NCBI GenBank assembly: GCA_034520945.1
Contig: JAXHNB010000001.1
Coordinates: 256,001 to 320,000 of the forward strand
From: Trueperaceae bacterium
GTDB taxonomy: Bacteria > Deinococcota > Deinococci > Deinococcales > Trueperaceae
Reading direction: 5' to 3'
DNA: 64,000 nucleotides
Shown here one piece after another: positions 1 through 64,000 of this stretch (the first letter of the stretch is position 1; each line of letters opens with the position of its first letter). A program made the position numbers and the translations under genes. The notes beneath the pieces were generated by a model that ran no database searches, was not told where the DNA came from, and was given only the letters and a program-made list of their open reading frames with translations.

Positions 1-187
1 TGCGGCGAAGCTGCGGGCGTGCCCTGGCATGGAATCACCTCGCCGTCATGGTAGAGCGGAGGCGCCGAGTTTCACGTGAGCCACCCGGGCTGGCACATCG
101 CACTGCGCGTACCTGGCCGGGATCGGTCACCCGCCGTACGTCTGGGCACTAAGATGCGACTCAGGAGACGAGGGAGGAGGTCGACCG

Positions 188-1597
188 ATGGTGTGTAACG
201 CTCGGTTGTTCGGTGGCTTGGTGGTAGGACTGGGGCTCGTCGTGCCGCTCGCCCTTGCGCAGGGCGAGCCGAGTGGCGCGTACGGCATGTTGGAGTTCGG
301 CTCGAGCGTCGAGCGGCGCATCGCCGGGCTTCCGCAGGGAGGGGCGGAGCTGCTCGTCTTTCACACCTACGTGGTGGAGGTTCCAGCCGGGGTGGACTCC
401 GTCGACGTTGCGGTGGAGGGGTTCGGCCACGACATGGACGTCGCGGTGAAGGTGGGCGCACCGATCGTCGACTACGAGGACGTCGACGTGCTGGACGTCG
501 AGGACACGCTCGATCCGCAGGTCACCGTCGAGGCGCCGGGTGGCACGCGCGTCTACGTCGACGTCCTGAACCTGTTGCCGGCCGAGGCGCGCTATCGCTT
601 GACCGTCACCGCCGCCGACGGTGGGCGCGTGGAGGCCGGAGGTGAGGTTGGCGGAGCGGACGCCGTGGGCGAGGCGGACCGCGAAGAACGAAGGGCGGGC
701 AACCCGTTGGCCGGGGCGAGAACCCCCTCGCGCCCGGCATCGACCCGTTCGCGGGCACCTTCGAAGGCGACGGGCTTCGCGCAGATTTCGAAGCGACCGA
801 CGGGGGGTACGAAGGCACGTTCACCTTGGACGGGGCGCGCTACGACTTGCAGGCGACCGCGGACGAGGAACGCCTCACGGGTCGGTTCCGGAGCGACGGC
901 GACGCGTTCGCGTTCACGGCGTGGTTCGAGGGCGACGCGTTGCTGATCGAGTCCGGCGGAGCACGGTACGCGTTGTCGCCGGTAGGGCCGACCGAGAATC
1001 CCTTGGCGGGGGTGCCTGGGGATGAACCCGCGGCCGGCGCAAGCGCCCCGCCCGAGGGGCGCGGCCCGGTCCTCACGGAAGGCGCGCACGGCACGCTGTA
1101 CGAGGACGACGCGCGCGCATTCCTCGAAGCGCTCGAGTTCTCGCTCCAGCAGGTGGGATACGCCGGGGCCTTCTCCGCGGCCGAACGTGAACAGCTTCTG
1201 CAGGCCATCGCGCAGGCGTACCCCACGCTCGCGCCGGACGAACAGGCGGTCCTGGCGCAGGCGCGGCAGGTGTGGACCCGCGTGCAGAGCCAATTGGCAG
1301 CAGGCGAGCGTGGCCGAGCGCGAACAGTTCGTGATGGGCGTGTTCGTGCTGGCGTTCGGCGAGCAGGCGATGCAGCAGGCCGCGGCCGCAGCCGGCGGGG
1401 CCGGCGGGGGCGGCGCGGGCGCCTCGGCTGCCTGCAGCGACATCGACGCTTGCATCTCGCAGTACGCCGACCCCGGCACGCTGAGCGACACCATGAACGC
1501 GCAGAGCTGCTGGGCCGCGGCCGGATGTTCCGGCTACGACCCCGTCACCAACGACTTCAGCTACGACAGCTACGACAGCTACGGCGACGGCTACTGA
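188..1597 (+). CDS. Secreted multidomain hypothetical protein (PPC-like N-terminal domain, beta-rich middle, helical domain, Cys-rich acidic C-tail); split over three frames by indels near 726 and 1296
   Basis: GGGAGGAGG SD before ATG 188 and a signal peptide ending ALA-Q. Protein-like segments continue successively in ORFs 188..946, 826..1767 and 1022..1597, and an NPLAG linker occurs twice. Confidence 0.6.
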
Positions 1598-1747
1598 CGC
1601 TGGAGCGTCGCGACGGCCGAGTGAGCACGCGATCTGGGGGCCGTGGCGCGGCGAGGCGCACGGCCCCGGCTGTGAGCCGCGTCAAGGACGCGACCGACAC
1701 GGCGCGCGCCTCGACCTATGCTTCGGTGCGCAACATTAAGGAGGATC

Positions 1748-2344
1748 GTGTCGAACCAGCGAGCTAGCAAGCGACGAGGAAAGAACGCGCCAGGCCGGGG
1801 CCGGCGGACCCGTTGGCTGGCGGGAGGTGCCGCGGGGCTCCTCCTCGCCGCCATCGCGGGCTTCTGGGCGATCGGGCTGTCCGGGGGCGAGGGCGGACCG
1901 ACCGACTTCGCGATGGTCGCCTACCAAGGACAGGACGTATTGGGCGGCGACGAGCCCGACTTCCGCGACGTGGTGGGGCAGGGCACGCCGTTGGTCCTGA
2001 ACTTCTGGGCGGCGTCGTGTCCGCCCTGCCGCGAGGAGATGCCCGGCTTCCAGCGGGTGCACGACGAGATGGGGGACGACTTCATCATGCTGGGCGTCGA
2101 CATCGGCCCGTTCGTGCGTCTCGGCACGCACGAGGGGGCGCGGGCGTTCCTGGCGGAGTACGGGATCGACTACCCGGCCGCCTACGCCGTCAGCGCCGAT
2201 GTCGTGCAGGACTACGAGGTGCGGGGCATGCCGACGACCGTGTTCTTCGACGGCGACGGCCGAATGGTGAACAAGCACACCGGCTACATGCCCGAGGCGC
2301 AGCTTCGCCGCGAACTGGAAGGCCTGCTGGCCTCGGCGGAGTGA
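1748..2344 (+). CDS. TlpA/ResA-family membrane-anchored thiol-disulfide oxidoreductase
   Basis: N-terminal TM helix, LVLNFWAASCPPC (CxxC) and GMPTT cis-Pro loop; AAGGAGG SD before GTG 1748. Confidence 0.88.
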   Translation: MSNQRASKRRGKNAPGRGRRTRWLAGGAAGLLLAAIAGFWAIGLSGGEGGPTDFAMVAYQGQDVLGGDEPDFRDVVGQGTPLVLNFWAASCPPCREEMPGFQRVHDEMGDDFIMLGVDIGPFVRLGTHEGARAFLAEYGIDYPAAYAVSADVVQDYEVRGMPTTVFFDGDGRMVNKHTGYMPEAQLRRELEGLLASAE

Positions 2345-2348
2345 TCGG

Positions 2349-3222
2349 GTGTCCCCGATGCTCGTGAAGCGTGTAGGGGGGATCGCCGGGCTGGTGGTGG
2401 CAGCCCTGGGTGCGGCCGTCGTGGGCGCGATGCTGACGCCCGGCAACGTCGGCGCGGTGAACCAAGGGGTCGAGGCGCTCTCCGCCGGCTCGAGCGGGGC
2501 GTTGGACCGCATCGCCTCGCTGCTGCCGTTCGGCTTCGCGTTCGGGGCCGGCATGGTGTCGGCCGTCAACCCCTGCGGGTTCGCGATGCTGCCCGCCTAC
2601 CTCGGTCTGTACCTGCGGGGCGACGCCGGCCCGAACGCCTCGCTCGCGGGGCGCATGGGCCGCGCCGTGCTCGTCGGGCTGATCGTCACACTGGGCTTCG
2701 TACTGCTGTTCGGATTGGCCGGCTTCGCGCTGGGGATCGGAACGCGCTCGCTGGCTGGGGTGTTCCCCTGGCTGGGCCTGGCCACCGGCGTGCTACTCAC
2801 CGATCGTAGGGGCGTGGCTGTGGTTCGGCGGCTCGCTCTACACCCACGTCGGCGAGCGGATGTCCCAGGGCGTGACGGGCCTGGACGGACGCGGGCTGCG
2901 GGGCTACTTCGCCTTCGGCCTGGCGTACGGCCTGGCGTCGCTGAGCTGCACGCTGCCGGTGTTCCTGGCCGTCGTCGGCAGCAGCCTGACGCTGGCCAGC
3001 CTGCCGGAGATGGGCCTGCAACTGGTGGCGTACGGCCTGGGCATGGGCTTCGTGATCACGGTGCTGACGGTCAGCCTGGCGGCGTTCCGCCAGGCGCTGG
3101 TCGACCGGGCCAAGCGCGCGGTTCGCTACGTCACGCCCATCAGTGCTGCCCTCATGCTGGTTGCCGGCGCCTACATCGTGTACTACTGGCTGACGATCGG
3201 TGGCCTGCGGTTGGTCGGGTAG
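2349..3222 (+). CDS. ccdA: CcdA/DsbD-type cytochrome c biogenesis membrane protein (frameshift near 2800)
   Basis: NPCGFAMLPAY motif in ORF 2349..3266 and SLSCTLPVFL in ORF 2860..3222; multiple TM helices; adjacent to the TlpA gene. Confidence 0.82.
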
Positions 3223-3275
3223 CGCTCGCCCCCCGCGTGGCCCGCCCGCCGCACTGGGCGCGCTAGGCTATGCGC

Positions 3276-3800
3276 ATGTCCGATCCCGCCACGGTGCTGC
3301 TCGAAGAGATCGTTGCCGGCCTGCGGGCCCAGAAGGAGCTCGCGGAGCGTGCGCTGCTGCAGCTCGACCCCCATGAGTGGCACGCCCGCCTGAGTGATCA
3401 CGGCAACTCGGTCGCCGTGCTGGTGCGGCACATGGCCGGCAACATGCGCTCGCGCTGGCGTGACTTCCTGCACAGCGACGGCGAGAAGCCGGACCGCGAC
3501 CGCGACGGCGAGTTCGAGCTCGGGGACGAGTCGCCGGAGACGCTGTGGCGCCAGTGGGAGGAGGGGTGGCGCACCGCCTTCGACGCAGTCGAGGCGCTGA
3601 CGCCCGCGGACCTGACCCGCACCGTCACCGTGCGCGGCCGGCCGCAACCGGCCGCGCGGGCGCTGATCCGGCAGTTGGACCACTACGGGCAGCACGTGGG
3701 GCAGATCCTGTTCCTCGCCAAGCACCTGCGCGGGGCGTCGTGGCAGCCGCTCTCGATCCAGGCGCGCCGCGCCCGCGACGCCGCCTCCGAAGAGCGCTGA
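3276..3800 (+). CDS. DinB-like / DUF1572 family protein (probably leaderless)
   Basis: NSVAVLVRHMAGNMRSRW, DGEKPDRDRDGEF and HYGQHVGQI motifs; TAGGCT -10 box 6 nt before ATG 3276. Confidence 0.82.
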   Translation: MSDPATVLLEEIVAGLRAQKELAERALLQLDPHEWHARLSDHGNSVAVLVRHMAGNMRSRWRDFLHSDGEKPDRDRDGEFELGDESPETLWRQWEEGWRTAFDAVEALTPADLTRTVTVRGRPQPAARALIRQLDHYGQHVGQILFLAKHLRGASWQPLSIQARRARDAASEER

Positions 3801-4376
3801 GGGTTCGAACGTCACGCGCGCCCGTCGTGCGCGTCCCTGTGTCCTGGCGAACGATGACGATGAGCCGCTGAGCCTAAGGTAGGCACGTCGTGCAGCCTCG
3901 TTGTGTTCGTCTATCCTGGTTCAGCGCGGTCTCGGTCCGCTTCCTGTTCCTCGTGCTCGTCTCAGGCCTTCCGCAGCTGGCGGTCGCGCTGGAGGACGGC
4001 ACCGGACACGTGGAGCAGCAGGAGATCCGCGCCGTATGGCGCGTGCTGTTCTTCGACCGCGGGCCGACGCCTGCGGGCCCCTCGATCGTCGCGACGCCCG
4101 TCGCCCTTCAGGCGGGGGCCCTGCCCGGACATGCGTCCGCGTTTCAGCGCTGGGAACGCGACCGGGCCTGCTCGGCGCGGCGCGTCGTGGACGGAACCAC
4201 CGAACCAGGTGCGCTCGGACCCTCCAAGCGCGTGATGACCGAGCTCCGTACGCGATCACGGCACGACTCGAACTACGTCTGACGCCGTTCCGTCTCCCGA
4301 CGATTCGAAGGCGCCCGCGCACGTCGGGCGCATGGTAGCGTGCCCGCATCCCGCGGGCAGGAAGGAATGACTTAGC

Positions 4377-4970
4377 ATGACGCAACAATCCACTACAGCC
4401 ACCGTACCGACCTGGGTCAAGTTGGCCGTCGCCGTTCTCCTCGTCCTGTCGCTCTGGGCCTTGTTCTCGGCCCGTTCGGCCACCTCGACGGCGAACGACA
4501 ACCAACAACGCCTGCAGGTGCCCGAGATCCAACTCAGCCTCGTTCCCGGCGCCCCCGAACGGTTCCCGGACGCGTTCGAGGAGGCCGTGGGCGATGCGGG
4601 CGCCGAGGAGTTGGACGTAGACGCCCTGAACTGGGTGACCGTCCTGGTTCGGAACGTCGGGGGCGCCGACGCCGAGGACGTGATCCTCGAAGGTCGGATG
4701 CTGGGGGCCGACAGCGTCGAAGCCATCGGGGAGACGTCCAGTTTCCAGGACTTCGAAGTCGCGGTGGAGGAAGGCGCGTTGCAGATGACGCTCAACGACG
4801 TCGACGCCGGCGAGACCGGGCGCGTGTTCCTCGGCTTCCCCAATGACGCGCTGCCCGAGGAGGTCGTCGCGAACTGGGCGGCGAATTACCAGCTCGCCAT
4901 CGATCGCGTGATCGCGCGGGAGGAAGACGGGGACGAACCGATGGTCACGCTGTTCGGCGCCGCCATGTAG
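4377..4970 (+). CDS. Hypothetical membrane-anchored acidic protein
   Basis: SD-like GGAAGGA, N-terminal hydrophobic helix, GC3-biased codons, D/E-rich; no family recognised. Confidence 0.65.
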   Translation: MTQQSTTATVPTWVKLAVAVLLVLSLWALFSARSATSTANDNQQRLQVPEIQLSLVPGAPERFPDAFEEAVGDAGAEELDVDALNWVTVLVRNVGGADAEDVILEGRMLGADSVEAIGETSSFQDFEVAVEEGALQMTLNDVDAGETGRVFLGFPNDALPEEVVANWAANYQLAIDRVIAREEDGDEPMVTLFGAAM

Positions 4971-5001
4971 CGCCGAGCCGCCGCACGCCTTCGCCGTACC
5001 C

Positions 5002-5035
5002 GCGATGGGCCCGATCGACGCGTCGGGCCCATCGC
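5002..5035. terminator. 13-bp perfect hairpin between convergent genes (possible terminator, no U-tract)
   Basis: GCGATGGGCCCGA-N8-TCGGGCCCATCGC. Confidence 0.45.
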
Positions 5036-5185
5036 TGGTACGTGACGAGGCCTACCCTGCTCTGCAGCGTGCGAGACGTGGTTCGCTGCCGACCACGAAG
5101 TGCGCCACGCCGTAGGTGCCGGGCGCGACCGGGTGGCCGTTCGGCGCGTCAATGTTGGCGGCGTGCATGGCCGAGGCCGGGGGCC

Positions 5186-5815
5186 TCACGCCGGGGGCAC
5201 GTGGCCGCCGGGATCCTTCTCGCCGGCCGTCACCGCGAGCGCCAGGGTGTTTCCCGGCGGGGCCAGGGGGCACACCCAGTCCGGGTGGTAGGCGCACGAC
5301 GGGTTGTAGGCGTAGTTGAAGTCCAGCACCAGCGTGCCGGCCTCGCTGCCCAGGTCGGCGTGCTTGATGGTGTCCAGGAGGTAGCGCCCCCCGCCGTAGC
5401 TCTCCCTGCCGGAGGTGGCGTCGCGAAAGGGCACGAACAGCCCGCCGCCGTACCCGCTCAGCCAGTACGCGTCCAGCGCGTGACGCTCCCCGGTCAGCTC
5501 GAAGGTCAGCCGCGCCACCCGCGCCAGCCGCAGCCGGCCGTCCCGGCCCGCGTCCACCTCCAAGACGGTGCGGTCCACCTCCCCGTCCCAGACGGCGGTG
5601 GTGCGCCAACTCGGGTGGTACGGATGGTAGGGCAGCCCCCGGAAGCCTGGGCGCTGCGCCGCGCTCAGCGGCGAGGCGGGATGCGTGGCGAACAGCCGGT
5701 CCTTCTCCCGACGGAACGCGGCGCAGCGGGCGTCGGGCGGGCTTGCGTCGTCGCGGACCCGCGCGTACATCGCCGCCACCTCCCGGCGGTAGTCCAGTAG
5801 GTCGAGCTCGTCCAC
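5186..5815 (-). CDS. DUF1684 domain protein
   Basis: FVPFRDATSGRESYGGGRYL and LDFNYAYNPSCAY..WVCPLAPPGN signatures; GAGGAGG SD before GTG 5815. Confidence 0.88.
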   Translation of the reverse strand: MDELDLLDYRREVAAMYARVRDDASPPDARCAAFRREKDRLFATHPASPLSAAQRPGFRGLPYHPYHPSWRTTAVWDGEVDRTVLEVDAGRDGRLRLARVARLTFELTGERHALDAYWLSGYGGGLFVPFRDATSGRESYGGGRYLLDTIKHADLGSEAGTLVLDFNYAYNPSCAYHPDWVCPLAPPGNTLALAVTAGEKDPGGHVPPA

Positions 5816-6119
5816 GCGTCCTCCTCGGCGTTGGTCCCGCACGGGCGGGTCGATCGGCGGCCGTGCGCCGCCCACCAGGTTCCCGCCGACCCGCGACGCC
5901 TCCATCATCGCCCAGCCGCGGCCGTACGTGAACGCTTCGCCGCCGCCCAGGCGGTCGCCCCACGCTTCCAGCGAGGGTGCCTCGCAGGGGACGCTCGAGG
6001 GCATGACGCGCGTGCCTTCCTCGTCCGATCCGGGAACGGGCGGCCCGTTCATGACGCGCGGTACCCTGAGCGGGCCCTCGCACGCCGCCGGTGCGGGCTC
6101 GAAAGGGAAGGATCGTGCC

Positions 6120-7472
6120 ATGCCCCAGACGATTGCGCCCTCCCCCTTCCACCTGATGGCCAAGCCCACGGGCGCGATCTGCAACCTCGCGTGCGACTAC
6201 TGCTACTTCCTGTCCAAGGAGGCGCTCTACCCCGGCTCGTCGTTTCGGATGTCCGACGAGGTGCTCGAGGCCTACGTGCGCGGGACCCTCGAGGCCCAGC
6301 CGGGGCCCGAGGTGACCTTTGCGTGGCAAGGGGGCGAACCGACGCTGATCGGTTTGGACTTCTTCGAACGGGCCGTCGCGTTGCAGCGGCACTACCGCCG
6401 GCCCGGCGTGCGCGTCCACAACGCCGTACAGACCAACGGCACCCGCCTGGACGACGCCTGGGCGCGGTTCTTCCGCCGGCACGACTTCCTGGTGGGGATC
6501 TCCCTGGACGGCCCCCGCGAGCTGCACGACGCCTACCGGGTCGACAAGCGGGGCGGAGGCACCTTCGATCGGGTCATGGAGGGCCTCGCGGTGCTGCGGC
6601 GCCACGCCGTCGACGTCAACGTGTTGACCACCGTCCATGCGGCCAATGCGCCCCGACCCCTGGACGTGTACCGCTTCCTCCGCGACGAGGCGGGGGCTCG
6701 CTTCGTCCAGTTCATCCCCATCGTCGAACGGCGCGACCCTGACGGGTTCCAGCGCGGGGAGAGGCTCAGCGATCGCTCCGTCGGGGCCCGCGCCTACGGG
6801 CGATTCCTGACCGCGGTGTTCGACGCGTGGGTGCGCAGGGACGTGGGGCGGGTGTTCGTGCAGCTGTTCGACGAGACCCTCGCCAAGCACGCCGGCGAGC
6901 GCGGCAGCCTGTGCGTGTTTCAGGAGACCTGCGGCGACGCGCTGGCGCTAGAGCACAACGGCGACGTCTACGCCTGCGACCACTACGTCGAGCCCGACCA
7001 CCTGCGTGGCAATCTCCTCCGGGACCGCCTGGCGGATCTCGTCGCGTCCCCGGCCCAGCGCGCCTTCGGCCGCGCCAAGCGTGGTGCGTTGCCCGCCGCC
7101 TGCCGGTCGTGCGAGGTGCGCTGGCTGTGCCACGGCGGCTGTCCCAAGGACCGTGTGGCCCGTACGCGGGACGGCCATCCGGGCCTGAATCACCTGTGCG
7201 AGGGCTACCGCCGGTTCTTCACGCACACCGCGCCCTACATGCGTTTCATGGCGAACGAACTGCGAAACGGGCAGCCGCCGGCGAACGTGATGCACGCCGT
7301 CCGGGCGTCCGACGCGCAGTCCGGAACGGGGCGTCGGTTCGTCGGCACGGCGGCGCGGACCGATGCAGACGTGCGACGTGTGGACGGCCCCGCGATCGCG
7401 GGTGGCGTGAGCCGGAACGCGCCCTGTCCCTGCGGCAGCGGACGCAAGCGCAAGCACTGCTGCGGTTCGTGA
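6120..7472 (+). CDS. Anaerobic sulfatase maturase (radical SAM/SPASM, AslB/AtsB type) with C-terminal SEC-C motif
   Basis: MAKPTGAICNLACDYCYF (CxxxCxxC), WQGGEPTL, CVFQETCG, YACDHYV, CRSC..CHGGCPK, and terminal RNAPCPCGSGRKRKHCC. Confidence 0.93.
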   Translation: MPQTIAPSPFHLMAKPTGAICNLACDYCYFLSKEALYPGSSFRMSDEVLEAYVRGTLEAQPGPEVTFAWQGGEPTLIGLDFFERAVALQRHYRRPGVRVHNAVQTNGTRLDDAWARFFRRHDFLVGISLDGPRELHDAYRVDKRGGGTFDRVMEGLAVLRRHAVDVNVLTTVHAANAPRPLDVYRFLRDEAGARFVQFIPIVERRDPDGFQRGERLSDRSVGARAYGRFLTAVFDAWVRRDVGRVFVQLFDETLAKHAGERGSLCVFQETCGDALALEHNGDVYACDHYVEPDHLRGNLLRDRLADLVASPAQRAFGRAKRGALPAACRSCEVRWLCHGGCPKDRVARTRDGHPGLNHLCEGYRRFFTHTAPYMRFMANELRNGQPPANVMHAVRASDAQSGTGRRFVGTAARTDADVRRVDGPAIAGGVSRNAPCPCGSGRKRKHCCGS

Positions 7473-8726
7473 GCGGCGCGCGGCCCGATCGCGACCGGCC
7501 CGCAGGATCTGTGGGCCCTGTGCGTCGTGTCCGGCGTGTTCATCACCGGCCACGCCATGATCGGCCTGTTGGTGCCGATCGCCGCGGCCCGCGCCGGCGT
7601 GCCGCCCACCGGCATCGGAGCGCTGATGTCGGCGCAGTTCGTGCTGCCGTTCCTGCTCGGCATCCCCATCGGCGGGTGGCTGGACCGGAGCAAGGCGCGC
7701 ACGCCCATGCTGATTTCGGCCGCCCTGATGGTGTGCGTACCGTGGGCCGCCGTGGCGGTGCCGTCGGTGGCCGGTCTGTTGGTGGTGGCGGTGACGGCGG
7801 GGTTGGCGCAGCTCACCTTCGTGCTGGCGGCGCAACGGCTTGTCGCCAGCCACGGCGCCGGGCCGGCCGGCGAACGGGCGTTCGGTTGGTTCAGCACGTT
7901 TCAGTCCGGCGGGCGCATGGCGGGGCCGCTGGCGGCGGGCGTCCTGGTCGACCTCGGCGGGGTCGCCGCCGGCTTCGCGGGGAGTGCCGCGATGTACGCC
8001 GCGGCGATGGCGGGGACGCTCCGCACCCGGCGAGGCCCGTCCCCGGACCGGTCCCACGAGGTCGGGACGTGGCGTGCCCGCGCCCGCGATCAGGCGGGGA
8101 CCCTGCTCGCGAACCCCGGCATGCGCATCGCGCTGGTGGTGAGTTGCGGCGTGCTGATGGTGCACGCGGTGCGGCAGGCCTTCCTGCCGGTGTACCTGGA
8201 GTCCCTGGCGTTCTCCGGGACGCGGATCGGCATGGTGATGGCCACCGTGGGGTTGGCCTCGATGCTGGTCCGGCCGTTCGTGGCGCAGGTGGTGCGGGTC
8301 TTCGGCAGCCGGTCGCGCAGCCTGATCGCGACCGTCGGCTTTGTGGTGGCGGGCACGGCCGCGGTCACCTTCCTGCATGGTTTCGGGCCGTTGTTGGCGG
8401 CGATGGTCGTGGTGGGCGTCGGCTCGGGCATCACCCAGCCGCTGTCGCTGGCCGTGGTCAGTGATCACGTGCCCCGCCGCATGCTGGGCTTCGCGCTCGG
8501 CTTTCGCATGACCGGCAACCGCGCCGCGCAGTTGGTCGCGCCGGTCGCGCTGGGGCTGGTGGCGGAAGCGGCCGGGGTGCATTGGGTGTTCGTCGGGGCC
8601 GGCGCGTTGCTGCTGGGCGGACTGCCGCTGTTGGTGCGATGGCGGGCGCCGTTCGAGCAGGACGAAGGGTCGTTGCGCCAGCGGCGGGCGGACGCGGACC
8701 GGGCCACGGGCGGTCGCGCGCCGTAG
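7469..8726 (+). CDS. MFS transporter (probable indel near the 5' end; long frame from 7527)
   Basis: About 12 hydrophobic segments and a GGWLDR motif-A-like loop; GTGA overlap with the anSME stop. Confidence 0.8.
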
Positions 8727-8840
8727 GGCGAAGCCCCTGTTTTCCACACGACCCGACGTAGCACGACCTTCCGTCCTCGGCGCGAATCGGTGTGTACGCG
8801 CTGGGGGCGCAGGGTGTGCGCAGGAACGGCGACGCCGGCG

Positions 8841-9828
8841 TCAGCCGTCCCGCGCCAAGCGGAAGCCCATGTGCCCGGTGCTGCTGTCGGGCGTGTTGTA
8901 GGTCCGCGCCGCGACGCGGTAGCGGTTGCAGTACGAGGCGTGGCACAGGTACGAGCCGCCCTTGATGACGCGTCCCGGCCCCTCGGCCGGGCCGCGCGGG
9001 TCGTCCAACGGGCCGGGCCCGTGCTGCACGCCGAACCAGTCGGCGCACCACTCCCAGGCGTTCCCGGTCATGTTGGAGAGGCCGTAGCCGTTCGGCTCGA
9101 ACGCATCCACCGGCGCGGTGCCCGCGTAGCCGTCCTCGGCGGTGTCGACCTCGGGAAAGGTGCCCTGCCACACGTTGCAGCGGTGACGGCCGTCCGGGTG
9201 TGAGTTCATCGCCCCACGGGAACAACGCCTGGTGCAGGCCGCCGCGCGCGGCGTACTCCCATTCCGCTTCGCTCGGCAGGCGCTTTCCCTCCCACGTCGG
9301 CGAAGGCGACGGCGTCGTTCCAGGACACGTGCACCACCGGGTGGTCCAGGCGGTTCTCCACGTCGCTGCCCGGCCCCTCGGGCGCGTGCCAGGCGGCGCC
9401 GAACACCTGCCGCCACCACGGGGCGGGCGGCGCGCCGCGCGTGGGGCCGAGCGTCCTCGGGCACGAAGGCGTGGAACACGAACGACCAGCCGAACCGTTC
9501 CGCCTCCGTCCGGTAGCCGGTGTCCTCGCACGAAGGCGGCGAAGCGGCGGTTGGTGACCGCGTAGCGGTCGATCCAGAACGCCTTCACGCGGACGCGTCG
9601 CACCGGGCCTTCGCCGTCGGCAGGGAAGGTCGGCGCGTCCGTGCCCATCTGGAAGATGGCGGACGGCAGGCGCCGCATGTCGGCCGTGTCCGTGTCCTGG
9701 GCCGGCCTACCTCGGGGGGGCGTGGCCACAGGGGCGTCCTGTCGCTCGGCCGGCGCGCCGTGGCGGGACACCGCGCAGCAGGCGCCGTGGTCGTGACCGG
9801 GAGAGGATCCGTCTGCCATGCCGTTCAT
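8841..9828 (-). CDS. Formylglycine-generating enzyme (FGE/SUMF1) family protein; several frameshifts
   Basis: [51 protein letters not shown] and the catalytic [20 protein letters not shown]...GFR, distributed across frames. Confidence 0.88.
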
Positions 9829-9843
9829 TTTCGCACCGTGACG

Positions 9844-11260
9844 TTACGCCCGTTCCTCGCCCTCCATGACCTGCCGCTGTTCGTAGCGCGGCTTCGCAGG
9901 GGCCGGGTCGATGCGGGGTTCGGCTTCGCCCGCCTCCTGCATGCGGGCGGCCAGGCGCGCGCGGAGGTGCGCCGCGACGGATTCGTGCGAGGCGTGACCG
10001 GCCAGGTTGAACAGTTCGTGCGGGTCGTGCGTCAGGTCGTACAGGTAGCTCTCCACGTACCGCTCGGCGCCGGGATCGTGCCACGGGTCGGCGTCGGGGG
10101 CGGTGACACCGTACTTCCAGCGCGGCGTCCGCAGCCCGCGGCCGACCTCGCTCTCGCTGACCTGGAAGAAGACCTCCTGGCGCCAGTCGGGCGATTCGCC
10201 GCGCAGCAACGGCAGCAGGGAGCGGCCCTGCATCTCTGCGGTACGTCCAGGCCGGCGGCGTCCAACAGCGTGATGCTGACGTCCAGCAGGTCGACCAGGT
10301 CGGGCACCTGCCGCCCTCGTCGAAACCGGGGCCGAGGAACACCGCGGGCACGCGCAGCGACGCTTCGTGCCCGGAGCGCTTGTACTCGCTGTTGCGGGTC
10401 TTGAAGTGGTTGCCGTGATCGGAGGTGAACAGCACGACCGTATCGTCCAGCAGTCCCAGGCTGGTGAGGGCGTCCAGGGTGCGGCCGAACGCCTCGTCGA
10501 GGCGCTTGACCATGCCGTAGTAGCCGGCGATGTGCTGTTGCGTGGACCCGCCGAGCGCGGCCAGGTCGGGGGGGATCCAGCGGCCCTCGTAGCGTTCGCG
10601 GTAGCCGTGTGGGGCGGGGTAGCCGTCCACGTGGTTCCGGCGATGCGGCTCCAGGTGGGACAGGAACACGAAGAACGGCTCCTCGCGATGCCGATTCATG
10701 AAGTCGATCGCCGCGTCGGTGAGGGCGTCGACGCGGTAGCCGGGCAGGCGGACGGGGTGCCGGTCCTCGTCGAAGACCACCGTGTCGTAGGCGTCGGAGG
10801 TGAACTCCAGCTTGTTGGCGGCCAGCCAGGTGCGGTACCCGCCACGTTCGTTCTCCGGGACGGGTTCGTGTGCCGCGAGGTGCCATTTGCCGATGTAGCC
10901 CGTCGCATAGCCCGCGCGGTCGAAGCACTGCGCCAGGGTGGGCGTGTCGTGCGTGAGGGGGATGCCGTTGCGGTGCGTGCCGTTGCGGGTGGCGTACTGT
11001 CCGGTCTGCATGCAGGCGCGGGCGGGGCCGCAGACGGGCTGCGGCGTGAAGGTGTGCGTGAGGTGGGTGCCTCTCAGGGCGGCGCGGTCGTAGTTCGGGG
11101 TGAGGTCCAGCGGGTTGCCGTGCGCGCCGGTCGCGTCCCAGCGCTGCTGGTCGGTGAGGAACACCAGCACGTTGGGCCGGTCGCCGCGGCGCCGGGGTGG
11201 ATCGCGCCTGGCGGCGATGGTGAGGCGGCCGTCCTGCAGTTCGGGCACAGGGTCGCTCAC
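9844..11260 (-). CDS. Sulfatase (Cys-type, CGPAR); frameshifts near 10240-10320
   Basis: RPNVLVFLTDQQRWD, PQPVCGPARACMQTG, GYIGKWHL, FTSDHG; C-terminal LYDLTHDPHELFNLA in ORF 9844..10233. Confidence 0.88.
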
Positions 11261-12656
11261 GGGGCGTCTCCAATCTCGAAATCGTCGTCGTTGCGTACTT
11301 GCCAGGCGTGCAGCGCGCCTTGGAGGTCGCGACGCACGCCGGCCAGTGCGGAATCGCGGTGGCGGTCGTGTCGTTCGAAGGGGTCGTCGTGCAGGTCGAA
11401 CGTCTGCCAGAGGTGCACGCCCTCGGGGCTGGCGCGCCAGGTCGCCTTGTAGCGCGCCGTGCGAAAGCCACGCCAACCGCCGTCGTGGAACGGGTGGCCG
11501 GGGCGGAGCTCGCGTACGAACTGCAGGGGATGCCGGGCGCGCCAGGTCGTGCGCCGTGCCGCGCAACAGGGGGTGAGGTCGGCCCCGGGCATCGCGGCTG
11601 CGGGGTCGGGCTCCGAGGCGGGGCCGGTCGTTCCTGGCTCCTTGCGCGGTTCGCTCGTCGCGGGGCGGGCCAGCGCCAGCAGGGTGGGCGGGAGGTCCTC
11701 GGTGTGTACGGGAGCGTCGACCGTGGTGCCGTGCATGTGGGGAGCCCGCGGGTCGGCCACGATGAGGGGATGCCGATCGAGGCCTCGTAGGGTATTGCTT
11801 TTCGGTGAGGCCGTGGCTGCCGCCCAGTTCGCCGTGGTCCGACAGGAACACCACCACGGTGGCGCCCGCCGGCGTCGCGCTGCTGCAGGTGCTGCAGCAG
11901 GCGACCGACGTTGCGGTCGAGGTTCTCGGTGGCAACGGCGTAGCGGCGTCGCTCGTCCAGGATCCGTTCCAGCCAGGCCGCGTCGGCGCGGGGTACGTTG
12001 GGCGGCAGCGTCACCTCGCGGTCGCGCCAGCGCGCCAGGTCCTCCTCCGGCACCAGGTAGGGCGGGTGGGGCGGTTCGACCGAGAGCACGCAGGCGTAGG
12101 GCAGGTCGCCGCCGAGCTCGTCCAGGGTGTCGATCGCCAGGTCGGTCAACGCGTCGGTCTGATAGCCCGCCAGCGGCCGGGGGTGGGATCGTCGTCCACG
12201 AAGACGCAGGTGTCGAACGGGTCGTTGCGAAGCTCGAAGCCGCGCCACACCTGCCAGCCGCCGCGATGACGGCGCGGAACCGGGTGCGGTTCACGGCGCG
12301 GGGGCTGGACCACGGGGTGCCGCCGTGCCCGCCGTACAGGTGCCATTTGCCGACGTACGCGGTTCGGTAGCCACGGTCGTTCAGGTCGTGGGCCCAGGTG
12401 CGCTCGCACGGGATATGCGCCATTCGATGGCGGGCACCTGGCGCGTGTGCGCGTACGCGCCGGTCATGAACGAGAAGCGGAACGGTACGCAGATGGGCGA
12501 GGTGGCGCAGGCCTGCGTGAAGCGCACCCCGCGCGCGGCCAGGGCGTCGAGGTTCGGCGTGGCCACGTCCGGGTCGCCGTAGACGCCCAGGGCGTCGCGG
12601 CGCAGCTGGTCGGCCATCACGACCAGCAGGTTGGGGGCCAGGGGCGGATCGCTCAC
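11257..12656 (-). CDS. Sulfatase (Cys-type, CVPFR); multiple frameshifts
   Basis: PNLLVVMADQLRRD, SPICVPFRFSFMTG, YVGKWHL, EPPHPPY, FLSDHGE and FDLHDDPFE across frames; GTGA coupling on both sides. Confidence 0.85.
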
Positions 12657-14235
12657 GCGTGTCCCTTTCGGCGGGTGGTGGCGTCGTCGCTCGCGCACCA
12701 GGGCGTGGTGCAGGCCCGCGATCAGCTCCGCCTTGCGGTTGGCGTACGCCGGGTCGCGCCAGCGGTTGTGAAGCTCGCCCGGGTCCTCGGCGAGGTCGAA
12801 CAGTTCGCCGTGCGGGACGGGACCGTCGCGGTCGGTGTAGGTGGTGAGCTTGGCGCCCGAGGTGACGAGGGTGCGCAGGCGCAGGCCGAGGTAGTCCTCG
12901 TCGTTCTCGATCACGACGGCGCTCTGTACGGCGTCGCGCTGCGGCCCTCCAGCACCGGCCGGAGCGAGGTGCCGGGCAGCTCCGGGGGTTGTGCCTGGAC
13001 GCCTTCGCTCGGGTCGGCCGCAAGGGAGGGACACCCCGTGAGGTCCAGAAGGGTGGGCACCACGTCGAGCAGGCTGGCCAGTGCGGCCGAACGCCGCGGC
13101 GGCAAGCGGTCCGGCCAGGACCAGATCATGGGCACGCGCAGAAGGCCCTCGAAGTGGAACGGCCCCTTGTTCAGCAGGCCGTGATCGCCCAGCAGGTCGC
13201 CGTGATCGGAGAGGAAGACGACGACCGTGTCGCGCCGCAGGTCGCGTCGCTCCAGGGTGTCCAGGACGCGTCCGATCTGGGCGTCCAGGAGGCCGATCAT
13301 GCCGTAGGTGTGGGCGATCACGTCGCGAACGTGCGCCCCTGGTAGGTCGGTGGGGCGGCGTCGCCCGCTGACCCAGGCGTCGAACCTGCGCGCGTCGCGG
13401 AACAGGGGGTGCAGTTCGTCGTGTTCGCCGGCACGGCCGACCGGCGCGGGGACGTCGGCGGGGTCGTAGGCGCCGTCCCAGGGGGCGGGCGGCACGTAGG
13501 GGTGGTGCGGGTCGGGGAACGAGCAGATGGCGAAGAACGGCGCGTCGGCGGGATGCTTTTCGAGGAACGCGATCGTGCGGTCGGCGACATAGTGACTGTG
13601 ATGCATGTCTTCGGGGAGCGGGTAGCGGCCGCACCCTTCGGCGCCGCTGGGGGCGGGGCGCACCCCGTTGCGAAGGCGCGCCCACGCGTCGGGGTGCTCG
13701 CGGCGCAGCCAGCGGGCGTAGTCGCCCTCGACGTCGCTGCCGTGGCCGATCGTCAGGGCGACCTCGAAGCCCGAAGTAGGGCACGGGCACGCCCTCGATC
13801 CGCCCCTCGGCCCAGGCCCGGCGCGACTCGCGACTGGGGGGCGCCGGGGCCGAAGGGCCGTCGTAGCGTTCGTACGGCTCCAGGTGGACCTTGCCGAACG
13901 AGGCGGTGCGGTAGCCGGCCTGGCGCAAACGCTCCGGCAAGGTGGGCACTCGCCGCGTCCAGGGGGATGCCGTTGCAGCGCACGCCGTGGCCGCGGGGGG
14001 TCCGGCCGGTGAACAGGGTCGCGCGGCTCGGCATGCACACCGGGTTCGCGACATAGGCGCGCGTGAAGGCGACGCCGTCCTCGGCCAAACGATCCAGGTT
14101 CGGGGTGCGCACCACCTCGGCGCCGGTCGCCCCGAGGTGGTCGGCGCGCATCTGGTCCGCCACGATCAGCAACACGTTGGGACGGTCGGTCGGGGTGCCG
14201 GCGGTTCGATCGTCGGGAGCGCCGAAGCGACTCAT
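12653..14235 (-). CDS. Sulfatase (Cys-type, CMPSR); multiple frameshifts
   Basis: RPNVLLIVADQMRAD, ANPVCMPSRATLFTG, FGKVHL, SFPDPHHPY, FLSDHGDLLGDHGL..KG, ELFDLAEDPGELHN. Confidence 0.87.
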
Positions 14236-15072
14236 CCTTTCAGGGCGCCCATCGTCATGCCCTTGATGATGTGGCGTTGCGCGAACAGGATCAGGATCAC
14301 GCCCGGAATGGTGGCCAGGATGGCGGCAGCGCTCATCTCGCCGTACTTCAGGTCGTACTCCTGCACGAACGAGGCGATGCCGACGGGAATGGTGTTGCCC
14401 GCCGGGGTGCTGGTCAGCACCAGCGCGAACAGGAAGTCCTTCCAGGAGAAGATGAAGGTCAGGATGCCCGTCGCCAGCAGGCCGGGACGCACGATCGGCA
14501 GGGCGATCCGCCAGAACGCCTGCGCGCGCGAACAGCCGTCGATCGCTGCCGCCTCCTCGAGCTCGCGGGGCACCTCGGCGAAGAAGCTCTGCAGCAGCCA
14601 CACCGCGAACGGCAGCGTGAGGACGGCGTGCGCGAAGATCAGCACGGCGGGCGAGTCGTACAGGCCCACGTTGCGGGAGATCACGTAGAACGGGCCGGCG
14701 AAGGTGATGGGCGGCAGCATGTACACGAACAGCAGCCACCCCAGCAGCAGGCCGCTCCATGCGGGGTTCCACCGGAAGCGGCTCAGGCCGTAGGCCGCCA
14801 GCGTCGCCAGGGCCAGCACGAACAGGGTGCTCCCGAACCCCGCGAGCGAGGCTGTTCACGAGCAGCTGGTCGAACACGCCGCGAGAGCCTTGGAACAGCG
14901 CCTGGAAGTTGTTCCAGGTCGGCTCGAACGCGAACCGGCCCGAGATGATGTCCCGCCGCAGCTTGAACGAGGTCAGCAAGGTGAACACGATCGGCGCCAA
15001 CGTCACGACCACGGCGATCATCAGCACGGTGTGGCGCAGCGCCACCCCGAAGCGGGGAAGCAGCCGGGTCAT
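14232..15072 (-). CDS. Carbohydrate ABC transporter permease (MalG-like); frameshift near 14845
   Basis: EAA loop ELEEAAAIDGCSRAQAFWRIALP; QRHIIKGMTMGALKG C-terminus. Confidence 0.88.
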
Positions 15073-16001
15073 GGCGTCTCCGACTGTCGAAATCCGAGGC
15101 GCTGGTAGGCCACGATGAACACCGTCAGCAGCAGGGCGGCGGCCAGCGTGAGCATGGCCCCGTAGCCGATGCGGAACTGCTGGAAATAGACCTTCTCGAT
15201 GTAAATGTTGATCAGTTCGGTGGAGGTGCCCGGGCCCCCGCCGGTCAGCAGATACGGCACGTCGAACACCTTGAAGGCGAGGATGCTGCGGAGCATCGAC
15301 GCGACGATGATGGTCGGCTTGAGGAGCGGAAGCGCGATGAAGCGGAACACCTGGTACGGGTTGGCGCCGTCGATCTCGGCGGCCTCGTGCAGCTCGGTGG
15401 GGATGGAGGTGACGCCGGCCAGGAAGATCAGGAACATGAAGCTCGTCCAGTGCCAGACGTCGACCATCATCACCGAAGGAAGCGCCAACGACGGATCGGA
15501 CAGCCACAGCGGGCCGCCGATGCCCAGCCGCAGCAGCAGCTGGTTGACGATCCCGTAGTTGTAATCCGAGCATCAGGCGCCACAACGCGCCGATGGCGAT
15601 GGGGGGAGCAGGAGGGGCACGATCAACACGGTGCGGTAGAAGCCGCTCAGCGCGCGGACCTGCGACACCAGGTAGGCCAAGGCGAGCCCCAGGAACGCCT
15701 CGATCGGCACCACGACCACCGTGAACAACACGGTGTTGGTGAGGGCGATGCGGGCCACGCGGTCGTCCAGCAGGGTCCGCAGGTTCTCGAGCCCGACGTA
15801 GGAGAAGATGGTGCCCCCACTGACCAGCTCGACCTCGGCGAACGCCATGCGGACCAACTGGAACGCCGGGTAGAGGGTGAGCACCAACAGCGCCAGGATC
15901 AGCGGCGCGATGGCCACGTACTTGAAATCCTCGTTCAGGAGGCGGCCCAGCAAGGGCCGCCTCCTGGAACGAGGCGCGTGGGGGGCGGGCGAGCGCGTCA
16001 T
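15069..16001 (-). CDS. Carbohydrate ABC transporter permease (MalF-like); frameshift(s) near 15570-15605
   Basis: YVGLENLR, DVWHWTSFMFLIFLAG, ELHEAAEIDGA, TGGGPGTSTE. Confidence 0.87.
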
Positions 16002-16010
16002 GGCGGTGGC

Positions 16011-17332
16011 TCAGTCCAACGGCGCGACGTCGTAGCCGCCGTCCTCCATGATGGCTTGGATCTCCTCGGCGGCTCGCTGCATGGCGGCCTCGGGCTCGAT
16101 CTGGCCGATCAGCGCTTCACTCACGTTGTTGGTGAGGACCTCGATGATCTGCGGCGCTTCGGCGACGCGGGGCTGCGCCTTGATGTACGGGGTGCTCTCG
16201 CCCATGGCCTGCATCCACTCGAAACCTTCCTCCTGGCCGAGCTCCTCGTACACGTCCTGCCGGACGGGGATGGCGCCTTCGCGGGCGTAGTGCATCTGGG
16301 CCTCGAAGGTGAGGGCGTAGCGCATGAACTCGAGCGCGGCCGATTGGCGCTCGGATGGCAGGTTCTGCGGGATGCCCATCACCCAGATGCCGGACATGGT
16401 GGCGCGATCCTCCGCCGTGGGGCCTGGCACCACGGTGGCGCCGACCTGGCCGATCACCGAGCGACTGGTCCGGATCCTCGAGGTTCGGCGCGGCGGCGCC
16501 GACCATGTGCGCCATGGCGGCACGGCCGCTGGCCATCAGCGAGATCAGCTCGGCTTGGCCCACGTCGGCGTAGTTGGGCGGCCCGAAGCGTTCGCCGTAC
16601 TCGATCCAGCGCCGGAGCGCCTCGATGGAGGGCTCCTCGTTGAGGACCACGTCCCACTGGCCGGTCTCCTCGTCGAGCTCGATCACGCCCCCGCCGAAGG
16701 AGTGCAGGTAGGACTGGAACTCCCAGTTGCCGGGCGAGGTGCGGTTGACCAGCGCGAAGCGGTTGGGCGGATCGTGCAGCGCCTCGGCCGCCTCCTCGAC
16801 GTCGTCCCAGGTGACGGGCGCGTCCAGGCCGGCCTCCTCGAACAGGTCCTGGCGGTAGAAGAACAACTGGATGTTGCCGTTGATCGGCAGACCGTACAGG
16901 GTGCCGTCCTCGGTGGAGTAACCGATCTCGTGGTCCCAGCGCGTGGCGGCCTCGTACTCGATCACCTCGGGGTCCAGCTCGAAGTCGGGGTCGATCTCGT
17001 GGATCGGCGTCACCAGTTCGTTGGCGTAGAACTGCGAGTACCACTGTTCGTTGAGGTTGATCAGATCGAACTCGCTCTCGCTGGCGGTGACGGCGTTGCG
17101 GGAGCGCTGCAGCATGCCCGGGAACGGCGTCACGTTGAGCACGACCTCGTTGCCGGTGTCGGCCTCGTAGCGCTCGACCAGCGCCTCGAAGCCGCCCAGC
17201 CAGGGCGAGTCGTTGATCAGGATGGTGATGGACGGTGTCCTGCGCCAGCGCGCCGCCGATGGCGAGCGTAGCGCACGCCGTGACAGCCACGGCGATTCGG
17301 TTCAAGGTGGGACGAAGCGTCGGAAGGGTCAT
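16011..17332 (-). CDS. Sugar ABC transporter substrate-binding protein; frameshifts near 17230 and 16460
   Basis: Signal peptide (ALA-QDT), LYGLPINGNIQLFFYRQDLFEEAGLDAPVTWDD, terminal PEAAMQRAAEEI; AGGAGG SD. Confidence 0.87.
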
Positions 17333-17435
17333 GGTGCCTCCTACGATCGGGAAGCGTCGGCGCATCGTTCGGGCCCGATACCCGGGAACAACGTGCGCCT
17401 CGGACCGTCGGCCGGTCGGGCGTCAAGCGAGGGGG

Positions 17436-18708
17436 TCAGGGACGCGCGCTCACCTCCTCCCCGTGGCCGTGGTGCGGTACGAGGGGGTCGGCGAACGGGA
17501 GTCGCTCGCGCAGCGCGAACAGGGCGGCGCCGTGCGCACCGGCCTGCGGAGCGCGGCGCCTCGGCGAAGCGGAGGTCGAGGTGACGGGCCAGCACAGGCT
17601 GCAGGCGTGCGCGGACGGCCGACGACAAGCGCTGGCGAAACGCGGTTCCGCCGGCGCGCACGAAGCCGCTCAGCACCACGCGCGGGACGTCGAAGATGTT
17701 GACGGCGTTGGCGATGCCGAGGCCGAGGAAGTGCGCGAGGTCGTCGATGCGCCGCCGGGCCGTGGCGTCGCCCGCCTCGGCGGCGCGGAACGAGGCCTCG
17801 GCCGTGGTCCACACGTCGTCCTCGTCTGCCGTGAAACCTGCGGTTCCCTCCGTGCGGCCGTTGGCGGCGGCGTCGCGGAGCAGGGCCCGTCCCGAGACGT
17901 ACTCCTCCAGGCAGCCGCGGTTGCCGCAGCAAGCAGGGCGTCCGTCCGGCACGATCGTGGTGTGCCCGATCAGGCCTGCGTTCCCGAAACTGCCGAGGAT
18001 GCCCTGACCGTTCTTGACGTGACGGACGCCGAGCCCGTAGCCCACGTCGAAGTACAAAACGTCGTCTGCGTCGTGGGTGGACCCGAAGCAGACCTCGCTC
18101 GTGGTCAGCGCGTCCACGTGGTGGTGCAGCACGACGGGGACGCCCAGCCTTCGCGCCAGCACGCCGCGGAACGGCACCTCCTGCCAGCCGGGGATGCGGG
18201 GGGTGGCCAGCGACACGCCGCCCGAGCGGTCGATGAACCCCGAGAGGACGGCCCCCGCCTGCAACAGCCGTTTCCCGGCCGGCAGGTGCGCAGCGACGAA
18301 CGCCTCCGTTCGGCGTTCGACCTCGGCGAGCAACGCTTCGGGCCCCTCGCTGGGTTCCACGCAGAACCCCTCGGACGCCGTCGCGGCGCCGCGCATGTTC
18401 ACGAGGGTGAGGCGGGCGCCGGGGATCTCCAGCGCGATGCCGAGGACGTAGCCTGCGTCGGCGGCGAAGCGGTACAGCGACGGCGGGCGCCCGCCCGTCG
18501 ACGCGCCGACCCCGGGTCGGTCGACCCAACCCTCGTCTTCCAGTTTGGCCAACCACTTCAGCACCGTGGGCTGGCTGCGCCCGGTCGCGCGGACCAGGTC
18601 CTCCACCCGCGCCATGCCGGCCGTACGCACGGCGTTGAACACCAGGTGCTTGTTCGCCTCGGCGACGGTAGGGGACGCCTGTGGCTGCGCACGGTCGGTG
18701 ACGTACAC
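17436..18708 (-). CDS. ROK-family transcriptional regulator (HTH + ROK); frameshift near 17545
   Basis: N-terminal HTH, STGGRPP, GLIGHTTIVPDGRPACCGNRGCLEEYVS; after the shift it reads AGAHGAALFAL...SARP-stop at 17436. Confidence 0.88.
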
Positions 18709-18775
18709 GGGGCCTCCGGGAGGTGGAACGGCGGTCCAGCGGGTGCGGGCACCCGTCGGGTCGAGGCTCGAAGCG

Positions 18776-18815
18776 GCGTTGCCTCAACTTTAGGCAACGC
18801 GGTTATGAAAGTCAA
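18776..18815 (-). promoter_or_regulatory. Sigma70-type promoter of the ROK/ABC/sulfatase operon with overlapping palindromic operator
   Basis: Minus strand TTGACT-17nt-TAAAGT (plus 18810-18815 and 18787-18792); GCGTTGCCT-N7-AGGCAACGC inverted repeat 18776-18800 covers the -10. Confidence 0.7.
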
Positions 18816-18866
18816 CGTGTGGGCGCGCACGTTGCGTGTGCCTGCCAGGTGGCGACCCCACGCGAT

Positions 18867-19246
18867 TCAGCGGGCGACGTTCCATGCCAGCACGACGACC
18901 ACGACTCCGACCAAGCCCCGACCAAGCCCCAGACGAGCCAGTTCGGCCGGGCCCTTGCGCCCTGGCGGCCCGATCCGTGCGGCGTACCCGCCGGCGGGAT
19001 CTCCACGCCGCCTGCCGGAACGTCGGGCGTCCGGTCGACCACCGGCGTGCCCGCCACCCAGTGCAGATAGCCCGCGTCGCCCGGCGTCAGCTCGTCGCTC
19101 CAGGCGTACGCGTGGGACTCCTCGACCTCGAAGGTGCGGCCGGTCCGGTCCGAGCGCCACTCCTGTATGTGCGCCCCTCCCTCCGCGGTGCGGTCCGACC
19201 GCACGTAGCGAACCGCCCAGACGTCGGGATCACGTCGCGAACTCAT
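18867..19246 (-). CDS. Small leaderless hypothetical protein with C-terminal TM anchor; frame broken by an 11-bp tandem duplication near 18909-18930
   Basis: TACACT-N6-ATG at 19246. Removing one GACCAAGCCCC unit gives ...NWLVWGLVGVVVVVLAWNVAR-stop at 18867. Confidence 0.55.
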
Positions 19247-19544
19247 CCCCCGAGTGTAGCGCCGTGCGCGATCCTCGCCGGTCCCTGCGCCAGCCTCGAC
19301 GACGCGGCCCATCACACTAAGACCACCGCCAGCACGCTCGCGCCCGCCTGCCAGGCGATGTAGCGCGCGTGCATGGCATCCAGCGGGTAAAGCGTCCGAC
19401 ATCGCCGCCCGCCCCCGGTCGTTACCCTACGAAACGTAATTGCACGCCGGCACGCTCCGCGCTCATCGGTCGACCATCGAGGCGCCCGAGGCCCACCCGG
19501 GCCCCATGCCGTGCCGCGTGCCCCTCGGAAGGGAGGAGTTTTCC

Positions 19545-20924
19545 ATGACGCTCGCATCCATGCGAACGACCCGCATCCCAACTCTCCGCCTCCTCGCAGC
19601 CCTACTGCTGAGCGTGGCGGTGACCGGCCTCGCCCACGCCCAGCAAGGGGGCGAGTCCGAAGACGTCGTCGCCCTCGAGGCCGTGGCCGACGGCTTCAAC
19701 TCGCCCGTGCAGCTGGCGTCGCCGCCCGATGACCCGCGCCGCTTCGTGGTCGACCGTGTCGGCGCGATCTACCTGCTGCACGAGGATGGCAGCGTGGCCG
19801 ACACGCCGTTCCTGGACCTCCGCGACGAGATCGTCGAGCTGCAGGACGGCTTCGACGAGCGTGGCCTGCTGGGCCTGGCGTTCCACCCCGACTTCAGCGA
19901 GAACGGGCGCTTCTTCGTGTACTACAGCGCTCCGCTGCGGGACGCCGCGCCGGACGACTGGGACCACACCGCCTACGTCTCCGAGTTCAAGACCGCCGCG
20001 CCCGAAGAGGACGACGCTCCGCGCGGCTCGACGAACACGGCCGACCCGAACACCGAGCGTGTGCTGATGGCCATCGATCAGCCCAACTTCAACCACGACG
20101 GCGGCACCCTGGACTTCGGGCCCGACGGGTACCTCTACATTGGGCTGGGCGACGGCGGCAACGCCGATGACGCCGGCCTTGGACACCAGCCGATGGGCCA
20201 CGGGCAGGACACCACCTCGCTGCTCGGCAACATCCTGCGGATCGACGTGGACCGCGGCTGGCCCGGCTACGCCGTGCCCGAAGACAACCCGTTCGTGGGT
20301 GACCCGACCCGGCCGAACGAGATCTACTCCTGGGGTTGGCGCAACCCCTGGCGCATGAGCTTCGACGCCGCCGGCAACGGCGACCTGTACGTCGGCACCA
20401 ACGGGCAGAACCTGTGGGAGGCCGTCTACCGCATCCGTGAACCCGGCAACGCCGGCTGGAACATCCTCGAAGGCACGCACTGCTTCGATCCGGACGCCCC
20501 GAACACCACGCCGGCCAGCACGGCCTGCGACACGGTCGGCCCGCAGGGCGAACCGCTGAAGCTGCCGGTCATCGAGTACCCGCATCCCGGCAACCAAGGC
20601 GACTACGAGCATGCCGGCATCTCCGTCGTCGGCGGCTACGTCTACCGCGGCGACGACATCCCGGCGCTGCAGGGCCGCTACGTGTTCGGCGACTGGAGCC
20701 TCGGCTTCGGCGAGCCGCAGGGTCAGCTGTTCGTCAGCACGCCGAATGCGTCCCACACCGAGGGCGGCACCTGGGCGCTCGAGCGGTTGGACGTCCTGGA
20801 CAGCTACATCCTCGGGTTCGGGCAGGACAGTGAGAACGAGCTGTACGTGCTGACCACGGAGAGCACCGGCCCCACCGGCTCCACCGGCGCCGTGCACAAG
20901 CTGGTCCCGGCGGACGCCGAGTAA
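19545..20924 (+). CDS. Secreted PQQ-dependent glucose/sorbosone dehydrogenase-family beta-propeller (copy 1)
   Basis: Signal peptide AHA-QQ, ERGLLGLAFHPDF, NHDGGTLDFGPDGYLYIGLGDGG, WGWRNPWRMSFD, FGQDSENELYV; GGAGGAG SD. Confidence 0.85.
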   Translation: MTLASMRTTRIPTLRLLAALLLSVAVTGLAHAQQGGESEDVVALEAVADGFNSPVQLASPPDDPRRFVVDRVGAIYLLHEDGSVADTPFLDLRDEIVELQDGFDERGLLGLAFHPDFSENGRFFVYYSAPLRDAAPDDWDHTAYVSEFKTAAPEEDDAPRGSTNTADPNTERVLMAIDQPNFNHDGGTLDFGPDGYLYIGLGDGGNADDAGLGHQPMGHGQDTTSLLGNILRIDVDRGWPGYAVPEDNPFVGDPTRPNEIYSWGWRNPWRMSFDAAGNGDLYVGTNGQNLWEAVYRIREPGNAGWNILEGTHCFDPDAPNTTPASTACDTVGPQGEPLKLPVIEYPHPGNQGDYEHAGISVVGGYVYRGDDIPALQGRYVFGDWSLGFGEPQGQLFVSTPNASHTEGGTWALERLDVLDSYILGFGQDSENELYVLTTESTGPTGSTGAVHKLVPADAE

Positions 20925-20941
20925 CCCAGCGATCCCGCGTT

Positions 20942-20976
20942 CGGCACCCCGCCCGCATCTTGCGGCGGGGTGCCGA
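20942..20976. other. Strong intercistronic hairpin between the two dehydrogenase genes
   Basis: TCGGCACCCCGCC(C)GCA-TCT-TGCGGCGGGGTGCCGA; no U-tract. Confidence 0.5.
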
Positions 20977-21009
20977 CCTGTCCCGCGACGACGAACGAAA
21001 GGACCACGA

Positions 21010-22764
21010 ATGGACGGATGCACCTTCGCTCGCCTGCGCAGGTGGGGGATCGTGGCTGCGGCCGCGATCCTCGCCTTCGCGGGCGCCCAGTCGCCCCCGA
21101 ACGTCGAGGCGGAGCTGGTCGTCGACGGCCTCACCTCCCCCGTGCAGCTGACCGCCCCACCGGATGACCCCCGCCGCTTCGTGGTCGAACAGACCGGTCA
21201 GATCCGCATCCTCCAGGAGGACGGCACCCTGGCGGACACCCCGTTCCTGGATCTCAGCGACCGCATCGTGACGTTGCGCGACGGCTTCGAGGAACGCGGC
21301 CTGTTGGGCCTGGCGTTCCACCCCGAATTCGCGGACAATGGGCGGTTCTACGTGCACTACAGCGCGCCGCTCCGGGAGCGCGCGCCCGACGGCTGGGACC
21401 ACACCGCCCGCATCAGCGAGTTCCGGGTGCCGGCCGACACACCTGATGAGGCCGACCCGAACTCCGAACGCGTGCTACTCCGCGTCGATCATCCCAACCG
21501 CAAGACCAACGCCGGCGCGCTGGCGTTCGGGCCCGACGGCTACCTCTACGCCGCGATCGGCGAGGGTGGCGGCGCGCACGGCATCGGCGAGGTCGCCTTC
21601 GGGGCGCTGGAAGTGCCCGAACGCGGCAACGTCTGGGACGCGCTGGCGCAGGACGTGCACACGCCCTACGGCAAGATCCTGCGATTGGACGTGGATCACG
21701 GTTGGCCCGGCTACGCCGTGCCTGAGTCCAACCCGTTCGTCGGCACGCCCGGGATGGACGAGATCTACGCCTGGGGGTTCCGCAACCACTACCGCATGGC
21801 GTTCGATCACGAGGGTGACGGCGCGCTCTACGTCGCCGCCGTCAGCGAGTCGATCTCGGAAGCGGTGTATCGCGTCGATGGGCCCGGCAACTACGGTTGG
21901 CCCATCCGCGAGGGCACGCATTGTTACGACCGCCAGGCACCGCTCGATCCGCCCGAGGACTGTTCTCGCTATGGGCCCGAGGGGTGGCGCATTCACGATC
22001 CCGTGGTGGCGTACTACAACGTGAACGTCGCCGAGTCCGACATCGACGCCGAGCCGCGCGGCACCGCCGTGGTCGGGGCGCAGGTGTACCGCGGTGACGA
22101 CATCCCCGAGCTGCGCGGACGCCTGCTCGTCGCCGACTACTCGCAGAACCCCCAGGAACCGAGCGGCACGGTGTTCGTGGCTGGGCCCGAGGGCGACGTG
22201 AGCGCGACCTGGCCGCTACGGCAGCTCGTGCAGGTCGACGCCCGCGCGCAAGGTCTGGGCGTGGACGTGGAGGGAGAGGCGTACCTGCTGACCCGTGAAG
22301 CGTTCGCCCCCAGCGGCGATACGGGACGCATCTACCGGCTCGTGCCAGCCAGCGACGACGGCGACGAGGCAGGAGCGGGCGCGTCCGATGGGCAGGACGC
22401 CGGCTCGGCCGACGCCGCCGCAGCGGGATTCTCGTTCACCGCCGCCCAGGCTGAGCAGGGCTCGAGCGTCTACGACGAGCAATGCCAGAGCTGCCACGCA
22501 GACGACCTTCGGGCGCAGGGGCCGTTCCCGCCCCTGACCGGTTCCGAATTCTTCGGCTCCTGGGAGGGCCGTCCCGTCAGCGAGATGTACGCCTTCATCC
22601 GAGGCAACATGCCGCTGGGATCGGCCGGCTCGCTGTCCGATGAAGCGTATGCCGAGGTGATGGCCTACTGGTTGCAACGGCACGGCTACCAGGCCGGCGA
22701 GGCGCCCCTTCCTGGCGACCCCGCCGCCCTGCCGGAGGACGTACCGGTCGAGGACCGCCGTTGA
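21010..22764 (+). CDS. Secreted GSDH-family beta-propeller fused to a C-terminal c-type cytochrome (copy 1)
   Basis: Same propeller motifs (ERGLLGLAFHPEF, WGFRNHY), acidic linker, then CQSCH heme motif and NMP distal Met. Confidence 0.85.
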   Translation: MDGCTFARLRRWGIVAAAAILAFAGAQSPPNVEAELVVDGLTSPVQLTAPPDDPRRFVVEQTGQIRILQEDGTLADTPFLDLSDRIVTLRDGFEERGLLGLAFHPEFADNGRFYVHYSAPLRERAPDGWDHTARISEFRVPADTPDEADPNSERVLLRVDHPNRKTNAGALAFGPDGYLYAAIGEGGGAHGIGEVAFGALEVPERGNVWDALAQDVHTPYGKILRLDVDHGWPGYAVPESNPFVGTPGMDEIYAWGFRNHYRMAFDHEGDGALYVAAVSESISEAVYRVDGPGNYGWPIREGTHCYDRQAPLDPPEDCSRYGPEGWRIHDPVVAYYNVNVAESDIDAEPRGTAVVGAQVYRGDDIPELRGRLLVADYSQNPQEPSGTVFVAGPEGDVSATWPLRQLVQVDARAQGLGVDVEGEAYLLTREAFAPSGDTGRIYRLVPASDDGDEAGAGASDGQDAGSADAAAAGFSFTAAQAEQGSSVYDEQCQSCHADDLRAQGPFPPLTGSEFFGSWEGRPVSEMYAFIRGNMPLGSAGSLSDEAYAEVMAYWLQRHGYQAGEAPLPGDPAALPEDVPVEDRR

Positions 22765-22807
22765 CGCGCCTCGCGCGCCGGCCGTAAGGCCGGGCCGTAG
22801 GCGATGC

Positions 22808-23611
22808 CTACGGCGTGTCCAGCACCGTCACGTCGTCCCCCACGCGCAGCGTCCCCACCCCGTCGTGCAGCAGGTTCTGCCCGAACAGGACGTTGCCGCC
22901 GCGCTTGCGGGTCCGGTTCAGCGTCCGCAGCGGTTCCGGCCCCGCCTCCAGCGTGTCGGGATGCAGGGTCGGGACCACGCAGCGTGCGCAGGGCTTGGCG
23001 ACCCGGAACGCCACCTCGCCGATCCGGATTCGGGTCCAGCCGTCCTCCGCGTAGGGGGCCGCGCCCGACGCCACCAGGTTGGGGCGAAAGCGCACCATCT
23101 CCAGCGGCGCGTCCAGCTGGCGGTTCAGCTCGTCCAACGAGGCGCTGCCGATCAGGTGGAACGGATAGCCGTCCGCGAAGGCGACCCGGTCGTCCGCGTG
23201 GGCGTAGGCGGGGTCGACCCGGCGCGCGCCGTCCGGCGGGAAGACCACCAGTCGGTGCCCCTCGCCCAACACCCGGCCGATCCATTCGTCTGCGCTTCGG
23301 CCGCACGACCAGGCCGTCACGGGGTCGTTCCACACGGTCACGGCGACCTCGCGTGCCGGCGTGGGCGGGCGCGGCAGGTCCAAGTCCGGCAGGCCCGGCG
23401 CGGACAATCGCAGTTGCTCGGCATGAAGCGTGGGCGTGATGCGGCCCAGGCGGGGGTCCTCGCGTTGGCTGCGAAAGCGGCCGCGTCGGTCCACTACCAT
23501 CCAGCGCCGGTCGTCCCGTAGGCCGGTGCGCACCACCTCCGCCGCGTTCAGCGGTACGGCGCGCCCCGACTTCAGCGGGTAGGCGTACAGGGCGCTCAGC
23601 CGCACCGTCAC
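22808..23611 (-). CDS. MOSC-domain molybdoprotein (YcbX/mARC-like) (copy 1)
   Basis: LYAYPLKSG, DRRWMVVD, FADGYPFHL, RFRPNLV, KPCARCVV, FGQNL. Confidence 0.88.
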   Translation of the reverse strand: MTVRLSALYAYPLKSGRAVPLNAAEVVRTGLRDDRRWMVVDRRGRFRSQREDPRLGRITPTLHAEQLRLSAPGLPDLDLPRPPTPAREVAVTVWNDPVTAWSCGRSADEWIGRVLGEGHRLVVFPPDGARRVDPAYAHADDRVAFADGYPFHLIGSASLDELNRQLDAPLEMVRFRPNLVASGAAPYAEDGWTRIRIGEVAFRVAKPCARCVVPTLHPDTLEAGPEPLRTLNRTRKRGGNVLFGQNLLHDGVGTLRVGDDVTVLDTP

Positions 23612-23616
23612 CGCGT

Positions 23617-25185
23617 TCAGCCGGCCGACGCGGCTGCGTCGGCGTTGGTGCGCCGGACGGTCTCGTCGCGCAGGCGCGCCAGCGCGGGCGAGAGCGAGAC
23701 GTGGTAGCGGTGCGGGCGCAGGATGCGGCGCACGCCGGGGTAGTGCCGCGCCAGGTCGTTGCGGCACCGCTCGCGCAGCGTCTCCAGCGGCGCCTCGGCC
23801 GCGGTGCGGGCGCCGTCCTGGAAAGCGGGGCTCAGCAACGGTTCGACATCGGAGACGTCGCTGCGCGCGAGGGTGCGGGTGGTGTCGACCTCGCGGGGGT
23901 GATGGGCCACCAGGTCGTCGCCGCCGCGGCGGGGGTCCTCGCCTGCGAGGGTGACCAGGTCGACGGTGGCGTTTCCGAGGGCGTCGTACACGCGCCACAC
24001 GCGCTTGTCGCCCGGCACCAGCGCCTTCGACGGCGTCTCGGACAGCTTGACGGCCGGCAGCCAGCCGTCATCGCCGCGGATCTGCACCAGCTTGTATACG
24101 CCGTCCAGGGCGGCGTCGCCTTCGGAGGTGATCAGGCGGGTCCCGACGCCGTACGCCAGGCGGGAGAGCAGCCGGCCCGCGTCGACGCCGTACGCGCTGG
24201 CCTCCTCCGTGATCTGCGTGCGGATCTGCCACAGGGTGAACTCGTCCAGCTCGTTGGACAGCACGATGGCGGCGTCCTCGAAGCCGGCGTCGTTCAGCTG
24301 GCGGGCCGACTGGATCGCCAGGTGCGCCAGGTCGCCCGAGTCCAGCCGCACGCCGATGGGTTCGTGCCCCCGTTGGCGCAGGCGTTCGAAGGTCCGGATC
24401 GCGTTGGGGATGCCGGAGTCGAGCGTGTCGACGGTATCGACCAGCAGTAGGCAGTCGTCTGGGAACGCCTCGGCGTAGGCGTCGAAGGCGCCGGCCTCGC
24501 CCATGCCGAGCGCCATGAACGCCTGCACCATCGAGTGCGCGTGCGTGCCGGCCGGGCGCGTGCCCAACGCGAACGCCAGGCCCGTGTTCGAGGTGGCGTC
24601 GGCCCCGCCGATCAGGGCGGCGCGCGAGCCGGCGTGGACGCCGCGCTCGTGCCCGCGCCGCATGCCGAAGTCGATCACGGCGCCGCCGTGCGCCGCTTGC
24701 ACCAGCCGCGCCGCCTTCGTCGCGATCAGGGTGGGGTAGTTGAGGTGGTTCAGCAGCGACGTCTCCAGCAGCTGCAGCCCCGCCAGCGGGCCCCGCACGA
24801 TCGCGATGGGGGCGCCGGCGTGCACCACGCGCCCCTCCGGCACGGCGGTGACGGTGACGTCCGCCCCGGCGGGGCGGTCCTGCAGCCACGCCAGGAAGTC
24901 GTCGTCGAACAGGCGCCGCCCGCTACGGCCCGTCACGGCGAGCAGATACGCCAGGTCGCGGCGTTCGAAGCGCGTCCCCTCCAGCCACTCCAGGAACCAG
25001 GCCAGCCCGGCCGTGACGGCGTAGCCGGCCTGATGCCCGCCGTAGTCCGGGTAGGAGCGGAAGAAGTACTCGAACTGGGCCGGGCGCTCGTGCATGCCCT
25101 TCCGGAAGTACAGCTGGGCCATGGTGAGTTGGTACATGTCGGTGAACAGCGCGCCTTGCGCGGTCCGCCAGTCGGTCTCGTTCAT
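23617..25185 (-). CDS. pncB: Nicotinate phosphoribosyltransferase (copy 1)
   Basis: LFTDMYQLTM, LLETSLLN, DFGMRR, GTHAHS, LLVDTVD, GVRLDSGDL, GVGTRL, GVYKLV. Confidence 0.93.
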   Translation of the reverse strand: MNETDWRTAQGALFTDMYQLTMAQLYFRKGMHERPAQFEYFFRSYPDYGGHQAGYAVTAGLAWFLEWLEGTRFERRDLAYLLAVTGRSGRRLFDDDFLAWLQDRPAGADVTVTAVPEGRVVHAGAPIAIVRGPLAGLQLLETSLLNHLNYPTLIATKAARLVQAAHGGAVIDFGMRRGHERGVHAGSRAALIGGADATSNTGLAFALGTRPAGTHAHSMVQAFMALGMGEAGAFDAYAEAFPDDCLLLVDTVDTLDSGIPNAIRTFERLRQRGHEPIGVRLDSGDLAHLAIQSARQLNDAGFEDAAIVLSNELDEFTLWQIRTQITEEASAYGVDAGRLLSRLAYGVGTRLITSEGDAALDGVYKLVQIRGDDGWLPAVKLSETPSKALVPGDKRVWRVYDALGNATVDLVTLAGEDPRRGGDDLVAHHPREVDTTRTLARSDVSDVEPLLSPAFQDGARTAAEAPLETLRERCRNDLARHYPGVRRILRPHRYHVSLSPALARLRDETVRRTNADAAASAG

Positions 25186-25778
25186 GATCCCTCCGGGGGG
25201 TCGTGGCGCGCGTACAGCCCGTGCGTGTGCAGGTAGGCCGCCACGGCGTCGGGCACGAGGTAGCGAAGGCTCCGGCCGGCCGCGACGCGGCTGCGGACCA
25301 GCGTGCCCGACACGCCGAACGGCACGGTCTCGATCTTGGTCGCCGCCCGCGCGAACCGTTCGGGCGGGGGCGGCGCCTCCGTGCCGCGCCGGGGAAACAC
25401 CACCATCTGGACGGCTCGGATGAGCGCCTCGGCGCGGTGCCACGTCTCGATCTCGGCCCAGGCGTCGGCCCCGATCAGGTAGGCGAAGGTCGCTTCGGGG
25501 TGGCGTTCCTGCAGGTCCACCACCGTGTCGTACGCGTAGGACGGGCCGCTGCGCCGGATCTCGTCGGCGCGGGCGCGGAACGCCGGGTGGTCCTGTACCG
25601 CCAGGCGGGTCATCTCGAGCCGGTCGAGCGGCGAGGCGTCGGCGGGCTTGTGCGGCGGGTCGCCGGCCGGCAGGAACCACACCTCGTCCAACGGCAGTGC
25701 CTCGCGCGCCTGCTCCGCCATCAGCAGGTGTCCCATGTGCGGCGGGTCGAAGCGCCCCCCGAACAGCCCGACGCGCAT
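25182..25778 (-). CDS. nadD: Nicotinate-nucleotide adenylyltransferase (copy 1)
   Basis: GLFGGRFDPPHMGH (HxGH), PPHK, LIGADA, terminal YLVPDAVAAYLHTHGLY. Confidence 0.93.
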   Translation of the reverse strand: MRVGLFGGRFDPPHMGHLLMAEQAREALPLDEVWFLPAGDPPHKPADASPLDRLEMTRLAVQDHPAFRARADEIRRSGPSYAYDTVVDLQERHPEATFAYLIGADAWAEIETWHRAEALIRAVQMVVFPRRGTEAPPPPERFARAATKIETVPFGVSGTLVRSRVAAGRSLRYLVPDAVAAYLHTHGLYARHDPPEGS

Positions 25779-27927
25779 CAGGCGTCTCCGCCGGGCACGT
25801 CGGGGACGGCCGGCCCGCCGTCTCGCGTCGGCGCGCCCTCGAGGTCGCGCACGCGAGCACGGATGGCGCGGAACTGCCACGACCAGGAGGGATCGATCAG
25901 GAACGGCCGCAGGTCGAAGCGGTGGTCCTCCGGGGCGTACGCCTCGGCGTGATAGGCAGGCGTCGACACGGTGGTCTTGTGGCGGTGCGTGGCGTAGGCG
26001 CGGAAGAAGCGCTCGACCTTGTCGGCCACGCGTGAGGGGGGTGTGTCGGTCCAGGTCACGGCCAGGCGCTCGAACGCCTCCAGTGGGCCGTAGCGCTCGA
26101 TCTTGCGGAGCCGGCCCAGCTCGCCGAGCTCGGCGTAGGTGAGGCCCATCTCGTCCTCGTCGCGCTGCGCCCCCTCGCCGTCCTCCGGGGTCAGCTCCGC
26201 GCTGGGGGCCGCGCCCAGAATGTCGTCCAGCGCCGTGTAGCCCAGCGTGTCGCGCGCCCATGCCAGGAAGCGCCGCAGATCCACCTTCGAGATGCCACCG
26301 ATCGGGTTCAGGTCCGCGGACGAGGTGTCGTACTTGGTGAGGTAGCCCGTCAGGGTCTCGTCCACGTTGGCGGTGCCGACCACCAAGCGCGGGCCCCGCA
26401 CGCCCCGCAGGCTGGGGACGCGCTGCGCCAGCAGGTAGGACGCCACCAGGCGGCTGCGGGCCTGCAGGTTCTGCAGCGCCAGGTCGTCCGCCCGGCTGCC
26501 CCCTTCGCTCCGGAAGCGGAGGGGGCGTCCGTGCCGGGAGGGGCGATGGTGCCCGACACGTCCGCCAGCGACGCGACGGCGTCGTCCAGCGTCACCTCCA
26601 GATGGTCCGCCCCGATCTGTTCGGCCAATGCGCGGGCCCGCGCGCGGCTGGCGTCGGTCGACACCTTCGTGGCCAGGTACGCGGTCGTGACCAGGCGTCC
26701 CGCCAGCGCGCGCGGATCGTCGGGGGGATCCTCCCCGGCCGCCAGGCCTAGGACCGCCCGCAGGTCATGGATCACACCGCGCCGGCCGGCGGCGACCTCG
26801 CGCGCCAGCAGGCGGCACATCGAGCCCAGGATCGTCGCCACCGCCGCCGAGTCGCTGCCCCCCGACAGCGCCAGGAAGAACCCGCCGGCCCCGCTGCGGC
26901 GCAGGTAGTCCCACAACCAGCAGGCGGGGCCAAGGGCGATCTCCTCCTCGACCCGGTGCGTGTGGAGCGCGCGGGGCGGGGTGGCGGCGCGGTGGCGGGC
27001 CGCGTCCACCAGGCGCAGGCCGGTCCGCACGCGCGGGTAGGGCTCGGCCATCGACGCTTGCCGCATGCGGGTGGCGCGCGCGCCGCGGAGCGAGCGCACC
27101 TGGTCCAGGTCCACCTCGGCAGTGATCACCTCGACGTCGCGCGGCGAGAACTGCGACCCTTGCGCCACCACGCCGCCGTTCACCACGATCATGGCGCCGC
27201 CGTCGAAGTACAGGCGCCCCCCGTCGCAGCCCTGCTGGTTGGCGTACAGGTACACGCCGCCGAACCCTTCGGTGGCGGCGCGAATGCGGTGCAGCCGGGT
27301 CTCGAGCTTGCGGAGCTCGTGGTGCGACCCGCTGCCGTTCGCGAAGATCTCGACCCCGTCCAGCCCCAGATCGACGTGGGGGGCGTGGGGCGCGTACAGC
27401 TCTTCGCAACTCTCAGAAGCGACCACCGTGTCGTCGGTGGACACCACCGCGTCGCCGATCGGGACGGTGTCCTGCCCGGTCCGCGCCCGGATGATGGGCG
27501 GCAGCGTGAACGGCTCGGTGCGGCGCGCGTGCCGCCAGGCGGCGAACCAGCGGCCCTCGCGGTAGTTGCCGTCGTCCGCCAGCTCGCGTTTGGGGCGGAC
27601 CAGCAGCACCCGGCGGTCCAACAGGAACACGCGGGCGTTGTAGCGCACCCCGCGGTGCATGAGCGGCATGCCCACGTCGCACAGGATGCCGTCGGTGAGA
27701 TCGTCCGCCAGGAGCTCGGCCAGAACCTCGAACGAGTGCCGCACGGTGTCGCGCTCCAGGAAGTGGTCCTCGCAGCCGTAGCCGGGGATCTCGAGTTCCG
27801 GCCCCAGCCGGAAGCGCGCCCCGCGCGCCTTGGCCTCCTCGATCGAGGCGCGGATGCGGGTCAGGTTGCCGCCGAAGTCAAGCGCCCACTGGTCCAGGTT
27901 GCAGGTCGCGACCGTCGCGACGTTCAC
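25778..27927 (-). CDS. nadE: Glutamine-dependent NAD+ synthetase, eukaryotic NADSYN1/Qns1-like; frameshift near 26520-26560 (copy 1)
   Basis: Nitrilase triad GPELE / RPK / ESCEE; synthetase P-loop LSGGSDS; after the shift LALQNLQAR, GYLTKYDTSSADLNPIGGISK, RFDLRPFL. Confidence 0.92.
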
Positions 27928-28532
27928 GTGCCGCGCGGTTCGAAGCGAAGATCGGCCGCGCGCACCACCTGGCCCAGGTACAGGAAGGTGAGCTGCCGCA
28001 GGGTGGCGTGCAGGTCGAAGTCGCTCAACGCCGAGACGCCGTCCTCGACCAGCGCCACGTCGTACCACCGCAGCGCCGCGGAGGCGGCGGTGTGCTGCAC
28101 GCAGATGTTGGCGACCGTGCCCAACACCACCACGTAGTGAACACCCCACACCCGCAGCTGGTGATCCAGTGGGGTGCCGTAGAAGCCGTCGTAGCGGGGC
28201 TTTTGCATCACCGGCTCCTGCGGTTTGGGGGTGAGCTCCGGCACGATCTCGGCGCCCCACGAGCCGCGGACGGCGTGGCGGGGCCAGACGCGGAACTCCG
28301 GATCGTCCTGCTCGTGCCAGTCCTGGGTGTACGCCACACGGGCGCCGGCCTGGCGGGCGCGGTCCATCACGTCGCGGATCACGGGGACGGTGCTTGCTGC
28401 GCTGGGCACGTGCAGGGCGCCGCCCTCGGCCACGAAGTCGTTCTGCATGTCGACCGTGATCACCGCGGTGCGCTCCGCGGGCAGGCGCAGCCCGTCGCTA
28501 CGGGGGATGTCGGGCACCTCGACGTGCGGCAT
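27924..28532 (-). CDS. pncA: Isochorismatase-family cysteine hydrolase, probable nicotinamidase (copy 1)
   Basis: VDMQNDF, QDWH, WPRHAV, KPRYDGF, GTVANICV (Asp-Lys-Cys triad); first gene of the NAD salvage operon; GAGGAGG SD. Confidence 0.8.
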   Translation of the reverse strand: MPHVEVPDIPRSDGLRLPAERTAVITVDMQNDFVAEGGALHVPSAASTVPVIRDVMDRARQAGARVAYTQDWHEQDDPEFRVWPRHAVRGSWGAEIVPELTPKPQEPVMQKPRYDGFYGTPLDHQLRVWGVHYVVVLGTVANICVQHTAASAALRWYDVALVEDGVSALSDFDLHATLRQLTFLYLGQVVRAADLRFEPRGT

Positions 28533-28570
28533 GGAAACCTCCTCACACAAAGGGTTCGTTCATTCCCGTC

Positions 28571-28576
28571 AGGCTA
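28571..28576 (-). promoter_or_regulatory. Probable -10 box of the NAD operon
   Basis: TAGCCT on the minus strand ~40 nt upstream of the pncA ATG. Confidence 0.4.
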
Positions 28577-28605
28577 CCGCGCGACCGTCCTCCAGCGCGT
28601 TTCGC

Positions 28606-28992
28606 TCATCGCGGCGGCGTGGGCGGGTCGTCCTCGCCCTCGGGCGCGTCGAAGTCGCCGTCGGTGCGATCGTACTTCCCCTTCAGCTCGTCGATGCCGG
28701 TGCGTTCCCATAGCGACACGCCGTCGTAGTAGGCGGCGCGGCCCAGCACGTGGGCGGCCACCGGCGCCGTCAGCAGCAGGAACAGGAATACCAGCAGCGC
28801 CTTGGTGGTGGTCGCGGTGGCGCCGAACAGTACGGCGGTGGCGGCCAGGATCAGGCCCGCCCCCAGCGTGCCGGCCTTGGTGGTGGCGTGCATGCGCATG
28901 AACAGGTCGGGGAAGCGGACGGCGCCCAGCGCGGAGACCAGCACGAAGAAGGTCCCGAGCACGAGAAGCAGGATGGCCAATGCCTCAGTCAC
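28606..28992 (-). CDS. mrpG: Mrp Na+/H+ antiporter subunit G (copy 1)
   Basis: RFPDLFMRMHATTKAGTLG, TAPVAAH. Confidence 0.92.
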   Translation of the reverse strand: MTEALAILLLVLGTFFVLVSALGAVRFPDLFMRMHATTKAGTLGAGLILAATAVLFGATATTTKALLVFLFLLLTAPVAAHVLGRAAYYDGVSLWERTGIDELKGKYDRTDGDFDAPEGEDDPPTPPR

Positions 28993-29284
28993 GGTCGGAC
29001 CTCTGTCGCTCGATGAAGCGCGCGAACGCGATCGTGCCCAGGAAGGAGATAAGCGCCAGCGCGATGGCGGCGTCCAACAGCACGGCGGTCCGCGTGGCGA
29101 TGGCGACCAGGGCGATGACCGACACCGCCATCAGGCCGATCATGTCCAGCGCCATCACGCGGTCGGGCAGGCTGGGACCGCGGATCACGCGGTAGAGGGC
29201 CAGCGCGATCGACACCGCGACGCCCGTCAACGCCAGGTAGGCCGTCACGTCCAGCAGGGCGAAGGACGGGTCGAACAGGATCAC
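28985..29284 (-). CDS. mrpF: Mrp antiporter subunit F (copy 1)
   Basis: GPSLPDRVMALD, SFLGTIAFARF. Confidence 0.92.
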   Translation of the reverse strand: MILFDPSFALLDVTAYLALTGVAVSIALALYRVIRGPSLPDRVMALDMIGLMAVSVIALVAIATRTAVLLDAAIALALISFLGTIAFARFIERQRSDRD

Positions 29285-29754
29285 CGGAACACCTCCAGGA
29301 TGCGGCGTTCGAAGCTCGACTTGATGTCACGCACCAACCGCTCCGGGTCGTCCGCGAACATGGCGTGTACGTAGAGGCAGCTCTTGTCCGCGGCCACGTC
29401 GATCGAGAGGGTGCCGGGCGTGAGCGAGATCAGGTTGGCCAGCAGCGTGATCTGCGCGTCGGTGGTCAGGTCCAGCGGGACCGCGATCACGGCCGGCTGA
29501 GCACGCAGGCGCGGGCGGAGCACGTCCACCGCGACGCGCACGCTGGACAGGGCCAACTCGCGCAGGAAGAACAGGAACAGGCCCACGACCCGCACGAAGC
29601 GCACGGCGTAGCGCCGGTCGCCCAGCGCCCCGCCGACGAAGTGCAGGACCACCATGCCGACCCCGAAGCCGATCACGAGGTTCACCTCGGACAGCGATCC
29701 GGTGGCGAACGCCCACATGAACGCCAGCACCAGGTTCAGGCCGAACAGGCTCAT
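29281..29754 (-). CDS. mrpE: Mrp antiporter subunit E (copy 1)
   Basis: LLANLISLTPGTLSIDV, LYVHAM. Confidence 0.92.
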   Translation of the reverse strand: MSLFGLNLVLAFMWAFATGSLSEVNLVIGFGVGMVVLHFVGGALGDRRYAVRFVRVVGLFLFFLRELALSSVRVAVDVLRPRLRAQPAVIAVPLDLTTDAQITLLANLISLTPGTLSIDVAADKSCLYVHAMFADDPERLVRDIKSSFERRILEVFR

Positions 29755-31268
29755 GGCGCCGCCTCCAGGAACGCTTGGGCGGCCTCGTCGCCGAGCACGG
29801 CGCGGACGTAGCCTTGCGGGTTCATCAGTTCGTCCCCCGCGGCTTGGGACAGCGCCAGGAACGGCCCGCTCCAGAACCCGATCAGCAGGGTCACCGCGGC
29901 CAACCCCGCGACCGGCGCGATCATCGCCCACGGCGGGCGCGGGCCCACCTCGCGCCCCTCCGGGGCGGGCTTCCAGAACGCGGCCTGCCAGATCTTGGTC
30001 ATGGAGTAGATGGTCAGCAGGCCCACCACCAGCGCCACCGCCACCAGGGCCCAGTTGCCGCTCTCGACCCCCGCGAGCAACACGGCCAGCTTGGCCCAGA
30101 ACCCCGACAGCGGCGGGAAGCCGGCCAGCGAGAAGGCCGGCACCAGGAACAACGCCGCCAGCAACGGCCGGTGCCGGTACAGCCCGCCCAAGCGGTCGAG
30201 CTCGAAGCTGCCGCCGGCGTGCCGCGCCAGGCCCGACACGAAGAACAGGTTCGCCTTGACGATGATGTGGTGCACCAGGTAGAACACCGCCCCCGCCAGG
30301 GCGAACGGCGTGTACAGCGCCAGTCCCATGATCATGTAGCCGATCTGGCTGATGATGTGAAACGACAGGATCTTGCGGAACTCGTTCTGCGCGGCGGCGC
30401 CCAACACGCCGGTCAGCATGGTGAACCCCGCCAGCCACGCCAGGACCCCGTGCGTCCACCCCACGTCCTGCGTGAACAACAGCGTGAACGCCCGCATCAG
30501 CGCGTACACGCCGACCTTGGTGAGCATGCCGGCGAAGATCGCCGACACCGCCACCGGCGGGGTGTGGTACGAGGCCGGCAACCAGAAGAACAGCGGGAAG
30601 ATCGCCGCCTTGATCCCGAACGCCACCAGGAACAACATCGCCAGCACCGTGGCCAGCGCGTCCGGGACGTGGTGCAACGCCCCGGCCAGGTCGGCCATGT
30701 TCAGAGTGCCGGTCGCGCCGTAGGTGAGGCCGATCGCGGCGAGGAACAACAGCGACGACACCAGGTTCACCGCGACGTACTTGAGGCCGCCCTCCAGCTG
30801 CGCGCGCCGATTGCCGAGCGTCAACAGCGCGAACGACGCGATCAGCAGCACCTCGAACCAGACGTACATGTTGAACAGGTCGCCGGTGAGAAAGGCGCCG
30901 TTGATGCCCGCGAGGAGCACCTGGAACAGCGGGTGGTACCCCAGCGCCTCGCGGGCCGGATCGATGTCGCGGAGCGCGTACACGGCCGTCGCGAACGCCA
31001 TCACCCCGCTGATGGCCGTCATGATGGCGGACAGGTGGTCGGCCACCAGGCTGATGCCGAACGGCGCGGGCCAGCCCCCCGCCTGCATCACCTGGATGCC
31101 GTCCTGCGACACGCGCGCCAGCAGCGCCAGCGTCAGCAGCAGCAACGCCGCGCTGGCCCCGGTCGAGATCCAGCGTTGGGCACTGCGGCGGCCGTACAGC
31201 GCGAAGCCCAGGGCGGCCGCCGCCAGCGGAAGGGCGACGGGGGAGACCAGCAGCCAGTTCACGGCCAC
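29751..31268 (-). CDS. mrpD: Mrp antiporter subunit D (copy 1)
   Basis: GGWPAPFGI, TGDLFNMYVWFEV, FFWLPASY, LTKVGVY, GFPPLSGFWAK. Confidence 0.94.
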   Translation of the reverse strand: MAVNWLLVSPVALPLAAAALGFALYGRRSAQRWISTGASAALLLLTLALLARVSQDGIQVMQAGGWPAPFGISLVADHLSAIMTAISGVMAFATAVYALRDIDPAREALGYHPLFQVLLAGINGAFLTGDLFNMYVWFEVLLIASFALLTLGNRRAQLEGGLKYVAVNLVSSLLFLAAIGLTYGATGTLNMADLAGALHHVPDALATVLAMLFLVAFGIKAAIFPLFFWLPASYHTPPVAVSAIFAGMLTKVGVYALMRAFTLLFTQDVGWTHGVLAWLAGFTMLTGVLGAAAQNEFRKILSFHIISQIGYMIMGLALYTPFALAGAVFYLVHHIIVKANLFFVSGLARHAGGSFELDRLGGLYRHRPLLAALFLVPAFSLAGFPPLSGFWAKLAVLLAGVESGNWALVAVALVVGLLTIYSMTKIWQAAFWKPAPEGREVGPRPPWAMIAPVAGLAAVTLLIGFWSGPFLALSQAAGDELMNPQGYVRAVLGDEAAQAFLEAAP

Positions 31269-31666
31269 GTCGCGTCCTCGTCCTCTTCGGGTCCGTCCAG
31301 GCCAGGCACCGGCCGTGGGTCGGCCATGCGTTCCGCCATGCGTTCGGTCTTGACCGTGCCGAGTCGCTCGTAGGTCCGCAGCAGCAGCACCAGCGTGAAC
31401 ACGGTGAGCCCGAAGCTGATCACGATCGCGGTGAGGATCAATGCCTGCGGCAGCGCGTTGGCGGCCCCGTCGGGGGGGACGGACGCGCCCGCGGGCACCA
31501 ACGGCGGCACCTCTTTTGTCAGGCGGCCCAGCACGAAGATCGCGACGTTCACCGAGCCGGACATCAGGATGAGCCCGAACACGAAGCGCAGCATGTTGCG
31601 TTGCATCACCAGGTACAGGCCGGAGGCGAAGAGCGCCCCGACCACGATCGCGACGGGGACCTCCAT
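31259..31666 (-). CDS. mrpC: Mrp antiporter subunit C (copy 1)
   Basis: LPQALILTAIVISFG. Confidence 0.93.
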   Translation of the reverse strand: MEVPVAIVVGALFASGLYLVMQRNMLRFVFGLILMSGSVNVAIFVLGRLTKEVPPLVPAGASVPPDGAANALPQALILTAIVISFGLTVFTLVLLLRTYERLGTVKTERMAERMADPRPVPGLDGPEEDEDATWP

Positions 31667-32076
31667 CAGTGTTCCTCCAACGCGAACAACATGGTGAGCA
31701 CCACCCCGATCACCACCAGGTACACCCCGACGTCGAACAACAGCGGCGTGCTGAGCTTGAGTTCCAACCCGCCCAGGTCGCGGATCCACCACAGCCCCGT
31801 CAGGAACTCCCGGCCGGCCAGGGCGGCCAGCAGGCCCGCCCCCGCGGCGGCGGAGAGCCCGAGGCCGATCACCGCTTGCGGCGTCACCCGAAGCAGCTGG
31901 GCGGCCGCCGGGGCGCCGTAGGCGATGGCGTACAAGGCCAATGCCGCCGCCGCCACGAGCCCGCCGATGAAGCCGCCGCCCGGCAGGTCGTGCCCGCGGA
32001 GGAGCAAGAACACCGAAAGCAAGAGCAGAACCGTGATCAGCAGGCGCGTGGCCGTCCGGAGGATCATGCTGTTCAT
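31666..32076 (-). CDS. mrpB: Mrp antiporter subunit B (copy 1)
   Basis: [25 protein letters not shown]. Confidence 0.93.
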
Positions 32077-34535
32077 GGCGTGCCCCCCTCCTCGGGCGGA
32101 TCCGACCGTTCGGAGGGGTCGCCCGGGCCCTCCCCGTCTCCGGCGTCGCCGTCGGGGTCGCGGCGGCCCGCCGGCATCGGTGCGGCCGCCGCGCGCGAGG
32201 ACGCCAGGCTCCGGAACGGTCCTGGGGCGGCGCTCGGGGCGTCGGGATGCGGACGGCTCCGGGCGCGCTGCAGCAGGGAGAACACCCCCGTGGCGGCCAC
32301 GGCCAGCACCGTGATCTCGCCGAGCGTGTCCAACGCGCGGAAGTCGACCAGGATCACGTTCACGATGTTTCGGCCGTGGGCGGCGGGGTAGCTCTGCTGC
32401 TCGAAGTAGGTCGTGAGGGTGGGGTCGAACGGCGTCGACAGCACCGCCAGCATCAGGGTGGTCAGCAGGATGCCGCCCGTCACCGCCACCACCCCGGCCA
32501 GGGCGCGCACGCCGTCCCGGACCGGCTCGCGCAGCAAGGCGTGCGGGAGCCGCACCAGCACCAGCGCCACGATGATCACCACCAGCGTCTCGACCAGGAA
32601 CTGCGTGATGGCCAGGTCGGGGGCGGCGAACAGCACGAACACGAATGCGATGCCGAACCCGACCACCCCCAGCGCCGTGATCGCCTCCAGGCGCGAGTGG
32701 GCGCGGACCACCGCCAGCGCCGCCACCACCGTGATCAGCAGGAACAGGTACTCGTACACCGTGCCGCCGGTGAATGGCGGGGCGATGCGGAGTCCGCCCT
32801 TCACCGCCAGCGTGAGCGCGGTCAGGCCGAACGCGAAGGAGAGGATGATCGTGAGGTAGTGCCGCAGGTCGTTCGACTGCAGCACCCGCGTCTGCCACTG
32901 CGCCAGGCGCACCAGTCCCCCCATGGTGTGTTCGTAAGCCTGCGCCGGGCCGAACGATCGCTCGCCGTACCGCCTGCGGAGCATGAGGTGTACGGCCCGC
33001 CAACGCCAGGTGAGAACGGCCCCCAACAGGAGCGTCACCGCCGACAGGCCCAGGGCGGGGGTGAGGCCATGCCACAGGTAGATCGACACCCCGGTCGCAG
33101 CGCCGTGCACCGCGCCGGCGGCCGGCGCCAGCAGACCGTCCTGCACCAGGGCAGGCGCCACCCCGAACACGAGTCCCAGACCGGCCAGCGTCATCGGGCC
33201 CGCCGTCATCGACAGCGGCGCCTCGTGGGGCGCCTTGGGGGCGCGTGGCGTGCCGCCGGCGAAGGGGCGCCACGCCACCAGCACTGTGATCACCACCATC
33301 GCGGCGTTGGCCGCGACCAGGACGGCCAACGGCAGTGGCTGCGACAGGAGCGACTCGTAGACGAGTTCCTTGCCGACGAAGCCGAGCATGGGCAGGATCC
33401 CCGCCGCACTGAGGCCGGCCGCCAGCGCGATGGTCCACGTCACCGGCATCAGGCGCCCCACCCCGGACAACTCGGTGACGTCCCGCGTGCCGGCCTCGTG
33501 ATCCAGGCTTCCGGCCACCATGAACAGCGGCGCCTTGTACAGCGCGTGCGCCAGCATGTACACCACCATGGCGGTGGCGGCGTAGCGGGTGTCGATGCCG
33601 ATCAGCAGCACGAGGGTGCCCAACGCGATCAGCGTCGAGTAGGCCAGCAACCGTTTGGCGTCGCGTTGCAGCAGCGCCAGCACCGCCGCCGCCACCACGG
33701 TGGCTGCGCCCGCCAGCACCAACAGCCAGGTCCACGCCGCGGTGCCGCCCAACGCCGGAGCGGTGCGGGCCAACAGGTACACGCCCGCTTTGACCATGGT
33801 GGCGCTGTGCAGGTAGGCGGACACCGGCGTGGGGGCCGCCATGGCGTTGGGCAGCCAGAAGTGGAACGGGAACTGCGCCGACTTGGTGAACGCGCCGGCG
33901 GCGACCAGTGCCAGCATGGGCAGGTACCACCCCGAGGCGTGCAGGAGCGCTGGATCGGCCAGGATCTCGGAGATGCGGAAGGTGCCGGCGGCGGCGCCCA
34001 TCATCAGGAAGCCTGCCAGCATGGCCAGCCCCCCGGCCGCGGTCACCAGCATGGCCTGCAGCGCGTTGGCGCGGCTGCCGGCGTCCTCGTGGCCGTAGCC
34101 GATCAGGAAGTAGGAGGTGAAGCTGGTCAACTCCCAGAACACGAACAGCGTGATCAGGTCGTCGGCCAGGACGACGCCCAGCATGGCGCCCATGAAGGCG
34201 AACAGCAGCAGGAAAAAGCGTGGCAACTGCCGGTCGCCGCGCAGGTACCCCCCGGCGTACACGGTGATCACCGTGCCGATCCCCGTGATCATCAGCGCGA
34301 ACAAAAGCGACAGGCCGTCCAGGCGGAAGGCCGCGTCGACCCCGAGTTGGGGCACCCACGTCACGCTCTGCACCAGCGCACCGCCGTCGCGCACGGCCGG
34401 CGACAGCGCCAGGAAGTAGGCGGTCAGCCCTCCGGGCAATAGGGCCAGGACCCAGCCGGCGCGGTCGGCCAGCGGCCGGGTCAGGACCGGCGCGGCCAAC
34501 CCGGCGGCGAACGCGGCCAGAACGGCGATCAGCAT
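32073..34535 (-). CDS. mrpA: Mrp antiporter subunit A (copy 1)
   Basis: [67 protein letters not shown]. Confidence 0.95.
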
Positions 34536-34790
34536 GGCGGCACCCCGGTCGCCTCCCGGGGGGCACGCGGCGGTGCGCCGGCGGGCCTGCGGGCGTCAGG
34601 GGGAACGGTCGTACGGGCCACGGCGGGTCCGTGCGGCCTGCTCATCGATCATGCCTCCTCGGCGCCGGCCCAGGGGGCGGCTGGGTGCGAACATCGGGAC
34701 GCGAACGCGGATCGATCCGAAGCGGCCCAGGGCCGACCGCGGACCGCGTCCGCCCTGCGGGCGGCGGTTCCGCGCGCGTGCGTGACGCCG

Positions 34791-34796
34791 ATTGTA
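34791..34796 (-). promoter_or_regulatory. Probable -10 box of the mrp operon, giving a ~250-nt leader
   Basis: TACAAT on the minus strand within otherwise very GC-rich DNA. Confidence 0.45.
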
Positions 34797-34879
34797 TACC
34801 GGGGGCGCGTCCCCCTGGGCATCCCGCCCGGCATGCGGTCGGCACGGGCGGCGTCTGGAGGCCGTCCGTGCGGGCGCCG

Positions 34880-36670
34880 CTACCGTGCGACGCCGGTGGG
34901 TTCCGCTTCGGGCTGCAGGTAGGCGAGGACGCCGCCGGCCCGGTACAGCGCCCGGTCGTACGCCGGCGGCGGCGCGGCTTCGAAGGCGTGACCGTCGATC
35001 CAGACGCGGCCCGCGTCCGGGTCCACGCGCACCACGCTGTCGGGTGCGACGCGCTGGAACGCGTCGGGCGCCGCCAGGGTCAGCACGGGCAGCCCTTCGT
35101 CGCGGGCGCCCGCGAGGTAGACCGGCGCCACGCCGCGTGCCACCACGGCCTGCACGCCGGCTGCGCGCAGGGCCCGCACCGAGGAGGCGCGGTTGCTGCC
35201 GACCCCGAACACCCCGTCGGCCAGCACCACCCCGCCGTCCAGCGCGTCCAGCACCTGCGGACGCGCCGATTCGGGCAGGAGGTGGTGGAACAGCAGGCGG
35301 CGCAGCACGGCCGGGTCCCCGTCCGCGCTGGTGCCGACGCCGGGCACCGCCGAGGGCGTCAGGTCGTCGGTGGTGACGGTGCCGTGCAGCAGCAACGCAT
35401 TGCCGTGGCGCGGCCGTTGCAGGCCGGGTCGGGACCGTGATGGCGCACAGGCGCCCGCCTCGGTGCCGCGCCCGCCGGCGCCCGTCGCGCCGAGCCGGCC
35501 CGTGCGGGCCGCCCGGCCCGCCGTCCGTCCCGAGGCCAACAGGATCTCGGCGTCCGCTGCGCCCATGCGGCCCGCCGCGTTGCGGTTGCCGGTCGTGACC
35601 GCTCGGGCGCCGGGGCCCAGACGGCCGGGGCCGAAGCCGAAGCAGGGGCCGCAGCCCGGCGGGAGCACGGTGACGCCGGCGCGCACGAGCCGTGCCAGCA
35701 CGCCGGATTCGTCCAGCCGGCGCGCCACCTCGCGCGAGGCGGGCGCGACCCAGGCCGGCACGCGCGACCTGGGCCCCAGCGCGTCGGCGAAGGCGGCGAT
35801 CTCCTCGACCGTCCCCCCGGAGCACGTCCCCACGAACACCTGGTCCACGCGGTCCCCCGCCAGGTCGTCCAGTGCCACCACGTCGGAGGCGCTTCCGCCC
35901 CGCGCCACCCGGGGCGTGATCCGGTCCAGGTCCAGACGCAACGCGGCGAACGTGCCCGCCTCCCCCGCGGGCGTGGCGGTCCGCGCGTCCGGCGTGAACA
36001 CGGCGGTGATCGCCGTGGCCTCGGGGGCGGCGTTGGCCAGCACCGCCCGCTCCGAGGCGCTCAGCGACCCTACGCCGTCGCCGAAGAACTCCAGCGCGCG
36101 GCCACAGGCGACCGGAAGGCCCGTCCCGTCGTCGCGGAGGCGGGACAGCAGCGTCAACATGGCGTCCCGCGCGCTGACGCCCGGCGCCAGGCGTCCGCGC
36201 AGCTCCACCCCGACGGTGTGCGGCACCACCAGCGGCAGGTGTCCCGTGTGCATGCAGGCGGCGAACGTGGTCGGCTGAGCGGCGAACGCCGCCGCCCCGA
36301 ACGCGCCCAGGGTGGGTGCGTGCGAGTCGTTGCCGACCACCACGTCGCCGGGGCGCACGTAGCCGGCGGCGGGCAGGACGTGGTGCTGGATGCCCTCCCG
36401 CGCCAGCAGGGTGGCGTCGTACGTTCCTACGAACGCATCCCGCTCGTGCAGGAGCCGCACGGCGCGTTCGCGCTCCTCGCCCTGGTAGGTGCCCGGGTCG
36501 TAGGTGTGGTCGTGCACCAGCACCAGCGGACTGGCGGCGCGCGTCGTCCCCAACGCCTGCAGTGGCGCGCGCAAGGCCGGCGTGGTCCAGTCGTCGGTGA
36601 CCAGCAGATCGATGGCGCGCCGCACCGGCGTGCCCGCCGGGGCGCCCAGCAGGCGCTCGATGGCCGTCAC
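34880..36670 (-). CDS. Aconitase-family (de)hydratase, LeuC-like large and LeuD-like swivel domains fused (copy 1)
   Basis: VHDH, GIQHHV, GNDSH, VFVGTCSGG, PGCGPC (three Fe-S cysteines), TGNRN; C-terminal TTDDLTP and FGVGSNR..ALRAAGVQAVVA. Confidence 0.85.
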   Translation of the reverse strand: MTAIERLLGAPAGTPVRRAIDLLVTDDWTTPALRAPLQALGTTRAASPLVLVHDHTYDPGTYQGEERERAVRLLHERDAFVGTYDATLLAREGIQHHVLPAAGYVRPGDVVVGNDSHAPTLGAFGAAAFAAQPTTFAACMHTGHLPLVVPHTVGVELRGRLAPGVSARDAMLTLLSRLRDDGTGLPVACGRALEFFGDGVGSLSASERAVLANAAPEATAITAVFTPDARTATPAGEAGTFAALRLDLDRITPRVARGGSASDVVALDDLAGDRVDQVFVGTCSGGTVEEIAAFADALGPRSRVPAWVAPASREVARRLDESGVLARLVRAGVTVLPPGCGPCFGFGPGRLGPGARAVTTGNRNAAGRMGAADAEILLASGRTAGRAARTGRLGATGAGGRGTEAGACAPSRSRPGLQRPRHGNALLLHGTVTTDDLTPSAVPGVGTSADGDPAVLRRLLFHHLLPESARPQVLDALDGGVVLADGVFGVGSNRASSVRALRAAGVQAVVARGVAPVYLAGARDEGLPVLTLAAPDAFQRVAPDSVVRVDPDAGRVWIDGHAFEAAPPPAYDRALYRAGGVLAYLQPEAEPTGVAR

Positions 36671-36689
36671 GGGTCGCTCCGGGCGCGGA

Positions 36690-37997
36690 TCACGAACGAG
36701 CGCCGGCCTCGAAGCAGTAGCGGGGCGCATCGAAGCGCCGGGCCAGAGCGATCACGTCGTGGCGGACCCGTTCGATGGCGCGGCGGCCGGTGAGCACGTC
36801 GGCGATGGCGCCCGATAGGTCCGCCATTTCGCCCTCGCCCATGCCGAGGCGGGTGATCTCGGGCACGCCCAGGCGCAGGCCCTTTTGCCCGAGGGTGGGG
36901 ATCAGGTTGACGTTGCCGATCAGGTGTGCGTCGTGCAGGCGCTCCACCGCCTCGTCGGGCGGCATCTGCGGCCGCACGTCCAGCCATACCTGGTGCGACG
37001 CCGTGCGCTGGGCGCCGCCCTGTACGGCGAGCCCGTGTCCGGCCAGCCCCTCCGCCAGCGCCCGGGCATTGGCGAGCATCTGCCGCGCGTAGTCGGCGCC
37101 GAACGCCCGCATCTCGGCCAGGGTCACCGCCAGGGCCGCCACGTGATGGAGATGGAAGTTGGAGACGTGACCGGGGAAGATCGTCGCCTCGACCGCCTCC
37201 ATCAGCTCGTCCCGGTCGGTGAGGATCATGCCCTTCTGCGGGCCTGGCAGCGACTTGTGGCAGCTGCCCGACAGCACGTCGGCCCCCTCGCGGAGCGGGT
37301 CCTGAAAGGTGCCGCCCAGGATCAGGCCGAACACCTGGGACGCGTCGTACACGATGATGGTGTCATTGCCCGCCAGCCGGCGCAGCTCCCGCACCGGGTG
37401 GGGGAACAGCACCATCGACGCGTCCAGGTAGATCACGTCCGGCGGTGCCTCGGCGAAGGCGTGCGCGCACGCGCCCAAGTCCACCACCGCGTTCGTGCGG
37501 TCGAAGGGCAGCAGGTGCCGGTCGGCGCCGATGCGGTCGGCCACGCTGCGGGCCGCGAAGTGGCCGCCGTCCTCCATCGCCAGGTGATAGAACACGTCGC
37601 CCGGCCCGACCAGCGCGTCGATCACGATGTTGGTGCAGTTCTCGCCCGACAGTGGGCGTACGTTGGCGTGGCGGACGCCGAACGCCTCGCGCGCCAGGTC
37701 CTTGGCCGACTCCTCCAGCGTGGCCAGGTGCTTGCCGCCGACGTAGCGCCACTGCGGGTTCTGGAACAGGTAGCGGTGCGAGGCGTCGCTGGCCAGCACG
37801 CGCCGGGCCAACGGGCTGAGCACGTTCTCGGTGGGGACCAGGCCGATGCAGTCGCGGCGGTAGGCGTCGTGCTGGTCCACCGCGGCCAGCACGTCCGCCA
37901 GTTGGGGCACGGCATGGTCCGCCTGGGGCGTGGCCGGGGCGTGATGCCGGGCGTGGGGTGGAGCGAGGGGGGTCGAAGAGGTGGGGGGTCGGGTCAT
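36690..37997 (-). CDS. PLP-dependent SHMT-fold enzyme, non-canonical (archaeal-SHMT / threonine-transaldolase-like) (copy 1)
   Basis: LVPTENVLSP, NVRPLSG, GGHF, YDASQ, SGSCHKSLPGPQKG (PLP Lys), GLRLG; lacks YAEG. Confidence 0.82.
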   Translation of the reverse strand: MTRPPTSSTPLAPPHARHHAPATPQADHAVPQLADVLAAVDQHDAYRRDCIGLVPTENVLSPLARRVLASDASHRYLFQNPQWRYVGGKHLATLEESAKDLAREAFGVRHANVRPLSGENCTNIVIDALVGPGDVFYHLAMEDGGHFAARSVADRIGADRHLLPFDRTNAVVDLGACAHAFAEAPPDVIYLDASMVLFPHPVRELRRLAGNDTIIVYDASQVFGLILGGTFQDPLREGADVLSGSCHKSLPGPQKGMILTDRDELMEAVEATIFPGHVSNFHLHHVAALAVTLAEMRAFGADYARQMLANARALAEGLAGHGLAVQGGAQRTASHQVWLDVRPQMPPDEAVERLHDAHLIGNVNLIPTLGQKGLRLGVPEITRLGMGEGEMADLSGAIADVLTGRRAIERVRHDVIALARRFDAPRYCFEAGARS

Positions 37998-38319
37998 GAC
38001 GGACACCTGCCAGGGGCTGGGGGCGAGACGGTTGCCGTCGGCGGGGTGCCTGGACGGCGTGGCCTTCGGTGCTGGGCCGATGCCGCGCGGGTGCCTTCAT
38101 TCCGAAAGTGGAAGCCGCGCCCGCTCGACACTGGGCCTAAGGAAACCAAAGATTGCGACGAATTGCAAGCGATCCGAAAGCGACCCGGGGCCCGCCGTCA
38201 CCCGAGTCGAGACGCGGCCGAGGGGGCGTGGACGCCCTGGCGCGGGTCCTGCCCGCGCGAGGACGGCCGGGACGTTCGCCCGCCCGCAGGTTCGGTAGGC
38301 TGACCGGCAAGGAGGCCCC

Positions 38320-38637
38320 ATGGACGTACCCGAGGGCGCACAGGAACAGATGGAGCTGCTGTACGGACGCGAAGCGTGGACGTTGCTGCACGCCTGGATC
38401 GGCGAGGGCGCCGTCCTCGCCGTGGTCGCCGTCGCGGCCGACGGCGTGTTCGACCAGGAGGAGGACGCGTTCAACGTGGACGGCGTACGCCTCGACTACC
38501 TGCAGTTGACGGAGGAGGAGGACGGGGCCTGGTCGTCCAGCGTCGACGCCAGCGCCGAGCTCGGTGACGTGTTTGGCGAGTTGGTGCACGCCTTCGAGCA
38601 TCGCGAACACAGCGGGAGCGAGCCGCTCGAGTCCTGA
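38320..38637 (+). CDS. Small acidic hypothetical protein (copy 1)
   Basis: TAGGCT -10 and AAGGAGG SD before ATG; GC3-biased codons. Confidence 0.65.
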   Translation: MDVPEGAQEQMELLYGREAWTLLHAWIGEGAVLAVVAVAADGVFDQEEDAFNVDGVRLDYLQLTEEEDGAWSSSVDASAELGDVFGELVHAFEHREHSGSEPLES

Positions 38638-38663
38638 AGCAGGGGCGCGCCCTGGGGGTGGCG

Positions 38664-39200
38664 ATGCCTGGGCGACCGCTCCGTGCGTTCGCGCATGGAC
38701 TGTGCCGCAGTGCTGTCGCGCTGGCGTGGGGGGTGCTCCTCGCCGCCTGCGCGCCCGGGCCCACCTCGGGGGTGGTCGCCACGGCGCAGGTCGGTGACGC
38801 GGCCGACGGCGCTAGGGAGGGGGTTTCCCCCCGGGCCGAGCTCGTTGCGCTGGCGAACCGGGCCCGTAGCGAACCGCGCGCCTGCGGCGACAGCTGGTTC
38901 GACGCGGCCGAACCGCTGCAGATCGACCCCACCCTGATGGACGTCGCGCAGGCGCACAGCGAGGATCAGCGCGCCTTGGGCGTGGCCACCCACGTCGGGC
39001 CCGAGGGGCGCGGTCCGTCCGGCCGCGTGGAGGACAGCGTGTACGAATGGTCGCGCGTGGGGGAGAACGTGGCCTCGGGGTACGACTCGGCGCAGAGCCT
39101 CGTCCGGGCGGTCCTGGACAGCGAGGGGCATTGCGCCAACCTCATGGACCCGGACTTCCGCCACACCGGCGTGGGCTACTCCGGCGGCTACTGGACGCAG
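38664..39200 (+). pseudogene. CAP-domain lipoprotein truncated at the duplication junction (loses VFATPR-stop and reads through into copy 2)
   Basis: LLAAC lipobox, AQAHSEDQ, GENVASG, SEGHCANLM, YWTQ and then divergence from the intact copy. Confidence 0.75.
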
Positions 39201-39536
39201 CACGACCCCGACCAAGCCCCAGACGAGCCAGTTCGGCCGGGCCCTTGCGCCCTGGCGGCCCGATCCGTGCGGCGTACCCGCCGGCGGGATCTCCACGCCG
39301 CCTGCCGGAACGTCGGGCGTCCGGTCGACCACCGGCGTGCCCGCCACCCAGTGCAGATAGCCCGCGTCGCCCGGCGTCAGCTCGTCGCTCCAGGCGTACG
39401 CGTGGGACTCCTCGACCTCGAAGGTGCGGCCGGTCCGGTCCGAGCGCCACTCCTGTATGTGCGCCCCTCCCTCCGCGGTGCGGTCCGACCGCACGTAGCG
39501 AACCGCCCAGACGTCGGGATCACGTCGCGAACTCAT
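39201..39536 (-). pseudogene. Copy 2 of the small leaderless protein, 3' end cut by the junction
   Basis: Same N-terminus (MSSRRDPDVW...) but reads LVGVVLRPV... into the antisense of the CAP gene. Confidence 0.5.
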
Positions 39537-39834
39537 CCCCCGAGTGTAGCGCCGTGCGCGATCCTCGCCGGTCCCTGCGCCAGCCTCGACGACGCGGCCC
39601 ATCACACTAAGACCACCGCCAGCACGCTCGCGCCCGCCTGCCAGGCGATGTAGCGCGCGTGCATGGCATCCAGCGGGTAAAGCGTCCGACATCGCCGCCC
39701 GCCCCCGGTCGTTACCCTACGAAACGTAATTGCACGCCGGCACGCTCCGCGCTCATCGGTCGACCATCGAGGCGCCCGAGGCCCACCCGGGCCCCATGCC
39801 GTGCCGCGTGCCCCTCGGAAGGGAGGAGTTTTCC

Positions 39835-41214
39835 ATGACGCTCGCATCCATGCGAACGACCCGCATCCCAACTCTCCGCCTCCTCGCAGCCCTACTGCTG
39901 AGCGTGGCGGTGACCGGCCTCGCCCACGCCCAGCAAGGGGGCGAGTCCGAAGACGTCGTCGCCCTCGAGGCCGTGGCCGACGGCTTCAACTCGCCCGTGC
40001 AGCTGGCGTCGCCGCCCGATGACCCGCGCCGCTTCGTGGTCGACCGTGTCGGCGCGATCTACCTGCTGCACGAGGATGGCAGCGTGGCCGACACGCCGTT
40101 CCTGGACCTCCGCGACGAGATCGTCGAGCTGCAGGACGGCTTCGACGAGCGTGGCCTGCTGGGCCTGGCGTTCCACCCCGACTTCAGCGAGAACGGGCGC
40201 TTCTTCGTGTACTACAGCGCTCCGCTGCGGGACGCCGCGCCGGACGACTGGGACCACACCGCCTACGTCTCCGAGTTCAAGACCGCCGAGCCCGAGGAGG
40301 ACGACGCCCCGCGCGGCTCGACCGACACGGCCGACCCGAACACCGAGCGTGTGCTGATGGCCATCGATCAGCCCAACTTCAACCACGACGGCGGCACCCT
40401 GGACTTCGGGCCCGACGGGTACCTCTACATTGGGCTGGGCGACGGCGGCAACGCCGATGACGCCGGCCTTGGACACCAGCCGATGGGCCACGGGCAGGAC
40501 ACCACCTCGCTGCTCGGCAACATCCTGCGGATCGACGTGGACCGCGGCTGGCCCGGCTACGCCGTGCCCGAAGACAACCCGTTCGTGGGTGACCCGACCC
40601 GGCCGAACGAGATCTACTCCTGGGGTTGGCGCAACCCCTGGCGCATGAGCTTCGACGCCGCCGGCAACGGCGACCTGTACGTCGGCACCAACGGGCAGAA
40701 CCTGTGGGAGGCCGTCTACCGCATCCGTGAACCCGGCAACGCCGGCTGGAACATCCTCGAAGGCACGCACTGCTTCGATCCGGACGCCCCGAACACCACG
40801 CCGGCCAGCACGGCCTGCGACACGGTCGGCCCGCAGGGCGAGCCGCTGAAGCTGCCGGTCATCGAGTACCCGCATCCCGGCAACCAAGGCGACTACGAGC
40901 ATGCCGGCATCTCCGTCGTCGGCGGCTACGTCTACCGCGGCGACGACATCCCGGCGCTGCAGGGCCGCTACGTGTTCGGCGACTGGAGCCTCGGCTTCGG
41001 CGAGCCGCAGGGTCAGCTGTTCGTCAGCACGCCGAATGCGTCCCACACCGAGGGCGGCACCTGGGCGCTCGAGCGGTTGGACGTCCTGGACAGCTACATC
41101 CTCGGGTTCGGGCAGGACAGTGAGAACGAGCTGTACGTGCTGACCACGGAGAGCACCGGCCCCACCGGCTCCACCGGCGCCGTGCACAAGCTGGTCCCGG
41201 CGGACGCCGAGTAA
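39835..41214 (+). CDS. GSDH-family beta-propeller (copy 2)
   Basis: As copy 1, with two amino-acid changes (TAAP>TAEP, STNT>STDT). Confidence 0.85.
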   Translation: MTLASMRTTRIPTLRLLAALLLSVAVTGLAHAQQGGESEDVVALEAVADGFNSPVQLASPPDDPRRFVVDRVGAIYLLHEDGSVADTPFLDLRDEIVELQDGFDERGLLGLAFHPDFSENGRFFVYYSAPLRDAAPDDWDHTAYVSEFKTAEPEEDDAPRGSTDTADPNTERVLMAIDQPNFNHDGGTLDFGPDGYLYIGLGDGGNADDAGLGHQPMGHGQDTTSLLGNILRIDVDRGWPGYAVPEDNPFVGDPTRPNEIYSWGWRNPWRMSFDAAGNGDLYVGTNGQNLWEAVYRIREPGNAGWNILEGTHCFDPDAPNTTPASTACDTVGPQGEPLKLPVIEYPHPGNQGDYEHAGISVVGGYVYRGDDIPALQGRYVFGDWSLGFGEPQGQLFVSTPNASHTEGGTWALERLDVLDSYILGFGQDSENELYVLTTESTGPTGSTGAVHKLVPADAE

Positions 41215-41299
41215 CCCAGCGATCCCGCGTTCGGCACCCCGCCCGCATCTTGCGGCGGGGTGCCGACCTGTCCCGCGACGACGAACGAAAGGACCACGA

Positions 41300-43054
41300 A
41301 TGGACGGATGCACCTTCGCTCGCCTGCGCAGGTGGGGGATCGTGGCTGCGGCCGCGATCCTCGCCTTCGCGGGCGCCCAGTCGCCCCCGAACGTCGAGGC
41401 GGAGCTGGTCGTCGACGGCCTCACCTCCCCCGTGCAGCTGACCGCCCCACCGGATGACCCCCGCCGCTTCGTGGTCGAACAGACCGGTCAGATCCGCATC
41501 CTCCAGGAGGACGGCACCCTGGCGGACACCCCGTTCCTGGATCTCAGCGACCGCATCGTGACGTTGCGCGACGGCTTCGAGGAACGCGGCCTGTTGGGCC
41601 TGGCGTTCCACCCCGAATTCGCGGACAACGGACGGTTCTACGTGCACTACAGCGCGCCGCTCCGGGAGCGCGCGCCCGACGGCTGGGACCACACCGCCCG
41701 CATCAGCGAGTTCCGGGTGCCGGCCGACTCGCCCGAGGAGGCCGACCCGAACTCCGAACGCGTGCTACTCCGCGTCGATCATCCCAACCGCAAGACCAAC
41801 GCCGGCGCGCTGGCGTTCGGGCCCGACGGCTACCTCTACGCCGCGATCGGCGAGGGTGGCGGCGCGCACGGCATCGGCGAGGTCGCCTTCGGGGCGCTGG
41901 AAGTGCCCGAACGCGGCAACGTCTGGGACGCGCTGGCGCAGGACGTGCACACGCCCTACGGCAAGATCCTGCGATTGGACGTGGATCACGGTTGGCCCGG
42001 CTACGCCGTGCCTGAGTCCAACCCGTTCGTCGGCACGCCCGGGATGGACGAGATCTACGCCTGGGGGTTCCGCAACCACTACCGCATGGCGTTCGATCAC
42101 GAGGGTGACGGCGCGCTCTACGTCGCCGCCGTCAGCGAGTCGATCTCGGAAGCGGTGTATCGCGTCGATGGGCCCGGCAACTACGGTTGGCCCATCCGCG
42201 AGGGCACGCATTGTTACGACCGCCAGGCACCGCTCGATCCGCCCGAGGACTGTTCTCGCTATGGGCCCGAGGGGTGGCGCATTCACGATCCCGTGGTGGC
42301 GTACTACAACGTGAACGTCGCCGAGTCCGACATCGACGCCGAGCCGCGCGGCACCGCCGTGGTCGGGGCGCAGGTGTACCGCGGTGACGACATCCCCGAG
42401 CTGCGCGGACGCCTGCTCGTCGCCGACTACTCGCAGAACCCCCAGGAACCGAGCGGCACGGTGTTCGTGGCTGGGCCCGAGGGCGACGTGAGCGCGACCT
42501 GGCCGCTACGGCAGCTCGTGCAGGTCGACGCCCGCGCGCAAGGTCTGGGCGTGGACGTGGAGGGAGAGGCGTACCTGCTGACCCGTGAAGCGTTCGCCCC
42601 CAGCGGCGATACGGGACGCATCTACCGGCTCGTGCCAGCCAGCGACGACGGCGACGAGGCAGGAGCGGGCGCGTCCGATGGGCAGGACGCCGCCTCGGCC
42701 GACGCCGCCGCAGCGGGATTCTCGTTCACCGCCGCCCAGGCTGAGCAGGGCTCGAGCGTCTACGACGAGCAATGCCAGAGCTGCCACGCAGACGACCTTC
42801 GGGCGCAGGGGCCGTTCCCGCCCCTGACCGGTTCCGAATTCTTCGGCTCCTGGGAGGGCCGTCCCGTCAGCGAGATGTACGCCTTCATCCGAGGCAACAT
42901 GCCGCTGGGATCGGCCGGCTCGCTGTCCGATGAAGCGTATGCCGAGGTGATGGCCTACTGGTTGCAACGGCACGGCTACCAGGCCGGCGAGGCGCCCCTT
43001 CCTGGCGACCCCGCCGCCCTGCCGGAGGACGTACCGGTCGAGGACCGCCGTTGA
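41300..43054 (+). CDS. GSDH-family beta-propeller + cytochrome c (copy 2)
   Basis: As copy 1; CQSCH retained. Confidence 0.85.
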   Translation: MDGCTFARLRRWGIVAAAAILAFAGAQSPPNVEAELVVDGLTSPVQLTAPPDDPRRFVVEQTGQIRILQEDGTLADTPFLDLSDRIVTLRDGFEERGLLGLAFHPEFADNGRFYVHYSAPLRERAPDGWDHTARISEFRVPADSPEEADPNSERVLLRVDHPNRKTNAGALAFGPDGYLYAAIGEGGGAHGIGEVAFGALEVPERGNVWDALAQDVHTPYGKILRLDVDHGWPGYAVPESNPFVGTPGMDEIYAWGFRNHYRMAFDHEGDGALYVAAVSESISEAVYRVDGPGNYGWPIREGTHCYDRQAPLDPPEDCSRYGPEGWRIHDPVVAYYNVNVAESDIDAEPRGTAVVGAQVYRGDDIPELRGRLLVADYSQNPQEPSGTVFVAGPEGDVSATWPLRQLVQVDARAQGLGVDVEGEAYLLTREAFAPSGDTGRIYRLVPASDDGDEAGAGASDGQDAASADAAAAGFSFTAAQAEQGSSVYDEQCQSCHADDLRAQGPFPPLTGSEFFGSWEGRPVSEMYAFIRGNMPLGSAGSLSDEAYAEVMAYWLQRHGYQAGEAPLPGDPAALPEDVPVEDRR

Positions 43055-43097
43055 CGCGCCTCGCGCGCCGGCCGTAAGGCCGGGCCGTAGGCGATGC

Positions 43098-43901
43098 CTA
43101 CGGCGTGTCCAGCACCGTCACGTCGTCCCCCACGCGCAGCGTCCCCACCCCGTCGTGCAGCAGGTTCTGCCCGAACAGGACGTTGCCGCCGCGCTTGCGG
43201 GTCCGGTTCAGCGTCCGCAGCGGTTCCGGCCCCGCCTCCAGCGTGTCGGGATGCAGGGTCGGGACCACGCAGCGTGCGCAGGGCTTGGCGACCCGGAACG
43301 CCACCTCGCCGATCCGGATTCGGGTCCAGCCGTCCTCCGCGTAGGGGGCCGCGCCCGACGCCACCAGGTTGGGGCGAAAGCGCACCATCTCCAGCGGCGC
43401 GTCCAGCTGGCGGTTCAGCTCGTCCAACGAGGCGCTGCCGATCAGGTGGAACGGATAGCCGTCCGCGAAGGCGACCCGGTCGTCCGCGTGGGCGTAGGCG
43501 GGGTCGACCCGGCGCGCGCCGTCCGGCGGGAAGACCACCAGTCGGTGCCCCTCGCCCAACACCCGGCCGATCCATTCGTCTGCGCTTCGGCCGCACGACC
43601 AGGCCGTCACGGGGTCGTTCCACACGGTCACGGCGACCTCGCGTGCCGGCGTGGGCGGGCGCGGCAGGTCCAAGTCCGGCAGGCCCGGCGCGGACAATCG
43701 CAGTTGCTCGGCATGAAGCGTGGGCGTGATGCGGCCCAGGCGGGGGTCCTCGCGTTGGCTGCGAAAGCGGCCGCGTCGGTCCACTACCATCCAGCGCCGG
43801 TCGTCCCGTAGGCCGGTGCGCACCACCTCCGCCGCGTTCAGCGGTACGGCGCGCCCCGACTTCAGCGGGTAGGCGTACAGGGCGCTCAGCCGCACCGTCA
43901 C
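43098..43901 (-). CDS. MOSC-domain protein (copy 2)
   Basis: Translation identical to copy 1. Confidence 0.88.
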   Translation of the reverse strand: MTVRLSALYAYPLKSGRAVPLNAAEVVRTGLRDDRRWMVVDRRGRFRSQREDPRLGRITPTLHAEQLRLSAPGLPDLDLPRPPTPAREVAVTVWNDPVTAWSCGRSADEWIGRVLGEGHRLVVFPPDGARRVDPAYAHADDRVAFADGYPFHLIGSASLDELNRQLDAPLEMVRFRPNLVASGAAPYAEDGWTRIRIGEVAFRVAKPCARCVVPTLHPDTLEAGPEPLRTLNRTRKRGGNVLFGQNLLHDGVGTLRVGDDVTVLDTP

Positions 43902-43906
43902 CGCGT

Positions 43907-45475
43907 TCAGCCGGCCGACGCGGCTGCGTCGGCGTTGGTGCGCCGGACGGTCTCGTCGCGCAGGCGCGCCAGCGCGGGCGAGAGCGAGACGTGGTAGCGG
44001 TGCGGGCGCAGGATGCGGCGCACGCCGGGGTAGTGCCGCGCCAGGTCGTTGCGGCACCGCTCGCGCAGCGTCTCCAGCGGCGCCTCGGCCGCGGTGCGGG
44101 CGCCGTCCTGGAAAGCGGGGCTCAGCAACGGTTCGACATCGGAGACGTCGCTGCGCGCGAGGGTGCGGGTGGTGTCGACCTCGCGGGGGTGATGGGCCAC
44201 CAGGTCGTCGCCGCCGCGGCGGGGGTCCTCGCCTGCGAGGGTGACCAGGTCGACGGTGGCGTTTCCGAGGGCGTCGTACACGCGCCACACGCGCTTGTCG
44301 CCCGGCACCAGCGCCTTCGACGGCGTCTCGGACAGCTTGACGGCCGGCAGCCAGCCGTCATCGCCGCGGATCTGCACCAGCTTGTATACGCCGTCCAGGG
44401 CGGCGTCGCCTTCGGAGGTGATCAGGCGGGTCCCGACGCCGTACGCCAGGCGGGAGAGCAGCCGGCCCGCGTCGACGCCGTACGCGCTGGCCTCCTCCGT
44501 GATCTGCGTGCGGATCTGCCACAGGGTGAACTCGTCCAGCTCGTTGGACAGCACGATGGCGGCGTCCTCGAAGCCGGCGTCGTTCAGCTGGCGGGCCGAC
44601 TGGATCGCCAGGTGCGCCAGGTCGCCCGAGTCCAGCCGCACGCCGATGGGTTCGTGCCCCCGTTGGCGCAGGCGTTCGAAGGTCCGGATCGCGTTGGGGA
44701 TGCCGGAGTCGAGCGTGTCGACGGTATCGACCAGCAGTAGGCAGTCGTCTGGGAACGCCTCGGCGTAGGCGTCGAAGGCGCCGGCCTCGCCCATGCCGAG
44801 CGCCATGAACGCCTGCACCATCGAGTGCGCGTGCGTGCCGGCCGGGCGCGTGCCCAACGCGAACGCCAGGCCCGTGTTCGAGGTGGCGTCGGCCCCGCCG
44901 ATCAGGGCGGCGCGCGAGCCGGCGTGGACGCCGCGCTCGTGCCCGCGCCGCATGCCGAAGTCGATCACGGCGCCGCCGTGCGCCGCTTGCACCAGCCGCG
45001 CCGCCTTCGTCGCGATCAGGGTGGGGTAGTTGAGGTGGTTCAGCAGCGACGTCTCCAGCAGCTGCAGCCCCGCCAGCGGGCCCCGCACGATCGCGATGGG
45101 GGCGCCGGCGTGCACCACGCGCCCCTCCGGCACGGCGGTGACGGTGACGTCCGCCCCGGCGGGGCGGTCCTGCAGCCACGCCAGGAAGTCGTCGTCGAAC
45201 AGGCGCCGCCCGCTACGGCCCGTCACGGCGCGCAGATACGCCAGGTCGCGGCGTTCGAAGCGCGTCCCCTCCAGCCACTCCAGGAACCAGGCCAGCCCGG
45301 CCGTGACGGCGTAGCCGGCCTGATGCCCGCCGTAGTCCGGGTAGGAGCGGAAGAAGTACTCGAACTGGGCCGGGCGCTCGTGCATGCCCTTCCGGAAGTA
45401 CAGCTGGGCCATGGTGAGTTGGTACATGTCGGTGAACAGCGCGCCTTGCGCGGTCCGCCAGTCGGTCTCGTTCAT
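43907..45475 (-). CDS. pncB: Nicotinate phosphoribosyltransferase (copy 2)
   Basis: As copy 1 with one L>R change. Confidence 0.93.
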   Translation of the reverse strand: MNETDWRTAQGALFTDMYQLTMAQLYFRKGMHERPAQFEYFFRSYPDYGGHQAGYAVTAGLAWFLEWLEGTRFERRDLAYLRAVTGRSGRRLFDDDFLAWLQDRPAGADVTVTAVPEGRVVHAGAPIAIVRGPLAGLQLLETSLLNHLNYPTLIATKAARLVQAAHGGAVIDFGMRRGHERGVHAGSRAALIGGADATSNTGLAFALGTRPAGTHAHSMVQAFMALGMGEAGAFDAYAEAFPDDCLLLVDTVDTLDSGIPNAIRTFERLRQRGHEPIGVRLDSGDLAHLAIQSARQLNDAGFEDAAIVLSNELDEFTLWQIRTQITEEASAYGVDAGRLLSRLAYGVGTRLITSEGDAALDGVYKLVQIRGDDGWLPAVKLSETPSKALVPGDKRVWRVYDALGNATVDLVTLAGEDPRRGGDDLVAHHPREVDTTRTLARSDVSDVEPLLSPAFQDGARTAAEAPLETLRERCRNDLARHYPGVRRILRPHRYHVSLSPALARLRDETVRRTNADAAASAG

Positions 45476-46068
45476 GATCCCTCCGGGGGGTCGTGGCGCG
45501 CGTACAGCCCGTGCGTGTGCAGGTAGGCCGCCACGGCGTCGGGCACGAGGTAGCGAAGGCTCCGGCCGGCCGCGACGCGGCTGCGGACCAGCGTGCCCGA
45601 CACGCCGAACGGCACGGTCTCGATCTTGGTCGCCGCCCGCGCGAACCGTTCGGGCGGGGGCGGCGCCTCCGTGCCGCGCCGGGGAAACACCACCATCTGG
45701 ACGGCTCGGATGAGCGCCTCGGCGCGGTGCCACGTCTCGATCTCGGCCCAGGCGTCGGCCCCGATCAGGTAGGCGAAGGTCGCTTCGGGGTGGCGTTCCT
45801 GCAGGTCCACCACCGTGTCGTACGCGTAGGACGGGCCGCTGCGCCGGATCTCGTCGGCGCGGGCGCGGAACGCCGGGTGGTCCTGTACCGCCAGGCGGGT
45901 CATCTCGAGCCGGTCGAGCGGCGAGGCGTCGGCGGGCTTGTGCGGCGGGTCGCCGGCCGGCAGGAACCACACCTCGTCCAACGGCAGTGCCTCGCGCGCC
46001 TGCTCCGCCATCAGCAGGTGTCCCATGTGCGGCGGGTCGAAGCGCCCCCCGAACAGCCCGACGCGCAT
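45472..46068 (-). CDS. nadD: Nicotinate-nucleotide adenylyltransferase (copy 2)
   Basis: As copy 1. Confidence 0.93.
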   Translation of the reverse strand: MRVGLFGGRFDPPHMGHLLMAEQAREALPLDEVWFLPAGDPPHKPADASPLDRLEMTRLAVQDHPAFRARADEIRRSGPSYAYDTVVDLQERHPEATFAYLIGADAWAEIETWHRAEALIRAVQMVVFPRRGTEAPPPPERFARAATKIETVPFGVSGTLVRSRVAAGRSLRYLVPDAVAAYLHTHGLYARHDPPEGS

Positions 46069-48217
46069 CAGGCGTCTCCGCCGGGCACGTCGGGGACGGC
46101 CGGCCCGCCGTCTCGCGTCGGCGCGCCCTCGAGGTCGCGCACGCGAGCACGGATGGCGCGGAACTGCCACGACCAGGAGGGATCGATCAGGAACGGCCGC
46201 AGGTCGAAGCGGTGGTCCTCCGGGGCGTACGCCTCGGCGTGATAGGCAGGCGTCGACACGGTGGTCTTGTGGCGGTGCGTGGCGTAGGCGCGGAAGAAGC
46301 GCTCGACCTTGTCGGCCACGCGTGAGGGGGGTGTGTCGGTCCAGGTCACGGCCAGGCGCTCGAACGCCTCCAGTGGGCCGTAGCGCTCGATCTTGCGGAG
46401 CCGGCCCAGCTCGCCGAGCTCGGCGTAGGTGAGGCCCATCTCGTCCTCGTCGCGCTGCGCCCCCTCGCCGTCCTCCGGGGTCAGCTCCGCGCTGGGGGCC
46501 GCGCCCAGAATGTCGTCCAGCGCCGTGTAGCCCAGCGTGTCGCGCGCCCATGCCAGGAAGCGCCGCAGATCCACCTTCGAGATGCCACCGATCGGGTTCA
46601 GGTCCGCGGACGAGGTGTCGTACTTGGTGAGGTAGCCCGTCAGGGTCTCGTCCACGTTGGCGGTGCCGACCACCAAGCGCGGGCCCCGCACGCCCCGCAG
46701 GCTGGGGACGCGCTGCGCCAGCAGGTAGGACGCCACCAGGCGGCTGCGGGCCTGCAGGTTCTGCAGCGCCAGGTCGTCCGCCCGGCTGCCCCCTTCGCTC
46801 CGGAAGCGGAGGGGGCGTCCGTGCCGGGAGGGGCGATGGTGCCCGACACGTCCGCCAGCGACGCGACGGCGTCGTCCAGCGTCACCTCCAGATGGTCCGC
46901 CCCGATCTGTTCGGCCAATGCGCGGGCCCGCGCGCGGCTGGCGTCGGTCGACACCTTCGTGGCCAGGTACGCGGTCGTGACCAGGCGTCCCGCCAGCGCG
47001 CGCGGATCGTCGGGGGGATCCTCCCCGGCCGCCAGGCCTAGGACCGCCCGCAGGTCATGGATCACACCGCGCCGGCCGGCGGCGACCTCGCGCGCCAGCA
47101 GGCGGCACATCGAGCCCAGGATCGTCGCCACCGCCGCCGAGTCGCTGCCCCCCGACAGCGCCAGGAAGAACCCGCCGGCCCCGCTGCGGCGCAGGTAGTC
47201 CCACAACCAGCAGGCGGGGCCAAGGGCGATCTCCTCCTCGACCCGGTGCGTGTGGAGCGCGCGGGGCGGGGTGGCGGCGCGGTGGCGGGCCGCGTCCACC
47301 AGGCGCAGGCCGGTCCGCACGCGCGGGTAGGGCTCGGCCATCGACGCTTGCCGCATGCGGGTGGCGCGCGCGCCGCGGAGCGAGCGCACCTGGTCCAGGT
47401 CCACCTCGGCAGTGATCACCTCGACGTCGCGCGGCGAGAACTGCGACCCTTGCGCCACCACGCCGCCGTTCACCACGATCATGGCGCCGCCGTCGAAGTA
47501 CAGGCGCCCCCCGTCGCAGCCCTGCTGGTTGGCGTACAGGTACACGCCGCCGAACCCTTCGGTGGCGGCGCGAATGCGGTGCAGCCGGGTCTCGAGCTTG
47601 CGGAGCTCGTGGTGCGACCCGCTGCCGTTCGCGAAGATCTCGACCCCGTCCAGCCCCAGATCGACGTGGGGGGCGTGGGGCGCGTACAGCTCTTCGCAAC
47701 TCTCAGAAGCGACCACCGTGTCGTCGGTGGACACCACCGCGTCGCCGATCGGGACGGTGTCCTGCCCGGTCCGCGCCCGGATGATGGGCGGCAGCGTGAA
47801 CGGCTCGGTGCGGCGCGCGTGCCGCCAGGCGGCGAACCAGCGGCCCTCGCGGTAGTTGCCGTCGTCCGCCAGCTCGCGTTTGGGGCGGACCAGCAGCACC
47901 CGGCGGTCCAACAGGAACACGCGGGCGTTGTAGCGCACCCCGCGGTGCATGAGCGGCATGCCCACGTCGCACAGGATGCCGTCGGTGAGATCGTCCGCCA
48001 GGAGCTCGGCCAGAACCTCGAACGAGTGCCGCACGGTGTCGCGCTCCAGGAAGTGGTCCTCGCAGCCGTAGCCGGGGATCTCGAGTTCCGGCCCCAGCCG
48101 GAAGCGCGCCCCGCGCGCCTTGGCCTCCTCGATCGAGGCGCGGATGCGGGTCAGGTTGCCGCCGAAGTCAAGCGCCCACTGGTCCAGGTTGCAGGTCGCG
48201 ACCGTCGCGACGTTCAC
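46068..48217 (-). CDS. nadE: Eukaryotic-type glutamine-dependent NAD+ synthetase (copy 2), same frameshift near 46810-46850
   Basis: As copy 1. Confidence 0.92.
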
Positions 48218-48822
48218 GTGCCGCGCGGTTCGAAGCGAAGATCGGCCGCGCGCACCACCTGGCCCAGGTACAGGAAGGTGAGCTGCCGCAGGGTGGCGTG
48301 CAGGTCGAAGTCGCTCAACGCCGAGACGCCGTCCTCGACCAGCGCCACGTCGTACCACCGCAGCGCCGCGGAGGCGGCGGTGTGCTGCACGCAGATGTTG
48401 GCGACCGTGCCCAACACCACCACGTAGTGAACACCCCACACCCGCAGCTGGTGATCCAGTGGGGTGCCGTAGAAGCCGTCGTAGCGGGGCTTTTGCATCA
48501 CCGGCTCCTGCGGTTTGGGGGTGAGCTCCGGCACGATCTCGGCGCCCCACGAGCCGCGGACGGCGTGGCGGGGCCAGACGCGGAACTCCGGATCGTCCTG
48601 CTCGTGCCAGTCCTGGGTGTACGCCACACGGGCGCCGGCCTGGCGGGCGCGGTCCATCACGTCGCGGATCACGGGGACGGTGCTTGCTGCGCTGGGCACG
48701 TGCAGGGCGCCGCCCTCGGCCACGAAGTCGTTCTGCATGTCGACCGTGATCACCGCGGTGCGCTCCGCGGGCAGGCGCAGCCCGTCGCTACGGGGGATGT
48801 CGGGCACCTCGACGTGCGGCAT
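48214..48822 (-). CDS. pncA: Probable nicotinamidase (copy 2)
   Basis: As copy 1. Confidence 0.8.
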   Translation of the reverse strand: MPHVEVPDIPRSDGLRLPAERTAVITVDMQNDFVAEGGALHVPSAASTVPVIRDVMDRARQAGARVAYTQDWHEQDDPEFRVWPRHAVRGSWGAEIVPELTPKPQEPVMQKPRYDGFYGTPLDHQLRVWGVHYVVVLGTVANICVQHTAASAALRWYDVALVEDGVSALSDFDLHATLRQLTFLYLGQVVRAADLRFEPRGT

Positions 48823-48895
48823 GGAAACCTCCTCACACAAAGGGTTCGTTCATTCCCGTCAGGCTACCGCGCGACCGTCCTCCAGCGCGTTTCGC

Positions 48896-49282
48896 TCATC
48901 GCGGCGGCGTGGGCGGGTCGTCCTCGCCCTCGGGCGCGTCGAAGTCGCCGTCGGTGCGATCGTACTTCCCCTTCAGCTCGTCGATGCCGGTGCGTTCCCA
49001 TAGCGACACGCCGTCGTAGTAGGCGGCGCGGCCCAGCACGTGGGCGGCCACCGGCGCCGTCAGCAGCAGGAACAGGAATACCAGCAGCGCCTTGGTGGTG
49101 GTCGCGGTGGCGCCGAACAGTACGGCGGTGGCGGCCAGGATCAGGCCCGCCCCCAGCGTGCCGGCCTTGGTGGTGGCGTGCATGCGCATGAACAGGTCGG
49201 GGAAGCGGACGGCGCCCAGCGCGGAGACCAGCACGAAGAAGGTCCCGAGCACGAGAAGCAGGATGGCCAATGCCTCAGTCAC
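48896..49282 (-). CDS. mrpG: Mrp subunit G (copy 2)
   Basis: As copy 1. Confidence 0.92.
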   Translation of the reverse strand: MTEALAILLLVLGTFFVLVSALGAVRFPDLFMRMHATTKAGTLGAGLILAATAVLFGATATTTKALLVFLFLLLTAPVAAHVLGRAAYYDGVSLWERTGIDELKGKYDRTDGDFDAPEGEDDPPTPPR

Positions 49283-49574
49283 GGTCGGACCTCTGTCGCT
49301 CGATGAAGCGCGCGAACGCGATCGTGCCCAGGAAGGAGATAAGCGCCAGCGCGATGGCGGCGTCCAACAGCACGGCGGTCCGCGTGGCGATGGCGACCAG
49401 GGCGATGACCGACACCGCCATCAGGCCGATCATGTCCAGCGCCATCACGCGGTCGGGCAGGCTGGGACCGCGGATCACGCGGTAGAGGGCCAGCGCGATC
49501 GACACCGCGACGCCCGTCAACGCCAGGTAGGCCGTCACGTCCAGCAGGGCGAAGGACGGGTCGAACAGGATCAC
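49275..49574 (-). CDS. mrpF: Mrp subunit F (copy 2)
   Basis: As copy 1. Confidence 0.92.
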   Translation of the reverse strand: MILFDPSFALLDVTAYLALTGVAVSIALALYRVIRGPSLPDRVMALDMIGLMAVSVIALVAIATRTAVLLDAAIALALISFLGTIAFARFIERQRSDRD

Positions 49575-50044
49575 CGGAACACCTCCAGGATGCGGCGTTC
49601 GAAGCTCGACTTGATGTCACGCACCAACCGCTCCGGGTCGTCCGCGAACATGGCGTGTACGTAGAGGCAGCTCTTGTCCGCGGCCACGTCGATCGAGAGG
49701 GTGCCGGGCGTGAGCGAGATCAGGTTGGCCAGCAGCGTGATCTGCGCGTCGGTGGTCAGGTCCAGCGGGACCGCGATCACGGCCGGCTGAGCACGCAGGC
49801 GCGGGCGGAGCACGTCCACCGCGACGCGCACGCTGGACAGGGCCAACTCGCGCAGGAAGAACAGGAACAGGCCCACGACCCGCACGAAGCGCACGGCGTA
49901 GCGCCGGTCGCCCAGCGCCCCGCCGACGAAGTGCAGGACCACCATGCCGACCCCGAAGCCGATCACGAGGTTCACCTCGGACAGCGATCCGGTGGCGAAC
50001 GCCCACATGAACGCCAGCACCAGGTTCAGGCCGAACAGGCTCAT
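49571..50044 (-). CDS. mrpE: Mrp subunit E (copy 2)
   Basis: As copy 1. Confidence 0.92.
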   Translation of the reverse strand: MSLFGLNLVLAFMWAFATGSLSEVNLVIGFGVGMVVLHFVGGALGDRRYAVRFVRVVGLFLFFLRELALSSVRVAVDVLRPRLRAQPAVIAVPLDLTTDAQITLLANLISLTPGTLSIDVAADKSCLYVHAMFADDPERLVRDIKSSFERRILEVFR

Positions 50045-51558
50045 GGCGCCGCCTCCAGGAACGCTTGGGCGGCCTCGTCGCCGAGCACGGCGCGGACGTA
50101 GCCTTGCGGGTTCATCAGTTCGTCCCCCGCGGCTTGGGACAGCGCCAGGAACGGCCCGCTCCAGAACCCGATCAGCAGGGTCACCGCGGCCAACCCCGCG
50201 ACCGGCGCGATCATCGCCCACGGCGGGCGCGGGCCCACCTCGCGCCCCTCCGGGGCGGGCTTCCAGAACGCGGCCTGCCAGATCTTGGTCATGGAGTAGA
50301 TGGTCAGCAGGCCCACCACCAGCGCCACCGCCACCAGGGCCCAGTTGCCGCTCTCGACCCCCGCGAGCAACACGGCCAGCTTGGCCCAGAACCCCGACAG
50401 CGGCGGGAAGCCGGCCAGCGAGAAGGCCGGCACCAGGAACAACGCCGCCAGCAACGGCCGGTGCCGGTACAGCCCGCCCAAGCGGTCGAGCTCGAAGCTG
50501 CCGCCGGCGTGCCGCGCCAGGCCCGACACGAAGAACAGGTTCGCCTTGACGATGATGTGGTGCACCAGGTAGAACACCGCCCCCGCCAGGGCGAACGGCG
50601 TGTACAGCGCCAGTCCCATGATCATGTAGCCGATCTGGCTGATGATGTGAAACGACAGGATCTTGCGGAACTCGTTCTGCGCGGCGGCGCCCAACACGCC
50701 GGTCAGCATGGTGAACCCCGCCAGCCACGCCAGGACCCCGTGCGTCCACCCCACGTCCTGCGTGAACAACAGCGTGAACGCGCGCATCAGCGCGTACACG
50801 CCGACCTTGGTGAGCATGCCGGCGAAGATCGCCGACACCGCCACCGGCGGGGTGTGGTACGAGGCCGGCAACCAGAAGAACAGCGGGAAGATCGCCGCCT
50901 TGATCCCGAACGCCACCAGGAACAACATCGCCAGCACCGTGGCCAGCGCGTCCGGGACGTGGTGCAGCGCCCCGGCCAGGTCGGCCATGTTCAGAGTGCC
51001 GGTCGCGCCGTAGGTGAGGCCGATCGCGGCGAGGAACAACAGCGACGACACCAGGTTCACCGCGACGTACTTGAGGCCGCCCTCCAGCTGCGCGCGCCGG
51101 TTGCCGAGCGTCAACAGCGTGAACGACGCGATCAGCAGCACCTCGAACCAGACGTACATGTTGAACAGGTCGCCGGTGAGAAAGGCGCCGTTGATGCCCG
51201 CGAGGAGCACCTGGAACAGCGGGTGGTACCCCAGCGCCTCGCGGGCTGGATCGATGTCCCGCAGCGCGTACACGGCCGTCGCGAACGCCATCAGCCCGCT
51301 GATGGCCGTCATGATGGCGGACAGGTGGTCGGCCACCAGGCTGATGCCGAACGGCGCGGGCCAGCCCCCCGCCTGCATCACCTGGATGCCGTCCTGCGAC
51401 ACGCGCGCCAGCAGCGCCAGCGTCAGCAGCAGCAACGCCGCGCTGGCCCCGGTCGAGATCCAGCGTTGGGCACTGCGGCGGCCGTACAGCGCGAAGCCCA
51501 GGGCGGCCGCCGCCAGCGGAAGGGCGACGGGGGAGACCAGCAGCCAGTTCACGGCCAC
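50041..51558 (-). CDS. mrpD: Mrp subunit D (copy 2)
   Basis: As copy 1 with V>L and A>T substitutions. Confidence 0.94.
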   Translation of the reverse strand: MAVNWLLVSPVALPLAAAALGFALYGRRSAQRWISTGASAALLLLTLALLARVSQDGIQVMQAGGWPAPFGISLVADHLSAIMTAISGLMAFATAVYALRDIDPAREALGYHPLFQVLLAGINGAFLTGDLFNMYVWFEVLLIASFTLLTLGNRRAQLEGGLKYVAVNLVSSLLFLAAIGLTYGATGTLNMADLAGALHHVPDALATVLAMLFLVAFGIKAAIFPLFFWLPASYHTPPVAVSAIFAGMLTKVGVYALMRAFTLLFTQDVGWTHGVLAWLAGFTMLTGVLGAAAQNEFRKILSFHIISQIGYMIMGLALYTPFALAGAVFYLVHHIIVKANLFFVSGLARHAGGSFELDRLGGLYRHRPLLAALFLVPAFSLAGFPPLSGFWAKLAVLLAGVESGNWALVAVALVVGLLTIYSMTKIWQAAFWKPAPEGREVGPRPPWAMIAPVAGLAAVTLLIGFWSGPFLALSQAAGDELMNPQGYVRAVLGDEAAQAFLEAAP

Positions 51559-51956
51559 GTCGCGTCCTCGTCCTCTTCGGGTTCGTCCAGGCCCGGCACC
51601 GGCCGTGGGTCGGCCATGCGTTCCGCCATGCGTTCGGTCTTGACCGTGCCGAGCCGTTCGTAGGTCCGCAGCAGCAGCACCAGCGTGAACACGGTGAGTC
51701 CGAAGCTGATCACGATCGCGGTGAGGATCAATGCCTGCGGCAGCGCGTTGGCGGCCCCGTCCGGGGGGACGGACGCGCCTGCGGGCACCAACGGCGGCAC
51801 CTCTTTTGTCAGGCGGCCCAGCACGAAGATCGCGACGTTCACCGAGCCGGACATCAGGATGAGCCCGAACACGAAGCGCAGCATGTTGCGTTGCATCACC
51901 AGGTACAGGCCGGAGGCGAAGAGCGCCCCGACCACGATCGCGACGGGGACCTCCAT
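51549..51956 (-). CDS. mrpC: Mrp subunit C (copy 2)
   Basis: As copy 1 with a G>E change near the C-terminus. Confidence 0.93.
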   Translation of the reverse strand: MEVPVAIVVGALFASGLYLVMQRNMLRFVFGLILMSGSVNVAIFVLGRLTKEVPPLVPAGASVPPDGAANALPQALILTAIVISFGLTVFTLVLLLRTYERLGTVKTERMAERMADPRPVPGLDEPEEDEDATWP

Positions 51957-52366
51957 CAGTGTTCCTCCAACGCGAACAACATGGTGAGCACCACCCCGAT
52001 CACCACCAGGTACACCCCGACGTCGAACAACAGCGGCGTGCTGAGTTTGATCTCCAGCGCACCCAAATCGCGGATCCACCATAGGCCGGTAAGGAACTCC
52101 TGGCCCGCCAGGGCGGCCAACAGGCCCGCTCCCGCGGCGGCGGAGAGGCCCACGCCGATCACGATCTGGGGCTTCACCCGCAGCAGTTCCGCGGCCGCCC
52201 GGGCACCGTCCGAGATGGCGTATAGGGCGAGCGCCGCCCCTGCCACGAGCCCGCCGATGAACCCGCCGCCCGGCAGGTCGTGCCCACGCAGCAGCAGGAA
52301 CACCGACAACAACAGCAGCACCGTGATCAGCAGGCGGGTGGTCGTCCGGAGGATCACGCTGTTCAT
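51956..52366 (-). CDS. mrpB: Mrp subunit B (copy 2, divergent allele)
   Basis: Same motifs; many substitutions (e.g. [20 protein letters not shown] vs [20 protein letters not shown]). Confidence 0.93.
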
Positions 52367-54824
52367 GGCGTGCCCCCCTCCTCGGGCGGATCCGACCGTT
52401 CGGAGGGGTCGCCCGGGCCCTCCCCGTCTCCGGCGTCGCCGTCGGGGTCGCGGCGGCCCGCCGGCATCGGTGCGGCCGCCGCGCGCGAGGACGCCAGGCT
52501 CCGGAACGGTCCTGGGGCGGCGCTCGGGGCGTCGGGATGCGGACGGCTCCGGGCGCGCTGCAGCAGGGAGAACACCCCCGTGGCGGCCACGGCCAGCACC
52601 GTGATCTCGCCGAGCGTGTCCAACGCGCGGAAGTCGACCAGGATCACGTTCACGATGTTTCGGCCGTGGGCGGCGGGGTAGCTCTGCTGCTCGAAGTAGG
52701 TCGTGAGGGTGGGGTCGAACGGCGTCGACAGCACCGCCAGCATCAGGGTGGTCAGCAGGATGCCGCCCGTCACCGCCACCACCCCGGCCAGGGCGCGCAC
52801 GCCGTCCCGGACCGGCTCGCGCAGCAAGGCGTGCGGGAGCCGCACCAGCACCAGCGCCACGATGATCACCACCAGCGTCTCGACCAGGAACTGCGTGATG
52901 GCCAGGTCGGGGGCGGCGAACAGCACGAACACGAATGCGATGCCGAACCCGACCACCCCCAGCGCCGTGATCGCCTCCAGGCGCGAGTGGGCGCGGACCA
53001 CCGCCAGCGCCGCCACCACCGTGATCAGCAGGAACAGGTACTCGTACACCGTGCCGCCGGTGAATGGCGGGGCGATGCGGAGTCCGCCCTTCACCGCCAG
53101 CGTGAGCGCGGTCAGGCCGAACGCGAAGGAGAGGATGATCGTGAGGTAGTGCCGCAGGTCGTTCGACTGCAGCACCCGCGTCTGCCACTGCGCCAGGCGC
53201 ACCAGCCCCCCATGGTGTGTTCGTAAGCCTGCGCCGGGCCGAACGATCGCTCGCCGTACCGCCTGCGGAGCATGAGGTGTACGGCCCGCCAACGCCAGGT
53301 GAGAACGGCCCCCAACAGGAGCGTCACCGCCGACAGGCCCAGGGCGGGGGTGAGGCCATGCCACAGGTAGATCGACACCCCGGTCGCAGCGCCGTGCACC
53401 GCGCCGGCGGCCGGCGCCAGCAGACCGTCCTGCACCAGGGCAGGCGCCACCCCGAACACGAGTCCCAGACCGGCCAGCGTCATCGGGCCCGCCGTCATCG
53501 ACAGCGGCGCCTCGTGGGGCGCCTTGGGGGCGCGTGGCGTGCCGCCGGCGAAGGGGCGCCACGCCACCAGCACTGTGATCACCACCATCGCGGCGTTGGC
53601 CGCGACCAGGACGGCCAACGGCAGTGGCTGCGACAGGAGCGACTCGTAGACGAGTTCCTTGCCGACGAAGCCGAGCATGGGCAGGATCCCCGCCGCACTG
53701 AGGCCGGCCGCCAGCGCGATGGTCCACGTCACCGGCATCAGGCGCCCCACCCCGGACAACTCGGTGACGTCCCGCGTGCCGGCCTCGTGATCCAGGCTTC
53801 CGGCCACCATGAACAGCGGCGCCTTGTACAGCGCGTGCGCCAGCATGTACACCACCATGGCGGTGGCGGCGTAGCGGGTGTCGATGCCGATCAGCAGCAC
53901 GAGGGTGCCCAACGCGATCAGCGTCGAGTAGGCCAGCAACCGTTTGGCGTCGCGTTGCAGCAGCGCCAGCACCGCCGCCGCCACCACGGTGGCTGCGCCC
54001 GCCAGCACCAACAGCCAGGTCCACGCCGCGGTGCCGCCCAACGCCGGAGCGGTGCGGGCCAACAGGTACACGCCCGCTTTGACCATGGTGGCGCTGTGCA
54101 GGTAGGCGGACACCGGCGTGGGGGCCGCCATGGCGTTGGGCAGCCAGAAGTGGAACGGGAACTGCGCCGACTTGGTGAACGCGCCGGCGGCGACCAGTGC
54201 CAGCATGGGCAGGTACCACCCCGAGGCGTGCAGGAGCGCTGGATCGGCCAGGATCTCGGAGATGCGGAAGGTGCCGGCGGCGGCGCCCATCATCAGGAAG
54301 CCTGCCAGCATGGCCAGCCCCCCGGCCGCGGTCACCAGCATGGCCTGCAGCGCGTTGGCGCGGCTGCCGGCGTCCTCGTGGCCGTAGCCGATCAGGAAGT
54401 AGGAGGTGAAGCTGGTCAACTCCCAGAACACGAACAGCGTGATCAGGTCGTCGGCCAGGACGACGCCCAGCATGGCGCCCATGAAGGCGAACAGCAGCAG
54501 GAAAAAGCGTGGCAACTGCCGGTCGCCGCGCAGGTACCCCCCGGCGTACACGGTGATCACCGTGCCGATCCCCGTGATCATCAGCGCGAACAAAAGCGAC
54601 AGGCCGTCCAGGCGGAAGGCCGCGTCGACCCCGAGTTGGGGCACCCACGTCACGCTCTGCACCAGCGCACCGCCGTCGCGCACGGCCGGCGACAGCGCCA
54701 GGAAGTAGGCGGTCAGCCCTCCGGGCAATAGGGCCAGGACCCAGCCGGCGCGGTCGGCCAGCGGCCGGGTCAGGACCGGCGCGGCCAACCCGGCGGCGAA
54801 CGCGGCCAGAACGGCGATCAGCAT
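52363..54824 (-). CDS. mrpA: Mrp subunit A (copy 2), 1-bp deletion frameshift near 53206
   Basis: ACCAGTCCCCCCATG (copy 1) vs ACCAGCCCCCCATG (copy 2). Confidence 0.9.
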
Positions 54825-55168
54825 GGCGGCACCCCGGTCGCCTCCCGGGGGGCACGCGGCGGTGCGCCGGCGGGCCTGCGGGCGTCAGGGGGAACGGTCG
54901 TACGGGCCACGGCGGGTCCGTGCGGCCTGCTCATCGATCATGCCTCCTCGGCGCCGGCCCAGGGGGCGGCTGGGTGCGAACATCGGGACGCGAACGCGGA
55001 TCGATCCGAAGCGGCCCAGGGCCGACCGCGGACCGCGTCCGCCCTGCGGGCGGCGGTTCCGCGCGCGTGCGTGACGCCGATTGTATACCGGGGGCGCGTC
55101 CCCCTGGGCATCCCGCCCGGCATGCGGTCGGCACGGGCGGCGTCTGGCGGCCGTCCGTGCGGGCGCCG

Positions 55169-56959
55169 CTACCGTGCGACGCCGGTGGGTTCCGCTTCGG
55201 GCTGCAGGTAGGCGAGGACGCCGCCGGCCCGGTACAGCGCCCGGTCGTACGCCGGCGGCGGCGCGGCTTCGAAGGCGTGACCGTCGATCCAGACGCGGCC
55301 CGCGTCCGGGTCCACGCGCACCACGCTGTCGGGTGCGACGCGCTGGAACGCGTCGGGCGCCGCCAGGGTCAGCACGGGCAGCCCTTCGTCGCGGGCGCCC
55401 GCGAGGTAGACCGGCGCCACGCCGCGTGCCACCACGGCCTGCACGCCGGCTGCGCGCAGGGCCCGCACCGAGGAGGCGCGGTTGCTGCCGACCCCGAACA
55501 CCCCGTCGGCCAGCACCACCCCGCCGTCCAGCGCGTCCAGCACCTGCGGACGCGCCGATTCGGGCAGGAGGTGGTGGAACAGCAGGCGGCGCAGCACGGC
55601 CGGGTCCCCGTCCGCGCTGGTGCCGACGCCGGGCACCGCCGAGGGCGTCAGGTCGTCGGTGGTGACGGTGCCGTGCAGCAGCAACGCATTGCCGTGGCGC
55701 GGCCGTTGCAGGCCGGGTCGGGACCGTGATGGCGCACAGGCGCCCGCCTCGGTGCCGCGCCCGCCGGCGCCCGTCGCGCCGAGCCGGCCCGTGCGGGCCG
55801 CCCGGCCCGCCGTCCGTCCCGAGGCCAACAGGATCTCGGCGTCCGCTGCGCCCATGCGGCCCGCCGCGTTGCGGTTGCCGGTCGTGACCGCTCGGGCGCC
55901 GGGGCCCAGACGGCCGGGGCCGAAGCCGAAGCAGGGGCCGCAGCCCGGCGGGAGCACGGTGACGCCGGCGCGCACGAGCCGTGCCAGCACGCCGGATTCG
56001 TCCAGCCGGCGCGCCACCTCGCGCGAGGCGGGCGCGACCCAGGCCGGTACGCGCGTACGCGCGCCGAGCGCCTCCGCGAACGCGGCGATCTCCTCGACCG
56101 TTCCCCCGGAGCACGTCCCCACGAACACCTGGTCCACGCGGTCCCCCGCCAGGTCGTCCAGTGCCACCACGTCGGAGGCGCTTCCGCCCCGCGCCACCCG
56201 GGGCGTGATCCGGTCCAGGTCCAGACGCAACGCGGCGAACGTGCCCGCCTCCCCCGCGGGCGTGGCGGTCCGCGCGTCCGGCGTGAACACGGCGGTGATC
56301 GCCGTGGCCTCGGGGGCGGCGTTGGCCAGCACCGCCCGCTCCGAGGCGCTCAGCGACGCCACGCCCGCCCCGTGGAACTCCAGCGCGCGGCCACAGGCGA
56401 CCGGAAGGCCCGTCCCGTCGTCGCGGAGGCGGGACAGCAGCGTCAACATGGCGTCCCGCGCGCTGACGCCCGGCGCCAGGCGTCCGCGCAGCTCCACCCC
56501 GACGGTGTGCGGCACCACCAGCGGCAGGTGTCCCGTGTGCATGCAGGCGGCGAACGTGGTCGGCTGAGCGGCGAACGCCGCCGCCCCGAACGCGCCCAGG
56601 GTGGGTGCGTGCGAGTCGTTGCCGACCACCACGTCGCCGGGGCGCACGTAGCCGGCGGCGGGCAGGACGTGGTGCTGGATGCCCTCCCGCGCCAGCAGGG
56701 TGGCGTCGTACGTTCCTACGAACGCATCCCGCTCGTGCAGGAGCCGCACGGCGCGTTCGCGCTCCTCGCCCTGGTAGGTGCCCGGGTCGTAGGTGTGGTC
56801 GTGCACCAGCACCAGCGGACTGGCGGCGCGCGTCGTCCCCAACGCCTGCAGTGGCGCGCGCAAGGCCGGCGTGGTCCAGTCGTCGGTGACCAGCAGATCG
56901 ATGGCGCGCCGCACCGGCGTGCCCGCCGGGGCGCCCAGCAGGCGCTCGATGGCCGTCAC
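55169..56959 (-). CDS. Fused LeuC-LeuD aconitase-family protein (copy 2)
   Basis: As copy 1 with two local patches of substitutions. Confidence 0.85.
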   Translation of the reverse strand: MTAIERLLGAPAGTPVRRAIDLLVTDDWTTPALRAPLQALGTTRAASPLVLVHDHTYDPGTYQGEERERAVRLLHERDAFVGTYDATLLAREGIQHHVLPAAGYVRPGDVVVGNDSHAPTLGAFGAAAFAAQPTTFAACMHTGHLPLVVPHTVGVELRGRLAPGVSARDAMLTLLSRLRDDGTGLPVACGRALEFHGAGVASLSASERAVLANAAPEATAITAVFTPDARTATPAGEAGTFAALRLDLDRITPRVARGGSASDVVALDDLAGDRVDQVFVGTCSGGTVEEIAAFAEALGARTRVPAWVAPASREVARRLDESGVLARLVRAGVTVLPPGCGPCFGFGPGRLGPGARAVTTGNRNAAGRMGAADAEILLASGRTAGRAARTGRLGATGAGGRGTEAGACAPSRSRPGLQRPRHGNALLLHGTVTTDDLTPSAVPGVGTSADGDPAVLRRLLFHHLLPESARPQVLDALDGGVVLADGVFGVGSNRASSVRALRAAGVQAVVARGVAPVYLAGARDEGLPVLTLAAPDAFQRVAPDSVVRVDPDAGRVWIDGHAFEAAPPPAYDRALYRAGGVLAYLQPEAEPTGVAR

Positions 56960-56978
56960 GGGTCGCTCCGGGCGCGGA

Positions 56979-58285
56979 TCACGAACGAGCGCCGGCCTCG
57001 AAGCAGTAGCGGGGCGCATCGAAGCGCCGGGCCAGAGCGATCACGTCGTGGCGGACCCGTTCGATGGCGCGGCGGCCGGTGAGCACGTCGGCGATGGCGC
57101 CCGATAGGTCCGCCATTTCGCCCTCGCCCATGCCGAGGCGGGTGATCTCGGGCACGCCCAGGCGCAGGCCCTTTTGCCCGAGGGTGGGGATCAGGTTGAC
57201 GTTGCCGATCAGGTGTGCGTCGTGCAGGCGCTCCACCGCCTCGTCGGGCGGCATCTGCGGCCGCACGTCCAGCCATACCTGGTGCGACGCCGTGCGCTGG
57301 GCGCCGCCCTGTACGGCGAGCCCGTGTCCGGCCAGCCCCTCCGCCAGCGCCCGGGCATTGGCGAGCATCTGCCGCGCGTAGTCGGCGCCGAACGCCCGCA
57401 TCTCGGCCAGGGTCACCGCCAGGGCCGCCACGTGATGGAGATGGAAGTTGGAGACGTGACCGGGGAAGATCGTCGCCTCGACCGCCTCCATCAGCTCGTC
57501 CCGGTCGGTGAGGATCATGCCCTTCTGCGGGCCTGGCAGCGACTTGTGGCAGCTGCCCGACAGCACGTCGGCCCCCTCGCGGAGCGGGTCCTGAAAGGTG
57601 CCGCCCAGGATCAGGCCGAACACCTGGGACGCGTCGTACACGATGATGGTGTCATTGCCCGCCAGCCGGCGCAGCTCCCGCACCGGGTGGGGGAACAGCA
57701 CCATCGACGCGTCCAGGTAGATCACGTCCGGCGGTGCCTCGGCGAAGGCGTGCGCGCACGCGCCCAAGTCCACCACCGCGTTCGTGCGGTCGAAGGGCAG
57801 CAGGTGCCGGTCGGCGCCGATGCGGTCGGCCACGCTGCGGGCCGCGAAGTGGCCGCCGTCCTCCATCGCCAGGTGATAGAACACGTCGCCCGGCCCGACC
57901 AGCGCGTCGATCACGATGTTGGTGCAGTTCTCGCCCGACAGTGGGCGTACGTTGGCGTGGCGGACGCCGAACGCCTCGCGCGCCAGGTCCTTGGCCGACT
58001 CCTCCAGCGTGGCCAGGTGCTTGCCGCCGACGTAGCGCCACTGCGGGTTCTGGAACAGGTAGCGGTGCGAGGCGTCGCTGGCCAGCACGCGCCGGGCCAA
58101 CGGGCTGAGCACGTTCTCGGTGGGGACCAGGCCGATGCAGTCGCGGCGGTAGGCGTCGTGCTGGTCCACCGCGGCCAGCACGTCCGCCAGTTGGGGCACG
58201 GCATGGTCCGCCTGGGGCGTGGCCGGGGCGTGATGCCGGGCGTGGGGTGGAGCGAGGGGGTCGAAGAGGTGGGGGGTCGGGTCAT
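56979..58285 (-). CDS. Non-canonical SHMT-fold PLP enzyme (copy 2), 1-bp homopolymer deletion near the 5' end (~58258)
   Basis: As copy 1; G6 run is G5 here. Confidence 0.8.
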
Positions 58286-58607
58286 GACGGACACCTGCCA
58301 GGGGCTGGGGGCGAGACGGTTGCCGTCGGCGGGGTGCCTGGACGGCGTGGCCTTCGGTGCTGGGCCGATGCCGCGCGGGTGCCTTCATTCCGAAAGTGGA
58401 AGCCGCGCCCGCTCGACACTGGGCCTAAGGAAACCAAAGATTGCGACGAATTGCAAGCGATCCGAAAGCGACCCGGGGCCCGCCGTCACCCGAGTCGAGA
58501 CGCGGCCGAGGGGGCGTGGACGCCCTGGCGCGGGTCCTGCCCGCGCGAGGACGGCCGGGACGTTCGCCCGCCCGCAGGTTCGGTAGGCTGACCGGCAAGG
58601 AGGCCCC

Positions 58608-58925
58608 ATGGACGTACCCGAGGGCGCACAGGAACAGATGGAGCTGCTGTACGGACGCGAAGCGTGGACGTTGCTGCACGCCTGGATCGGCGAGGGCGCC
58701 GTCCTCGCCGTGGTCGCCGTCGCGGCCGACGGCGTGTTCGACCAGGAGGAGGACGCGTTCAACGTGGACGGCGTACGCCTCGACTACCTGCAGTTGACGG
58801 AGGAGGAGGACGGGGCCTGGTCGTCCAGCGTCGACGCCAGCGCCGAGCTCGGTGACGTGTTTGGCGAGTTGGTGCACGCCTTCGAGCATCGCGAACACAG
58901 CGGGAGCGAGCCGCTCGAGTCCTGA
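58608..58925 (+). CDS. Small acidic hypothetical protein (copy 2)
   Basis: As copy 1. Confidence 0.65.
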   Translation: MDVPEGAQEQMELLYGREAWTLLHAWIGEGAVLAVVAVAADGVFDQEEDAFNVDGVRLDYLQLTEEEDGAWSSSVDASAELGDVFGELVHAFEHREHSGSEPLES

Positions 58926-58951
58926 AGCAGGGGCGCGCCCTGGGGGTGGCG

Positions 58952-59509
58952 ATGCCTGGGCGACCGCTCCGTGCGTTCGCGCATGGACTGTGCCGCAGTG
59001 CTGTCGCGCTGGCGTGGGGGGTGCTCATCGCCGCCTGCGCGCCCGGGCCCACCTCGGGGGTGGTCGCCACGGCGCAGGTCGGTGACGCGGCCGACGGCGC
59101 TAGGGAGGGGGTTTCCCCCCGGGCCGAGCTCGTTGCGCTGGCGAACCGGGCCCGTAGCGAACCGCGCGCCTGCGGCGACAGCTGGTTCGACGCGGCCGAA
59201 CCGCTGCAGATCGACCCCACCCTGATGGACGTCGCGCAGGCGCACAGCGAGGATCAGCGCGCCTTGGGCGTGGCCACCCACGTCGGGCCCGAGGGGCGCG
59301 GTCCGTCCGGCCGCGTGGAGGACAGCGTGTACGAATGGTCGCGCGTGGGGGAGAACGTGGCCTCGGGGTACGACTCGGCGCAGAGCCTCGTCCGGGCGGT
59401 CCTGGACAGCGAGGGGCATTGCGCCAACCTCATGGACCCGGACTTCCGCCACACCGGCGTGGGCCTCTCCGGCGGCTACTGGACGCAGGTGTTCGCGACG
59501 CCGCGCTGA
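58952..59509 (+). CDS. CAP (SCP/PR-1) domain lipoprotein, intact
   Basis: LIAAC lipobox, NRAR..C, AQAHS, GENVASG, SEGHCANLM, YWTQVF. Confidence 0.87.
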   Translation: MPGRPLRAFAHGLCRSAVALAWGVLIAACAPGPTSGVVATAQVGDAADGAREGVSPRAELVALANRARSEPRACGDSWFDAAEPLQIDPTLMDVAQAHSEDQRALGVATHVGPEGRGPSGRVEDSVYEWSRVGENVASGYDSAQSLVRAVLDSEGHCANLMDPDFRHTGVGLSGGYWTQVFATPR

Positions 59510-59602
59510 CGCACGTGCGGGTCGAAGCCCGTCGCTCGCGGCGTCGGCGCCGGGACACGTTCGAATGGGACGTTCGTCACACCATGCCCCCCGCCAAGGA
59601 TG

Positions 59603-59611
59603 TGCTAGGCT
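59603..59611 (+). promoter_or_regulatory. Extended -10 promoter upstream of the riboswitch
   Basis: TGcTAGGCT about 25 nt before the aptamer. Confidence 0.5.
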
Positions 59612-59635
59612 ACGTCACATAGAGGGGCCCCAGGT

Positions 59636-59712
59636 CCCTCGGAGGCGATGAACTCGTGTCCGCTAATTGGGCGCTTGGACGCGAGGGAGCCAGTAGCGCA
59701 ACCGGCTGAGGG
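59636..59712 (+). ncRNA. c-di-GMP-II riboswitch
   Basis: P1 CCCUCGG/CUGAGGG; GGC/GCC plus GAUGA/GGA kink-turn; helix CUCGUGUCC/GGACGCGAG; loop AAUUGGGCGCUU; pseudoknot GCGCU/AGCGC; AGUAGCGCAACCGGC 3' signature. Confidence 0.85.
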
Positions 59713-59823
59713 CGGGGTCTCGCTTTTTGTTTCCCTGAATGGCCGGAGCCATCATGGCTCCACGAGATCCGCTCCCTTCGGATGGACGCTACCCAACCGC
59801 GCGCCGGATTGGGGACGGATCTC

Positions 59824-60390
59824 ATGGCTGGACTCGCAAGGAACGCCCGCTCCAAGAGGGTCGGACAAGGACTGTTGCGTGCGCTGGCGGCCACGCTTCT
59901 CGTCGGACTGCTCGCCGCTTGTGGCACCTCGCTGGACGCACCCGTCGGCGAAGGCGACGAGCTGGTCGAAACCGCCAGCGGCGTCGAGATCAGCGAAACG
60001 CTGAACGAGCTGCTGGAGCTCGTCAACGACGTCCGCAGCGAAGGTCGCCAATGTGGGACCGAGTCGTACGACCCGGTGGCGCCGGTCACGGTCGACGCCA
60101 CGTTGCTGCTGGTGGCTGAACTGCACAGTAATGATCAGTTCCAGGCGAAGGAGATGTCGCACCGGGGTTCGGACGGCAGCTGGCCGTCCGAGCGCGTACG
60201 CGCGGCCGGCTACGGCTGGCGCACCGTCGGCGAGAACGTGGCCTGGGGGTACGCCACGGCCGAGCAGGTTCTCGAGGGCTGGCTGGAAAGCCCCGGTCAC
60301 TGCGGGACGATCATGAACGGCGATTTCACCGAAGTCGGCCTGGCGGTCGAAGGGAGCTACTGGACGCAGGTGTTCGCCGCGCCGATGTAG
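59824..60390 (+). CDS. CAP-domain lipoprotein (paralogue, downstream of the riboswitch)
   Basis: LLAAC lipobox, VNDVRSEGRQC, AELHS, MSHRGSDGS, GENVAWG, WLESPGHC, YWTQVF. Start could be 59782. Confidence 0.87.
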   Translation: MAGLARNARSKRVGQGLLRALAATLLVGLLAACGTSLDAPVGEGDELVETASGVEISETLNELLELVNDVRSEGRQCGTESYDPVAPVTVDATLLLVAELHSNDQFQAKEMSHRGSDGSWPSERVRAAGYGWRTVGENVAWGYATAEQVLEGWLESPGHCGTIMNGDFTEVGLAVEGSYWTQVFAAPM

Positions 60391-60500
60391 CCGTCTCGAC
60401 CCCGCGCGACGTTCCACCAGCCGTTTTCCGCCGCCCGAGGCTTGCGTCGGGCGGCCTCGTTCATGGCCGGGCGCACGTCACGCGGGCGGTGTCCTGGAGT

Positions 60501-63039
<2,539 letters not shown>

Positions 63040-63047
<8 letters not shown>

Positions 63048-63414
63048 GGTACTTGAGGGCCTCCATGAGCTCGTCTACGATGGCGTCGGTGTCGCCGCGC
63101 GTCGAGGCGGTGGCCACGTGATCGCGGACGTGGGCGCGCAGCACAGTGCCGTTGGCGCGCGTCAGGGCGCCCTGGACGGCTTTGATCTGTTTGAGCACGT
63201 CGACGCAGTACACCTCGGGGTCCTCCAGCATCCGTACGATGCCGTCGAGGTGACCGCGGGCGCTCTTGAGGCGCAGCGACGCGTCGCGGCGCGTGTCGGG
63301 GTCGAGGTGCAGGCAGTCGGCGACGCCGGGGGCGGAGCCCTCGCGTGCCGGTTCGACGGGCGTGTCGGGCTCGGGCGCCTCCGGGAGCGAGGATTCCGTG
63401 GCGGCGCGGGTCAT
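63040..63414 (-). CDS. csoR: CsoR-family metal-sensing repressor
   Basis: [38 protein letters not shown]. Confidence 0.9.
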
Positions 63415-63608
63415 GACGCGGGCGTGGCGGTGTAGCCTTCCTCGGCCACGGCCGCCACCAGTCGTTCCACGTCGCCGCCCTCGACCCGGGCGTGCCCGGC
63501 GTCCAGGTCGACGTCGACGCGGGTGACGCCGTCGACCGAGCCGAGCGCCTCCTCGACCGCCTTCTTGCAGTGTCCGCAGGTCATGCCCTGGATGGTGAAC
63601 TCGTTCAT
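63411..63608 (-). CDS. copZ: Copper chaperone
   Basis: GMTCGHC HMA motif, VAEEGY C-terminus, 65 aa. Confidence 0.92.
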   Translation of the reverse strand: MNEFTIQGMTCGHCKKAVEEALGSVDGVTRVDVDLDAGHARVEGGDVERLVAAVAEEGYTATPAS

Positions 63609-63650
63609 GTTGGGTCCTTTCCGGCCGCGTGCGCGGCGCCCCCATGGGCC

Positions 63651-63683
63651 TACCCCGTGGGGGGTGGGGTATGCCTCAGTGTA
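63651..63683 (-). promoter_or_regulatory. CsoR-type operator and -10 box
   Basis: TACCCC-N9-GGGGTA palindrome (63651-63671) immediately downstream of TACACT (plus 63678-63683). Confidence 0.78.
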
Positions 63684-63867
63684 GCCGGCCGACCCGAACC
63701 GGACAAGGGACCGGCCTACCCATGCGCACGCTGCGCCGGCGTGTGCGTCCCGGACGGGCGACGCGGCCCTCGCAGCGGTGCGGTACCGTGATTCCACGCG
63801 CCACGCCGCGGCGTGGCGCGCCGTACCGGCCGGGGCGGGCCCCGCCGGCCGGGCGACTGGGAGGACG

Positions 63868-64000
63868 ATGACGCGACACCGCGACCCACGCACCGTGACC
63901 CCCCGCTACCCCCTCGACCCCTGGCAGGTTCGGGAGACGCGTTTCGATCCGGACGTCAGCCGCGAGGCCGAATCGCTGTTCGCGCTCGGGAACGGCTACA
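63868..64000 (+). CDS. Glycoside hydrolase family 65 (maltose/trehalose/kojibiose phosphorylase-like), 5' fragment
   Basis: GGAGG SD; MTRHRDP...DPWQVRETRF...ESLFALGNGY N-terminal signature; runs off the window. Confidence 0.75.
   Translation, partial: MTRHRDPRTVTPRYPLDPWQVRETRFDPDVSREAESLFALGNGY

Follow-up and report, generated by a model that had tools for sequence, protein, structure and literature searches.

Stand-alone LeuCD-like hydratases exist without a synthase or dehydrogenase partner, as in maleate hydratase and dimethylmalate dehydratase, and in SHMT the glutamate of the YAEG motif is required in the folate-dependent step. The BhcC aldolase joins glycine and glyoxylate, while BhcB dehydrates 3-hydroxyaspartate, both being PLP enzymes of folds other than those considered here. 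The β-hydroxyaspartate cycle is itself known (PMC11323563), and aconitase X, an Fe-S enzyme of the aconitase superfamily, has been described as dehydrating a β-hydroxy-α-amino acid (PMC5144071, PMC8184944). In ObiH, the catalytic residues are given as H131, D204 and K234, with PLP held by Y55 and R366 (PMC10495429).

Here we analyse two neighbouring genes in a 64-kb window (the whole stretch of DNA under study), encoding an SHMT-fold PLP enzyme and a single-chain aconitase-family protein, referred to below as the dehydratase. The best solved relative of the PLP enzyme is M. jannaschii SHMT (4uqv/4bhd; 1.6e-69 for 4uqv), followed by ObiH (7k34, 1e-51), and the closest solved relatives of the dehydratase are LeuCD/HacAB proteins (M. 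jannaschii 4nqy, 4kp1 and 4kp2, and LeuD 2pkp and 3vba; 5.4e-47 for 4nqy). Both superfamilies comprise textbook enzymes, yet the strictly linked pair matches no known function of either.

The gene pair and its second copy

The PLP-enzyme gene occupies 36690..37910 of the minus strand (406 aa, with the GTG at 37910 as start in the public gene call) and is followed 19 bp downstream, on the same strand, by the dehydratase gene at 34880..36670 (596 aa, GTG 36670 in the same call), confirming the two-gene observation. The open frames can be extended to 36690..38006 (438 aa, with further possible starts at ATG 37997 and GTG 38006) and 34880..36730 (616 aa), respectively. The 19-bp spacer claimed in the earlier note (36671..36689, minus strand) is borne out by the public starts and by a GGAG ribosome-binding site read within it, 7-8 nt upstream of the dehydratase start. 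GC3 values of 0.93 for the PLP gene and 0.92 for the dehydratase gene are typical of real genes in surrounding DNA of 72% GC. Neither a sigma-70-like promoter nor a terminator was found, and an Rfam scan of 37700-38700 gave no riboswitch, with one chance-level match only. Nor did the scanned ORFs of the window contain leu or lys partners or an NRPS, the absence of which the earlier note had also reported.

The pair lies within a 20.3-kb near-identical tandem repeat and is therefore present twice, the second time at 55169..58199; the repeat does not figure in the earlier note. Copy 1 of the repeat unit (18916..39200) carries two GSDH genes, pncB, nadE, pncA, mrp genes, the pair, a 113-codon ORF and a CAP-domain gene, and copy 2 (39206..59488) is 99.48% identical to it. 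The second PLP-enzyme gene (56979..58199, minus strand) encodes a protein identical to the first, and the second dehydratase gene (55169..56959, minus strand) has an intact frame, its product differing at 6 residues.

We see slightly less than an even chance that this second copy is an assembly artefact, in which two strain variants were joined head to tail, and not a true tandem duplication. No contig listed from three public runs bridges 39200/39206, and public contigs link the right end of the unit to the native right flank and a different left flank to its left end. The 105 differences between the copies are clustered, 52 of them within 31756-32067, as they would be between strains; both allele sets at 40289-40324 occur in run X2, at depths of 12.5 and 4.84, and the assembly contains strain-variant contigs and split genes. 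On the other hand, the junction bears a brief shared sequence, CAGCACGAC, such as real duplications leave, and a 71-letter contig from run X1 leading toward the right flank has a depth of 13.4, compared with ~25 over the unit, a ratio that would follow from only half of the unit ends leading to that flank. Contigs also drop rare forms, so that a missing bridge is no proof of absence.

Motifs and boundaries of the two protein families

The PLP enzyme matches the Pfam SHMT family (PF00464, 5e-36) and shares with M. jannaschii SHMT the fold, the Schiff-base lysine, the stacking histidine, the aspartate, the carboxylate-binding arginine and the FPGxVSNxHLHH motif. Translation and alignment to solved structures place GSCHKS, DGGHF and KGLRLG in the protein, and K251 (Schiff base), H149 (stacking), D221 (PLP N1) and R378 (carboxylate) are invariant in its alignment; PGPQKG and FPGHVSNFHLHH are also present. 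It departs from the archaeal enzyme at HRYLFQNPQWRYVGG, which takes the position of HRYAEGLPGKRLYQG in M. jannaschii SHMT, as well as in having PTEN for ASEN, DASQ for DGAH, and a folate/pterin loop before GLRLG that is 6 residues shorter. YAEG is replaced by YLFQ, with loss of the glutamate, in 20/20 aligned rows of the clade, and YLFQ, DASQ and the shortened loop are invariant in the clade rows aligned. Loop 1 has gained no conserved basic residue; an acidic one has been gained instead (SGE). The clade forms a monophyletic branch (SH-like support 99; FastTree, 53 rows) nested in a group of 24 rows; of these, the 12 inspected, our own protein included, all lack both the glutamate and the loop.

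Against the NCBIfam SHMT model the PLP enzyme scores 270 bits, below the cut-off of 335 and ~200 bits lower than two true archaeal SHMTs (479-484), with two further clade members at 278-284; both proteins of the pair in fact fall under every NCBIfam cut-off, and their ESM Atlas matches are to generic SHMT and aconitase clusters only. The motif losses and scores support the prediction that this is not a canonical SHMT.

The dehydratase (Pfam Aconitase, 1e-58) has LeuC-like domains 1-3, a linker and a LeuD-like domain. Its model (pLDDT 87.9) gives a confident four-domain aconitase fold, with TMq 0.75-0.78 against mitochondrial aconitase TMt 0.80-0.84 against LeuD chains, and TMt 0.79-0.84 over the LeuCD/HacAB relatives as a whole. 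The cluster cysteines are C303, C360 and C363, and these are invariant in the family together with D74/H75, H116, D135-S136-H137, N233, E237, R383/N384, R388 and S512/R514; with all catalytic residues and three cluster cysteines retained, the protein looks active. The pocket is altered, with TDDWTT at the usual HD position, GSNRA for GSSRE and NRNAAGR for NRNFxGR. Family members retain the motifs TDDWTTP, GIQHH, AAQPTT and GSNRAS, and the pocket motifs checked are missing from the next-best matches, in which the canonical forms persist. The best NCBIfam score is 266 bits (cut-off 385), all 25 models listed being under their own cut-offs, and more than 300 bits is reached by six clusters only among 1.84 billion representatives. 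Both proteins form small, sharply bounded families.

The genome also encodes standard glyA, leuCD, acnA, an Fe-S serine dehydratase and four PALP-type Ser/Thr dehydratase-like genes. With canonical glyA and leuCD elsewhere, the description in the earlier note of a non-canonical SHMT next to a dehydratase of altered pocket, but with its Fe-S cysteines kept, stands up. Each motif it had quoted is found in the translations or alignments, whether for the PLP enzyme (SCHKS, GGH, GLRLG, TEN, DASQ, PGPxKG, FPGxVSNxHLHH) or for the fused LeuC-LeuD protein with its three Fe-S cysteines (TDDWTT, GSNRA, NRNAAGR).

Linkage, proposed pathway and rival readings

Non-linkage of the two genes in other genomes, named beforehand as evidence against a unit, is not what we find. 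Of the 128 genomes from one Deinococcota family, 15 carry the dehydratase gene and the same 15 carry the PLP gene, whereas the 236 genomes from five sister families contain neither. For the other 14 pair-bearing genomes, the genes stand side by side in the same orientation at 12/12 fetched loci; for one further genome (G051) adjacency was read from coordinates, and in another (G061) each gene sits at the end of a different contig. Sixteen metagenome loci add to this, since the PLP gene is directly upstream in all 12 that include the dehydratase 5' end, the remaining four beginning inside the dehydratase gene. The other neighbours vary between genera: Pfam scans of 54 neighbouring ORFs at 11 loci revealed no conserved third gene, and synteny held at genus level only (DegV, Asd, ComM-like, MoxR). 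At one locus a cysteine-synthase-like gene adjoins the pair, an association that is not conserved. The family is found only in uncultured bacteria of salt pans, sediments and microbialites, and pair-bearing genomes are small (1.8-3.5 Mb). The pair is probably a self-contained two-enzyme operon for a small amino-acid pathway in a few salt-loving Trueperaceae-like bacteria. Such strict linkage indicates a common role, not a common substrate.

In the pathway we propose, the first enzyme would be of fold type I and of SHMT descent, dependent on PLP but no longer on folate or pterin. It would form or cleave the Cα-Cβ bond of a β-hydroxy-α-amino acid, working either as a glycine-dependent aldolase or, like ObiH, as a threonine-type transaldolase. 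The second, a putative [4Fe-4S] (de)hydratase of the LeuCD/homoaconitase lineage, would add water to or remove it from the same kind of molecule. We put this general scheme, in which an aldolase or transaldolase independent of folate works together with an Fe-S dehydratase on a β-hydroxy amino dicarboxylate, at about even odds, and we infer the sharing of a substrate, its identity and the flux direction.

Arginines that hold both carboxylates of the malate core in related enzymes are conserved in the dehydratase. Because these are kept, and because 3-hydroxyaspartate ('3-aminomalate'), together with its 3-alkyl derivatives, is the sole β-hydroxy-α-amino acid built on that core, a possible route would run from glycine and glyoxylate (or a 2-oxo acid), reversibly, to 3-hydroxyaspartate, and on through aminofumarate/iminosuccinate to oxaloacetate and NH3. 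We regard 3-hydroxyaspartate as a doubtful candidate substrate. The lack of a conserved basic residue gained in loop 1 that could hold a second carboxylate counts against it, as does the lack of an evident glyoxylate source or sink in the 97%-complete genome, where we found no malate synthase, no glyoxylate carboligase or glcD over cut-off (130 bits vs 568 for glcD), and for isocitrate lyase a single weak, partial match of 39.8 bits. Malate synthase occurs in 1/15 pair-bearing against 34/113 other genomes (35/128 overall; the unpublished G090 is among the 34), a tally that is uninformative because it is confounded by genus, the pair-bearing genera being mostly without malate synthase anyway. 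The glyoxylate-context searches lend support to neither side of the 3-hydroxyaspartate question.

Two other metabolic roles were considered and set aside. A link to NAD synthesis, through iminoaspartate for NadA and with pncA, nadE and pncB downstream, finds no NadA match in the genome and a NadB-like match under cut-off, and the pncA/nadE/pncB neighbourhood is not conserved elsewhere. Filling of a Ser/Thr dehydratase gap is countered by the Fe-S serine dehydratase and four PALP-type genes already present. No conserved third gene, riboswitch or metabolic gap hints at the substrate.

The two genes could instead share an operon without an amino-acid intermediate, the Fe-S protein (de)hydrating an ordinary hydroxy- or unsaturated dicarboxylate, as maleate, citraconate and dimethylmalate hydratases do, and the PLP enzyme treating its product or precursor by aldol reaction, decarboxylation or transamination. 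We consider this unlikely: although stand-alone LeuCD-like hydratases exist, TIGR02087 is named for a LeuD/DmdB family, and the carboxylate-binding arginines are kept with no residue evidence tying the dehydratase to an amino group, strict two-gene linkage without a conserved third gene best fits consecutive steps, and the dehydratase pocket motifs are unlike those of all its next-best relatives.

It is very improbable that the pair represents spare paralogues, namely a second, folate/pterin-dependent SHMT and a second isopropylmalate/homoaconitate isomerase serving standard C1 and leucine/lysine-type metabolism. The Pfam assignments and the nearest solved relatives (M. jannaschii SHMT, IPMI and HACN) point that way, but the catalytic glutamate and the folate loop are gone, both proteins score under all curated cut-offs, GSSRE, HD and NRNF are altered, and canonical glyA and leuCD lie elsewhere. 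No LeuA/AksA-like (isopropylmalate-type) synthase or LeuB-like dehydrogenase was found among the scanned window ORFs or the scanned neighbours at 11 fetched loci. The ObiH-like features of the PLP enzyme would also suit a specialised-metabolite pathway, in which a threonine transaldolase makes a β-hydroxy amino-acid building block (cf. ObiH, LipK and FTase) that the LeuCD-like enzyme homologates or tailors, and the threonine transaldolases presented as known in PMC10495429 all belong to natural-product pathways. However, the window and the scanned neighbours at 11 fetched loci hold no NRPS, PKS or tailoring genes beside the pair, the neighbours are housekeeping genes that vary with genus, and the genomes are small; we give such a pathway a very slim chance.

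If the aldolase-dehydratase chemistry is true, amino acids would join the substrates of LeuCD-type aconitases, and nature would be seen to use an SHMT-fold aldolase without folate beyond the natural-product pathways. The pair might then also reveal a short path linking glycine, a C2 or Cn carbonyl compound and a 2-oxo acid. To our knowledge, no LeuCD-type enzyme acts on an amino acid, and a literature search for SHMT/transaldolase-type enzymes paired with aconitase/isopropylmalate-type enzymes found nothing relevant. The boldest version, a new, non-homologous β-hydroxyaspartate route with the first LeuCD-type Fe-S enzyme on an α-amino acid, forming a C2-assimilation module of halophilic Trueperaceae, seems improbable at present. 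Aldolases of this kind are wanted as biocatalysts for β-hydroxy amino acids, as noted in PMC10495429. As the family is tiny and confined to uncultured bacteria, its annotation would otherwise stay at 'SHMT' and 'aconitase family protein'.

Comparison with known systems

The earlier note had likened the PLP enzyme to archaeal SHMT and to ObiH, and both likenesses are seen in the alignment, the former in FPGxVSNxHLHH and the latter in GGHFA, PGPQKG and a short loop 2. The ObiH residues listed at the outset correspond to H149, D221, K251, Y79 and R378, matches that do not discriminate because SHMTs have the same residues. Loop 1 is non-YAEG in both ObiH and our protein, and F and W occupy equivalent positions in the two; relative to ObiH, LipK and FTase, however, it is shorter and has the clade's own sequence, and Gln replaces His after the PLP aspartate. 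On the NCBIfam FTase model the PLP enzyme reaches 240 bits (cut-off 650), covering profile positions 6-409 of 609; the FTase C-terminal domain is absent, as is a natural-product context at the pair.

The dehydratase shares with LeuCD/HacAB the three cysteines, all catalytic residues and the two-carboxylate arginines, and differs in the fusion of large and small subunits into one chain, in its pocket (DD for HD, GIQHH for GICHQ, NRNA for NRNF and GSNRA for GSSRE), and in a small-domain loop insertion, VPGxGTSSDxDP. Aconitase X belongs to a different family (PF04412, 16.1 bits against a cut-off of 31.5), and its structures match weakly (TMq 0.42-0.43). No Bhc models are among the NCBIfam matches of either window protein. 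The Bhc enzymes and the pair are non-homologous and alike in proposed chemistry, a functional likeness that we infer only, and the scheme would parallel, with unrelated proteins, the aldolase and dehydratase steps by which the β-hydroxyaspartate pathway runs.

Layout and linkage of the gene pair

The genes of the PLP enzyme and the dehydratase lie on the minus strand, with longest open reading frames of 36690..38006 (GC3 0.93) and 34880..36730 (GC3 0.92), respectively. Public gene calls start both at GTG codons, giving a 406 residue PLP enzyme from 37910 and a 596 residue dehydratase from 36670, which match the Pfam families SHMT (5e-36) and Aconitase (1e-58). As the earlier note had it, 19 bp separate the PLP gene stop from the dehydratase start, with GGAG immediately 5′ of that start, and the open reading frames scanned in the window bore out its statement that leu/lys partners and NRPS genes are absent near the pair. 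Downstream of the pair, on the same strand, the scan places mrpA, mrpC, mrpD, mrpE, mrpF and mrpG, followed by pncA, nadE and pncB.

The pair is inherited as one unit without a third partner. The dehydratase is found in 15 of 364 genomes of the phylum, all in the window's taxonomic family (15 of 128 genomes, 6 of 36 genera) and in none of 236 genomes of five other families, and the PLP enzyme occurs in exactly the same 15 genomes. Among the 14 other genomes, the PLP gene is directly upstream of the dehydratase gene and on the same strand in 12/12 fetched loci; genome G051 has the same arrangement as judged by coordinates, and in genome G061 the pair is divided between the ends of two contigs. 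Of 16 metagenome loci, some of which may duplicate genome loci, four begin inside the dehydratase gene; the other 12 include its 5′ end, and in every one of these the PLP gene is immediately upstream. In addition, 14 PLP enzyme/dehydratase match pairs share a longest contig of equal size, one such contig being labelled Woesearchaeota. The other neighbours vary by genus: one group has DegV, Asd and a ComM-like gene, a second has MoxR, and the window has Mrp and NAD salvage genes.

When 1.84 billion cluster representatives were scanned exhaustively with HMMER for the dehydratase, 288 proteins came up at E ≤ 1e-30; only six of these exceed 300 bits, and the next score drops to 204 bits. In word-indexed searches the dehydratase family comprises 55 clusters of 90% identity among the matches listed, its own included, and the PLP clade comprises 48 clusters, after which identity falls from 59% to 43%.

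The genome of the window (G000:C1:256001-320000) is 3.47 Mb in 10 contigs, with a completeness of 97%, a contamination of 5% and a GC content of about 72%, and nearly all named relatives of the window proteins are from ‘Trueperaceae bacterium’ MAGs, which makes an uncultured member of this Deinococcota family the probable source. DNA near-identical to the window is carried by salt-pan metagenome runs and parts of it by sediment runs, while microbialite runs share small words only (unaligned).

Active sites of the two proteins

All motifs quoted in the earlier note were found, and its contrasts with the canonical forms hold in alignments to M. jannaschii SHMT (4uqv) and the M. jannaschii IPMI/HACN large subunits (4nqy, 4kp2), as well as to ObiH (7k34) and Burkholderia SHMT (4n0w). 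For the PLP enzyme, none of the residues needed by every SHMT-fold enzyme (Y79, H149, D221, K251 and R378) varies among 27 aligned sequences. The aligned clade rows are equally invariant in replacing the YAEG Glu by Phe, in carrying Gln in place of the His after the PLP Asp, and in a loop before GLRLG that is 6 residues shorter. The PLP enzyme has thus lost the features that make SHMT a folate enzyme, and is predicted to be unable to use folate in the SHMT manner. The NCBI SHMT model (cut-off 335 bits) yields 270 bits for the window protein and 278–284 bits for two clade members, compared with 479–484 bits for two true archaeal SHMTs retrieved by the same search. With the fluorothreonine transaldolase model the window protein reaches 240 bits where the cut-off is 650, and it lacks the C-terminal domain of that enzyme. 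Like ObiH, the PLP enzyme has GGHFA and PGPQKG, the short loop and a loop 1 other than YAEG; Jones et al. describe these two loops as former folate-binding regions and a hallmark of transaldolase clusters (PMC10495429).

We built a FastTree phylogeny of 53 rows, none of them a characterised transaldolase: 15 clusters out of the clade's 48, three proteins of intermediate position, 34 of the other matches in P0050–P0120 and the genome's own GlyA. Under a root placed by midpoint only, the clade forms a single branch (SH-like support 99) nested in a 24-row group, in which all 12 inspected rows, the window's own protein included, lack both the Glu and the loop. Elsewhere the genome encodes a canonical GlyA that has YAEG and is 32% identical to the PLP enzyme.

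The dehydratase combines LeuC-like domains, a disordered linker (model residues 397–410) and a LeuD-like domain in one chain. Its AlphaFold model, from a 19-sequence alignment (mean pLDDT 87.9, pTM 0.89), aligns over all four domains with mitochondrial aconitase (TMq 0.75–0.78), and also with the M. jannaschii large subunits (TMt 0.79–0.84) and LeuD chains (TMt 0.80–0.84). All catalytic and cluster residues (D74/H75, H116, D135-S136-H137, N233, E237, C303/C360/C363, R383/N384, R388 and S512/R514) are invariant in 25 aligned sequences, and the dehydratase keeps the aconitase machinery together with the arginines that hold two carboxylates in its relatives. The pocket motifs TDDWTTP, GIQHH, GNDSH, AAQPTT and GSNRAS are fixed in the family, which also has an inserted VPGxGTSSDxDP loop; the motifs checked occur in none of the next-best matches, which carry the canonical forms. 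For each of the 25 NCBIfam aconitase-family models listed, the protein scores under the cut-off, and the genome has canonical leuC/leuD and acnA at other sites. Both members of the pair are probably active enzymes.

The tandem repeat and its surroundings

Each copy of a 20.3-kb repeat unit contains the pair. The copies (18916-39200 and 39206-59488) stand head-to-tail at 99.48% identity (99 mismatches, 6 gaps); 52 of the 105 differing columns fall in 31756-32067, between mrpA and mrpC, and others form clusters in a few short stretches. Both copies encode the same PLP protein, and the dehydratases differ at 6 residues, copy 2 being intact. Public contigs from three runs (two of one salt-pan sample, one of sediment) were aligned over 38000-40400, and none of their listed pieces bridges the repeat junction. 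The listed contigs run from the right end of the unit into the native right flank, and reach its left end through a 30-letter flank matching, with one mismatch, the start of contig C7 of the same genome. C7 is a strain variant, ~98% identical, of the region whose end is at window position 9845. The ~9 kb of 9846-18908, which carry sulfatase, FGE-sulfatase, sugar ABC transporter and ROK regulator genes, are missing in the C7 variant and the public contigs, where ~9845 is immediately followed by the start of the repeat unit.

A real tandem duplication would fit the depth (13.4 in the junction piece, about 25 in the unit) and the short shared stretch at the junction, while the joining of two strain variants in assembly would account for the two allele sets at unequal depth and the clustering of differences between copies. 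We give each of these explanations about an even chance, and the choice leaves the reading of the pair unaffected.

The junction truncates the CAP-domain gene on the right edge of the unit (38568-39653 (+) and 58856-59509 (+)) about 7 codons short of its stop, so that the junction copy is a chimeric frame running into unrelated sequence. A further CAP-domain gene (cysteine-rich secretory protein family, 59710-60390) lies just downstream of a cyclic-di-GMP-II riboswitch at 59632-59716 (+), which scores 67 bits against a gathering score of 53.5. The gene of the glutamine-dependent NAD synthetase (25778-28497, and at the corresponding position in copy 2) is broken into two frames, one with CN_hydrolase and the start of NAD_synthase and another with the remainder, and the ABC permease and solute-binding genes at 14235-17301 are likewise fragmented. 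These interruptions point to assembly indel errors or pseudogenes. Two adjacent paralogous glucose/sorbosone dehydrogenase genes (19440-22764 (+), repeated at 39730-43054 (+)) have repeat segments 70–78% identical, the second with a C-terminal cytochrome c domain; a homologue directly adjoins the pair in one other genome (locus L062). A radical SAM/SPASM-domain protein gene (5793-7472 (+)) adjoins MFS transporter and DUF1684 genes.

A putative route and comparison with known systems

SHMT variants without the Glu retain folate-independent retro-aldol activity, and aconitase-family enzymes take off a hydroxyl beta to a carboxylate-activated C-H in a malate-like core. The PLP enzyme may thus make or cleave a beta-hydroxy-alpha-amino acid, for which 3-hydroxyaspartate or a 3-alkyl derivative would be the candidate because it is the sole such amino acid with a malate core. 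Its dehydration would yield aminofumarate/iminosuccinate, and hydrolysis of this would give oxaloacetate and ammonia. We infer that the pair could form a self-contained module in which glycine and glyoxylate (or a 2-oxo acid) are converted to a C4 oxo acid. AcnX, a member of the aconitase superfamily whose substrate is a beta-hydroxy amino acid, provides a precedent (PMC5144071).

Context tests gave no support to the 3-hydroxyaspartate scheme. No evident glyoxylate-forming or -consuming enzyme scores over the cut-off in the window's genome, the pattern of malate synthase across the family is confounded by genus (in a tally that includes the unpublished genome G090), and no riboswitch was found upstream of the pair. 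Two other roles were rejected: a tie to NAD synthesis, because NadA is absent from the genome, and a stand-in for Ser/Thr dehydratases, because the genome has such enzymes.

Both proteins belong to well-known superfamilies. The proposed aldolase and dehydratase steps are like those of the beta-hydroxyaspartate pathway, but the proteins of the pair are unrelated to its enzymes, and no mention of such a pairing was found in the literature searched. The pair lacks the tested defining features of SHMT, fluorothreonine-type transaldolases, LeuCD/HacAB and AcnX, and is a distinct, strictly linked pair of subfamilies within known superfamilies.
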